A stretch of 64,000 bases of DNA from Chiloscyllium plagiosum (GCF_004010195.1 NC_057749.1:8511423-8575422), one strand, 5' to 3'. Shown: positions 1-64,000, counted from the stretch's first letter. The notes: generated from the sequence alone by a model not told the origin. Numbers and translations: made by a program.

Positions 1-2564
1 GTTCAATGACTCATACAGACATGATCGTCTCCCACCATCTCTGAGAGAGGCCAATATTTCGCTTATTCTTAAAAAAGGGAAGGTTCCGGAGGACTGTGAT
101 TCGTACAGGCCCATTTCACTCTTAAATGGGGATTTTAAAATCCTCTCTAAGACTATCGCGTTAAGGCTGGAGACTGTGTTACCTTCTATTGTTAAAGAGG
201 ACCAGACAGGCTTCATAAGGGGCCGCAGATCCTCCAACAATGTTAGGAGGCTGCTTAATGTAATTCAAGCGTGTCAACAACAGTTAGTACAGGGATCGGT
301 GATTTCTCTAGATGCAGAGAAGGCATTTGACCGAGTTTAGCGGCCATACCTTTTTTCTTCCTCTGGAGCATTTTGGCTTGGGCAAAGCCTTTATAAGATG
401 GATAAATGTTCTCTACAGTGACCCTCTCACTGCGGCCATCAACAATGGGGTACGATCAAGTAATTTTAACATTTTTAGGGGCAGCCACTGCTTTTTACGT
501 TAAGTGATTGAACCATTGGCAAAGGCCATTCATAGGGATCCTAATATATCGGCTCCAGAGGCGGGGTCAAAATTTACATAAGGTTTTGTTGTACGTGGAT
601 GATGTCCTCATTTTTTTTTGTCAACTCCAGCAGTTTCAGTGCCTCACCTGATACACTCCTTTGGCACCTTGTTGGGGTACAAGATTAATTTTGCAAAATC
701 AGAGTTTATGCCTATGGGTAGTTTTACGAAGATGATAGGTCTTGAGGGCAAATATTGATTCCCATTTAAGTGGTCACGGAGTTGGGGATTAGGTTTTATA
801 TATTTGGGCATATTCATCACCCCAGTTCTTGATCGGTTGTTCAAAGCTAATGTTGTTCAATTGGTCGACAAAATCAAACAAGACCATCAAAGAGGGAGCT
901 GCTTCATAGTTAGATCAGATAGCGTTTGTGAAGATGAGTATTCTCCCCCGTTTGTTGTACCCCTGTACGGATGATCCCCCTGATTTTCGATAAGCAAACG
1001 TTCAGGAGGCGGAATGGCTGGTTCAGCTCTTTTATTTGGCATCGCAAGCGGCCCCTTATTAAATTAGCAAAACTGCAATTGCCTCACAGACTGGGGGGAG
1101 TGGATCTGCTGGGCATTCAAAACTATCAACTAAGCTCGCTTTTATCTTACATGAGTGATTGGGCTTGTGAGGACCCTCTTTCAATATGGTTAGATATCGA
1201 AACCTCTCAGGCTGGGTGCCCCCTTACTGGCTTGCTGTTTTTTGACAAAATGAGGACAGTTAGGGAATATTGCCATTAGCCAATAGTTATCAATACTGTT
1301 AAAGCATAGAGGGCAATTCGACAGAGGGAAGGCAATATTGGCAAAACATCTTCTCTTATACCTATTGTGGGTATGCTGGGTTTTCAACCGGGGATGATAG
1401 GTTGAGGGAGAAATGATGAAGTCCTTTGATCAGTTAGCACAGAAATACAAGTTATCTAACAGGGACCTCTTTCGTTTTTTTTTCAAGTTAGGGATTTTAT
1501 TTAAAAAAACACTACACTTCTGACTGACCCCTCCAAATCCAACATAGAGAGAAGGCTGCTCAGTGCTAAGGGTACTCTTTCTGTCAGCACTTTAAAACAT
1601 CAATATGGGGGGGGAGCAGGGGCAGCCCCTCAGATGAATTTGATTGACTCTGCAGGGTGTGCGAGAGAGAGCTAGGCATTGAAGTGTCCTCAGCATGGAA
1701 AGATATTTGGGAAAACACAACAAAGATATCAATTTGCAATAGGACCCATGCATTATAGTTGATGATTCTTCACAGGGTTCACTTGGCTCCAGATCGTTTG
1801 TCATAATTTAAACCAGGGGTATCTTCAACATGTCCCAAGTTGGTACGGGCACTCTTACCCATTGTCTCTGGTCCTGTGGTAGGCTTCAAACATACTGGAG
1901 TGCTGTGGCGGGTACAATGGAGAGGACTTTGAGTGTAAGGGTGGAGAAGGACCCAATGTCTCTCTTTCTTGGCCTGCCCAGTATGTTCCCTGTAGGTGTG
2001 CATAAGAAAAAACTTTTCAACATCCTCATTTTCTGCGCAAGAAAGAATATCTTGTTAGGTTGGGTATCCGAAATCCCCCGGGCCTGTCAGGTTGGCGGAA
2101 GATTGTTATGGAACATATCCCTTTGGGTTTTTTCACAAGTATGGTACACCACAAGACTGAAAATTTCGGTAAGACATGGCGGCCCTTTTTGGAATACCTG
2201 GACACAGATTTGTCTGCCACACTAACAAGGTCTTTTATAAACCATAACGATAGTGCTTTACAAGTCCAATATCCAGAGTGGGGGAACTGTGAGCGTATGA
2301 TTATGTGAAAACTAATGCTCTCGATTGTTTTGTTTGGCTGAGCTGAGTTATTATTTATTAGTTGTTGTTGGTTATTATTTATTAAGTAGTTAGTTGGATT
2401 TTTAAACATTTTTCTAAACATATTTATACATTTGTACATGAGGGCAGTTTGGGTTGTTTACATTTTTTTTGGTGTTCTTTCTTTGTATTGTTTTTATTTG
2501 TATTGTTTTGTATTTGTTGTAATATTAAAAATCTATTTTGCAATAAAAATGTATGTTGAAAAAA
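1..2564 (+). mobile_element. L1-clade LINE, 3' part of ORF2 (RT and C-terminal domain) plus 3' UTR; decayed, cut by the window edge
   Basis: Fragmented frames read YRPISLLN.D.KI, DQTGFI.GR, SLDAEKAFDR, LLYVDDVL, GYKINFAKS, YLGI, KMSILPRLLY and a C-terminal GTLTHCLWSC. T-rich 3' UTR, AATAAA at 2542-2547, A-run at 2559-2564. Many stops and frameshifts; the QGCPLSP motif is deleted near 480. Confidence 0.9.
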
Positions 2565-2861
2565 TAGAGCATTGGCGAATTTCTGCAGTGCATCTATGAC
2601 TGGGCATCAGTGGTGGAGGGAGTGGATGCTTGTGTATGTGATGCCAGAGACAGGGTCTCCACACACAGTGCGATTTGCCCTAGATTGGGAGGAGGAGGGA
2701 GTCTCCACTTGACTACTGTACAAATTAAAAAACTTATCTCCCTCGATAATAATGACCACATCGACTGATCTCTGCAATTCTATAAACAACTTCCTCGGAG
2801 TGAAATAAAAAACACTCCTAATTTCAATCCTATATGGGAAACCTTAATTTCTAATTGTTCT

Positions 2862-2992
2862 ACATCAGGTGGTTGAAGGAGCAGGGCTCCGAAAGCTAGT
2901 GCTTCCAAATAAACTTGTTGGACTATACCCTGCTGTTGTGTGATTTTTAACTTTGTACACCCCAGTCCAACAGTGGCATCTCCAAATCATGA
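2862..2992 (+). mobile_element. Short Penelope-derived element (family B tail), 5'-truncated hammerhead motif
   Basis: GAAGGAGCAGGGCTCCGAAAGCTAGTG...GTTGGACTATA...GGCATCTCCAAATCA; the same tail recurs at 29805, 42373, 43730 and 49674. Confidence 0.7.
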
Positions 2993-4080
2993 CCACCCTG
3001 TTAGTGGTAGCAATAGCTCAACGTGTGCAGTCCCAGTTACACATAGTTTTACACTGACAGCTGCTTGCAGTTTGGAGTGTACATTTATTTAGGTGTATTA
3101 AGGTGAGCAGTCAAGGCATATTAGATAGTCTCTTTGTGCTCGATGTTCTATCTTGCCCTGCAGGAAATGTGCACCCTTACAGAGCCTTTAATTATTAACA
3201 GCACAGTAGGACAATAGCCTCCTTCAATTATATTTATTCAGTCGGCCTGCAGGAATGCTTTCAGTCACTTCAGTAAAGGGTGCTTTTCTTTGCCTTCTTT
3301 GGAAATCCATGTAAATTATTATTGAGGTGCAGCCCTCAGGAAATCGGAAGACCATACTCCAAACAGTTGAAAGGTTAATATTAAAATTTCATGGCTCTCC
3401 AACGGTTAGAAGTTCTGCATCAATAGCACTGGCATCGATCATATTTCCTGGGCAAACAGCAATCTTCTTTTCCAATTGTGACCAACTCTTCTGTTGCCTC
3501 TGTCTCACTATGTTTTAAAGTTAATCGTTAAGTTTCTTTTGTGGTAGCTTCATTAAAGCTGAGAAACATGTTGAAGACGTATAACAGAAGGGGGTTCTTT
3601 ACCCCTCTACCACAAGGCAAGCAGAATTAATTTCCTCCTCAGGTGTCAATCCTCCCAGAGAGTAATGAATGAATGAATGATTTATTGTCACATGTATTTT
3701 ACAGTGACATACAATAAAATACAATCAAAAACTTTCACTCGTTACCATAACCCAGCACCATTTTGATAGTTTAACATGTGAAAATGAAAAAGAAAGTCCA
3801 TCTCCAAACTAAGTTTTGAGATGGTTCAGAACTACCACCACTTCGCCAGGCCCAACTAACGTCAAAATTGCGGATCCTCAGGCACTCACACCAACATCAG
3901 AGACCATCGCCATGGTCAGTGTTGCCATGGTGCCCCTCCTGCCATCACTCTACTGCTCCCAGTGCCAGACCCAACCAACAACAAAGTCACTCAATTCTCA
4001 GGCACCATCTTTCACTGCTGGGCCTACCTTGCTGACATACCTCAGGGCCCACTCTCTTCCCCCTGCAATGGGCTCACTCA

Positions 4081-6332
4081 TAGAACATAGATCATTACAG
4101 CGCAGTGCAGGTCCTTTGACCCTCAATGTTGCGCCAATGTTATGAAACCAATCTGAAGCCCATCTAACCTACACTAATCCATTATTATCCATTTATTTAT
4201 CTAATGACCATTTAAATACCCTTAAAGTTGGCAAGGAGGAGAAAGTGAGGTCTGCAGACGCTGGAGATCAGAGCTGAAAATGTGTTGCTGGAAAAGCGCA
4301 GCAGGTCAGGCAGCATCCAGGGAACAGCAGAATCGACGTTTCGGGCATAAGCCCTTCTTCAGGAATGTTGGCAAGTCTACTACTGTTGCAGGCAGGGCAT
4401 TCCATGCCCTTACTAATCTCTGAGTAAAGAATCTACCTCTGACATCTGTCCTATATCTATCACCCTTCAGGTTAAAGATATGTCTCCTCATGCGAGCCAT
4501 CATCATCTGAGGAAAAAGGCTCTCACTGTCCACTCTATCTAATTCTCTGATCATCTTGTATGTCTCCATTAAGTCACCTCTTAGCCTTCTTCTCTCCAAA
4601 GAAAACAGCCTCAAGTCCCTCACCCTTTCCTCATAAAACCTTCCCTCCATACCAGGCAACATCATAGTAAGTCTCCTCTGCACCCTTTCCAAAACTTCCA
4701 CGTCCTTCCTATAATGCGGTGACCAGAACTGTACGCGATACTCCAAGTGCGGCCACACCAAAGTTTTGTATAGCTGCAGCATAATCTCATGGCTCTAAAA
4801 CTCAATCCCTTTACCAATAAAAGCTAGCACACTGTACACCTTCTTAACAACCCTATCAACCTGGGTGAAAACTTTCAGGGATCTATGCACATGGACACCT
4901 AGATCTCTTTGCTCATCTACACTGCCAAGAATCTTACCATTAGCCCAGAATTCTGTATTGCTGTTACTCCTTCCAAAGTGAATCACCTCACACTTTTCCA
5001 TATTAAACTCCATTTGCCACATCTCAGCCCAGCTCTGCAGGTTATCTATGTCCCTCTGTAACCTGCAACATCCTTCCAAATTATCTACAACTCCACTGAC
5101 TTTAGTATCATCCTTAAATTTACTAATTCATCCTTCTAAGCCATCATCCAGGTGACTTATAAAAAATGACAAATAGTAGTGGGCCCAAAACAGATCTCTG
5201 CGTACACCACTAGTAACTGAAGTCCAGGATGAACATTTCCCATCAACCACCACCTTCTGTCTTCTTTCAGCTAGCCAACTTCTGATTGAAACTACTAAGT
5301 TACCCTCAATCTCATGCCTCCGTGTTTTCTGCAATAGCCTACCATGGAGAACCTTATCACTTTACTGAAATCCATATACACCACATCAACCGCTTTACCC
5401 TCATCCACCTGTTGGTCAACTTCTCAAAGAACCCAAAAAGGTTTGTGAGGCACGACCTACCCTTCACAAAACCGTGTTGACTATCCCTAATCAAATTATT
5501 CCTTTCTAGATGGTTATAAATCCTATCTCTTAGAATCCTTTCCAACACTTTACCTACACCCGAAGTAAGGCTCACTAGTCTATAATTATTAGGGTTGTCT
5601 CTACTTCTCGAACAAGGAGACAACACTTGCTGCCCTCCAGTCTTCTGGTACTATTCTTGTAGACAATGACGATATAACAATTAAAGCCAAATGCTTTGCG
5701 ATTTCCTTCCTAGGTTCCCAGAGAATCCGAGGATAAATCCCATCTGGCCCAGGGGACTTATCTATTTTCACACTTTTCAGAACTGCTAACACCACCTCCT
5801 TGTGAACGACAACCCTATATAGTCTAATAGCCTGTATCTCAGTATTCTCCTCAACAACATTGTCTCTTTTCTGTGTGAAAACTGACAAAAAATATTAATT
5901 TAGTGCCTCTCCTATCTCCTTGGACTCCACGCACAACTTCCCACTACTGTCCTTGACAGGCCCTAATCTTACTCTAGTCATTCTTTTATTCCTGGCATAC
6001 CTATAGAAAGCTTTAGGGCTTTCCTTGATCCTATCTGACAAAGACTTCTCATGTCCCCACCTGGCTCTTCTTAGCTCTCTCTTTAGGTCCTTCCTGGCTA
6101 ACTTGTAATTCTCAACTGCCCGAACTGAGCCTTCACATCTCATTTTTACATAAGTCTCCGTCTTCCTCTTGACAAGAGATTCAACTTCCTTAGTAAATCA
6201 CAGTTCCCTCACTCGACCACTTCCTCCCTGCCTGACAGGTATATACTTATCAAGGACACGCAATAGCTGTTCCTTGAGCATGCTCCACATTTCAATTGTG
6301 CCCATCCCCTGCAGTTTCCTTTCCCATCCTAA
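4081..6332 (-). mobile_element. CR1-clade LINE (HER1-like), 5'-truncated ORF2 with RT
   Basis: ORF fragments KSPGPDGIYPRIL, NYRLVSLTS, SQHGFVKGRSCLTNL, WQMEFN.EKCEVIHFG, LYKTLV.PHLEY.VQFWSP, RRLRGDL; tandem-repeat 3' tail near 4081. Confidence 0.92.
4236..4366 (-). mobile_element. Short Penelope-derived element (family A) with hammerhead motif, nested in the CR1
   Basis: 9-bp TSD GTTGGCAAG at 4227-4235 and 4367-4375; minus strand reads ATTC CTGAAGA A GGGC TTAT GCCC GAAA CGTC GAT (4366-4332). Confidence 0.85.
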
Positions 6333-6632
6333 TCTGACTCCCCACACACTGGGCTCACTCTCCCCCTCCCCCTGCACAATGGAAATCCTGGAAGTCCCTC
6401 CCAGAGTTCCCATCTGTTAGGAGTGGTTTCAATCTCAGTCAGTTGAACATCCTGGATGTCCTCCATCACTTCAAGGCTCTGTCTCCTTATCCCACAATCT
6501 GTACTCCCACTATGGAGATCTTATGGTACAAGGAGTAGTGGTCCTGTCTCAGAGCCAGGTGCTCCAGGTTTAAGTCCCACTCCAAGACAAATACACAGCA
6601 ATGGGAGGTATTTGATATTGGTGGAGTGGTGA

Positions 6633-6651
6633 TGTGTGTGTGTGTGTGTGT
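6633..6651. repeat. (TG)n microsatellite
   Basis: about 9 TG units. Confidence 0.9.
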
Positions 6652-7549
6652 CTGTCAGTTAAGCTGCTCATTGCTTCTCCCTGCCTTGGGAACTGAACCG
6701 ATCTCACTCTAATGCCTCACTCGGAGGAGGGAGAAAGGGTCGGTAGCTGAGGTCTTGTTGACTGCTGGCCCCAGCTCTGTCAACCATGTGTATAAGATAA
6801 ATTATCACCTCCAGAACAAAAAAGAACCTATTTCCAAAAGGACTGTAGAACTGACAAATCCATAATACAACCCTGGCATGTATATCGACGAGCTGGACAG
6901 TTCACTCGCTGGTTACAATTAAGAAAAACTAAGATTTAAATTTCTCCAGGGTCCTACAAATCTTCAGGACACATTAGTGTATTTGTAGCCAATTACTTTG
7001 GATAGCACCTAATTAGGCACAGCAAGCTCCCAAAACAGCACTGTGAAAATTAACAGGTAATCTATATCAGTATTGTTGTTTCGGGATAAATATTTGACCA
7101 GAAACCAGGGAAAACTGCAAAGCTTGTAGTTGAACTCTTAACAGCATAAAATAGGAATTGGAGTAAGCCATATTGTTCCATATTCTAATCCTGAATTAGA
7201 ATAATCGATTGCTTTTTCTAACCGGTGCAGACCTGATGGGCCTTTTTTGAACAGTAGACCTTTTTGACCCTTGGAGCCTGGTTCACAATTTAATGAGAAT
7301 GGGGCTGAACTTCTACATAAACTGCACATTCCCCTCACATCCTCTCCTTATTCCTTCTCTTGTCCAACAATCTACCGACACTTTGGCAAAATGCAACACC
7401 ATCCCTTCCTGCTAAGCTTAGTGACAGAGAGGGCATTTATTTGGGGTGGGCACCCCAGCACTTTACCACCTCTGGGAAATATAAATACAGGGCAGGAAGG
7501 TTTGTGGGCAACACAGTTAATGCCCCTTTAGGAACTGCATTGTAACGCC

Positions 7550-7850
7550 ACTTGTTCAAAACTAGAGGGCATAATTTTAAGGTGAGAGGAGAAAAATCTA
7601 GAAGGGACTTGAGGTGCAGCTTTTTCACTGAAGAGGGTGGTGGGTACATGGAATGAATATCCAGAGGAAGTGGTAGAGGTGGGCACACTTATAACATATA
7701 AAATATGTTTGGACAGGTACACGAATAGGCAAGTTAGAGAGGGATATGGGCCAGACATAGGCAAATGGGACTAGTTTGGTTTGGTAAATCTGGTTGATAT
7801 GGACTAGTTAGATCGAAGTGTTTGTTTCTATGCTGCATGATTCTATAATA
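7550..7850 (+). mobile_element. CR1 3' fragment
   Basis: AAACTAGAGGGCATAATTTTAAGGTGAGAGG...CAGAGGAAGTGGTAGAGG tail shared with other CR1 copies. Confidence 0.75.
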
Positions 7851-8289
7851 GCTAGTGACCCCTGCACTGCCCTTCCTTTCCTGTTAGTCCTGGAATCCTA
7901 GGCCTCTCTGATGCAGTGCAGGGAGTATGCTTTCTCAACCCAGACAAGCCAGCCTCTCGCTGTGGACAGACACTCAGCTTGTCGTGTCCTTGGTTTCAGG
8001 TAATGTCTGCCGCTGGCTGTTTAGATACTAGCGTGGTTCTTAAAATGATGAGGCTTTGTATTAAAAGAAGTTGCATGCACCCCTCATCAGCTCAACATCG
8101 AACCTTGGTACCCCCCAGCACTTCCATTCGCCACCTCAGTGTTCTATTTGAATCCTCAGTGAAACTCTGATCCCATATCTTCCTCTGCCAAGTCCATCTA
8201 CGCCCATCTCCCTTACAAGCCAATCTACACTCCTGCTGCAGCCCATTTATGTTTGTTATCAACACCAAAAATGGAGAATGTGGATAGAT

Positions 8290-8444
8290 CAGGAGACAGT
8301 AAGGACTGCACATGCTGGAAGCCAGAGTCAATAGATGTGAAGCTGGAAAAGCACAGCAAGTCAGACAGCATCCAAGGAACAGGAAGGTCAATTTTACGGG
8401 CCAAAACTTTGACTTTCCTACTCCTCAGATGCTGTCTGACCTAC
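8290..8444. mobile_element. Fold-back Penelope-derived short element (family A)
   Basis: Inverted arms; direct repeat TGTGGATAGAT at 8279-8289 and 8445-8455. Confidence 0.7.
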
Positions 8445-9561
8445 TGTGGATAGATTAGGGCTGTTCTTGGCAAGGGAATGCCTCAAGGAGGAGATTTTCA
8501 AAATTATGAGGTGGGAGAAGATGTCTGGACAAAGTTGATTCTCAATGGTAAGAGGATCTGAGGTCAACGATTTAAGGCAATTATGGTGAACTCTGTGATG
8601 CCTTCCTATGTGAGGAACAATATGATTGCATGTTCCTCTTGACCAGCTCTTGGGGCAAATGGAAGAGTGGGCCAGCTCTGCAGTTTGGTCTAGGAGCTAA
8701 GAAAGAAAATACGCTTCTGATGGCGTTAAAAAACCGGTGTCCTCCTCCTGAATTAGTTAGTCCAGCACAACTACTGAAACCCAATGGACTGACATCTCTA
8801 CAATTTGGAAATCCCAATTTCCGAAAAACTGTTTGATTGGATTTTTATTTTGCTAAACACCTCACAGCACTGTCACTAAGTAATGAATATGATGACCATT
8901 AGAATTATTGTCATATTCTTGGTTTGACTGAAGAAAAGAGTAACAGTAATAGAGAAATCGCCTGTTTACATAGGATTGGAAATTAAAATTCAAAATGTAT
9001 CGCACTCATTGCCAGTGCCAATCTTTCTGAATAAAGAAATTTCAACTTCATTTTACGGTTAGTAAGCGATTATTCAAACCAATCCTGACTTTAGTGACAA
9101 TGCTAACTCTGGGTGACTGATCCCTTGGCATCCCTTTTAGCACAGTGTACTACTTTGGGAATATTGAAGATGCAGCATGTGGAATGAATAAAACAATTTC
9201 ATTTGTGCATTGTAATGGTTAATCAACATTTAATGTTGTGGAGACATTTATTGCTGGCTCTCACACATACTTTACATTTGAACATTATTCTGAAATTCAT
9301 AAAATTACAAATTTATTTCCAGAAATATATTTTTTGCTTTTATTCATTCTTGTTATGTCATGTCAGCATCGCTGGCAAAGTCTATATCCATTGCCCAGCC
9401 CTACGTACGCTTGACCCGAGTGCCTTACATTTCAGAGGGTAGTAATCAGAGTGCTAGGGTCTGGGTCATATGTAGGCCAGATCAGCAGATTTCCATCCTT
9501 AAAGGGCATTAATGAATCAGATGTGTTTTTATGACAATATAACAGCTTCATGGTCACCAAT

Positions 9562-9895
9562 GGGGGTGTAAAGGCCTAGTGACATTATCACCAGACTGTT
9601 AATCCAGAGACCCAAGTAATTTTGTGGGGACCTGGGTTTGAATCCAGCCACGGCAGATAGTGGAATCTGAATTCAATCTGAAATTAGAAGTCTAATGATG
9701 ATCATGAAACCATTAGCAATTTTTTGGAAAAAAAACATCTGGTTCACTAATGCCCTTCAGGGAAGGAAACTGCCATCTTTAACATGTGATTCCAGACACA
9801 CAGCAATATGGCTGATTCTTAATTGGGCAATTAGGGATGAGCAATGAATACTGAGTCAGTCAGCAAGACCCTCATCCTGTGAATGAATTTTAAAA
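9562..9895 (+). mobile_element. SacSINE1-like Deu-SINE
   Basis: tRNA-like head (GGGTTTGAATCC B-box), Deu-domain-like CCTTCAGGGAAGGAAACTGCCATC...TCCAGACACACAGCAATATGG, tail GGGCAATTAGGGATG.GCAAT. Confidence 0.7.
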
Positions 9896-10284
9896 AATTA
9901 CTGAGATGAGCTTTAAATTCCAGGTTGATTGAATTGAAATTCTGCCTGATATTGTTGTGGGATTTGACACAATGTCCTTCTAGAATCTAAACTATTGGTT
10001 TGATGATATTATGTCCACTGCAGGATATCAACTTAGTCACACGCATTTGGTATTGGTGAGTTACAGTGTAATTCAGATACATTTGTTGACCTGTGAAGAA
10101 CAGGGAGTAGAATGCTCATTTTAAAATCGCGTTATCAAAGAAACCATTGTCCTTGAGAAGCAACAAGGCTAATTGACCAGCACTCCATTTTTCACACAGC
10201 GAAAGGCAAAGTCACCACAATCCCACTCTGTCATTTGAGGTTTTATAAGGTGAGGGTTGTCATACCTCAGGTGAGGCAAGGGGT

Positions 10285-10985
10285 GAGACCAAAAGATATA
10301 GGAGCAAAATTAGGCTATTCAGCCCATCAGGCCATTCAATCATGGCCGATACATTTCTGTACTCCATTCTCCTGTCTTCTCCCCATAACCCTTGATCTCC
10401 ATACTAATTATGAATCTATCTCCCTCTCTTAAATACACTCAGTGACGTGCCTTCAGCAGCAACAAATTGCACACATTCACCATCTTCTGGCTGAAGAAAT
10501 TCCTTCTCATTTTAAATCTAAAGGGTCTTCCCTTTACTGAGGCTGTGCCCTCGGCTCCTGGTCTCTCCAACTAGTGGAAACATCTTCTCAATGTCCATTC
10601 TGTCCATTCCCCCCTTGTCCTTCCACACTGAGTACAGACTCAGAGTCCTCAACTGTTCCTCATATGACAAGCCCTTCATCCCCAGGATCTCGTTATATAC
10701 CTCCTCTGGAACCCCTCTAATGCCAACACAGCCTCCCTTAGATACAGGCCCAGAACTGCTCAATATTCCAAATGTGGTCTAACCAGAGCCTTATATAGTG
10801 TCAGCAGTACATCCCTGTTTTTGTATTCAAAATAAATGCTGACATTGCATTTGCCTTCCTAATGTGTCAACTGAATATACATGTTAATTTCAACAGAATT
10901 CTAAACTCGGTCTCCAAAGTCCCTTTGTGCTTCAGATTTCCAAAGCCTTTCTCTATTTTGAAAATAGTCTGCATACCCTCACCCT
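10285..10985 (-). mobile_element. CR1 3' fragment
   Basis: GMKGLSYEEQLRTLSLYS...ETRSRGHSL frames. Confidence 0.75.
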
Positions 10986-13775
10986 TTCTTTGCCCACTCT
11001 GCTAGCCTGTCTAAGTCCCAACAGGAGGACAGTCCTTCATGGTAACTTCTGCCAGTGTCAGAGTTGTGGGATCGGTCCACAAGACTCTGCATTGCAGACC
11101 AGCCACCCAAGCTAACCGACAAGGGACGTTTAAACAGGTTCTTAGACTGCAGATAGATCAGACCCGTTGCCATGACAGTCCCATATGGGTGTTGCAACAC
11201 AAAATACGGGATTCTCTGACTCAAAACACGCCAGTTGGCTGCGCAAGGATTCTCAAACTGTAATAGTCCAATTGCATCACAGAAATGGCAACAAGTTTTA
11301 TTTAAAATTAGGTTATTGTAACTTGAGAGCCTGTTAGTGTGACCAATGTGCTGATTCATTACAGTTTCATCATGTCAGTTGTGCAATTGCTTAGCACTCT
11401 TTCCCATAAATTGCCTGAACGTTTTTATGTAAAAAAAGACATACTTGAGGTGTGCTCAATCATGTCAGAACAGGAAACAGCCGTAACCACTTATCCTTGC
11501 TGTAATTCATAGTTGTCCTGGAACTAAAGTTCTGCCATTCTGGTAATTTAGTATTTTTGTTTGGTTTAATTCCAATTTTTTTTTAAAAAACTTCCATTTC
11601 AGTAATAATCACAAATGGGCTAACATTATAATAGCAAATTCTCTTGGATCAATGAACCAGACATATTTTGATCATATTGATTAGGACAGGTTATAGGTTT
11701 GTTCGCCTGAGCTTTGAGTTCTTCCAAACAATGAACTTGGACATTTATCTTTCTGTTTCAAGTGAGCATAAGTGTCTCAATTTAGCATCTCATTAAAAAA
11801 AGATAGTGTCTGCATTAATGCAGCACAGCCTTTGTACCATCAAGGTGTCTTTCAGATGCTGTGTGCTAGATGACCATGAAACTACTGCTTGTTGTAAAAA
11901 AAAAAATCCAGCGGGTTCTCAAACATTCAGAAATCTGCTGTCTTTCAACTATAGTACATAGTTTCTAAATGACTCAGTAAACCTTATAGCAATTTGATTA
12001 ACTCTTCATTGCCCACTGAAATGGCCTAGCAAAGCACTAGACTGTATCTCAAGGGCAATATTGGATGGGTAATACATTTCTGCCTTGCCAGCTGCACCAT
12101 AACCTCAAGCCTAAATGACCAAAAAAAAGGGAGTAAGGTTTGAGTTTTATCGCTGGATATTACAGTAAGATAACTGGTCTCTACAAACAACCTGCACCTG
12201 TTTGGAAATCTTGTGGCTACTGTGATAGTATTCGTTTTAAGAACTAGTGTTTACACTGTATTCCACACAGATCCATATTCAAAGAACAGAATAATAAACC
12301 ATAGATTCTGGAAATTTTAAACATGAACCATAATACTTCCACTCCACTAACACCATTTTAGTTCACTGGTCTCTCTCGATTGGTTAATCCATAATATTCC
12401 CTGACCTGCTCAGAGCTGTCAACACTTTGGCAATGGACTTACTGTGATTCAAATCAGTAACAGAACACAAATTATCAGATTAGTCTTGAACAATGGATCG
12501 AGTCTGTCACTGACTAGACAAATTAATCTCAGGAGTACTCAGACAGTTAATAAAATGAAGAAGAGGAAAAAAACTTCATATATTTCTCAAATTCCTGTTC
12601 AATTAGTAGCAGGAGAATTGGGGAACTAGCATTACCACACTCTGAACAGTCTAGCAACACAGACCAGGCAAGGAGGTCACGATACTGTAAGGTTACAGAA
12701 ACATACGCATAACTACTAAGCTTGGGTCCAATACACTTGAATTCAGCTCAAGGTGAATCAAAATCATTTGATCAGTTTTGTTTCCTTCTGTAATTGTGCA
12801 CCAAGGGTGGTTTAAAACAGAACAGCTCAGTCGCCATGGTTTCAACATAACATGACCAGCAAACCATACTGGGTTTGACACGTTTGAACAGGGCAGACTG
12901 TGGACATAATTCCACTTCTTCCCTGCGATGGTCAGCATCGTTAGCATCTCTAACATACTAGATTAGTTTTAGAAGCTTCAAATTTAATGAGCAAACTTAA
13001 TCGAGCACCTTTTCATGGACTTCATAATGAACTGCCAGAGAAAGTTGTGAATGCGGAAGTTACAACATTTAAAAGACATTTGAATAAGTTCATGAATAGG
13101 AAAGTTTTGGAGGGGTATGGGCCAAGCCCAGGCAAGTGGGAGTAGTCGGCATGGACTGAAGGGTCTGTTTCCATGCTGTGTCACTCCACGACTGCGGTAC
13201 TCACTTAATCAAAGTGCCAGAATTAGGTAATTTGTCAAGCCTTTTCTTCGGACAGCATGCATTACAGAATAGATAATAAAAATACCATAAAACGGTCTCA
13301 AGGACAGACAGGAGAGCAAAGCAATATGACGTACGAGCAATATTAAATAGACAATTCAATCCAGTTAGGCACATTTCAAAGTAATTAAACCTCTGCAGCA
13401 TGAACTCTACATTTCTGGTATCAACTAAGGTCACTTGGAGGAATATTCTATGATATTCTTTTACAGACCTACATATACAATACCCAATGCATTATTCATA
13501 CTTTAAAGGGATACTTTTTTTTAAAAAAGCCAGAAATATCGGTTCTTAAACAAAGGTTACATAATTCCCTCTCAATATTTGCAAGCAAAACACAATTTAC
13601 TCTAATTGCACACTAATTTAACTGAAATCTCCAATCTACTCCCCAAAACAGGTAACTTCCCATGTGTTTTTTTCTTTTCCTGGGTACAAATCTGGACATG
13701 CATTGGTAGCGCACTCACTTCAGACTAAGGTGGATCATTGCTACACATAGGGAAGGTTCAAATTAGATTTTTTTT

Positions 13776-14060
13776 AAGATTAGATTCCCTGCAGTGTGGA
13801 AACAGGCTCTTCAGTCCAACAAGTCCACGGCAACCCTCCAAAGAGTAACTCACCCAGACCCATTTTTCTCTCTGACTAATGCACCTAACACTATGGGCAA
13901 TTTAGAATGGCCAATTCACCTGACCTGGAGGAAACCAGAGCACTCTGAGGAAACCCACGCAGACACAGGGAGAATTTGCAAACTCCATACAGTCACCCAA
14001 GACTGATATCAAACCTGGGTCCCTGGCGCTGAGGCAGCAGTGCTAACCACTAACCCACCA
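13776..14060 (-). mobile_element. HE1/V-SINE (tRNA-derived)
   Basis: Reverse complement of GTGGTTAGCACTGCTGCCTC...GGAGTTTGCA...GTCTGCGTGGGTTTCCTC; CR1-like tail with (TCTAA)n. Confidence 0.8.
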
Positions 14061-15659
14061 GGAGATTCAAGCTGGTTCTCAGAACAGTGAGGGAGTTCTG
14101 CACTGACAGATTATCCACTGGAACAGTCACTCAAATTCCTACCTGCCTATTCCAATGAATAGGAAAGGTCGCTTGGCACTACTGCCCCCTGAACATAGAG
14201 TTCTACTGGTATCTGAAATGAATACCCTTCCTTTAAATCATTTTTTAGTTAATTTATCTGTTGAGTAATGTGTCTCAGTGACACAGGGAAGGTTTTGTGT
14301 ATAGTTATCATTAACAATCAAATAGCCCAAGGCACTTCAATGAAATGGAACAAAACGTCACCAAACCACAAAGTGATTTTAGATAAGATAACCAAGAACT
14401 TGGTTAGAGTTGGGGTTTCAAACAGTTTCTTGATTGAAATGAGAGGCACGGAGAGATATTGGGAGGGAAATCCAAAGTTTTGAAAACGCAGCTTCTAATG
14501 CTGGAGTGGTGTGCTGGAGAACACTCCCAAGTTCAGAAATGTTTGAATGCTTTTTGATGGGCTGTTAGGGATAAAGGGGGAAGGATATGGAGGAAATGAA
14601 GTGATTTGAAAATAAATTAACACAAAGGAATCACAGGCCAGGATATGGATGATAAGAGTTTTTTTGAATGCCAAGTTTGCTGAGTAATAGTCACTGAACT
14701 TGATAAAGGTGCTGAATAGTACAGTCCCACAAATTTATGTAAACTATGCCTTGCTTTCAAAAGTACACAATGCTTTCAGTAGTAATGCTGCAAATGGATG
14801 CACAGTAATCCTAGGGAACCAAGCACACACTGGTCACCTGTAATACTCAAATTTACAACTTGCACCCACAATTATACCCATCATCAGTGCGTTTAATAGA
14901 GTTTTATACTTATGCTAACATGTCTGCACAGCAGCTAAATGATACCATTACTGGAGGAAATATTGCAGACTCAACAGTTCGAGGGAAACCACGTAGGATG
15001 CACAATCATAAATTTAGTTCATCCAGTCTCATTTGAAAGAGTTTAAAAAGAATTACTTCACATGCGATGACACTGACAAGATCAATAGTCATGACCAATC
15101 TTCAAGGTGACTGATTATCATCTTGATCTGGTGAAGTGAAGTCAAAGTGCAGAGAAACAAAACAGGAGCAATGTGGGCCAGTCAATAAGATCATGGCTGA
15201 TAGATCATTGCATACTACACTTCCACACTCTCCCATATCCTTTGATGCCTTTTAGTGCACAGCCAATGTGCTGTTAGTACAGCTCAAAATTTCAATCTAA
15301 TGACGATGAAGGAACAGCAGTATTTTGTTTAAAAGAGTCAGGCTAGTGTGATTGGAGGGGAACGTACAGGCATGTGGGCATTTGCTTGTGCCTACTGCCT
15401 GCATTCTTGACAGCATTTTCCTCAGGCACTTTTAAGCATACAAACATATTAAATATGTGAGGAAACTTTTTATTTCTCCATAGTCCTGACAAAGCAGATT
15501 GAAATGGAAGTGATCAAATGGGAAAGGCATAATTAAGCTCCTCCTGCACCATTCTATGCAAAATCAGATCAGTGCTGGGAATATTTTGCATTCTCACTGG
15601 TTCTTTTTATTTTGACTGAAAGAATCATAAGAGGTTTTGTTCAACCTGAACACCTTGAA

Positions 15660-16292
15660 AAATGGAGTCGCAGGTAAATAGGATCGTGAAGGCACTGTTT
15701 GGCCCGCTAGCCTTTATTGGTCAGTGCATCAAGTACAGGAGTTGGAAGGTTATGTTGCAGCTGTACAGGACATTGGCTAGGCCACTTTTGGAATATTGCA
15801 TGCAATTCTGGTCTCCCTGCTATAGGATGTTGTGAAACTTGAACGGTATCAGAAAACATTTACAAAGATGTTGCCAGGGTTGGAGGATTCGAGCTATAGT
15901 CAGAGGCTAAATAGACTGGTGCTATTTTCCCTGGAGTGTCAGAGGCTGCGGGGTGACCTTATTGAGGTTTAGAAAATCATGAGGGGCATGGATAGGGCAA
16001 ATAGACAAGGTATTTGTCCCAGGGTGGGGCGAGGCCAAAACTAGACAGTATAGGTTTAAAGTTGAGGGGGAAAGATTTAAAAGGGACCTAAGGGGCAACT
16101 TTTTCCACAGAGGGTGGTGCGTATATGGAATGAGCTGCTAAGGAAGTGGTGGAGACTGCTACAATTACAACATTTAAAAGGCACTAGGATGGGTATATGA
16201 ATAGGAACGGTTCAAGAGGGAGATGGACCAAAATGGGGACAAAAGGGACTAGATTAATTTAAGATATCTGGTTGGCATGATGAGTTGGACAA
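15660..16292 (+). mobile_element. CR1 3' fragment
   Basis: CTGTACAGGACATTGG...GAGGCTGCGGGGTGACCTTA...; same family as 33482, 51870 and 56545. Confidence 0.8.
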
Positions 16293-16513
16293 AAGCTCAT
16301 GAATCCTAATCTCCACTGTAGATGTTAATTCAAAAATATTTCTGTATCGATACACACTCTCCAAAGTGATCAGTGTTGTGAATAGAGGTTAGAAAAAGAA
16401 ATACCAACAAATGAAAATTGGGGGAAAAATTCAATTCAACTGGGATTGCATAATTATGACTTTACTGTTTCTGGACACAAGCTCACAATTCAATAAAGGT
16501 AGTGTACTAGACA

Positions 16514-16642
16514 TTCCTGAAGAAGGGCTTATGCCTGAAACGTCAATTCTCCTGTTCCTTTGATGCTGCCTGGCCTGCTGCGCTTTTCCAGCAACACATT
16601 TTTAAGCTCTGATCTCCAGCATCTGCAATCCTCACTTTCTCC
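16514..16642 (+). mobile_element. Short Penelope-derived element (family A) with hammerhead motif
   Basis: 14-bp TSD TAGTGTACTAGACA at 16500-16513 and 16643-16656; CTGAAGA A GGGC TTAT GCCT GAAA CGTC at 16517-16544. Confidence 0.85.
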
Positions 16643-18414
16643 TAGTGTACTAGACACCATTACAGGATTCACCCATGGCATTCCAAAGTCACAGGAAGTC
16701 TGTGGTAATCTTTAAAACTATTTTTAAAACATTCCTTTATATCATTTAACCACTATCTCAAAAATGAGAGATAAGTAGAATTAAGCAAATATTAATGGAG
16801 ATTACCAGAAAACTCAGCATGAGACTTAACTTGCAATTAAGTGTGTTTGGAATACAAGAACACATTTTGTATTTGATTTACATCACAGTTTCAAAATTAA
16901 TTTGAATGAGTTTGAACTGAGGGAGACTTTAGCAATTTTTGGCCATGTTGAGCATCTCAAAGCACAGAAGAGATTTTCTAGGATAGCAACAGAGAAAGGG
17001 ATTTCAAGTATAATGGAGTTGCAGTAAGTCCAGAAAAAGTTAAGGGTTTAGATAAAAGTGTTCAAAATCTGTGCTGTTTGGTATAAACAAGGAGAAAATT
17101 GTTCTCAGCAAACAGAAAGGTTTGCAACTGGAGCAGACAGATGTCAGGTAATGGACTCAAGAATCAGATAACCGAAGGAATTCTTTTTAATGTAGCGAGT
17201 TGAAGTTTGGAATGAATTGCCAAAAGGGTGATGGAAGCTGGTGCAATAGCAATATTCTAGAGAGCTGGATAAATACTTGGAAGTGGAAAACTTTGCTAGG
17301 CTATGGAGGGATGCATGGTATTCCTGAAGAAAGGAATATGTCAGAAACGTTAATTCTCCTGCTCCTCAGATGCTGCCTGACCTGCTGTGCTTTTCCAGCA
17401 CTGCACTCTCAACCCAGGAATGTATGGCAGCAAGACTCTGAATAGTTCTTCAAAGAGATATGGTGGGCCAAATAGCATATTCGACATCATGACCACCTTA
17501 TTTTCTCTCCCTCTCAAAAACCAAGCTTTAAAAAGTTTCCTTTTGGATGGCAAACTCAATAGTTAAAGAAGATAGATATTTTCATAAGGTAGTGCTAAGT
17601 AGCCCAAGAATTGAAAAATAGATTAAGGCAGGTTGACTGATTATTTTCTCAATGTTCAAAGACAATGTTCATTTTGCCCTATAAGTCGGCAATGTCAGAA
17701 TGGTTTCACCCACAATACCTTATCTCCTATTCAGCTGGTCAATGTGCTTGAGAGAGACAATTATTTAAGCAGTATTTAATTTTTTATTGAAAAATAATTT
17801 AAGGAATTACCAATGCATGCGGTTCAAATTCTAAGTTGTATAGCCAATGCAATAAATTGGAGAAAGCATTAATCGGATTTAATAGAAAATGCAACTTTAA
17901 AAGTGGCTGAGTGACCATATCATGGGTTACAAGCTGATCACTTTAATTCCCTCACTTAACAATTCCAGTCAAAGTCAAGAGCAAGCAGTGCTGTCAAGTA
18001 ATATCAAATTTCATGAAGCTTGGTAAGGATTCAAAGCAAATCACCAGTTGCAACTAAGGCTTTGGGAAAGGAAGCAGCAGTTATTTAGGTCACCACAGTC
18101 TCAATCTAAACCTTGGGCACAAATACATGCAAAATTGGAATTTAGCCACACATGAACGGCTAGAAAAAAAATCCAGTTTTCTGTAGAATCAAGTCCAATA
18201 TTTACTGAACGAATGGCCTTTCAGCAACAATGTCTAATTTCAGTAAAGCCACACCTGACATGAACATCACTGTAATCAGCATCTGTATTGGCATGAACAC
18301 TGTAAACTTCAAAAGGCTGGTACTTGAGACTGGAATTACCTGGTACTGCCGGTAGTCCAAAGGTGAACTTGGAACAATTACATTTAACACATCTGCTTAA
18401 TAACTGGTGAGCAC

Positions 18415-18563
18415 TAAATGTTTAATCCCATTCTTTATTGAATTAAGTTCACAGGTAGGCATAATGCATGTGACAGAACAAACTTTAAACGCTCAATAAA
18501 GTAATATTTTAGGTTGCATCTTGCATCATGTACAATCACAATGGACGAAGGTCTGAAAACCAT
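18415..18563 (-). other. COX5A: COX5A exon 5 (non-coding, 3' UTR) with polyadenylation signal
   Basis: Acceptor TTTTTCTTCCAG ending at 18564; AATAAA (minus strand) at 18439-18434. Matches my recollection of the short non-coding last exon of mammalian COX5A. 3' end approximate. Confidence 0.7.
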
Positions 18564-20161
18564 CTGGAAGAAAAACATTACACAAGATTAGATTCATTCC
18601 AGAAATTCTGTCAGCTGTTAAAACCGAATACAGGTCAACTCAAAATGCAAATCACTGTCATCTTAACAGGCAGATGAGAAGTCAAGTCAGAATTTGTACT
18701 ATTCCCATTTACAATTGACATTTTTAAATAGTGCTCTAGTATATGGTAAAATATCCCAAGATACTTCATTAGCATGGTATCAGACAGTTTGACATCAACT
18801 TAAATGACTCTAGCATTGTTGGCCAACCAAGCTTGACTGGGGCAGTTTTTGAGCAGTGACTCAAGAGATTTAGCAGGTATTTTAGCAATTGAGCTTTATG
18901 CCAGCTGAAAATACAGAATGGAGAACATGTCCACAACTTTCCTGACTGGTTAAGCTTCAACATTAATTCGAGTACTAGCATTGCAGAATGTAGCAGCAGG
19001 GGTCAAAAGAAAACGGGTGGACTTTGGGTTTGTGCAGCTCACCCTCTGTACTTATACATAACATCTCCCTGAACAGATACTCAATATTAAATGCATTAGT
19101 TATCAGAGAGAAAAACCCTAGAGCTTATCTCGTGGCTTTATCAGAACATATAAATCACTTTTCCTGGTGAATGTGGTGAAAGTAAGGCCTTTTAAAATTG
19201 AACATTCTTGCTATTTCCAACTGAGATTGAATTCACTCAAGCTCTTTTTTTTTCTAAAGATAAAACTGAACAGATTCAAATAATCAGAAACACTGACAAA
19301 GGATCCATTCAAAGCAAAGTTGGAGATCTTGCAGAATCTTTTGAAATCTTAAAGTCAAATGGAATGCAAAAGCACGATCTTAAATTCAAGTATATTTATT
19401 TGTTCACACTTTGGCCAAGGATTGACTGCTGGGCAAATACTTTCCGAGTAGCTTAGACACAAAAGGTTGCCTTTCTCGGAGATGTATCAGCAACATGAAG
19501 AAATAGGTACATTATCTCAAAACGGGTGCTAAATTCTTGAAATGCCATCCATAAGAGCAGGCTGCTGTATCTGAAACTATGGAAAGTTATTTGATAGAAA
19601 GATGCTTGCATCGCAACTATCTGAATTTTAAGAATGATTTGACACTTTTATACTTTTGTAACATTTGTGAAGGAAGAAGTGCAGGTACAGGCAATGTACT
19701 TTGTTTCATTTGCAAGTGATATTCTCCACTGGTGCAAGAGAAGTGTTACGAAATTCAGTTATATGGTGTGCTTGCTTTTGGAATTTGATAGAGAAACCTC
19801 CAATTAATTTCTTTTGTGGAGCTAACTGCAAAGCAGGAACAATGTTTTCTTTTGAGAGGTTGCACACCTCAACATAGAATGTTTTCAATTGTCACAACTC
19901 CGTAGAAGTATTAGGCTGAGAAGTAGTTTGGTAAGACACCATCACGAAAGCTGTGCGTTACAGGGTCAGAACAACGAGTCAAAGCAACAATGTGCAGTCT
20001 TTTCCAAAAAAAAATGTAAGAAACTAGTGGACTCCTTTCTTTCTCGCTTAAGATGACAGGAATTTCAATGTATAACTGGAAAAAAATTAGTTCATGTTAG
20101 CCTTTTTCTGCAGATTATTGGAAAGACAAGCACTTCATTAAGTTGTACAGTGAAATTTCAA

Positions 20162-20380
20162 TTAGGCGAAAGTGGGTACTGCAGATGCTGAAGATTAGAG
20201 TAGTGCTGGAAAAGCACAGCAGGTCAGGCAGCATCCAAGGAGCAGGAAAATCGACATTTCAGGCAAAAGCCCTTCATCAGGAATCATTCCTGGGGAAGGG
20301 CTTTTGCCCGAAATGTCGATTTTCCTGCTCCTCGGATGCTGTCTGACCTGCTGTGCTCTTCCAGCACTGCTCTAATCTTG
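20162..20380. mobile_element. Fold-back Penelope-derived element (two family A tails head-to-head) in COX5A intron 4
   Basis: Arms of about 95 bp centred on AGGAAT-C-ATTCCT (20279-20291); 15-bp TSD ACAGTGAAATTTCAA at 20147-20161 and 20381-20395. Confidence 0.85.
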
Positions 20381-20738
20381 ACAGTGAAATTTCAAACTCG
20401 TTGACAGAGCCAGTCCAACTGAACCATAACTGGGCAAGTACAGCATCCGAAATGCCAATGTTAACAGAACTGAGAAAGAGCTGTTCAACAGCATCGGAAA
20501 AAACTTAGAATTAAAAAAACTTGAATAAGCCTTTTGCTTCAAAATGAATGAAGTGACAATTCCACACCTAATGCGCATTGACATTTATATTTCACTTTCT
20601 CTAAATCTTACACAAGACAACCAGAGTCTGTTTGCATGGTTGCTACAAATACGTGTACTTTACAAATCATATCATAATTTGTGAACTAACTCTAAAATTG
20701 GTCTTAAAGATTCTGTTGTAAACTCACCAGGTAGAACG

Positions 20739-20852
20739 TTATAACTTGTTTAAACCAATCTCCTCTGGGGTTGGAATACCCAGTTCAGTCAATGTGGGCC
20801 TGAGTTCTTGAATAACGTAAGGATAGATATCTTTGTGAGGACCAGCTTTGTC
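20739..20852 (-). CDS. COX5A: Cytochrome c oxidase subunit 5A, coding exon 4 ([37 protein letters not shown])
   Basis: Recognisable COX5A C-terminus; acceptor TTTTCAG (AG at 20854-20853); TAA at 20741-20739; exon continues 11 nt to a GTGAGT donor at 20727. Confidence 0.97.
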
Positions 20853-23399
20853 CTGAAAAGTGCAAGGAGTCACATTTACAGACAGCTGCATGATGCATTT
20901 TGTTAGAAAAACTGTTAAAATGAGCTCTTGGTGACATGACAACAGACCAGTGCATCCACTTAATCACACCAACAATTCAATGGTTTAAATGCAGATAGGA
21001 GAACTTGCTCTAAAATTATCCTGACTAAAAGCCACCCTCCCAAAATCAGCAAGATAAATTCAAAAGATTTGTAATGACCTTATTTAACATACAAAACCTA
21101 ATTTTTGTTTCTAATAAGATGGCATTAACACAGAGCATTTCGAACCACCCATTTCTAGCTAAATATAGGATATACAATGAGCAATATCTTGTAGAACCCA
21201 TGAGATGCTGTAGTTATGGTCTTAGAGGAAAGAAAATATTTTAAACAGGTCTGCAGTTGAAATATTATCCTTTCTCTACTGCATTAATGTCAGATTATCT
21301 GGTATTATTACAACATAGAAAGAAGCCATTTGGCCCAGCATAATGTCACCAACGCTCCTGATGTCTTATTGAATACCCTTTCAGGAATGAAATTGATAGG
21401 CAATGGAATTGTACATAACCATTATTAAAAACATAAGCTGTTCAAGCAATAGTATTCTACAAGTTATAGAAGCAGCACTGAAATTACAGCATTTATACGC
21501 ATCTTGCTGCATACTTTAAAATTGCTGCTATTACGTGAACACAATGAACGAATACGTGACCAAGTTGATTTTCAGTGGCAGTGCACAGAGAACGTCGGTC
21601 TCTCAGAGATTTTTTGGATGCTCCTTGTTAAAATAAATGTAGACATTCATTACTTACTAATTCGTTTTTGACATGTGGCTGTTGTGGCACCAGTGTATTT
21701 ATGATTTATCTCTCATTGGTCTGGTGACAAAGATATACCACACTGCACAGGACTGGAGTCACACAGGTAGGTCAGGCAAGGATGGCAATTTCTCAACCTC
21801 AATCTCAGTTGATGTTTAACTGGGAGTGACGTGACAGGAGCAATATTCGCCTTTTGAAATAAAGACTATTTTTGGATGTGACTCAGTGAATTAGTCTCTC
21901 TCTCTCCATTTCTTCAGGTAGTAATATTCTTTGTATTCATGTAACATACAACATAACAGGGTTACTCATTATGACCACAGCTGATTCTCAGTTGAAAATC
22001 TGATCCCAAAATGAAATCTGGTTTGATAGATCATACCTTAACTTTTAAAAATGACTGCCTTCTATTGAAATATAAGCCAGACTTCAGACTTGGTTATAAT
22101 AATAAAAGAGCTTATTATGCCAGGGTAAAGCATAATAAAGTAAAATAAGCTATTTACATCTGATAGAAAACAAAGAACTGCAGGTGCCAAGATGTGAACG
22201 AAAAACAAAGTGCTGGAGAAAATAGCAAACTCCCTCTGACAGTTTCGAAGATTTCAAAACAATGGCAAAACAATCCCAGCCACTTCTTGCCAGCCACTTT
22301 CTAGGTTAATCAAAATCCAGAGAAATTTCCCTTCCATATTAAATCTATAAGACAACAAAGCTTCTTTCAAGTTTCAGTCCAGCTGCGAAGATTTTCTTTT
22401 GACTGTCAACTGAGATATTAGACTTTCTCAACTTTGAATCCAATGTAAATTTCTCATTAAACACAATTGCCTGGAGGGTTTCAAAATAAATCATTAAACA
22501 GAGTTAACCTATTCACTTAAGTGAACAAACTCCTTTCTTTTGGGAAAGTTTTATATCAGACTTCATTCATGTCTCCTTTGAAGTGAATTCAGAAGCTTTT
22601 AACTCATTTTTAAAAATCTGTCCATCCTATCTTTTGCTAAATTAATTTTTTTTCCCCTCTGTCATAAAACACCACAATACTAACAAGCTTCCATTAATAT
22701 GCCAAGGCGAGTCATCTGCACTGACACGCATACTGGTTCAAAAGTGTCGCTGAAAATACTTAATTATGAAATCTCTTCACAGAGAAAGGACAACACCCAT
22801 TAGTTTAAAATTGAAACTCTGAAAAGGAAATAAATTACATTTCATCTCACACTAAGCTACAGTGATTCAACTCAAACTGCATTAGTTGCACACAGTATTG
22901 TTAACATTTTAGTGGGACCTTAGTAGTGGAGCTCCATAGTGCATACTTGGAAACAATAATATACAGCATTGACTCATGTTAATGATCAGGTTCTTTTCCA
23001 TATCGAAGTTCAAGTAACAGGAAACATTTCAGCATAGATTGGGATCATTGTGTGCTACAACTTGACTGAAGTTAGTGCAAGTTGGTTACATAGAACCACA
23101 GAAACAGATTTAGCCCCTCAAGTCTGTTCTGCCCTTCAATTAGGTCATGGTTAAACTGGGCCAGAACTTTTGTTCTGGGATGTCACAGCAAGTGGCAGCG
23201 TGGGGTAGCGCTGGATGGATGAAGGTGACGGGGGTAAATGTGCTGGGGAGGGTGGCAGGTTGTTGTGTGGAAAAACAGAAGAAACCCAGCAAGAGAGTAA
23301 TAATGAATGAGAGAAAACACGTGGGCAATTGCAGTGAGATGGAGAGGGTCACTGTTGGGAAACAGGCGAGAATGGGCAAAGCTGGGAGCATGACATAAC

Positions 23400-26320
23400 A
23401 GAAAATGAGCAGTAGTAAGCTGCTTAGCCCTGCAAACCTGCTCTGACATTATGGTCGTGCCAGTCATCCAATTCAATAGTCCATCCCCAAGTTTCCCATA
23501 TACCCCTTGATCTCTTTAGCCTCAAGTGTCTTCCAATACCTTCTTGAAATCGTACAATGTTTTGGCCTTGACTGCTTTGTGGTAGTGAATTCCAGAGGTT
23601 CACCACTCGAGTTCAGAAGCTTCTCATCTCTGTCCTCACTGGTTTACCCTGCATCCTTCGGTTGTGATCCATGATTTTGCACATCCCCAACTATTGGGAA
23701 TATTGATTCTGGATTCAACCCCTTACATCTCATCAAACTTTATAGGTTTCTATGTAATCCCCCCCTCATTCTTTTGAGCTCACAGATGTAATTCTAATCA
23801 ACTCAACCTTTCCTCATCCATCAGTCCCATCATCCCAGGAATCAGTCTGGCAAACTTTTGCTGCAGTCCTTCTACAGCAAGAACATCCTTCCTCGGATAA
23901 AGGAAGTCAAGCAGCACATGGAGGCAAAAATGGCCACTGGAAAGTGATGCTGGAGAGATACAATGAAATGGCTGAGGACCTGAATAATCACAGTGCAATA
24001 TCCCAACGATGCGAAAGTGTAAAGGGGCACAAAGGAGTACAGTGGTCATCACCAAAGAAAAAGTGCTAGAAAAACAGAATGGCCTGAAGGTGGATAAATA
24101 ATCTGGACCAGATGGACTACATCCCACATCTAAGTGAGATAGCTGAAGAGATATTGGAGGCATTAGTGGCAATCTTTCAGGAATCGCTAGAATCACAAGA
24201 GTCTCAAGACTGGAAAATCGCTAAGATGACACCCTTTTAAACAGGGAGTAAGGCGTAAGACAGAAAATTACAGACCGATTATCCCAACCTCTGTCATAAG
24301 ATAGATCCTGGAATCCATTGTGACGGATGCGATTTCTGATTACTTAGAAATAGGGTTAAGTCAGCATGGTTTCATCAAGGGGAGGACATGCATGACGAAT
24401 CTGCTTGAATTCTTTGAGGAAGTAAAGAGCAGGTTAGACCAAGGATAGCCAACGGATGTCATCTACTTGGACATCAAGGAGGCCTTACAGGAGACTACTG
24501 AGTAAGATAAGGGCCCATGGTGTTGGAGGCAAGGTTTTAGCATGGATAGAAGGTTGGCTGTCTGGCAGAAAGCACAGAGTAGGGATAGGAGGGTCCTTCC
24601 CAGAATGGCAGCTGGTGACAAGTGGTGTGCCGCAAGGCTGTGTTAGGACAACTATTCACTTTAAATATTAATAATCTAGATGAAGGCACTGAGGGCATTC
24701 TGACTAATGTTGCCAACGATACAAAGATCCTTAGAGGGACAAGTAGCACTGAGGCAGCAGGGAAGCTGCAGAAGGTTTTAGACAGGTTAGGAGAATTGGC
24801 AAGTAAGTGGCAGATGGAATACAATATGGGAAAGTGTGAGGTCATGCACCATAGTAGGAAAAATAGAGCAATGGACTATTTTCTAAATGGGGAGAAAATT
24901 CTGAAGTGCAGAGACACTTGGGAGTTCCAGTCCAGGATTCTCAAGGTAAACTTGCAGGTTGAGTTAACAGTTAGAACGACAAATGCAATGATGGCTTTAT
25001 CTTGAGAGGGCTTGAATATAAAAGCAAAGATGTAATTCTGAGGCTCTCCAACGCTCTGGTCAGACCACATTTGAAGTATTATGCATAGTTTTGGGCCCCA
25101 TACCTCATGAAGGATGTTCTGGCCTTGGAGTGTGTTCAGAGGAGGTTCACAAGAATGGTCGCAGGAATGAAAAGCTTAACATTGAGGAATGTTTGAGGAC
25201 TCTGAATCTCTATTGACTGGAGTTCAGGAGGACAAGGGGGATCTAATTGAAACATACAGAATACTGAATGGCCTGGACAGTAGATGCTGGTAAGATGTTG
25301 CCACTGCTAGGAGAGAGTAGGACCAAAGGGCACAGCCTTCGAGTAAAGGGAAGACCTTTTAGAATAGAGAGGAGGAGAAACTTCTTCAACCAGAGCATGG
25401 TGAATCTACAGAATTCACTGCCACAGAGGTTGTGGAGGCCAGGTCATTGAGCATATTTAAGACATAGATAGATGGGTTCTTGAGTATCAAGGGGATCAAG
25501 GCTTATGGGGAAAAAGCAGGTGAATGGGGTTGAGAAACCTATAAGCCATGATTGAATGGCGGAGCAGACTCAGATTCATGGAGATATACAGCATGGAAAC
25601 AGACACTTTGGTCCAACTTATCCATACCAACCAGATATCCTAAATTAATGTCGATGGGCTGAATAGCCTAATTTCTGCTCCTATGTCTTATGGTCTTACA
25701 ATGTCACTGTGGTCCTGTACAACTGCAACAAGATATCCCTGCTCCTGCACTCAAATCCGCTTGCTGTGAAGGCCAACATGAGAGTATATTTTGAACAGTT
25801 AGGGTCCGAGCACTGATCCATGTGGTACCCTACTCGTCTCTGCCTGCCATTAAAAACAAACATTTATCTCCATTCTGTTTCCTATTCATCTCAATACATT
25901 TCCCCAATCCCATGCACTTTAACTTTCCACACTAGTCTCTTGTCAGACTTTGCCAAAGGCCTTCTGAAAGTCCGAACAAATCACGTCCAGTGGCTCCCCC
26001 TTCAACTCCTTAAAGAATTCCAACAGATGTGTCAAGTGCGATTTTTCAATTACAAATCCACGTTGACTCTGTACAATCTTGACACTGTTTTCCAAGTTCT
26101 CTACCATCAAATCTATTATAGTGGATTCTAGGATTTTCCTGACTATTGACATCAGGCTGACCGGTCAAAATTCCTAGTTTTCTCTGTACCTCCCTTTTAA
26201 GTACACAGCTTACATTGGTTCATCCTTCAATCTGTAGGAACTGCTCTAGAATTTGGAAGATGAACACCAATGCTTCCACTATTTCTAGAGCCACTTTCTT
26301 CAGTACTACAGACTGTAGAT
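23400..26320. mobile_element. Nested CR1 LINEs: plus-strand copy (about 23920-25700) inside a minus-strand copy (about 23400-23915 and 25700-26320)
   Basis: Plus frames FTLNINNLDEG...ANDTKI, KWQMEYNMGKCEVMH; minus frames SQRGFV.EKS.LT.LLEFF, DFQKAFGKV, GLQQKFARLIPG. Confidence 0.8.
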
Positions 26321-26904
26321 TCAGGTTATAAATTATAATTACTATACAAAACATCAGAAAAGAAAGAAAATCTCTCACTCTCAGCCTTGAGAGAGAAACT
26401 TTAATGCAAAGATATAAAAGGTGTGATGTTACATGCTATTTGACGTTAGGCAATAGTGTTGTGAACTAGGCACCTCATAAGGAAGCCTACATAATGGCTT
26501 AGGGTTCTAACTTTGCTTTATATTGAAGCAAGCAGGTCTTCAACAAACATTCATACAATTTACAGAATGTCTAATTATTTCTCTAGCATGGCTTACGTAT
26601 CAGTTTTTTTTGGAGGGGGGGGGTGTGCTCAGGGAGGAAAGAGGGAAAAGAGAGAGAAGATGATCCATCATAGTTTTATGATGACAGCTGATTTTAAGGA
26701 GCCAAGAGGTGAAAACCTGAGAAATCCTCAAGTGGGAAGAACAGAACAGTCCATCTTGGAGTGGGGTGCACTCAACAGCATATGCATGGTACATGCAAAT
26801 AAATGGGCACTTAGAATAAAAGAGGTCACAGGAATGTAACAACTTGCATTTATATAGCACTTGTGTGTGTTTAGGAATTTGCTAGACAATGTAAATTTGG
26901 TATG

Positions 26905-27255
26905 TTGTGGTAGGGTCATCAGATGATGAATCTTAAGGCCCAAGCTTAAGAAATGGATTCAAATCCTACCACCACAGATGGTGAATTTGAATTCAGATAA
27001 TAAAATCTGGAATTGAAAGCCAGCGTCAGTAAAACTCTGAGCAAATTTTCTAATAGTTCATCTGCTTCACTACATCCTGTAGTGAAGGAACTTTGCAATC
27101 TTCACCAGGTCTGACCTATATTCACCTCCAGACCCACAGCAATGTGACGGATGCTTAACACAGCCCTCTGCAATGGTTTAGTAAGCTACTCAATTCAAAG
27201 ATAATTAGAAATGGGTAAAAAGTGCTGATCTTGCCAACAACACACTCATGCCATA
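26905..27255 (+). mobile_element. Degenerate SacSINE1-like Deu-SINE in COX5A intron 3
   Basis: GGATTCAAATCC B-box; GAAGGAA...CCAGGTCTGACCTATA...CTCCAGACCCACAGCAATGTG Deu core. Confidence 0.65.
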
Positions 27256-27480
27256 AATGGTAAAAACTAGATGTTAATAAATTGTTAATAATACATACCT
27301 GAACCAGAAAAACAATCGCTTCACTTTCAAAATGGCTAACAGTCAGAAAGCTTCAATTCCAGAAGGCAAGCGCATGCCTGCTTTCACCCAGTAATTGAAA
27401 CTGCATCATCTTTTACCTTCAGTCTTCAAGTTTACAAAACAGACAAGAATGTTGGACAAAGGAGTTTCAATTCCACTGAC

Positions 27481-27602
27481 CTTCACTGCTTCTAGGATGC
27501 GGATTGCACTAGCTAGATCATTTAACCTACGGCAGGCTCTCAGAGCAGCATCGAGAATTTTAGGTTCTGGTACAAGATCATATCCAATGAGGGTGTTCAT
27601 TC
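27481..27602 (-). CDS. COX5A: Cytochrome c oxidase subunit 5A, coding exon 3 ([41 protein letters not shown])
   Basis: Hallmark COX5A peptide; AG at 27604-27603 and GTCAGT donor at 27480; 122 nt, phase 1 to 0. Confidence 0.98.
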
Positions 27603-27847
27603 CTGTCAATTGACAGACAGTTATTGGAACAGGCTATACAAAACAGTAGATTTTCAAAGCAATGTCAAACTTCAAGCATAGAATCTGTGCAAATATTTTT
27701 AACCATGAGAAACAGCACAGTAGCAACTAAGGGAAAGGAAACACCATAGTGCAGAAGGCCATTCAGCTCAGAATGAATATCATAATTTCATATCATTCGC
27801 CAACCTTTTCTCCATAACGCTGCACTTATTGCCTTGTTTGAATCTGC

Positions 27848-27940
27848 CGAGAGTGTGGTGCTGGAAAAGCACAGCAGGTCAGGCAGTATCCAAGGAACAG
27901 CAGAATTGATGTTTCGGGCAAAAGCGCTTCATCAGGAAGG
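27848..27940 (-). mobile_element. Short Penelope-derived element (family A), degenerate hammerhead, in COX5A intron 2
   Basis: Minus strand CTGATGA A GCGC TTTT GCCC GAAA CATC. Confidence 0.7.
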
Positions 27941-28044
27941 GGGCTTGATTGAAACTGTCCCCACACCAGTGCATTCCAGATTCTAACTACTCACTAAATT
28001 AAGAAGTTTCTTCTTTTTATTAAATTTACTACTTTTGCACTAGT

Positions 28045-28335
28045 TTAGTGATTAGCACTGCTGCCTCACAGCACCAGAGACCCAGGTTTGATTCTAGCCT
28101 CAGGCAACTGTCTATGTGGAGTCTGCACATTCTCCCCATATCTGTAGGTTCCCTTTGGCTGCTCTAGTTTTCTCTCATACTCCAAAGATGTGCAGACTTG
28201 GGTGGATTTGCTATGGGAAATGCAGGTTGCAGAGATACACGGTCAGGCGAGTGGGTCTGGGTGGATGCTGTTCAGAGAATCAGTATGGACTCAATGGGCT
28301 GAACAGCCGGCTTCCACATCGTAGGGATTCTGTGA
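28045..28335 (+). mobile_element. HE1/V-SINE
   Basis: TAGTGATTAGCACTGCTGCCTCACAGC...GGTTTGATTC...CCAAAGATGTGCAG. Confidence 0.75.
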
Positions 28336-28871
28336 TCACTAAATCTGTGCCTTCCTCATTTTTGTTTACAAGAAACAATTCAAATCTGGTCTTTAACAAT
28401 TAAGTAGTGCTAAAATGACAAGTAACAATTTTTGCCTAATGTTTGCCAAATGGCATATTGGCCCAAACATGGCTGGAAAAATTATAAATGGAGCTTTTTT
28501 TTGAATTTCAAACTTACAAGTTAAGCATTACTACAGTTAGGAAACACAAAGATGTGACAACTCTGCATTGTTAATACTGAACATCAGAAAGACCGTCTCA
28601 ATCACAAACTTGCATAGCAGATGAGCATGGGGATTCAAGACATCTCTCTCACTCTGTTGCACTGTGTGCGCATTAGCCACGTTTGTGTTAAACAACAGCG
28701 TGGTAGGTAAGAGATATGCTGAAAGTTCTGCATACCTCCAATTACTTAGCCATCAGTCTTGCAGAGATAGGAGCTCATTAAAATTTGATAGACCTGACCT
28801 ATGAAATCAAAACATTCTTGCTTTAAGGTTATGAATTTAATTATGCATTCATTGAATGATTTACTTTTTAC

Positions 28872-28988
28872 CTTTTCTGAGTTCCCAGGCATCAATGTCA
28901 GGCTTGTTGAAGTACGTCACCCAACGAGCATCAAACTCCTCATCAGTTTCCTGTTTGCCATGTGAATACCAGCGCAAAGCAATAGCAG
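28872..28988 (-). CDS. COX5A: Cytochrome c oxidase subunit 5A, coding exon 2 ([39 protein letters not shown])
   Basis: Translated by hand (absent from the ORF track); acceptor TCTCTTTGACAG, donor GTAAAA at 28871; 117 nt, phase 1 to 1. Confidence 0.97.
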
Positions 28989-29804
28989 CTGTCAAAGAGA
29001 CACAACATCAGTGCCTTAACAGTTTATATCGGCCCAACTACCTTCCAGCTTTCAAAAAAAAAACCCAATTCTATACAGTTAACAGTTCCTTCCAGTGCTC
29101 CATTTCACGAAGTCTGAAATTTTGAGATTTATATTAAATATTAGTTACAAGCTTTCCAAAACAAACTTTTCAAAATGATCAAGCAATAATATTATGGAGA
29201 TGGAAGGATGCAAATGAATGATTAAAACCCAACCAGTCACCTGAACTATGACAAGGTCAGACAACCCTAGGTTATAATTCAATAGTTTATTTGAAATTCC
29301 CTTTGTGGGCAGTGCTCCAAAAACTTGTGATGTCAAACAAACCTGTTGGGCTATAATCTGGTACCGTCTGACTTCTGACCTTGTCCATTCCAGTCCAACA
29401 CCGGCACCTCCACGTAATAAATTATGACAAAGCATTCCCATAGTAATTTTAACATTTAATTAACCTGTTAAGTGTATCATCGCCTCCTTTCCCACTTTCT
29501 GCCGTAGAAGTACATAACATCAGCTGGTGCTCCGACTCCTCCCCTAACCCAAGTGATGAACTTGATGCACTAGTAAGCATTTCTCTTCTTTTTTTAAGTG
29601 AAGATTTAAAGTTCAAGGTTCAATGGATCAATGCTAATTCAGCACCATGGTGCAGGAGAAACAAACTTTCTAGAAAGCTCAGGAACATCAGCTTTAGAAA
29701 CTGATTCCCAATTCCTGACTCCCCTCTACAACTTCTAACAGTTCGATTTTAAAAAATGAAGGGCAAAACTGTAATATTTTCATATAAAGACAAGGTAAAT
29801 AATG

Positions 29805-30001
29805 ATTTGGAGATGCCAGTGTTGGACTAGGGTGTACAAAGTTAAAAGCCTCAACACCAGGCTATAGTCCAACAGGTTTATTTGGAAGCACTGGCTTTCG
29901 GAGCTCTGCTCCTTCATTAGGTGGTTAAAGGTGCAGCGCTCCGAAAGCTAGTGCTTCCAAATAAATCTGTTGGACTACAACCTGGTGTTGAGAAATTTTT
30001 A
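29805..30001. mobile_element. Fold-back Penelope-derived element (family B) in COX5A intron 1
   Basis: Inverted arms around 29925; 15-bp direct repeat ACAAGGTAAATAATG at 29790-29804 and 30002-30016. Confidence 0.8.
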
Positions 30002-33000
30002 ACAAGGTAAATAATGTAGCCATGTTGGGTCAAATCTCATTCAGGTGGTGATCAGAAGTAGTTCAATCAAAGAATTCAGGACAGTAAAAACAAAATACCA
30101 ATATATGGTTTCACAGTTGGAAACCTTGGCTAACTTATCTAATTCTGTTTTCACTTGAAAAGTAACTTGACTGCCAGAACACGCCCCACAAAAAAATGCA
30201 CTGAAAGTCCACACTACAGACCCCCAGGCACTGCTTTGCACGTACCATGGCTACAAACCTCCGTTTTCTGCACTCTCCCATCTACACAGAACCAGTGACC
30301 CCACCTGGGGTCCAATCCCAACTTTGGAAATCCATGACCTACAGTAAATGTTGAAGTGCATTTAAGTGTTACCTCTGCATGACTTGGCATCCAGATCATA
30401 ACATTAGTAAGAGCAGAATATGAAGAAACAAACTGCATATTCACAGTACCTTAAACCTCACATAGTCTGTCACAGGAATATGATACAAAATTTGACACCC
30501 AATCACAAATATTTGAACAGTGCTAACAGGTTGGTTTTACGGAAACTCATTGGAGGACAAAAGGGCCACTGTTAAACTGATTAAACTAGAATGTGCAAGT
30601 ACTCAGGATTAGATGGAGATCTCTCTCTGGAGGGCCACTAAACTGGAAGAAACCATGGACACTTATAAACATTTTAGAATGTATATTAAAGGCATGGAAT
30701 TAGACAACCTTGATAGGGAAGGTTAGAGGGTTGGCAACTCAGCTGAAGGACAAATAAGATGCTAAGGGTCACACAAGATACTGGGAGGATTCAATTTTAC
30801 ATTAAATGGAAGGGGGAAAAAAAATCAAAGTGCACTAATATTTGCCAGCCATCAGATGGTATTATTTATAAGGACATGAATCTCTCTCCTAACAGTCAAA
30901 CAAGTACAAAATTAACGAGGGCTCTTGTGGCACAGTGTTAGCACTCCTACCTTTGGACCAGGAACCTTGGGTTCAAGTCCCACTTGCTCCAAAGGTATGT
31001 TGTAGCATCCCTGAACAGGTCGACTCAAATTTTCACAGACAGATACAGGGAAGGAATAGAGGGATACAGACCATGTGCAGCCAGAATGGATAAGATTAGA
31101 ATGACATCAGGGTCAGTGCTGACATGATGGATTGAAGGGCATTTTTGTGCTGCACTATTGTCTGTTCTAATAGTATTCCACTATAAACGTGTACTAGACA
31201 CAAGAAATTGTGAAACACCGACAAGCAACAGTAAGCCAAGAACAATTCTCATTTGAATGGAAAAAACAATGTGGTCAGAAATAAATGTGGCGGGGGAGAC
31301 AGGGTGAGAGAGAAGGGAGATTGCTGCTCAATCCGGAGACAGCTAAACCGAAAACAGGAAGCTACTTCTGTAGTTAATTCGCTGTACCCTAAACGCTACT
31401 ACTACAACAATGCTGTGCAAAGGAACAAAGCAACCTTCACCTGATTAAAAAACCAGTAATGTTAAGCAGGACTGAAAGCAAAACAAACTGACAAATGTAC
31501 ATTTTGAAAACAACAGGAACTGAAGAGTTGTCAAGAACCATGTGGACACGTGAAACAAAGGACTTTCCAAACACTGCCTTCACATTCAATAATGAACACT
31601 GTTTGGCAATGTACCTATTGGACTCATTTTATTGTGAACAGCATGGATTTAGTTTCATCTTGACTGCTACGTTGCAGGAAACGGAGTGGCACTAAACTTA
31701 GTGTTGGTTTACTTTCACCACAGGCTGTCCATTTGGTGATTAATCATTGACAGAGCCAAGCCTACAAGCAGTTTCCCAGAACTCAACAGCAACACAGTTC
31801 CAATAAAACGCAACTGGTCACAAAAGTATGAAAAGATTTTACCCATTCACATCCAGTTGCTTCAAAACTTGAATGCTCTCTGGCCAATTCAAAAACACCA
31901 TGCAAGAATGCTCTTCAAATAATTTTGTAGCAAGTTGAGATACCGATGGATCATCATACGCAGGAAACTAAAATTGCAAAATGTTGCCCAACCTGTATAC
32001 ATTATCCATTTTTCTTTGGTCACCAGGAACAGACAAATGGAACATTTTCCTTTCCAGTTCCAATCTCTGCGCATCACTTCAACCTTTTAACAATGCATTT
32101 AATAAGCAACCTTTGACAGGTTCCAGGGTTCCCAGGTTAGAATCTGAGTGTTACAGGCCTAGAAATAGCTACCAACATTTATTTGAACTAAATCGAATGC
32201 CAGACACAGACAGCACTTTGTTAACTTTCAATTCATGGAGCCGCAATTCTATTTGCATGCAGTATTACAATTTGACAACAGACTCAACAACTGCAGCTCT
32301 ACAATTAACTTCTCACACTTATGGGCTCTTAGTGACAGCAAGTCAGCTGCAGCTGGCACGTTGATCAATATGTCTAAACCATCTTAAAGCACCATACATT
32401 TCTGAGAACTTTAGATCTAATGACAGGCTTTTAAGCAACTGGTGTACTTCAAGCTTAGGCCATCAGGAACTGGATTAACTTTTCAAAATAATCTCAATGT
32501 TTACAACCTCAAATTTTACAGCCATTAATTCGAGTAAATTCAAATCCATACCCTAAAGATGAAAGCAGACAGATCAACACACATTCAAAAAACATTTACA
32601 TACATACAAAATGCGATAACTCAATGCTCCACATACATGGCACTCAAACAGCCTGAGACAATTAGCCATAGTTGATTCAACCATTTTCTTCAGGAAAATA
32701 CATATGATTCAGCCATTCAGCTCTACCTCCACGCCCATCCTTTGACTGAACCATGATTGTGAAATCAACTCTACTTTCCTGTCTATAACCTTCATCCAAT
32801 ACAGCCAGAGAAATATTCAACATTACAGCCTCCATTGCTCTCAGAGTAAAGAATTCCACAGATAAAAGACTCTCAGAAGAAATTACTCAACTGTCCTAAA
32901 TGGAAGAATTATTTTTAAACTGTGACCCCTCTTTCTAGCTTCTGCCATAAGAGGAAGAATCCTCTCAGATTTACCTTATCAAGTCACCTTGGGATTAACT

Positions 33001-33404
33001 GCATCTGAACAACTTTTGTAGCTTCCTCCCATTCCAAAAGGGTCAAGGAAATAGGCAATTGGTAATCAAAAGCACAGTGAAGTGGGTAAGGGTGAACATG
33101 CCCCTCAAATCTAACTGAAGCCTTCACTCACTGCTGGATGGGGATGGAGGGATAAATTAGGGCCAACAGGGAGGAGAGAGGCAAGAAATGGGGTGTGGGC
33201 AGGAGGAAATGGATCTGGGAAGAGTGAATGGGGGAGACATAGTAAAGAGTGAGAGAGGTAGTGAGAGAAGTGGGCAGGGGGATGGAGGAACATCCCTCAA
33301 TTCTCAAATCAAGATTGGACTGACCATTTTCACCTAACACTTCTAAACTTTGCAGTGGCAGCTATCCTTTTCAAGTACAGTGAAGCCGACTGAACATTAG
33401 CAAA

Positions 33405-34157
33405 TTTTGAGAAGATTTGTAGCTCAGGTTGAGGTTCTGGATGTAACTTGGCTCACTGAGCTGGAAGGTTTGTTTTCAGACTGCGCAGGACATTGGTTAG
33501 GCCACTGTTGGAATATTGTGTGCAATTTTGGTTGTCTTCCTATCGAAAATATGGTGTGAAACTTGAAAGGGTTCAGAAAAGATTTACATGAATGTTGTCA
33601 GGGTTGGAGGATTTGAGCTATAGGGAGTGGCTGAGGGCTGTTTTCCCTGGAGAGTCAGAGGCTGAGAGGTGACCTTATAGAGGTTTACAAAACTATGAGG
33701 GGCATGGATAGGGTAAATAGACAAAGTCTTTTCCCTGGGGTCAGGGAGTCCAGAACTAGAGGGCATAGGTTTAGGGTGAGAGGGGAAAGATATAAAAGAG
33801 ACCTAAGGGTCTCTTTTTCATGCAGAGGGTGGTATGTGTATGGGATGAGCTGCCAGAGGAAGTGGAGGAGGCTGGTACAATTGCAACATTTAAGAGGCCT
33901 TTGGATGAGTATATGAATAGGAAGGGTTTGGAGGGATATGGGCCAGGTGCTGGCAGGTGAGACTAGATTGGGTTGGGATATCTGGTCTGTTTCCATGCTG
34001 TACATCTTTATGACTATGATATTTCGTCATCATACTAGGTAACATCAGTGAGTCTCCAGTGAAGCTTCACTAGAGGCTCACTGATGACATTACCTAGTAT
34101 GGTGACGAAACGTCCGAAACAAACCTTCCAGTTCAGCGAGTCCACTTACATCCAGAC
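33405..34157. mobile_element. Fold-back Penelope terminal repeat (family C) interrupted by a CR1 fragment
   Basis: Left arm 33405-33481 plus 34021-34058, centre GTGAAGCTTCAC, right arm to about 34157; matches the 3' end of the Penelope at 48826-49380. Confidence 0.8.
33482..34020 (+). mobile_element. CR1 3' fragment
   Basis: MRGMDRVNRQSLFPG..ESRTRGHRFRVRGERYKRDLR; (ATGACT)-type tail. Confidence 0.85.
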
Positions 34158-34748
34158 CGAATGTTGTTTTAAATCCCCAACTACAATGTCTGCAAACAGA
34201 CATCCCCAAGTTACCTTGAGCTACCCTTTCCTACATACCTAATAATTTAAGTACTTTAAATGTGCACCAAATACCCATTCCTGAAGTGGATACTGAACAT
34301 TGCAAGAACTTGTGTTTGTTGCACATAGTAATTAAGAGAGTGCTGCTAAATCTAAAATAATGAAATATAAGTAACATTACATGAAGGCATTGCAATACTT
34401 CAGTGAAGAGTCTGAAAACCCCAAGCAGTTTTGAATCCTACCTTCTTTCTTAATGCAATATAATTAACATTAACGAAATGGAATTTGCTTTAAATTCAGC
34501 ATAAATGTTGCAACCTTTGAACAGTTCAACCACAGACACAGATAAAATCTATCTTTAAAACTACTGAGACTAAAGGAGGAAGTGAATGCAATGAGCTCAG
34601 AAGGGAGAGTACACAAGGTTCTGTGTAGGTTCCCATCACCTCCCAGTCTACTCCAATTACTCCACCCCTTTTATGTACCACTCCTGACCTACCCCTTGCC
34701 CTTCCACACATACAATCCTAATCTCTATCTCCCCTCTATTAACACTAA

Positions 34749-35070
34749 GGGTGGCATTGTGACTCAGTTGTTAGCATGGCTGCCTTACAGAGCAAAGGGT
34801 CAGAATCGATTCCACCGTGTGGAGTTTGCACATTCTCTCCATGTCTGCATGGGTTTCCTCCAGGTGCTCCAGTTTCCTCCGCAGTCCAAAGTTGTGTAGG
34901 TTAGGTGGTTTGTCAACAGTGTGCAGGAATGTGCAGGTCATGTGGATTAACCTTAGGAAATGCAGGATTACAGGATTTGGGGATGGGCAGGGATTTTCTG
35001 GGTAGAATATTCTTCATAGGTTCGGTGTGGACTTGATGGGCTAAATTGCCTGCTTCCATACTATGGGGGA
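34749..35070 (+). mobile_element. HE1/V-SINE
   Basis: GTGGAGTTTGCACATTCTCTCCATGTCTGCATGGGTTTCCTCC V-domain core. Confidence 0.75.
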
Positions 35071-35259
35071 GTCAACAGTTTGCTTTGTCTCTCCACACAC
35101 ACCCTCATTTCTTATCCTCCCCCAAGATAATCTCTCATCCCTCCTCCCCACAGGCACATTCCAAACTGAATCTCTATTCCCCCTCCCTTGACCAGCATTA
35201 ATTTACTCCATCTCCACACACCATCACTTGCCCCCCCCCCAACACACACACCCAAATCC

Positions 35260-35399
35260 NNNNNNNNNNNNNNNNNNNNNNNNNNNNNNNNNNNNNNNNN
35301 NNNNNNNNNNNNNNNNNNNNNNNNNNNNNNNNNNNNNNNNNNNNNNNNNNNNNNNNNNNNNNNNNNNNNNNNNNNNNNNNNNNNNNNNNNNNNNNNNNN
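35260..35399. other. Assembly gap (140 N) in COX5A intron 1
   Basis: Run of N flanked by C-rich low-complexity sequence. Confidence 1.
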
Positions 35400-35489
35400 C
35401 CCCCCCCGTACCCTGTCATCCCAGTCTGCCTTCCCTCCCCTACCCCCACAAACACATGAGAACCCCCACTCTCTCCCCCTCCCCTCCCC

Positions 35490-36080
35490 TCCCCGGGCAA
35501 TGTCACTAGGCCCCGGAGCCAGCCTCGAGTAGCGGCGCGGGTCATTACAAGGACACGAGGCTGCAGCGGGCGGTGGAGGGAGCCGGCGGCAGGGCAATGG
35601 AGGGAGGGTGGGGGGGGAAGAGGGGTACACAAACCTGCCCCCACCCCCAGGGGGTGGGGGTGGGGGTGGGGGTGGGGAGGGCGACAGACACCGAGGGTGA
35701 GGGGGAATCCGGCCGCTCGCTTTGACCTTACCCGCTGGGTGCCCTCGGCCGGGGGCCGCCGCCGACGCCCTCGCCGTCCGTCTCCAGGCGACCAGGCCGT
35801 TGCCGCTGTACCGGAGCGCAGCTCGGAACATACTGAGACCGACAGTGAGTGTGCGTGCTTGGGAGGGTAGGGGGAGGTTAGAGCCGCCGCTCGGAACCGG
35901 GAGACCAGCAGAAGGAACGCGTGCGCGCCGCCCGGGTCACGTAAACCGTCTGCGCTCTGACGTCAACGCGCACACGCACAGCCCACCACCTCCCCCGCGA
36001 CCAGAGCCGAGCATGCGCTCCTCCTGAAGCGCCCCAGCTGGGCGCCGCCATCTTTGCTCCTGGCCTGCATCGCACCGGGT
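35490..36080 (-). promoter_or_regulatory. COX5A: CpG island and COX5A promoter
   Basis: The only strongly CpG-dense unique region. NRF1-like GCGCACGCG (minus, about 35918-35927) and GCATGCGC (36011-36018); CRE TGACGTCA (35958-35965); YY1 CGCCATCTT (36046-36054); no TATA box seen. Confidence 0.88.
35732..35831 (-). CDS. COX5A: Cytochrome c oxidase subunit 5A, coding exon 1 (mitochondrial presequence MFRAALRYSGNGLVAWRRTARASAAAPGRGHPA)
   Basis: ATG at 35831 within the CpG island; Arg/Ala-rich presequence with no acidic residues; donor G|GTAAGG at 35731; 100 nt (phase 1) joins exon 2 in frame; total CDS 453 nt = 150 aa. Confidence 0.93.
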
Positions 36081-36097
36081 GAGCAGAGTTAAAAATC

Positions 36098-36470
36098 ATT
36101 AGACAACAGGTGCAGGAGTAGGCCATTCTGCCCTTCGAGCCAGCACCACCATTCATTATGACCATGGCTGATCATCCTCAATCAGTATCCTGTTCCTGCC
36201 TGATCCGCATAACCCTTGATTCCACTTCCCTTAAGAGCTCTATCCAACTCTTTCTTGAAAGTATCCAGAGACTTGGCCTCCACTGCCTTCTGGGGCAGAG
36301 CATTCCACACACCCACCACTCTCTGGGTGAAGAAGTTTCTCCCCAGCTCTGTTCTAAGTGGCCTACCCCTTATTTTTAAACTGTGTCCTCTGGTTCGGGA
36401 CTCACCCATCAGCAGAAACATGCTTCCTGCCTCCAAAGTGTCCAAACCTTTAATAATCTTATACATCTCA
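36098..36470 (-). mobile_element. CR1 3' fragment abutting the promoter
   Basis: YKIIKGLD...ESRTRGHSLKIRGRPLRTELGRNFFTQRVV. Confidence 0.85.
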
Positions 36471-36609
36471 CACAACACCAGGTTATACTCTAACAGGTTT
36501 ATTTGGAAGCACTAGCTTTTGGAGCGCTGCTGTGGAGTACACAATTGTAAGACACAGAATTTACAGCAAAGGTTTACAGTGTGATACATTGAAAAGTACC
36601 TTAAGTCCA

Positions 36610-38120
36610 AGTGATACAATCACACAGCACAGAAACGGACCCTTCATTTAAAATATCTTTTAAATGTTGTAACTGTGCCTGCATCCACCACTTCCTCAGA
36701 AAGTACATTCTGCACACAACCACCCCCCCCCCATGCAAAAAAGTTTGCCCCTCATGCCTTATAGAGACAAAAACAACTGCAGATGCTGGATTCCAAGGTA
36801 GTCAGGCAGGAGGCTGGAAGAACACAGTAAGCCAGGCAGCATCAGGGGAGGTGGAGAAGGGTTATACCCGAAACATCAACCTCTCCATCTCCTGATGCTG
36901 CCTGGCTTGCTGTGGTCTTCCACCTCTTGCTTGTCTACCTCATGTCTTATAGTCATAGACTCATACAGCACAGATGCTTTGATCCAATCATTCCATGCCG
37001 AACATAATCCCAAAGTAAAGCAGTCCTGCCTGTCTGCTCATGCCCCATATCCCTCTAAACATGACCTATTCATGGACTTAGAGTCATAGAGATGTACAGC
37101 ATGGAAACAGACCCTTCGGTCCAACCCGTCCATGCCGACCAGATATCCCAACCCAGTCTAGTCCCACCTGCCAGCACCCAGCCCATATCCCTCCAAACCC
37201 TTCCTTTTTATATACCCATCCAAATGCCTCTTAAATGTTGCAATTGTACCAGCCTCTACCACTTCCTCTGGCAACTGATTCCATATACGTACCACCCTTT
37301 GTGTGAAAAAGTTGCCCCTTAGGTCTCTTTTATATCTTTCCCCTCTCACCCTAAACCTATGCCCTCTAGTTCTGGACCGCCCCGACCCCAGGGAAAAGAC
37401 TTTCTCTATTTATCCTGTCCGTGCAATCATGATTTTGTAAACCTCTATAAGGTCACCCCTCAACTTTCGACGCTCCAGGGGAAACAGCCCCAGCCTGTTC
37501 AGCGTCTCCCTATAATTCAAATGTCTTTTAAATTTTGTAACTTGCTCAGAAAGTTCAGTCTATACGTGGACCACCCTCATTAGCCCCTCATGTCTTATAG
37601 TCACAGAATCATACAGCACAGAAACAGATGATTTGGTCCAACCAGTCCATGCCGAACATAATCTCAAACTAAACCAGTCCCACCTGCCCGCTGCTGGCCC
37701 ATGTCCCTTCAAACCTTCCTATTTGTGCACTTTAGAAAGTTGAGGGGAGCTTTAGAAGGTTGAGGAGAGATCTAATAGAAACTTACAAGATAATGCATGG
37801 CTTAGATAGGGTAGACGCTGGGAATTTGTTTCCATCAGACGGGGGTACTAGACCTTTGAGCACAGCCTTAAATCAGAGGGGGTCAATTTAAAACGGAAAT
37901 GAGGTGACAATTCTGTGGAATTCATTGCCATGGAGTGCAGTAAAGGCCGGATGTTAAATGTCTTCAAGCCAACTATTGATAAATTCTTAATCTCGCAAGG
38001 AATTAAGGGATACGGGGAGAGTGAGGGTAAGTGGTGTTGAAATATCCATCAGCCATGATTGATTGGCAGAGTGGATTTGATGCACTTACTTTCACTCCTA
38101 TGTCTCGTGGTCTTATGGTC
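36610..38120. mobile_element. Cluster of nested CR1 3' ends and Penelope-derived tails
   Basis: Minus CR1 37082-37515 (GERYKRDLRGNFFTQRVV), several further CR1 tails, plus-strand CR1 37735-38120, Penelope-type fold-back 36765-36940. Confidence 0.7.
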
Positions 38121-38680
38121 TTACTTACCTAATTGTCTTTTAAACACTGTGATCTTTGAAAAATTGCTATGGTATCTTTCACTCTCATTTGAGAGGGCAG
38201 ACAGGGCCTCAGTTGAGTGTTACAGTCCAGTGATTCATTTAGCATTACAGGCTTTTGGAACACTGCTCCTTTGTCAGGTGAAGAATCATAGAACCTTACA
38301 GTAAAGCACTTCAGCCCATCAAGTCTATGCTAAATCTACACCAGTCCCATTTTCCAGCACTTGGCCCCATAGCCTTGAATGTTATGGCATTTCAAGGGCT
38401 CCTCCATAAAATATAGGAACAGAATTAGGTAATTTGGCTCATTCAATCAGCTCCACTGTTCCAAACACTGTCTAAGCTACGCTCAGCATATGCTGATTGC
38501 AGCACAACTCTTTTTTTTCTCTCTCCACACATGAAGAGTGAACTCACTATCAGTTAATAAAAGCAAAATGCTTCATTATGCTGGCTTGGTGGCTGGTTTA
38601 TGATGCCAAAAGCATGGGTCCAATTCCCACTCCAGTTGAGGTCACCATGAATACCTAACCTGAAGGGATTAGGTAGCTCC

Positions 38681-39290
38681 TTTAGTGATGGGAACCGAGT
38701 GGATCTCATTGACTATGAGATCCTTGTTTGGGGTTGTTAATCTGGGCCAATCAGAGAGCCCCGGCTGACAGATATACACAGGAGACTCAGATTCTTGTAG
38801 GGAGGATGCCATGGCATCAATGTGGATTTCACCAGTTTCCTCATTTCCCCTTCCCCCACCTCATCCCAGCTCCAACCTTCCAGCTCAGCACCGCCCTCAT
38901 GAATCATCCTACCTGCCTATCTTCCTTTACACCTATCCACTCCACCCTCCTCTCTGACCTATCGCCTTCATCCCCACCCCCATTCACCTATTGTACTCTA
39001 TGCTACTTTCTCTCCACCCCCACCCCCCTCTCATTTATCTCTCCATTCTGCAGGCACCCTGCCTCTATTCCTGATGAAGGGCTTTTGCCCGAAACATCGA
39101 TTTTCCTTCTCCTCGGATGCTGCCTGATCTGCTGTGCTTTTCCAGCCCCACTCTAATCTAGACACAGGAGACTCAGAGTCTACTCACTTCAGGGGTTGAG
39201 TCTGAGCTGGCTGACCACAGCCAGTGTATTGTGCACATTTAAATAAAGGTAACTTGATGATGGTATACCAGCCTCTATGCAGTTATTTCA
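38681..39290 (+). mobile_element. Solo LTR (Gypsy-like) interrupted by a Penelope fragment
   Basis: 5-bp TSD GCTCC at 38676-38680 and 39291-39295; ends ...TTATTTCA; internal CCAAT and AATAAA; homologous minus-strand copy at 57266-57473. Confidence 0.72.
38792..39161 (+). mobile_element. Penelope 3' fragment with family A hammerhead motif
   Basis: 16-bp TSD ACACAGGAGACTCAGA at 38776-38791 and 39162-39177; HGINVDF end of GIY-YIG ORF; C-rich UTR; CTGATGA A GGGC TTTT GCCC GAAA CATC at 39071-39098. Confidence 0.85.
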
Positions 39291-39934
39291 GCTCCATTGG
39301 CTGGTCTCTGATGTAGAGTGACAACACCATCAATAGATTTAATTCCCGCACAGGCTGAGGCCACCATGAAGGTTCTGCCTACCCCCACCACCTACTATGG
39401 TGACCCTCATATTAAACCACCATCAGTTGTCTCTCTGCACCTGATGATACAGCAGGCCGACGGTCTGGTAAGACTACAGAAACTCTACTTTTGCTGCACT
39501 GTAGCTATTTTCTCACCTTCTCCACAGGTGTGTGGTAACCTTTCAGAATAGGTCGATTAGGAAAATCTAAAACAAGAAGTCATAGTTTTAGGATGGGGGT
39601 GGGCAGACTTAAAACAGAGGTGAGGAGCAATTACATCTTTTGAAAGATCATGAATCTATGGAATTCACTACCCCCCCGAGTGCAGGAGATGCTGGGACAA
39701 TGAAGAGACTTAAGAATGAGATAATCAGATTTTTTTTAATGAGTAATGAGTTGAAGCGTTATGGGGAGTGGGCAGGAAAGTGGAGTTGGGGCTGAGATGA
39801 GTTCAGCCATCATCGTTTTTAATTGTGGAGCAGGTCCGAGGGGCTGAATCGCCTACTGCTGCTCAGGCTTCTTATGTTTTTATGTTCGGTGTTCCCTAGT
39901 TCTAGTCTTACCTCCCAAAAGGAAACTACATTCC

Positions 39935-40422
39935 ATTATCCGGAGATTCACACGGATGATCCCTGAAATGGTAGGCCTAACATATGATGATTGGATGTGG
40001 ATCCTAGCATTGTATTTTTTAGAGTTTAGAAGTTTGAGGGAAGATCTAATAGAAACTTACAAGATAATGCATGGCTTAGAAAGGGTGGACGCTGGGAAGT
40101 TGTTTCCGTTAGGCAGGGAGACTAGGACCATGGGCACAGTCTTAAAATTAGAGGGGGTCAATTTAGAACAGAAATGAAGAGACATTTCTTCAGCCAGAGT
40201 GTGGTGAGCCTGTGGAATTCATTGCCACGGAGCACAGTGGGAAGTTGAGTGTCTTCAAGGCAGAGATTGATAAAATCTTGATCTTGCAAGGAATTAAGGG
40301 CTGCAAGGAGAGCGCAGGTAAGTGGAATTGAAATGCCCATCAGCCATGATTAAACAGCAGAGTAAACTCAATGGGCTGAATGGCCTTGCTTCCACTCCTA
40401 TGTCTTATGGTTTTATGGTCTT
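39935..40422 (+). mobile_element. CR1 3' fragment
   Basis: FTRMIPEMVGLTYD...LREDLIETYKIMHGLERVD. Confidence 0.8.
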
Positions 40423-40426
40423 ATTA

Positions 40427-41614
40427 TCAGGAATGCAAGGGGGAGTTGAAGTGTTGAGCCACGGGGTGGTTGGGTTGGTTGGTCTGGGTGTCCGAGAGGT
40501 GTTCTCTGAAACGTTCCGCAAGTAGGCGGCCTGTCTCCCCAATATAGAAGAAGCCACATCGAGTGCAGCGGATGCAGTAAATGATGTGTGTGGAGGTGCA
40601 GGTGAATTTGTGGCGGATATGGAAGCATCCCTTGGAGCCTTGGAGGGAAGTAAGGGGGGAGATGTGGGCGCACGTTTTGCATTTCTTGCGGTTGCAGGGG
40701 AAGGTGCCGGGAGTGGAGTTTGGGTAGGTGGGGGGTGTGGACCTGACAAGGGAGTCACGGTGGGAGTGGTCTTTTCGGAACGCTGATAGGGGAGGGGAGG
40801 GAAATATATCCCTAGTGGTGGGGTCTGTTTGGAGGTGGCGGAAATGACGACTGATGATACGATGTACCTGGAGGTTGGTGGGGTGGTAGGTGAGGACCAG
40901 TGGGGTTCTGTCCTGGTGGCGATTGGAGGGGTGGGTCTCATGGGCAGAGGAGTGGGAAGTAGAGGAGATGCGGCAGAGAGCATCGTCGATCACGTCTGGG
41001 GGGAAAATTGCGGTCTTTGAAGAAGGAGGCCATCTGGGTTGTACGGTATTGGAACTGGTCCTCTGGGAGCAGATGCGGCGGAGACGAAGGAATTGGGAAT
41101 ATGAGATGGCGTTTTTACACGGGGCAGGGTGGGAGGAGGTGTAGTCTAGGTAGTTGTGGGAGTCGGTCGGTTTATAGTAAATGTCCGTATTGATTCAGTC
41201 GCCCAAAATAGAAATGGAGAGGTCTAGGAAGGGGAGGGAGGAGTCTGAGACAGTCCAGGTAAATTTAAGGTCGGGGTGGAAGGTGTTGGTAAAGTGGATG
41301 AACTATTCAACCTCCTCGTGGAAGCACGAGGCAGCGCTGATACAGTCATCGATGTAGCGGAGGAAAAGGTGGGGGGTGGTGCCAATGTAGCTGCGGAAGA
41401 TGGACTGTTCCACATATCCTACGAAGAGGCAGGCATAGCTGGGGCCCATGCGGCTGCCCATGGCTACTCCTTTGGTTTGGAGGAAGTGGGAGGATTGGAA
41501 AGAGAAGTTGTTCAGAGTGAGGACCAGTTCAGTCAGTCGAAAGAGGGTGTCAGTGGAAGGGTACTGGTTGGTACAGCGGGAAAGGAAGAAGCGGAGGGCT
41601 TTGAGTCCTTCATG
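40427..41614 (-). mobile_element. Penelope-like retroelement: RT C-terminal half plus GIY-YIG endonuclease (frameshifted)
   Basis: LTLNNFSF...QTKGVAMGSRMGPSYACLFVG...RYIDD; CxxxxCKTC linker; IYCIRCTRCGFFYIGETGRLLAERFREH...HPVAQHF. Confidence 0.93.
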
Positions 41615-41629
41615 GTGTGTCCCATGCAA

Positions 41630-42192
41630 GGACACACATCTCCTTCTGGAATGTGCCTACGCAGAAGAAGTCTGGAGAGGAATGCAGTGGTGTCTGTCGA
41701 GATTCGCCCCGAGCAGCACCGTGACGCGGGACTCCGTGCTCTATGGTCTGTTCCCCAGGGCGCACACCGAGACGATCATCAACTGCGCCTGGAGGATCAT
41801 CAACTCGGTGAAGGACGCTCTCTGGGTGGTCCGAAGCCTGTTGATCTTCCAGCTGAAGGAGTTGACCCCGAATGAGTGTTGCGGACTGGCACATTCCAAG
41901 GTCCAGGACTACGTGTTGAGGGACGCGCTGAAGCTTGGGACAGCTGCCGCCAAGGCGCGGTGGGGAAAGACCACCATGTAACGTCTGCCTGCCTAAGAAG
42001 AATAGGGGGCCCACTCAGTCTTTTGGGCTCTGCTGATGCCTCAGCTAAATATATGGATGGTAAACGTACAGACGTGTATATACAAATGATAAATTCTGAT
42101 CTCTGTATGCAAATGTTTACGTATGTATGGCATGACCAACTGTACAGACCATCAAATTATTTTATGAATAAAGTATATTTTTGGAAAAAAAA
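41630..42192 (+). mobile_element. Tx1/L1-clade LINE 3' end
   Basis: THLLLECAYAEEVW...VLYGLF...VKDALWVVRSLL...AKARW; stop at 41981; AATAAA at 42167-42172; A-tail 42185-42192; high CpG content suggests a young copy. Confidence 0.85.
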
Positions 42193-43339
42193 GTGTTGGC
42201 TGTAATGCGATTACATCACCAACACTTTAAGCGCTGTTTCTAAACCACAGTTTTTCTTTCACACAGGGTTGCCCAAGAGCGTAATCATCACGTTTCTGAA
42301 AAACTGATTATATAACTTAAGGCATGACATTCTGTCAGTAGACAAAAATTGTTCATAATTGCAAGACTTTACTTGATGAAGGGGCAGTGCTATGAAAGCT
42401 TGTGATTTTAAATAAACCTGTTGGACTATAAGCTAATGTCGTGTGACTTCTGACTTTGCCCATCCCTGTCCAACACCGGCACTTCCACATGAAGAAATCT
42501 GAAATAGTAAGCAATTTTTTGGGGGAAGCTATTTCGTTCACATCCTACAGGAGGTGCAAGCGAGCCATTTTGTACAGATACAACATAAAGGACCAAACCA
42601 GTGATGTATTTGACTGCCTCTTAAGTTGTGTTTTTGCCCATTTTCTAGCTCCTTTTCCAAATCTAACATCCTCTGACCTTTCTTTTAAAAAATGTTTAGG
42701 AATATTTCTCTTGAAGATAATTTCCGAATGAACGATCTTATTTGGCAGTGAACTTTAAAAGTTGCACCTTTCTGCAGAACAAATTTTCACAAAGCCACAG
42801 AAAAATTGGAGTCTCGTGTTCAATTACTGTTCAATTATTTTAGCTTTTTTAAAATTTATTGACCTCAATGTAAGTATACTTGTTGCTCAATCGAATGGCC
42901 ACATGAAACATCAACAACTGATTCAATTTCGAGTCAATTTCTCCTCAAATACCGATATCTACCGCAATGTCTGAGTAGTCAGTGTAATAACTACCTGACT
43001 GGCAAAATCCCTCTGTAATTTTAACAAAATTCAAACTTTTCCTTTTTATTTATGAAAAGTATCAGTTTCCTTGGAAATAATTGTCAATGACATCCTTGGC
43101 TTGAGAGTCCTTCCCGCAGTCCTTGACAACAACACAGCAATAGCCTACAACAAGCGGGTAAACACCTCCATTCAAACACCGAACAGGAGTGTGGTACAAT
43201 TGCAACATGCAGTACTCTAAATTGCGGAACATTGTTCCCTGGATCTCAAATCAAGTTAAAGAAATTCAGTGGCCGCCAGGTTTATATGCAGTTTGATCTT
43301 GAAGTATGGCGACGTTTCACATCAATTCAACTGTGCAAA

Positions 43340-44590
43340 ATAAGAGCTCATTGTAGGGAATAGTGTAATATGGTGGATAGAGGGGAAACAGAAAGTCAGT
43401 ATAAATGGGTCACAATTGGAGTTGCAAGATGTGACAAGTGCAGTACTACCAGGAATTAATACTGGGTCTCAAATTTTGACAATTTAAATTCACGGCTTGG
43501 ATGACTGGGCTGAATGTGAGGTGGCAAATTTTGCTGATAACACAAATATAGACAGGTAAGTAAGTTGCAAAGAGTTCATTAGGAATCCACAAAGGGATGT
43601 AGCTAGGTTAAGGGAATGGACAAAAACTTGGCAAATTGTGGATAATGTGGGAAAATGTTAACTTGGCCACTTTGGCAGGAAGAATAGAAAAGCAGTATAT
43701 TATTTAAATGGAGAAAGCTTGCAGGAGTATGAAGTCAGAAGTCATGCGGCACCAGATTATAGTCCAACAGGTTGATTTGAAATCACAAGCTTTCAGAGCA
43801 CTGCCCCTTCATCAGATGATCTGAAGAGAAGACATACAAGCCCAGAATTTATTATCAGAGAGATCAAAAGATCATAGAAATGGTATCTTTTGTTAATTTC
43901 ATTTGATAATGGAGCAGCACTCCAAAAGCTTGTGACTTCAAATAAACTTGTTGGACTATAACCTGGTGTCGTGTGACTTCTGACTTTGTCCACCTCAGTC
44001 CAGTACTGGCACCTCCAAATCATTGCAGAATTATGAAGTACAGAGGGATCTGAGTGTTCTGGTACATGAATCACATGAACTTAGTTTGAAGTTGCAGCAA
44101 ATGATTAGGAAGGCGATTGAAAAGGTATTGTTTACTGCAAGGGGAATAGAACATTACAGTTGAGATATTTTGTGGCAGTTGTACAGACATTGGTGAGACC
44201 ACATCTGAAATACAGTGTATAGTTTTGTCTCCTCATTTAAGAAGCAATGTAATTAATTGAGGACAATTCAAAAAGGTTCACTCGACTCATTCCTGGGATG
44301 AGGAGGCTATCTTATGAGGAAAAGTTGGAGAGGCTTGCCTGTGTCCATCAGTGTTTAGAAGAAGCAGTGATAATCTTGCTGGGCCTTGAGAGGCCTTGAC
44401 AGATTGGATGCTAAAAGGAAGATCCCCCTTTGTGAGGGAGACTAGGATTAGAGGAGACACTTTAAAAATGCAGCATTCCATTTAAGATGTAGATGACAAG
44501 ACTGTTTTTTTCTCAGGGTGTCCTGAATCTTTGGAACTGTTTTCACTAGAGAGGCTGACAAAGATTTTCATGCTAGAGGTAAAGATCTGG
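43340..44590 (+). mobile_element. Old CR1 RT fragment with a nested family B Penelope fold-back (about 43736-44022)
   Basis: VANFADNTNI-like and LVRPHLKY frames; imperfect TSD TGCAG.A.TATGAAGT around the insert. Confidence 0.7.
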
Positions 44591-45385
44591 ACAATATCCA
44601 GATTTGGGCTGATAAGGGGCAAGTAACATTCACACAAAACAAATGCCAGGCTATGACCATCACCAATAGGAGACAATCTAGCCACCGCTCCTTGATATTC
44701 AATGGTGTTACCATCACTGAATCCCCCACTATCAACATCCTAGGGATTACTGTTGATCAGGAACTCAAATGGACTCACCACATAAATATAGTGGCTACAA
44801 GAGTGGGTCGGAGGCTAGGAATACTGCAGCAAGTAACTCACCTCCTGACTCCCCAAAGCCTGTCCACCATCTACAAGGCACAAATCAGGAGTCTGATGGA
44901 ATACTCTCCACTTGCCTGGATGAGTGCAGCTCCAACAACACTCAAGAAGCTTGACACCATCCAGGACAAAGCAGCCTGCTTGATTGGCATCACACCCACA
45001 AGCATCTACTCCCTTGACCTCCGAGACTCAATAGCAGTAGTGTGTACTATCTACAAAATCCACTGCAGAAATTCACCAAAGATCCTCAGACAGCACCTTC
45101 CAACCCCATGACCACTTCCATCTAGAAGGACAAGGGCAGCAGATACATGGGAATACCACCATCTTCAAGTTCCCCTCCAGGCCACACACCATCCTGCCTT
45201 GGAAATATATTGCTGTTCCTTCACTGTCACTGGGTCAAAACCTTGGAAGCCTCACCCTTAGGGCATTGTTGATCAACCAAGAGCAGGTGGACTGTAGCGG
45301 TTCAAGAAGGCAACTCACCACCACCTTCTCAGGGGAAACTAGGGATGGGCAATAAATGCTGGCTTAGGCGATGATGCCCAGAGGA
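44590..45385 (+). mobile_element. CR1/L2-group LINE 3' end (second family), tail shared with the Deu-SINE
   Basis: ILGITVDQELKWTHHI...IYKAQIRSLMEYSPLAW...KLDTIQDKAACLI; tail CTAGGGATGGGCAATAAATGCTGGC. Confidence 0.8.
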
Positions 45386-46279
45386 ATTTTTAAAAGATTC
45401 TTAACAAAGAAGGGAGTCAATGGCTATTAAAGTAAGGCAGGAAAGTAGAGCTCAAATCACATTCAGAACGGCCATGATCATAATGAATGGTGTAGCAGGC
45501 TTGAGGGGATGAATGGCCTGCACCTACTTGTCGAGCAAGTGAGGACTGCAGATGCTGGAGAGTCAGAGTCGAAAAGTGTGGCACTGGAAAAGCACAGCAG
45601 CTCAAGCAGCAGCCGAGGAGCAGGAGCATTTACATTTTAGGTATAAGCCCTTCAGTTTGTACATGAGCATTCATATATATTACCTTTGCCTAGTGCTTGA
45701 ACAATTATAGCCTGTTTCTCTTATGAAGTCATAGTTAAAATTATAAGTTGACTTTTTTTAGAAGTGGCATTAAATTCCCACTTTACAGTGCTACTCTCTT
45801 GTTAAAGGATTGAATAAGTCCAACTACTTCTGTACACGAAAGAGTTTTATGTTATTAGAAGACAGCTGTAAACTGATGCCATTAATGACCAGCAGAGAAT
45901 TGTATTTTAATGAATGGCTGGAGGATGCTTTTATTTTTGACCCCAGATACAATAACCATGTTGTTAATCATTGCACGTCTAAAAGGCATACTTATCCAGA
46001 CTTTCATCACTGAGATGTTGCCTGGCCTGGAGAGTGTTAGTTATGAAGAGAGATTGGGTAGACTGGAATTGTTTTCCTACGGGCAGGGCAGACTGAGGGG
46101 GATCGTGATTGAGATGTGTAAAGTTATGAGGGGCATACATAGAGGAGAAAGCAGAAACTTTTCTCCTTGATGGAAGGCTCAATGACCAGTGGGTGTAGAT
46201 TTAAGGTGAGGGCAGAAATTTCAAGGGGAGTGTGAGAATCTTTATTTCACCCAAAGTGTGTGGGAATTTGGAACATGCT

Positions 46280-46798
46280 GGCTAAAGGAATTCAGCATGT
46301 GCAAACAGACTCTTACCAAGTTTTACAGATGCACCATGGAAAGCATCATGGCTTGTTACGGCAACTGCTCTACCCAGGACTGTAAGAAATTTCAGAGAAT
46401 TGGGAACACAGCCCAGTTCATCACACAAACCAATCTTTCATCCACTGACTCCATTTATACTTCCCACTGTCTCGGGAAGGCAGCCAACATCATCAAAGAC
46501 CCCTCCCACCCCGGTTATAGTCTCTTCCAACCTCTTCCATCAGGCAGACGATACAAAACCTTACATACACGGACCAACAGATTTAAGAACAGCTTCTTGC
46601 CCGCTGTTATTAGACTTCTAAATGGACCTTTTATCAAATTTTAAATTCAATGTTGATTGCGCTCTCTGTACACCTTCTCTGCATCCGGAACATTATATTC
46701 CTCTCTCTGTTCTATTACCTTAACGCACTTTGTATGGTATGATCTGTTTGCACTGCACACAAAACAAAACTTTTCCAATAACAATAACAAATCAAATG
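46280..46798 (+). mobile_element. Rex1/Babar-clade LINE 3' end nested in a CR1 fragment (46000-46920)
   Basis: FYRCTMESI...KAANIIKDPSHPG..LFQPLPSGRRY...TNRFKNSFLP.VIRLLN. Confidence 0.85.
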
Positions 46799-47358
46799 AA
46801 AAATAATGGTGGTAGAGGCAGAAACACTCATAACATTCAAAAAACATTTAGATGAACACATATGATGCCAAGGCATACAAGACAATGAGCCAACTGCTGG
46901 AAAATGAGATTAGAATGGTACACAGAACAGAACAGCACAACACAGGCCCTTCAGCCCATGATGTTGTGCTGAGCATTTAGCTTAATCTAAGATCAATCTA
47001 ACCTACACATCCCCCAATTTACTGCTGTCCATGTACTTGCCCAGCAGTCGCTTAAATGTCCCTAATGTCTCGACTCTGGCAGTGCATTCCACACACCCAC
47101 CACTGTCTGCGTAAAGAACCTACCTCTGACATCTCCCTGATACCACCCTCACCCTAACCTTCTGAAGTCCAGCTAGGGATGGGCAATAAATGCTGGCCCA
47201 GCTAGCAACATCCCAGAAATGAACTTTAAAAATTACCATATTTGCATTTAGTAAAAGTTCCATTTCAGATTTCCTGATTTCAGACAAAACTAGGTCTTCA
47301 GTTGACTATTTGCATTCTTCGGAGTATCAGGAGGCAGGGCATTTGCTCGTTTATTTCA

Positions 47359-47925
47359 CTGGGAGGACTGCAGATACTGGGGATTAGAGTCAAAAAGTGT
47401 GGTGCTGGAAGAGCACTAAACAACTCAACCACACTGTGGCCGAACACTTCAATTCACCCTCCCACTCCTCCAAGGACATTCAAGTTCTGGGCTTATTCCA
47501 CTGCCAAATCCAACCACCCGACCCTGGAGGAAGAGCACCTCACCTTCTGCCTTGGGACCCTCCAACCACACGGGATCAATGTCAATTTCACCAGCTTCCT
47601 CATCTCCCCTTCCCCCCACCTCATCCCAGAGCCAACCTTCCATCTCGGCACTGTCCTGTTGAACTGTCCTACATGTCCATCTTCCTTCCCGCCTATTTGC
47701 TCCATCCTGTGCTCCGACCTATCACCTTCACCCCCCACCTTCATCTACCCATCGCATTCCCAGCTACCTTCCTCCCAGTCCCACCCCCATCCCATTTATC
47801 TCTCATCTCCCTTGGACACCACCCCTCCACATTCCTGATGAAGGGCTTATGCTCAAAACTTTGACTCTCCTGCTCTTCGGATGCTGTCTGACCGGCTGTG
47901 CTTTTCCAGCATCGCACTTTTTAAC
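47359..47925 (+). mobile_element. Penelope 3' fragment with short inverted 5' tail
   Basis: NHTVAEHFNSPSH...LEEEHL.FCLGTLQPHGINVNF; degenerate hammerhead at 47831-47865; 15-bp TSD TGCT(C/T)GTTTATTTCA at 47344-47358 and 47926-47940. Confidence 0.85.
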
Positions 47926-48825
47926 TGCTTGTTTATTTCAGACATTTTTTCCATTATTGAGGACTGCATAAGGGGTGTGTGTGTGTATGTGTGTGGTGAC
48001 TCTGAAATACAAAAAGGAATCCAGGTTTCTTGTGAGGTACACGTTGATGACTAAAGGAATTTCAAAAGGAATATTCATGTGCTTCTTAATAACAACTCCA
48101 ATTTCAACCTCTAAAACCCAAGGTCATACAAGTGGATAGATGCCAACTATTCATTCCAGTTTCATTTCATAAAAGGCAAACAGAAGCCCAGTAATGCCTA
48201 CACATTGGTATAAATGAAGATAATTTTTTGAAGTGACAGCATTCATTTGGCTGCATTATAATCAGGATAATTTAAAACACATCGAAGCTCAAAGCATGGA
48301 ATTATAACCATTTGAAATGCATTTGTTTAGATTACAAATTCTCAGAACAGCTGAAAATAGTTGGTTTGCTTAGTTCAGTATTAAACACATGAACATGAGG
48401 CCATTCTGCCCCTTGGAATTGTTCCATCATTCATTGAGCTTAGGGCTTACCTCTATCTCTTCATACTTGTACTGTACAAAAATCTCGCAACCTCAATTTG
48501 GAAATAGACAGTTGACAGTATCCCACCCCCCCATCTTCAACAATTCTTTAGAGGGTTGGACAGAGTTTCAGTTTTTGCCTAACCTTCATGCTCCCGACCA
48601 TAAACTCAATTTGAGTTTATATTCCCCTGTGTGGCCCTGCATTGAAGTTTTCTTTTTGATAAACATTTTTAACTGATTGTTTGACATTGACCTGTTTTGG
48701 TGGCATTGTTTCAGGTGTCAAATTCTAGAGTAAGAATATCAAACTTGATTTTTGTACTTAACCCCAGGAGAATGACTTGAACCTGAACCTATTTACCTCA
48801 GAAGCAGAAATACCAACAATTAGTG

Positions 48826-49455
48826 AGTTTTGAGAAGATTTGTAGCTCAGGTTGAGGTTCTGGATGTAGGTTTGCTCACTGAGCTGGAAGGTTTGTTTTT
48901 AAACGTTTCATCACCATATGTGGTAACATCTTCAGTGAGCCTCCGGATGAAGCACTGGAGGCGTGGCCCACTTTCTGTGTATGTGTTTGGGTTTCCTTGG
49001 GTTGATGATGTCATTTTCTGTGGTGACGTCATTTCCTATGGTAACGTCATTTACCGTTCTTTTTCTCAGGGGGTGGTAAATGGAATCCAAGTCAATGTGT
49101 TTGGTGATAGAGTTCCAGTTGGAATGCCATGCTTCTCGGAATTCTTGGTGCGTGTCTCTGTTTGGCTTGTCCTCGGATGGATGTGTTGTCCCAGTCGAAC
49201 TGGTGCCCTTCATCATCTGTATGTAAGGATACTAGTGAGAGAGGGTCATGACTTTTTATGGCTAGTTGATGTTCATGTATCCTGGTGGCTAATTTTCTGC
49301 CTGTTTGTCCAATGTAGTGTTTGTTACAGTTCCTACAAGGTATTTTGTAAACAACATTAGTTTTGCTTGTTGTCTGTATTGGTTCTTTCATCATGGTAGC
49401 CCACAAACACACCAACACACTAAAACAGCAGCTAATGAACTTGAAAGACCATGTT
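48826..49455 (-). mobile_element. Penelope-like element (second lineage): GIY-YIG endonuclease and 3' terminal repeat with family C hammerhead
   Basis: NVVYKIPC.NC.KHYIGQTGRKLATRIHEH...HQFDWDNT; minus strand TCA CTGAAGA T GTTACC ACATAT GGTGAT GAAA CGTT at 48938-48902. Confidence 0.9.
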
Positions 49456-49760
49456 GGTTTCAGGTTTTTCATATGTAAATTGCAAAACTTTTGTAAAAGT
49501 TACATTCTCAATTGAACTTTAACAATTGGTGTCATGTCGGCCCAGATAATGCATTGAAGGTCGTTCTAAAAGATAACAGACTTAACAAGCAATCCAGGTC
49601 TTTTTCAATTTATAATTCCAGTTACATCACACTGTATAAAAATTCTGTGTCTTATGAACTTATACTCCACAACCACCTGATGAAGGAGCAGCGCTCTGAA
49701 AGCTAGTGCTTCCAAATAAACCTATTGGACTATAGCCTGGTGTTGTGTGATTTTTAACAT
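49455..49760 (+). mobile_element. Penelope terminal repeat (family B) with a near-intact hammerhead motif
   Basis: CAC CTGATGA A GGAGC AGC GCTCT GAAA GCTA GTG at 49674-49708. Confidence 0.78.
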
Positions 49761-50954
49761 CATTATTTATGGGATGTAGGCATTACTGGCAGGGCTAACA
49801 TTTATTACCCTGCCCAAATTGCCCTTGGGCCTTTCTGGATGGTCACTTAAGAGGGCATTTAAGAGTCAACCATAGTGCTGTGAGTCTGAAGTAGATGTCA
49901 GCTTTGATTTCCATTTCCTCGGGTGAATTATGTTCTCTGTAGCTATCAGGAATCCAAGGCAATTACCATCACTGATATCTGCATTTTTCAACTAGAAATG
50001 GGACATCAGCTGGGTGTCCCATTAACTATGGGTTACCCTGCAGGAAATGGACCATGGACCGAATAAAACAGAATCGGTACTAGATCCATTGCTAGAGAAG
50101 CTCCTACCAGCCTCAGGTTTATACCTTAAGGTAAGGTGAGGCAAGAAAATGTAGGTTTTATTGGCATGTGTACAATGAAAAGTGTACAATGTCGCCATTC
50201 CCGGTGCCATCTTGGGTACAAAGGTAGCTAGCTACAAAATCTTAGTTACAGAAGTAGAAAAATAAAGGTATAGGTTTAAAAACTTCTGCACTGCAGTCGT
50301 CTTAGTATCAAAGTTAAAACGTCAAACATTACAATCCTTTCTTAAGCCATGGGCCTGCAGGTGTGCCAAGCTGGGCTTTCCCTAAGAGACCTCACTCTGC
50401 TCTGTGCTGGGCTGAGACCCTCCTGTGTTCACCAGCTGCCTTCGCCTCTGATCTCCATCGGGCCATCTCCATCACTGCCACTCGCAAGGCTTTGGCCCTG
50501 ACCACTGCTGACTGCTGCTGCTGCCAGCCTTTCCAACAAACCGTCACTGCCACCCTCTTTTGCCACTGACCGCTGCCCACCTCATTGCTGACTGCTGCAA
50601 ATCGATGCGCTCAAGATTTTTGATGGCCTTCTTGCAATTTTGCAAAGAACTAACAAAGGGATAGGGTCACATTTGTTTTCAGTGACAGGTTAGTAACTAG
50701 AACACACTGCCTGAGAGTATATAGGTAGGTGCCTGAGGTGAAGCATTTGTAGGGCTAATTAGAGACTCACTGATTTGCTCCTGCTGAGGACTGACCTGGG
50801 CAGACAGACAAATGGCCTCCTTCTGTAATTCTTTGATCCTTATCTTGACCCCCTTACTCCCCCCGCAGGCCTTTCAACCACCCATAACCCATCTGGAGAT
50901 TGGGCTCTGAGAAACGTTCAATGGTGAGGGATCAGTCATATCAACAGAAGAAGA

Positions 50955-51262
50955 GGCAGCACGGTGGCTTAGTGGTTAGCACTGTTGCCTCACAGCACCA
51001 GGGACCCAGGTTGGATTCCAGCCTCAAGTGACTGTCTGCGTGGAGTTTGCACATTCTCCCCGTGTCTGCGTGGGTTTGCTCCAGTTTCCTCCCACAATCT
51101 AAGGATGTGCAGGTTAGGTGATTTGGTCATGCTAAATTGCCCATAGTGTTAGGTGCATTAGTTAGAGGCAAATATAGGAGAATTGGTCTGGGTAGGTTGC
51201 TCTTCAGAGGGTTAGTGTGGACTTGTTGGGATGATTAGATTACTGTAGGGAATCTAATCTAA
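50955..51262 (+). mobile_element. HE1/V-SINE, near full length
   Basis: A-box TGGCTTAGTGG (50965-50975), B-box GGTTGGATTCC (51009-51019), V-domain, (AATCT)n tail. Confidence 0.88.
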
Positions 51263-51869
51263 TGGCCATGGCTTGCCCAGACCTATGGCCCTAAGCAGGA
51301 CCAATCTTCTTCAGCCAGTGAAGTAGTAATTCACAGGCATTAAAATTGCCAGAAGACTGTCAAATTGAACTTACATCATTGCATTTTTATTGGTGTAGAT
51401 TTTCTCACAGAGATTCCCACGTGGCTGAACACGACTGTTGGTTTCAAATCAAAATATCACCTAGATCAATAAAGCTTTGTGTTCACAAACATCTGTCACA
51501 ATGTCAGAATTGCTTCATTGCAGGGAAGGAGTAAACAGAGCCTGTTAATCGAAAGATCAACACGGCTTATTTCAATGGTTGGTAGAGACTTGTGAATGAT
51601 GTCGCCTTCGCAAACTAATGTGTGTAGTGCCTTGAATTATAATGTGTGAATGTTAATGCACTTTGCATTTGCCTAATCTAATTATTGGGAATTTGGTCTT
51701 GGGTGACATTCTGCCACTCACTCACATTGCCAGGTTGTAGGAACATTGGGAACAAGACCTGGGCTCCCAAACAGGAGGGACGGGGATCTGGATGGAGTCT
51801 CTAGACTGAGAAATATGCTTCTTTTCCTTTGTTCTCATGATTTATCAACATCACTGGCAGCACCAGTGG

Positions 51870-52755
51870 AGTCATAGAGTCATAGAGATGTACAGCATGG
51901 AAACAGACCCTTCAGTCCAACCCGTCCATGCCAACCAGATATCTCAACCCAATCTAGTCCCACCTGCCAGCACCCAGCCCATATCCCTCCAAACCATCCC
52001 TCCAATATATGAGTATATTCATATACTCATCCAAATGCCTCTTAAATATTGCAAATGTACCAGCCTCCTCGGGCAGCTCATTCCACACACGTACCACCCT
52101 CTGTGTGAAAAAGTTGCCCCTTATGTCTCTTTTATATCTTTCCCCTCTCACCCTAAACCTATACCCTCTAGTTCTGGACTCCCCGATCCCAGGGAAAACA
52201 CTTTGTCTATTTACCCTATCCATGCCCCTCATAATTTTGTAAACATCTATAAGGTCACCCCTCAGCCTCCAACACTCCACGGAAAACAACCCCAGCTCCT
52301 TATAGCTCAAATCCTCCAACCCTGGCAACATCCTTGTAAATCTTTTTTGAACCCTTTCAAGTTTCACAACATCTTTCTGATAGGAAGGAGACCAGAATTG
52401 CGTGCGATATTCCAACAGTGGCCTAATCAATGTCCTGTACAGCCGCAACGTGACCTCCCAACTCCTGTACTCAATACTCTGACTAATAAAGGAAAGTATA
52501 TCAAACGCCTTCTTCACTATCCTATCTATCTACGACTCCACTTTCAAGGAGCTATGAACCTGCATTCCAAGGTCTCTTTGTTCAGCAACACTCCCTAGGA
52601 CCTTACCATTAAGTGTACAAGTCCTGCTAAGATTTGCTTTCCCAAAATGCAGCACCTCGCATTTATCTGAATTAAACTCCATCTGCTACTTCTCAGCCAT
52701 TGGCCCATCTGGTCAAGATCCTGTTGTAATCTGAGGTAACCCTCTTCTCTGTCCC
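51870..52755 (-). mobile_element. CR1 3' fragment
   Basis: 187-aa ORF LYRTLIRPLLEYRTQFWSP...LRGDLIDVYKIMRG...NFFTQRVV. Confidence 0.9.
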
Positions 52756-52844
52756 ACAATACTTTTGAATTGAGTGGCTTATGGTAAGATATATCAAAGA
52801 CCAGTTAAGAATCAAACAGCTACGTTACCACTGGACATTGGCAT

Positions 52845-53565
52845 GTCATAGAATTATAGAATCCCTACATTTCAGAAAGAAGCCATTTGGCCCATCGAGT
52901 ATGCACCAACTCTCTGAAGACCATCCCACCGGAAAGCAGCCCCCCACCCTATTCCTATAACTCTGCATTGCCCATGGCTAATTCATCTAACCTGCACATC
53001 CCTGGACGCTTTGGGCAATTTAGCATGACCAATCCTTTGATTTGATTTATTATTGTCACATGTACTGAGGTACGGTGAAAAGTTTTGTTTTGCGTGCAGT
53101 ACAGGCAGATCATTCCGTACAAAGTGCATTAGGGTAATAAAACAGAGTGAGAAATACAATGTTACAGCTGCAGAGATGGTGCACAGAGAGTGAGGTCAAC
53201 ATTAAATTTAAAATTTGAGGGGCTCGTTCAGAAGTTTAATTACAGCAAGGAAGAATCTGTTGGCCCGTGGTTTAATCTGATGTATCTCCTGCCTGACGGA
53301 AGAGGCTGGAAGAGATTTTAAATGGGATGGGAGGGGTCTTTGATGTTGGCTGCCTTTCTGGGGCAGCGAGAAATGTAGATGGAGTCAATGGATGGAAGGT
53401 AGGTTTGCATGATGGACTGGGCTGTGTTCCACCTAACTTACACATCTTTGGACTTTGGGAGGAAACCCATGCAAACATAGGGAGAATGTGCAAACCCCAC
53501 ACATAGTCGCCTGAGGTGGGAATCAAACCTGCGTGCCTGCTGTTGTGAGGCCACAGTGCTCACCA
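52845..53565 (-). mobile_element. HE1/V-SINE interrupted by a Rex1 3' fragment (about 53035-53430)
   Basis: SINE head at 53440-53565, SINE tail at 52845-53030; the insert matches 46400-46798 in reverse. Confidence 0.7.
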
Positions 53566-53929
53566 TCTTGAAAATGACTTTTTTTCAAATTTATCCAGCT
53601 GATTGGCTGCAACTTTAACACACCTTTCTTATTTGTAAGGTCCCAGAGTGGGACTTGTACCTGGAACATTCCATTCAGAGGCAGAAATACAAACCATTAA
53701 GCTATAAGATCTCCCATTTGATAGCCATATGTTTCTATCAGTTAAATAAAAAATAACCCACATCAAATGTCTAAGAGTCTGTGCAGTTTGCAATCTTTTA
53801 AAACAAATCAAATTGCATACCACCTCCTTCCCCTGCAACCCCCACTGGGCTCCCCCCACCACTCCCCCCACCTCACCCAAATACAATATTGTATGTAAAG
53901 TTTGCCACAGCACTTTCAGAAGGCTATAT

Positions 53930-54425
53930 TAGTCTTGGACAGAGTACATTGCAGGTTTACAAGAATGATAACTTAACGCCTAGAATCCAGTTATGAGGAG
54001 ACATTATACAAATTAGGCCTGTTTTCTTCCGAATTTAGAAGGTCAAGGGGTGATCTGATCAAAATCTTCAAGACATTAACAGGAAAAGACAAGGTAGGTA
54101 AAGATAATCCATTTCCACTGGTTAGGGATTCCAGAACTAGTGGCATAGTCTGAGAATTAGGGCCAGACTGTTCAGGAAAGATGTTAGGAAGCACATCTAC
54201 ACACAGAGGGTGATAGATGTTTGGAACTCTCTTCCACAAATGACAATGGATAATGGATTAGTTTATAATTTTAAATCTGAGATAGATAATTTTTTTTGTT
54301 AAGCCAAGGTATTAAGGGATATGAGCCAAAGGCAGGTGTATAGAATTAGGTCACAGATGATTCATGATCTCAATGAATGACAGAACAGGCTCAGAGGCAG
54401 AATGGCCTCCTCCTGTTACTGCTCC
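53930..54425 (+). mobile_element. CR1 3' fragment
   Basis: AGTTATGAGGAG...GGGGTGATCTGATC...GTTTGGAACTCTCTTCCAC. Confidence 0.7.
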
Positions 54426-54481
54426 TTTATTTACCCTGTCTTTTCCTGTTCATATCTTGAAGATTTTGACCACCTAACCAG

Positions 54482-54785
54482 AGCAGCATGGTGGCTCAGT
54501 GGTTAGCATCAGGCACCAGCTTGATTCCACACTCGGGCGACTGTGTGGATTTTGCACACAGTTCTTCCCGTGACTGCATGGGTTTCTTCTGGGTGCATTG
54601 ATTTTCTCCCACAGTCCAAAGATGTGCAGGTTAGGTGCGTTAGGCACGGGAAATGCAGGGTTGTAAGGTAGGGGGGTCGGGGGCTGGGGCTGGGTCAGGG
54701 TGGGATGCTCTTCGGAGGGTTGGTGTGGTCTTGATATGTTGAGTAGCCTGTTTCCACACTATAGGGATTTTGTTCTATGATTCTA
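54482..54785 (+). mobile_element. HE1/V-SINE
   Basis: GGTGGCTCAGTGGTTAGCA...CCCACAGTCCAAAGATGTGCAGGTTAGG...CCTGTTTCCACACT. Confidence 0.8.
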
Positions 54786-54990
54786 AACCTTAACCTTCTA
54801 AATTCTAGAGAAAATGTATACAATGTCTCCTCATAACTTAACCCTTGGTGTTCAAGTGTTATTCTTGTGCTCCATTAAGGGTTTAAATGCAAAATAATGA
54901 GATTACAGCAAACCTGAAGTAACATGTAGGAAATGCTCAGGAGGTCAGGCAGCAACTGTGGAGAGAAAGTAGGTTTCAGGTCTGTGACTG

Positions 54991-55074
54991 AGCTGAAAAT
55001 GTGTTGCTGGAAAAGCACAGCAGGTCAGGCAGCATCCAAGGAGCAGGAGAATCGACGTTTCGGGCATGAGCCTC
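54991..55074 (-). mobile_element. Short family A Penelope-derived element nested in an older related tail
   Basis: 16-bp direct repeat TTCAGGTCTGTGACTG at 54975-54990 and 55075-55090. Confidence 0.75.
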
Positions 55075-55440
55075 TTCAGGTCTGTGACTGTTCATCAAAA
55101 CTGGGAGAAGCTGGCCATCTAATTGTGTTTGGACAAGTTTGAACAAGATTTCATTCTAGTTGGGAATTGAATGAAAAGGGAGTTCTGAGATCAGGTAAGG
55201 TGGGTGGGACCAGGGGAGATTAAATGACAAAAGGGTTTGTGGTGAAAGGCCAAAGAGAGTTGGACTGGGACATGTAAACAAAACAAAACGGTGTCTGGAG
55301 GTGGTGTGAATGAGCAGGATCTGAGAAACTGCCATCCAAAAGGCACTCTGGGTTAAGGCAATTTTCCTGAATATCCAAGTGGATGTATGAGGGGCTATCT
55401 CATGCTAATGCCCCCTCGTTTTGAATGTGTAAACATCTTT

Positions 55441-55647
55441 TGCAGGTCATTCTGCTATTACATGCGTTGCTTCAATGTAAGTTCGCTGTAACGTGTTCGA
55501 CAAATTGGGGACGCTGTTTCTAAAGCGCGAACTTTTAACATGCTTACGTTGCCAATACTTTAAGCGCTGTTTCTGAAGCACAATTTTTCTATAATGCGGG
55601 TTTACACAAGATTGTAAGCATTGTTTTATAAAAGAAGTGATCGTATA
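55441..55647. mobile_element. Putative Tc1/mariner (Tigger-like) MITE
   Basis: Degenerate terminal inverted repeats (CAGGTCATTCTGCTAT / ATAAAAGAAGTGATCG-TA); internal CAA.ACTTTAAGCGCTGTTTCT also present at 42193-42312. Confidence 0.5.
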
Positions 55648-56544
55648 TGTCTATCTTCTCAAATCCATCCATAAATTTCAAAGTTGCTATCACTATATTG
55701 GATCCTAGTAGTCCAGAAAGAGTGGGGTTCTCTATCCAATCCTAATGCAAGAACTAAAATAAAACAAAAGACGAAAGTCAATTTTACTTAAATTCTTAAT
55801 TGGGATTTTCGGAGGCAAGGCCATTGATCTCCATAATTTATTGTTGCCTTGTCCACTTCCTTTTTATCCCACTTATTTTCCGTTGTCTTGCTTTCATCAT
55901 CATCATTTCACCACAATGATGGGCTCAAAATAAAACAGGAACAACTCAAACTGAAAAGGTGGCAGAATGCACAAACTAAATCACAGCAATAATGCAACAA
56001 AAATAATGACTATTTCCCAACAATGGTTTCAGTTTGAGGAAGAACATCTCATCTTTCAACTAGGCACCCTACAGCCTTCTGCATTCAACACTGAGTTCAA
56101 CAATATTGAATTGTGACCTTCCACAGTATTTGTTTGGTTCCAGGTTGCTGATTCCAAACTTGTTTCTCTCCTATGACTAAGGGAGACAAAGCGCAAAAGG
56201 ACAAAGAAAGGCAAGGAGGCCCCGTGAGCACTGAAGTAGGCACAAAATGAGTCAGCGTTGAGACAGCAAGTGCTGTCAGACAGACATCCCCGCAGTGTCC
56301 TTGCAGCAGTATTGCAATGAAATATTGCCAGTGCACCTCAAGGTGCAACGTTGAAGGGCAGATTGTGCTGTAAGCAAATTGAAGATGTGCCATGCTGATG
56401 CCGGAGGGCTGGTAAGTGTCAGATGTCAATGTTGTGAACAGAGGTGAACGCAGTCGCTGCCCATGGAACATCCCCTGAGATGCTGGTGCTGGGTCACCAA
56501 GATAGCAGTTGAGAGGAGCAGGGATTTATACAACAATGCGTATT

Positions 56545-57145
56545 GAGAATAGGAGTTGAGAGGTCATGTTGCAGATGTACAGGACATTGGTTCAGCCACT
56601 TCTGGAATGTTGCATGCAGTTCTGGTCTCATTCCTGTCCGAAGAATGCTGTGAAACTTGAAAGAGTTCAGAAAAGATTGACAAGGCCATTGCCAGGGTTG
56701 GAGGATTTGAGCTATAGGGAGAGGCTGAATAGGCTGGGGCTGTTTTCCCTGGAGCTTCAGCGGCTGAGGGGTGACCTTGTCGAGGGTTATAAAATCATGG
56801 GGGGCATGGATAGGATAAATAAAAAAAGTCTTTTCCCTGGGCTGTGGGAGTCCAGAACTAGAGGGCATAGGTTTAGGTTGAGAGGGGAAAGATATAAAAG
56901 GGACATGGGGGCAACTTATTCCACAGAAGGTTGTGCGTGTATGGAATGAGCTGCCAGAGGAAGTGGTGGAGGCTGGTACAATTACGGCATTTAAAAGGCA
57001 TCTGGATGGGTATATGAATAGGAAGGGTTTAGAGGGATATGGGCCAGGTGCTGGCAGATGGGACTAGATTGGGTTGGAATGTCTGGTTGGCATTGACGAG
57101 TTGGACCGAAGGGTCTGTTTCCATGTACATCTCTATGACTCTATG
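56545..57145 (+). mobile_element. CR1 3' fragment
   Basis: YRTLVQPLLE..QFWS...LEDLSYRERLNRLGLFSLE.QRLRGDL. Confidence 0.88.
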
Positions 57146-57265
57146 GACGGTAAGTCATGGATTCCAGGGGTTTTCAGACCTTAGTCGCTTTATCCGGAGT
57201 TAGCAGCTTGTCCAGACTCACCTGCATCTTGTTATCTCAAGACTTTCATGTTAGAGGATTGGAAG

Positions 57266-57473
57266 TGAGATAACTCCACAGAGGCCGGTAGCCCGTCACC
57301 AAGTCACCCTTTATTTACACGTGCACAATACATGACACTGGCCCAGCTCTGAGTGAACAGAGCCCCTGTTGATATTTGTCAGCCAGGGCTCCTTAATTAG
57401 GCCAGGTTAACAGCCCCCATCAGGAAAGTCATTCTATGAGATCTATCTGGCTGACCTTGTTCAAATCACAACA
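57266..57473 (-). mobile_element. Solo LTR, same family as 38681
   Basis: Minus strand TGTTGTGATT...AATAAAGGGTGACTTGGTGAC...GAGTTATCTCA (TG...CA); no clear TSD. Confidence 0.6.
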
Positions 57474-57600
57474 AGAACGTGAAGTAATTAACACTCATTT
57501 GGAATTCTAAGACAGTCATTGCTCATTCAGAGTTCGTAAGAGTTCATCGGGGCTCCTCCATTTAAAACTGAGGTGAGGTGGAATTATTTTTCCTCCAAAT

Positions 57601-57905
57601 TTAGATTAGATTACCTACAGTGTGGAAAACAGGCCCTTCAGGCCCTTCTGCCCAACAAGTCCACACTGACCCTCTGAAGAGTAACCCACCCTCTACCCTT
57701 ATGTTTACCCCTGACTAATACACCTAACACGATGAACAATTTAGTATGACCAAGTCACCATCCATCATTGGATTGTGTGAGGAAGCCCACGCAGACAAAG
57801 GGAGAATGTACAAACTCCACTCAGACCGTTGCCCGTGGCAGGAATTGAACCTGGGTCCCTGGCACTGTGAGGCAGCAGTGCTAACCACTGACCCACCATG
57901 CCATT
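57601..57905 (-). mobile_element. HE1/V-SINE
   Basis: Reverse complement of GGCATGGTGGGTCAGTGGTTAGCACTGCTGCCTCACAG...GGTTCAATTCC; (TCTAA)n tail. Confidence 0.82.
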
Positions 57906-59127
57906 CCACAAGTTTAGTTGAATTTGTGGAATTCTTTTTTGTGAAGAGCTGTCAAGGCTGAGTATTAAGTGTATTCAAGGTTGTATTCATGTACAGGTTT
58001 TCAATCTATAAGGCAATCAAGGGTCATGGGAAAAATGCTGCGAAAGTGGAGCTGAGATCAGCCATGATTTCACTACAAGATGGAGCAGACTGATGGGCCA
58101 AATGGCCTACTTCTGCTCCTATGCCTCATGGTCTTATGGCTAGTCCTGTTTGCAACTCACAGTTTGGGAATCCTTGATATAATTCCGAATGCTTCTTAAT
58201 CTTTCTGAAGTCTTTTCCATTTATGATGCATGTTGATAAGTTGCTCCTTCAGCATTTACAGGTAACATAGGCAATGCATTTTAATTTGTAAAACTATACA
58301 TTAGCTTCTGACATCTGTAAAACCTCATTCCAAAGTTTCAAATCTATTGCAAGATGAATAATGTACTGTGCAATATTCTTTAATGCAAAGAACATAATTA
58401 TTAATCTTTCAATGTACTTCTGTAACAGCAAAAGAACTGTCATTTGTGAACCGTTGGAGACATGGTGAGTTGAAGTGAATTAGTGCGGCGCTATCAAGTT
58501 AGAAGGCTGTTCTATAATAAACCTGATTGTAACCGCAATGGTGAGAACAGCAGGAGCTTCTGTGTATGATTGTCAGCAGTTTGCAGCCTTCTAGCGTTCT
58601 TTGTATCAGCCTGCACAGATTTTCCAAATGAATAATTCCTAAATTTAATGGAATTTTCTCTGAGACATTATCTCAGCTCCCCCCCCCCCCCACCCCCCCA
58701 TGCACTCTACCTCCTGAAAGTCAAAATGGACTCATTTGAAATACTGCAAAGGAATGAAGGGAATATTTACAAATCAGTGACTCCTCTGTAATTGTTCTAC
58801 TTTGCAGCATTTTTTCTGAATATTCTGATCATTCGTGAGTGACACTAAGCCTTAGGGCTGGAACACCTTCCATTTCAAATATCTAGTGTCAGAACTAACC
58901 TCTCCCACAAAATATGATTAAATGCAAAGTAAATCTCTCTCTGTATCACACAAACCTCAGGCAGGCAAACCTTATAGTGCCTGTTGTTTAGGGCAAGTCC
59001 TGTGAATGTAGCTAATGAGAACTGACTTGTGACACAAGGCTGCTGTCATTATAAAGCAGTCTCTGTTCCAATTTGCCTTGAGCAAAGTCCTGGAAAACCC
59101 ATATGTACATTATAAATGCTATCATAT

Positions 59128-59435
59128 TGGTGGCACGGTAGCCCAGGGATTAGCACTACCACCTCACAGTGCCAGGGACCTTGGTTCATTTCCAGCCTTA
59201 GGTGACTCTGTGTAGAGTTTTCTCGTTCTCCCCGTATCTGTGCAGGTTTTCTCCAGCTACTCAGGTTTCCTCCCACAGTCCAAAGGTATGCAGATTAAAT
59301 GAATTGGCCATGCCAAATTGCGTATGACGTGCAGGGATGTTCAGGTGAGATGGGTTAGTTAGGGGAATGGGTCTGGATTGGTTAATCATTGGAGGGTCAG
59401 TGTGGACTTGTTTCCACACTGTAGGAATTCTATCG
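59128..59435 (+). mobile_element. HE1/V-SINE
   Basis: GGCACGGTAGCCCAG...GGTTCATTTCC...GGTTTCCTCCCACAGTCCAAAG. Confidence 0.78.
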
Positions 59436-59469
59436 TAATGCTATATCTCCATTTTCCGTGATTCTTTCT

Positions 59470-59870
59470 CTACAGGTGTCATCCATGTGCATGTAACTCC
59501 TTGAGTTTTATCTGTTGGTAGGATATGGATGTTGTTGGTAAGGACAGTACATATTGCCTGCCTCCAGCAATGAGCTGCCCTCTTGGACTGCTGCAGTCCA
59601 TGTGCTGTAGGAACAGTGAAGGAATGGCAATATAATTCCAAGTCAGGATGGCATATGGCTTGGAGGGGAATCCGTAGGCAGTGGTATTCCTGTGCATCTG
59701 TCGGTCTTGTCCTTCTAGGTGGTTGAGATCATAGGTTTGAAGATGCTGTAGACAGAGTGTCAATGATATGCTACAATGCACCATACAGATAGTACTCACT
59801 GTTGCTGTTATATATCAGTGGTGAAGGATATGTATATCTAGGGTGGTAAATGGGGTGCCAATCAAGCCTA
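59470..59870 (-). mobile_element. Degenerate copy of the LINE 3' end at 44590-45385
   Basis: Reverse complement of CTAGAAGGACAAG...GGAATACCAC...TTCCCCTCCA...CCATCCTG.CTTGGAA. Confidence 0.6.
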
Positions 59871-60249
59871 GCCCCATTATTATCATCAAATTGCTGCTAC
59901 GTTCCTCAACTTTGTCTTTGTTACCTCTAGGCTTGTTTATTCCAATGTTCTCCTGGCCAGGATTTCACCTTGCACCCTTTGTTGAGTCTTTCCGAAATTC
60001 TGTTGTCCGCGTCTACAGTTGCACCAAGTGTTGTTTGCAGGTGGTCCCTGATTTACAAACAGTTGTACTTATGATCAAGATCCCCTACTTATCGTAACTT
60101 TAAAGATCCAACATGTGAATTCTTGCTTGTACTTATATTGCACTGTAATGTGTTCTGACTTGCGTAAAAATCAACTTCCAATCATACTCAGGAACAAAAC
60201 CCACTTTTAACCCATGTATCTATCATCCTTGTATTGACTGGCCCTTCTT

Positions 60250-60745
60250 TCAGAAAGATATTGTTAAACTTGAGAGAGTGCACAAAAGATTTTACAAGGG
60301 CGTTGCCAGCATTGGAGGATTTGAGCTACAGGAAGAGACTGAACAGGCTGGGGCTTTTTTCCCTAGAGTGTCAGAATCTGAGAGGTGACCTTATGGAGGT
60401 TTATAAAATCATGAGGGGCATGGATAGGGTGACTGGTCAGGCCTTTTTCCTAGGTTGGGGGTCTCCAAAACTAGAGGGCATAGTTTAAGGTAACAGGGAA
60501 AGATTTAAAAAGGACCTTTAGGGGCAACATTTCATGCAGAGGGTGGTGCATGTATGGAATGAGCTGCCAGAGGAAGTAGTGGAGACTGATACTATTACAA
60601 CATTTAAAAGGTATCTGGATGGGTATATGAATAGGAAGGGTTTGGGAGATACAGGCCAAGTGCTGACAAATGAGACTAGGTCAGAAAGGGATGTCTGGTT
60701 GGTGCAGACGAGTTGAACTGAAGACCCTGTTTCCGTGCTGTATAA
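60250..60745 (+). mobile_element. CR1 3' fragment
   Basis: LEDLSYRKRLNRLGLFSLE...LRGDLMEVYKIMRGMD; QRVVHVWNELPEEVVE. Confidence 0.85.
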
Positions 60746-60989
60746 TTCTCACTTGGTACATAGGTTACTAAGGCTTGAATTCAAAATTTCCATCTTTAGT
60801 TTCAAATTCTCCATGTCTCACACTTTGAACTTCGTAACTTCCTTTAGCCCTTAAACTCTTTGAGATGCCCATATTCTTCCAATCCTGACCTCTTATCCAT
60901 TCCCAGTTTCTTTCTTTCCAAAGGTGTTAGCCATGCCATTGGCTTCTTGAGCCCTACGCTTACAAATTCACTCTCTAGACCACTCCATA

Positions 60990-61600
60990 AAGGAACACTT
61001 AGGTTTAACTGGCAGATTCAAATTTGCAGTTGGAAATCAATCCCAAGCTTATCTGAATACTCATCCTTCACAGAACTCAGTTTCTGCACCAATTTCTTTT
61101 TCCCCACTTGCTCATGATTGGTCACCCTCTTAGATTTTAATATCTCCCTTTCTTCCATCAGTTCCTTCTCAAAACCAATTGCTTTCATCAAACCTACCCT
61201 AATATGTGGCTCCATGATAAACTTTGCACAAATATTGTTCCTGTCAATTTTGCTACATTTGCAGTGCTATATAAATGTAAATTGTTGTTGTAGTATGGCA
61301 TCAGGGAGCCTTGCCCAGGGCTATTAATTGCTGTACAGAGTAAGAGACAAAGACACATGTGAGTGTAACATAGTCTCTTCACACACAGTTAATGAAGCAC
61401 AGTTTGTAAAGAATGGTACCAGTGGCCAGACACAGGAGGGGATGGACTAAGTCAAGGGTTAAAATCGAGACAGTGGCCAATGTTGAACAAGTAGATAAAT
61501 CCATACAGTAACTGAGCTCTGTAAAGTTTGAGTATCCAGATAAGCTTGGGATCAATTTTCAACTGCAACCTTGAATCTGCGAGTTAAGCTGAAGTTCCTT
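60990..61600. repeat. Spaced inverted repeat (about 95-bp arms, about 420-bp spacer)
   Basis: 60990-61086 is the imperfect reverse complement of 61506-61600 (shared core ATCCCAAGCTTATCTG.ATACTCA). Confidence 0.8.
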
Positions 61601-61616
61601 CACCACTGAACTGCAA

Positions 61617-61760
61617 AGGAGAATATCAGCCCTCAGTATTAACCCCTGAGGTATTCCCTCATCTCAGAGCTGACAGGAGAATATCAGCCCTCAGTATTAA
61701 CCCCTGAGGTATTCCCTCATCTCAGAGCTGACAGGAGAATAGCAGCTCTCAGTATTAACC
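61617..61760. repeat. 58-bp tandem repeat, about 2.5 copies
   Basis: Unit AGGAGAATATCAGCCCTCAGTATTAACCCCTGAGGTATTCCCTCATCTCAGAGCTGAC starts at 61617, 61675 and 61733; the first two copies are identical. Confidence 0.95.
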
Positions 61761-62449
61761 ACATGGATTCTGTTAAAATGCAACAAGAATTTCTTTTTAA
61801 TATCCAACTTCTAGTTTTGACCTTAGAAGTTCTTAATAAGGATCCTTCTCAGAACCAATTCTGATTAAGAACCAATTTCAGGGATGGGAATTGTGAGAAA
61901 ACTTGCTGAATTTGCAGCACATTCACTGCTAATGGAGAGATTCAGTCTTAACTGCATTATACAACAGGGTGTGCAGCAATTTCAAGGCGTTTCCTTCAAT
62001 TCATAGTTTGCATCTTTGGATTCAATCATGACAGTCGAACAAGGGAACTCATATTCAATGCAATGAAAGTCCATTTTCGGGCTGCATTGGTAATACATGC
62101 TTTAAACAGGGTTTCGAATTGTAATGAATGTGCACACATACAAAAGGTACCTGAAATTCCCCAGATATAGTGAGGAGCGAAGGTGAGGAGTGTGAGGTGC
62201 GTTACAAATGTGTAGAGGTTCTTAAAAGCTGAAATCTCAACCAAAACAAATGGCAGCTGAATTCATTGTTAAGCTTTGGACACTGTAGTGCCTGGTCTTT
62301 TGACACCATTTGCATTGCCATTACAGTAGAATAACAACATTGACTGTGGGGATTTAAATTTGAAAATAAAACAGTTCTTAGCATCAATGCCCCATTGCTG
62401 ATTCAATTACTGAGAGTGTGGTCTTGCTCCAGTCAATATGAGCCAAGCA

Positions 62450-62985
62450 AGTGGAACAAACGGAATATAAAAAACGCTGGAGACCACTGCAGGTCAGGCA
62501 GCATCCATGGAGAGACAGCAAGCTAATGTTTCGAATCCAGATGTCTCTTCATCAGAGCTGATATGAAGTGTGGAGGGGGCAACATTGTGTGGGGTGGTGG
62601 GTGTTGGAGGGCTGAGGGGAGAAAAGATGTTGATATTCAGATTAAGTGATTGGAATGCAAAAATGGCAGAACAATGGTGTGTCAGACTGGAAAGAACAGA
62701 CAGTCCCATTGGGGTCGGTAGGGTGGGGAGGTGGGGGAACATGGTGACAGAGAATGTAAAGCAAAAAGAAGGGGAAGGAATGGTTTCACAATCTGAAGGT
62801 GTTGAGTTCAATATTGAGTCCAGGAGTTTGTAAAGTGCCGAGTTTGAAGATGAGATGTTGCTCCTCCAGTTTGTGCTGTGATTCCATGGAACACTATGGC
62901 ATGAGGACAGACATGTGGCATACAAGCAGGATGCTGTGTTAAAATGACCGGATACGGGAAGGTCAGGGTCATGCTTGCACATGGA
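62450..62985 (-). mobile_element. Old Penelope 3' fragment with family D hammerhead motif
   Basis: DPDLPVSGHFN and LEEQHLIFKLGTL...GLNIEFN frames; minus strand AGCT CTGATGA A GAGAC ATCTG GATTC GAAA CATT AGCT at 62559-62521. Confidence 0.78.
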
Positions 62986-63557
62986 ATGGATATATTCTCC
63001 AATTGGAACTAACTGTCAGTTCTCAAACGATGTAGAATAACCCTCCAAGCTTCTGGACACATTACACATGGTTTCGAGGGGAAACAACAGAGAACGTAAT
63101 CTTGGAGTTAGAAATAGTAAATAGTCACTTTCAAGGTCCATGGAAAATAAAGACTTGCATTTCTAAAGTGTCTTTCATGACCCTAGGTCACCTTAAAGTA
63201 TTTTACACCCAATAAAGTACTTATGAAATTCCGTCTCTATTGTCACATAGGATGGTTCTTGTAATTGTGTGTACATAAATATTTTTAATGAATGCAATAT
63301 AGTTTTGTAATTTAAAAGTATGATTCTTGTAATATTATCCTGGTAATGGTGAGTTCAACATGCGCTTTTCCATGCATGTTGCTATCTGGAATTATGATTA
63401 GTGACAGTAGAGGCTCCAATCTTCTTTTCATTGCATTGGTTGACCTGGGGTCAGTCTTGCTATTATCTCTTGCTGTTTGGGTATGTCGACAAAGATTCGC
63501 AGGCTGACATTTTTTGTCCGGCTGCATTATGAATGCACCTTCCTTGGCAATCAAGCC

Positions 63558-63845
63558 AGGCGGTACGGTGGATCAGTGGTTCGATTCCAGCCTTGGGCGA
63601 CTGTCAGTGTAGAGTTTGCACGTACTTTGTGGGCTTCCATTGGGTGCTCTGGTTTCCTCCCACACCGAAAAAATTGGATGCTAAAATTGTCTGTAGTGTG
63701 TAAACTCGTCATGATGGATTAGTCATGGTAAATATGGGGCTATGGGGATATGGTGGAGGGCTGGGTCTGGGTTGGATACTCTTGGGAAGATCCATGCAGA
63801 CTTTATGGGCTGAATGGATTCCTTCTGCACTGTAGGGATTGTATG
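63558..63845 (+). mobile_element. Degenerate HE1/V-SINE
   Basis: GGCGGTACGGTGGATCAGTGGTTCGATTCCAGCC...GAGTTTGCAC...GGTTTCCTCCCAC. Confidence 0.7.
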
Positions 63846-64000
63846 ATCAGTCAGAGACTTGAGGATGCAGTGGTGCACAAACGGATGCAGATAAAATCGC
63901 AGAAAACAGAAGGGGAACCTTCAGCCCATTAAGGATATGCTGGTTCTGTTTTAGATTAGATTAGATTACTTAGTGTGGAAACAGGCCCTTCGGCCCAACA

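Follow-up and report, generated by a model that had tools for sequence, protein, structure and literature searches.

The hammerhead motif at 49674–49708

Does the short stretch at positions 49674..49708 on the plus strand of this DNA hold a hammerhead ribozyme, and from what kind of element would it derive? An earlier note had read it as a minimal, dimer-type hammerhead of one family (family B) and as the best copy of a multi-family system in the window, that is, in the whole 64-kb stretch of DNA analysed here. Our analysis indicates that the motif is probably a relic of a minimal type I hammerhead from the terminal repeat (pLTR) of a Penelope-like element (PLE), and that at least four lineages of this kind seeded the window.

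The motif reads CAC-CUGAUGA-A-GGAGC(AGC)GCUCU-GAAA-GCUA^GUG. Its parts are stem I (CAC/GUG), the core CUGAUGA, one extra base A, helix II (GGAGC/GCUCU), the GAAA box, a palindrome AGCU and A17. With hammerhead numbering, C3 is located at 49677 and position 17 at 49705, and cleavage is predicted after 49705. We rechecked letters and numbering, and the parse and the predicted cut site given in the earlier note are correct. In the 5-bp stem II described there, however, the closing pair is a G.U wobble (GCUCU). Since two other family B copies, at 29920(-) and 2874(+), have GCUCC instead of GCUCU, the 49677 copy seems to have acquired this wobble by a C-to-T change. The copy is isolated, with no same-family partner nearby on its strand, and has G.U at 10.1:11.1; in all likelihood it is a relic without activity.

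The repeat fragment of family B that surrounds the motif spans 49640..49763 (+), and past ...TTTTTAAC it no longer resembles the other B copies. On the upstream side of the core, it has about 35-60 nt in common with the copies 36531(-) and 43815(-). Directly after the repeat, at 49770-49830 (+), a repeat-like stretch GGGATGTAGGCATTACTGGCAGGGCTAACATTTATTACCCTGCCCAAATTGCCCTTGG with the inverted repeat GGCAGGG...CCCTGCC is found.

A second near-intact copy, proposed for the minus strand at 43783-43819, is present. From 43819 down to 43783 it reads TCAT CTGATGA A GGGGC AGT GCTCT GAAA GC T T GTGA, with C3 at 43815 and position 17 at 43787. It forms the minus arm of a family B head-to-head inverted pair (43729..43986, both strands) and has a 7-bp stem I, while the plus arm is decayed (core at ~43903). 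The pair interrupts a CR1-like reverse-transcriptase frame. To be noted, the decayed core at 43903-43909 (+) reads UUGAUAA, with U3 and A8 for C3 and G8, and is followed by CAAA for GAAA. The U3/A8 double change is a published natural core covariation of Schistosoma PLE hammerheads; at 43903 it may be coincidental decay.

Copies and families in the window

Copies were found by self-BLAST and by nhmmer with family seeds over the 64-kb window, and the families were labelled A to D. nhmmer gives 31 full or partial copies in four families (15 A, 11 B, 4 C and 1 D), so that the "more than a dozen" of the earlier note was an understatement. Both core boxes are exact in 12 copies. The description of four families with unrelated stems holds in that core and pairing are kept in all four; it does not extend to the flanks, as A and D have GGATGCTGCCTGACCTGCTG downstream in common. 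The family A consensus is ttc CTGAWGA A GGGC TTWT GCCC GAAA CG TC GATTCTCC..., family B occurs in the sub-types GGAGC/GCTCC and GGGGC/GCTCY, and the family C consensus is CTGAWGA N GTTACC ... GGTGAY GAAA CG TY. Family D is a single copy with a downstream module as in family A; it lies at 62482..62565 (-), with the motif from 62555 down to 62525 and a stem I of AGCU/AGCU.

We also applied a strict descriptor, which requires the core boxes, 0-1 extra base and a perfect helix II of at least 4 bp abutting both boxes. It further demands Watson-Crick pairing at 15.2:16.2, U16.1 and any base but G at position 17. Five sites are found in the 64-kb window, namely 16517+, 49677+, 48935-, 43815- and 4362-, and the motif at 49674..49708 is among them. 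A metagenome scan with the family B pattern gave 0 matches. The same kind of scan with a 20-nt family A module gave 17 loci, mostly G+C-rich and several on contigs of hundreds of kilobases; all are chance matches, and none has a hammerhead upstream.

The other family B copies are in various states of decay. A second head-to-head inverted pair at 29800..30004 (both strands) carries a 15-bp target-site duplication ACAAGGTAAATAATG; its minus arm reaches the full 3' end, and its plus arm has no CUGAUGA box and stops at TTTTTAAC. The copy at 42367..42495 (+) has the core UUGAUGA and lies head to head with the 5' side of a minus-strand PLE remnant, the copy at 2858..2995 (+) has lost its 5' core box at an inverted junction, and the copy at 36451..36557 (-) has a 15-nt deletion taking out ACCACCTGATGAAGG. 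More strongly altered are the decayed copy at 38220..38291 (-), with CUGACAA ... CAAA, and a decayed inverted pair at 29257..29415 (both strands). Three B copies share the internal end ...TTTTTAAC (at 49763, 30004 and 36451), about 87 nt after C3, and others extend to ...CATCTCCAAATCAT, which suggests two discrete 3' ends or sub-families in family B.

Architecture and covariation

The core could be located in 22 copies. For the pair counts, 14 copies with family-typical spacing were kept and 8 with indels or truncations were dropped; the 14 all come from this one window, and the core anchors guided their alignment, made by hand. MAFFT, applied to 17 copies of all families, misplaced helix II of B, C and D, and its alignment was left unused for these counts. 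A covariance model built from 6 family B copies finds the B copies and reaches A copies only at E 5-8, and is too family-specific for aligning the remaining families.

An extra unpaired base after A9 is observed in 14/14 copies and in all four families (12 A, 1 C, 1 U). Of the copies kept, 14/14 have GAAA and 13/14 have U16.1; there is some circularity in the counts for core and GAAA, since recognisable anchors were the ground for keeping a copy, and the helices are free of this bias. Position 17 is C in 7 copies, U in 5, A in 2 and G in 0, and core position 7 alone varies freely (U 9, A 4, G 1). Helix II is 4-6 bp long in the families of the window, and its cells are paired in 50/56 cases. 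At 10.1:11.1 the 14 copies have G-C in 6, G.U in 6 and no pair in 2, and the G.U cases have T where sister copies have C. For stem I, B2 has 7 bp, B1 has 3 bp plus 2, D has 4 bp and C has 3 bp; the stem is weak in C and also in family A, where 2 bp are followed by U.U. Helix III is replaced by a palindromic A-N-N'-U, which is ACGU in A and C and AGCU in B. Its inner pair, 15.2:16.2, is formed in 11/14 copies, two of them with U.G wobbles; the two wobble and the three unpaired copies show TG or CA in place of the CG of their sister copies. CpG-type decay of this kind (CG to TG/CA) is found in most copies, where it affects the ACGU palindrome and the 3' base of helix II, and it is the pattern that dead copies in a methylated vertebrate genome would show.

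As a control for covariation, 5' strands were combined with 3' strands from a different family. Within copies, 38/42 cases are paired at helix II positions 10.2-10.4, versus 136/378 across families; stem I is paired in 39/56 versus 159/504, and 15.2:16.2 in 11/14 versus 33/126. The identity of the pairs changes from family to family. At 10.2:11.2, A and B have G-C where C has U-A and D has A-U, and at 10.4:11.4 the pair is C-G for A, G-C for B and A-U for C. For 15.2:16.2, A and C share C-G while B has G-C. At 2.2:1.2, A has U-A, B has A-U, and both C and D have C-G. The differences between families in helix II, stem I and the palindrome are compensatory changes around a constant core. Covariation, which the earlier note had named as a check for genome-wide copies, is seen between families in the 14 window copies in all three places.

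Four features led Cervera and de la Pena (2014, PMC4209133) to hold the minimal hammerheads of PLEs non-random: families rich in covariation, an additional base between 9 and 10.1, the pair G10.1-C11.1, and a palindrome at 15.2-16.2. As worded in that source, all four are present in the families of the window. The Rfam hammerhead models give no match in the window at gathering score or at E up to 10, nor on 49640-49740 (101 nt), a silence expected for a motif without helix III and without loop contacts. Membership in the canonical Rfam hammerhead families (Hammerhead_1 and relatives) was considered separately and is ruled out, the gathering threshold not being reached.

Link to Penelope-like elements

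A PLE reading-frame remnant is located at 40430..42156 (-) and comprises an RVT_1-like stretch, a CX4CXXC linker and GIY-YIG. Pfam GIY-YIG matches at 40430-41194(-) with 23.4 bits (cut-off 22.6), and RVT_1 at 41306-41656(-) with 20.6 bits, below its cut-off of 29.6 (E 3.8e-4). A reverse-transcriptase (RT) frame followed by GIY-YIG on the same strand is described as the hallmark of PLEs in PMC8557442, where a CX4CXXC-type linker, found here ahead of GIY-YIG, is ascribed to the Neptune and Nematis clades. The nearest Atlas clusters to this frame are HTH_animal + GIY-YIG clusters, mostly eukaryotic and with the named phyla mostly animal. The remnant is cut off after ...VAQHFNSPLHS, and its own 3' hammerhead is missing.

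Two families are tied to such frames. A PLE 3' end at 48860..49499 (-) carries a family C hammerhead, from 48935 down to 48902 and then a tail. It lies ~160 nt 3' of a GIY-YIG remnant on the same strand (49499 down to 49095; Pfam 18.2 bits at 49095-49499(-), below cut-off). An inverted pair of family C at 34019..34156 (both strands) has its plus-arm hammerhead at 34081-34114 with A.C at 10.1:11.1. For family A, a PLE 3' end at 47278..47920 (+) shows in order the remnant of the endonuclease C-terminal end (AEHFNSPSHS..., ...LGTLQPHGINVNF), ~250 nt of untranslated sequence, a decayed family A hammerhead with its core at 47835, and a tail. A second long family A copy is found at 38771..39146 (+), with its hammerhead at 39071-39098. 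These two long copies align unbroken (38811-39146 and 47569-47910, 76.6% over 342 nt) across the 5' boundary of the short form; their common stretch starts 260 nt upstream of the hammerhead and runs through it, and the upstream part of the 47278..47920 copy encodes the PLE endonuclease C-terminal end. In families A and C, the motif is located 3' of a PLE frame remnant, in sense.

Families B, to which the 49674 motif belongs, and D have no link to a PLE reading frame within the 64-kb window. The earlier interpretation as a PLE minimal hammerhead therefore stands for the architecture, which is as published, and for the position of A and C 3' of PLE frames; for family B, the tie to a frame is absent from the window.

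Proposed mechanism

On our reading of the 49674 motif as a pLTR relic, most copies would be short 5'-truncated or pLTR-only insertions of ~90-130 bp, single or in head-to-head pairs from one event. The RNA of a source element would carry a single motif without helix III, so two copies would pair through the palindrome A15.1-N-N'-U16.1, the partners lying on one longer-than-unit transcript or on two RNAs. Together with an exchange of stem I strands, this pairing would give a double hammerhead, in which each core would cut after position 17 (after 49705 in the 49674 copy). The cut would trim PLE or pLTR transcripts. We infer dimer formation, cleavage and role after the published PLE model. With nearest-neighbour energies, the double-hammerhead fold is predicted at -6.1 to -16.1 kcal/mol versus -22.2 to -31.8 for the minimum-free-energy folds of the dimers, so in this model it is not favoured, being neither demanded nor excluded. 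Cleavage in vivo by the motifs of the source elements seems to us evenly balanced between yes and no.

The same conserved shape could have been kept for another task. The hammerhead would then be genuine and PLE-derived, but its selected role would be that of a 5' fold of the pLTR RNA recognised by RT-EN, or it would be a passenger, and the core conservation would reflect protein or template recognition. Consistent with this, the motif lies at the very 5' end of the short family A units, 4 nt from the boundary. PLE hammerheads are reported to cleave poorly in vitro (PMC4209133), and the Anolis PLE hammerhead is described as cleaving only with the protein of the element, with no read ends at the cut site and with insertion in vitro independent of cleavage (PMC11167929). 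PLEs devoid of hammerheads (HHRs) proliferate well, and the authors of PMC8557442 write that "HHRs simply parasitize PLEs". However, the catalytic-core positions and the non-G17 are kept across four lineages with different stems, as would be expected of a catalytic hammerhead. Furthermore, fungal PLE hammerheads are stated to cleave normally (PMC4209133), and cleavage of the Anolis one is lost in C3/G8 mutants and restored in the double mutant (PMC11167929). Taken together, we consider a role other than self-cleavage unlikely.

Insertion anatomy

The short family A copies start with ATTC, 4 nt before C3, and are ~100-130 bp long. A unit of ~129 bp at 16514..16642 (+) starts ATTC-CUGAAGA, has its hammerhead at 16517-16544 and is flanked by a 14-bp target-site duplication TAGTGTACTAGACA. 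Another at 4237..4366 (-) has an intact hammerhead from 4362 down to 4335 and a 9-bp duplication; its insertion site is at the 3' end of the ORF2 of a CR1-like LINE, and the ORF2 frame continues past the duplication. Core boxes are also intact at 27846..27941 (-), where helix II is broken at one pair and the palindrome is decayed to ACAU, and at 17319..17409 (+), where helix II is decayed. The copy at 54990..55083 (-) is truncated at both ends and has a 16-bp duplication or microhomology TTCAGGTCTGTGACTG, and that at 45533..45664 (-) is decayed. Over several copies, the target-site duplications span 9-16 bp.

Seven head-to-head inverted pairs are found in the window. In family A these include the pair at 20164..20383 (both strands), with a 15-bp duplication ACAGTGAAATTTCAA and an intact minus-arm core from 20280 down to 20253. 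The pair at 8291..8448 (both strands) lacks the 5' core box in both arms and has an 11-bp duplication TGTGGATAGAT. A divergent pair lies at 36811..36925 (both strands), and its hairpin scores as mir-2007-like in Rfam. A single 15-bp duplication brackets each of the pairs 20164-20383 and 29800-30004, so each represents one insertion event. In these two pairs and in 8291-8448, the hammerhead ends meet in the middle; of the two arms, one extends to the usual far end of the family, and the other falls short of it on its outer side. Both this arrangement and the orientation of the reading frames agree with an RNA template of hammerhead sense. Published PLE structures comprise an inverted truncated copy by the 5' end, pLTRs and a "tail" (PMC8557442), and PMC4209133 mentions "dual min-HHRs ... 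in opposite strands". The duplications and inverted pairs of the window match the PLE insertion structures given in PMC8557442.

Short family A copies share a fixed end on the side of the hammerhead and vary at the far end, contrary to what simple 5' truncation would give. The constant 5' end could reflect a transcription start just before the hammerhead, giving pLTR-only RNAs, or a circular template opened at the RT start site. We also considered that it is a product of hammerhead cleavage, and this is out, as a cleavage product would begin at position 1.1, whereas the copies begin upstream of the core. Head-to-tail tandems of one family do not occur in the window; the nearest same-strand pair, 16517+ and 17324+, is 807 nt apart, and its 16517+ member carries its own duplication.

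A more speculative proposal, which we regard as possible but doubtful, is that pLTR-only mini-elements of ~100-130 nt amplified independently in the manner of SINEs, by riding on the PLE machinery. They would consist of a minimal hammerhead at the extreme 5' end, a short tail and little else. Their template would be short transcripts starting at the hammerhead, or hammerhead-processed small circular RNAs opened at the RT start site, and their inverted pairs would arise by snap-back or twin priming.

The constant hammerhead-side end of family A, with its variable far end, would also suit the 3' end of an antisense RNA. The repeats could then be the 3' tails of 5'-truncated LINEs (CR1-like) read antisense, with helix II as an RT-recognition stem-loop and the likeness to a hammerhead incidental; CR1-like fragments do lie near or around several copies. 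Against it, PLE frame remnants are found upstream on the same strand in the two long A copies and in one C copy, and the A copy within CR1 (4237-4366) is a separate insertion with its own duplication. The pairs 20164-20383, 29800-30004 and 8291-8448 have the geometry of an RNA in the hammerhead sense, and the four lineages covary in all three helices around an unchanged core. We therefore consider an origin from LINE tails very improbable and keep to the PLE terminal repeat.

CR1-like LINE ORF2 fragments are numerous in the window (RVT_1 matches, C-terminal ...LEYRVQFWSPHYRKDVEVLERVQRR...), for example at 4309-6197 (-). Further ones lie at 52044-52697, 56554-57140, 33469-34016, 15740-16272, 60213-60699, 37082-37514 and 24251-25278. 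Several hammerhead repeats follow a CR1 3' end at a distance of 0-550 nt, or lie within one, as at 4237-4366. This vicinity could be due to chance at such a density of repeats, or to a target preference.

Frequency compared with shuffled sequence

The pattern CTGATGA-N8-30-GAAA occurs 7 times in the 64-kb window versus 1.9 expected, and 0/100 shuffles reach 7. The strict descriptor finds 0 sites in 200 dinucleotide-preserving shuffles of the window. A chance resemblance inside ordinary interspersed repeats, with which the shortness of the motif and the missing score of the Rfam hammerhead models would agree, is scarcely credible against five strict matches with none in any of the 200 shuffles, against the recurrence in four families of the extra base, G10.1-C11.1, the palindrome and the non-G17, none of them demanded by the core pattern, and against the PLE reading frames that adjoin the motifs.

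Comparison with known systems

The motifs of the window resemble the metazoan PLE minimal hammerheads of PMC4209133, as these are characterised in that text, in almost every respect. Common to both are the type I layout, CUGANGA and GAAA, the unpaired base A9/10.1, G10.1-C11.1, and the palindromic A-N-N'-U without helix III; a short helix I is shared less clearly, stem I being weak in A and C. In both, several covarying families occur per genome, mostly as solitary copies and with some opposite-strand pairs, and the motif lies 3' of an RT-GIY-YIG frame, in the window for families A and C. Helix II, in contrast, has 7-8 bp in the Schistosoma families reported there and 4-6 bp in the window. Also unlike the PLE minimal hammerheads in the published accounts on which we draw, many A copies form separate units of ~130 bp with a start 4 nt ahead of the core, and the local density is very high, with 31 copies in 64 kb. 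PLE minimal hammerheads are reported from fishes, coelacanth, Xenopus and reptiles (PMC4209133).

With canonical type I hammerheads (Hammerhead_1; Schistosoma Sm-alpha, newt satellite 2) the motifs share the catalytic core and the type I topology, and for those with a short helix III dimer action has been proposed, as for the motifs of the window. Unlike them, the window motifs have no helix III hairpin, no tertiary contact between loop 1 and loop 2, and no Rfam score. A further paper on PLE minimal hammerheads has reportedly been published by Lunse, Weinberg and Breaker in RNA Biol.

Non-LTR retrozymes are another relevant group. In animals they have been put forward as non-autonomous elements derived from PLE pLTRs (preprint by Li, Clavereau and Pollet, 2026; PMC7229834), and the preprint lists them in 20/31 vertebrates sampled, including its one chondrichthyan. 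Like these retrozymes and their monomer derivatives as there described, the units of the window are short and non-coding, have a type I hammerhead at their head, are akin to pLTRs and lie scattered as monomers. Retrozymes, however, are characterised in these sources by head-to-tail tandem arrays and circular RNAs, whereas no tandem array of any family is present in the window, and the window units, unlike retrozymes so described, carry target-site duplications or form inverted pairs.

A literature text search with three 12-20-nt strings of families A and B returned no relevant paper, and families A to D may be undescribed in print. The repeats have the look of those in elasmobranch genomes. 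The kind is already published in other animals, and the window adds new sequence families of PLE minimal hammerheads. What is somewhat unusual is the density (31 copies and 5 strict motifs in 64 kb), together with family A units that begin with the hammerhead. Several families at high local density thereby join the catalogue of PLE-linked ribozymes, and existing knowledge of hammerheads or of PLEs is unchanged by them. The window also provides clean natural cases of single-event inverted pairs and of pLTR-only insertions with target-site duplications, both of which bear on the mechanism of PLE insertion. If the window were typical with its 31 copies and 5 strict motifs per 64 kb, an extrapolation would give on the order of 10^5 intact-looking minimal hammerheads genome-wide, which would greatly exceed the ~4,000 reported for coelacanth and the ~9,000 for Xenopus (PMC4209133). 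If the mini-element proposal were true, part of the "unclassified" repeats would be ribozyme-headed PLE parasites.

The head-to-head pairs form long near-perfect hairpins, which Rfam scores as microRNA precursors below threshold (bits versus gathering score): MIR6024 at 20236-20334 (51.9 versus 72), mir-2007 at 36811-36925 (40.4 versus 100) and mir-1597 at 29883-29959 (36 versus 93). Such hairpins could be mis-annotated as microRNA genes, or they could be real sources of small RNA. For annotation, the short repeats and hairpins are to be labelled PLE pLTR / hammerhead relics, and not unknown repeats or microRNA candidates. In addition, the HDV-like ribozyme model drz-agam-2-2 of Rfam gives a sub-threshold match at 61323-61439 (+), with 18.7 bits versus a gathering score of 38 and E 1.4, which is probably due to chance.
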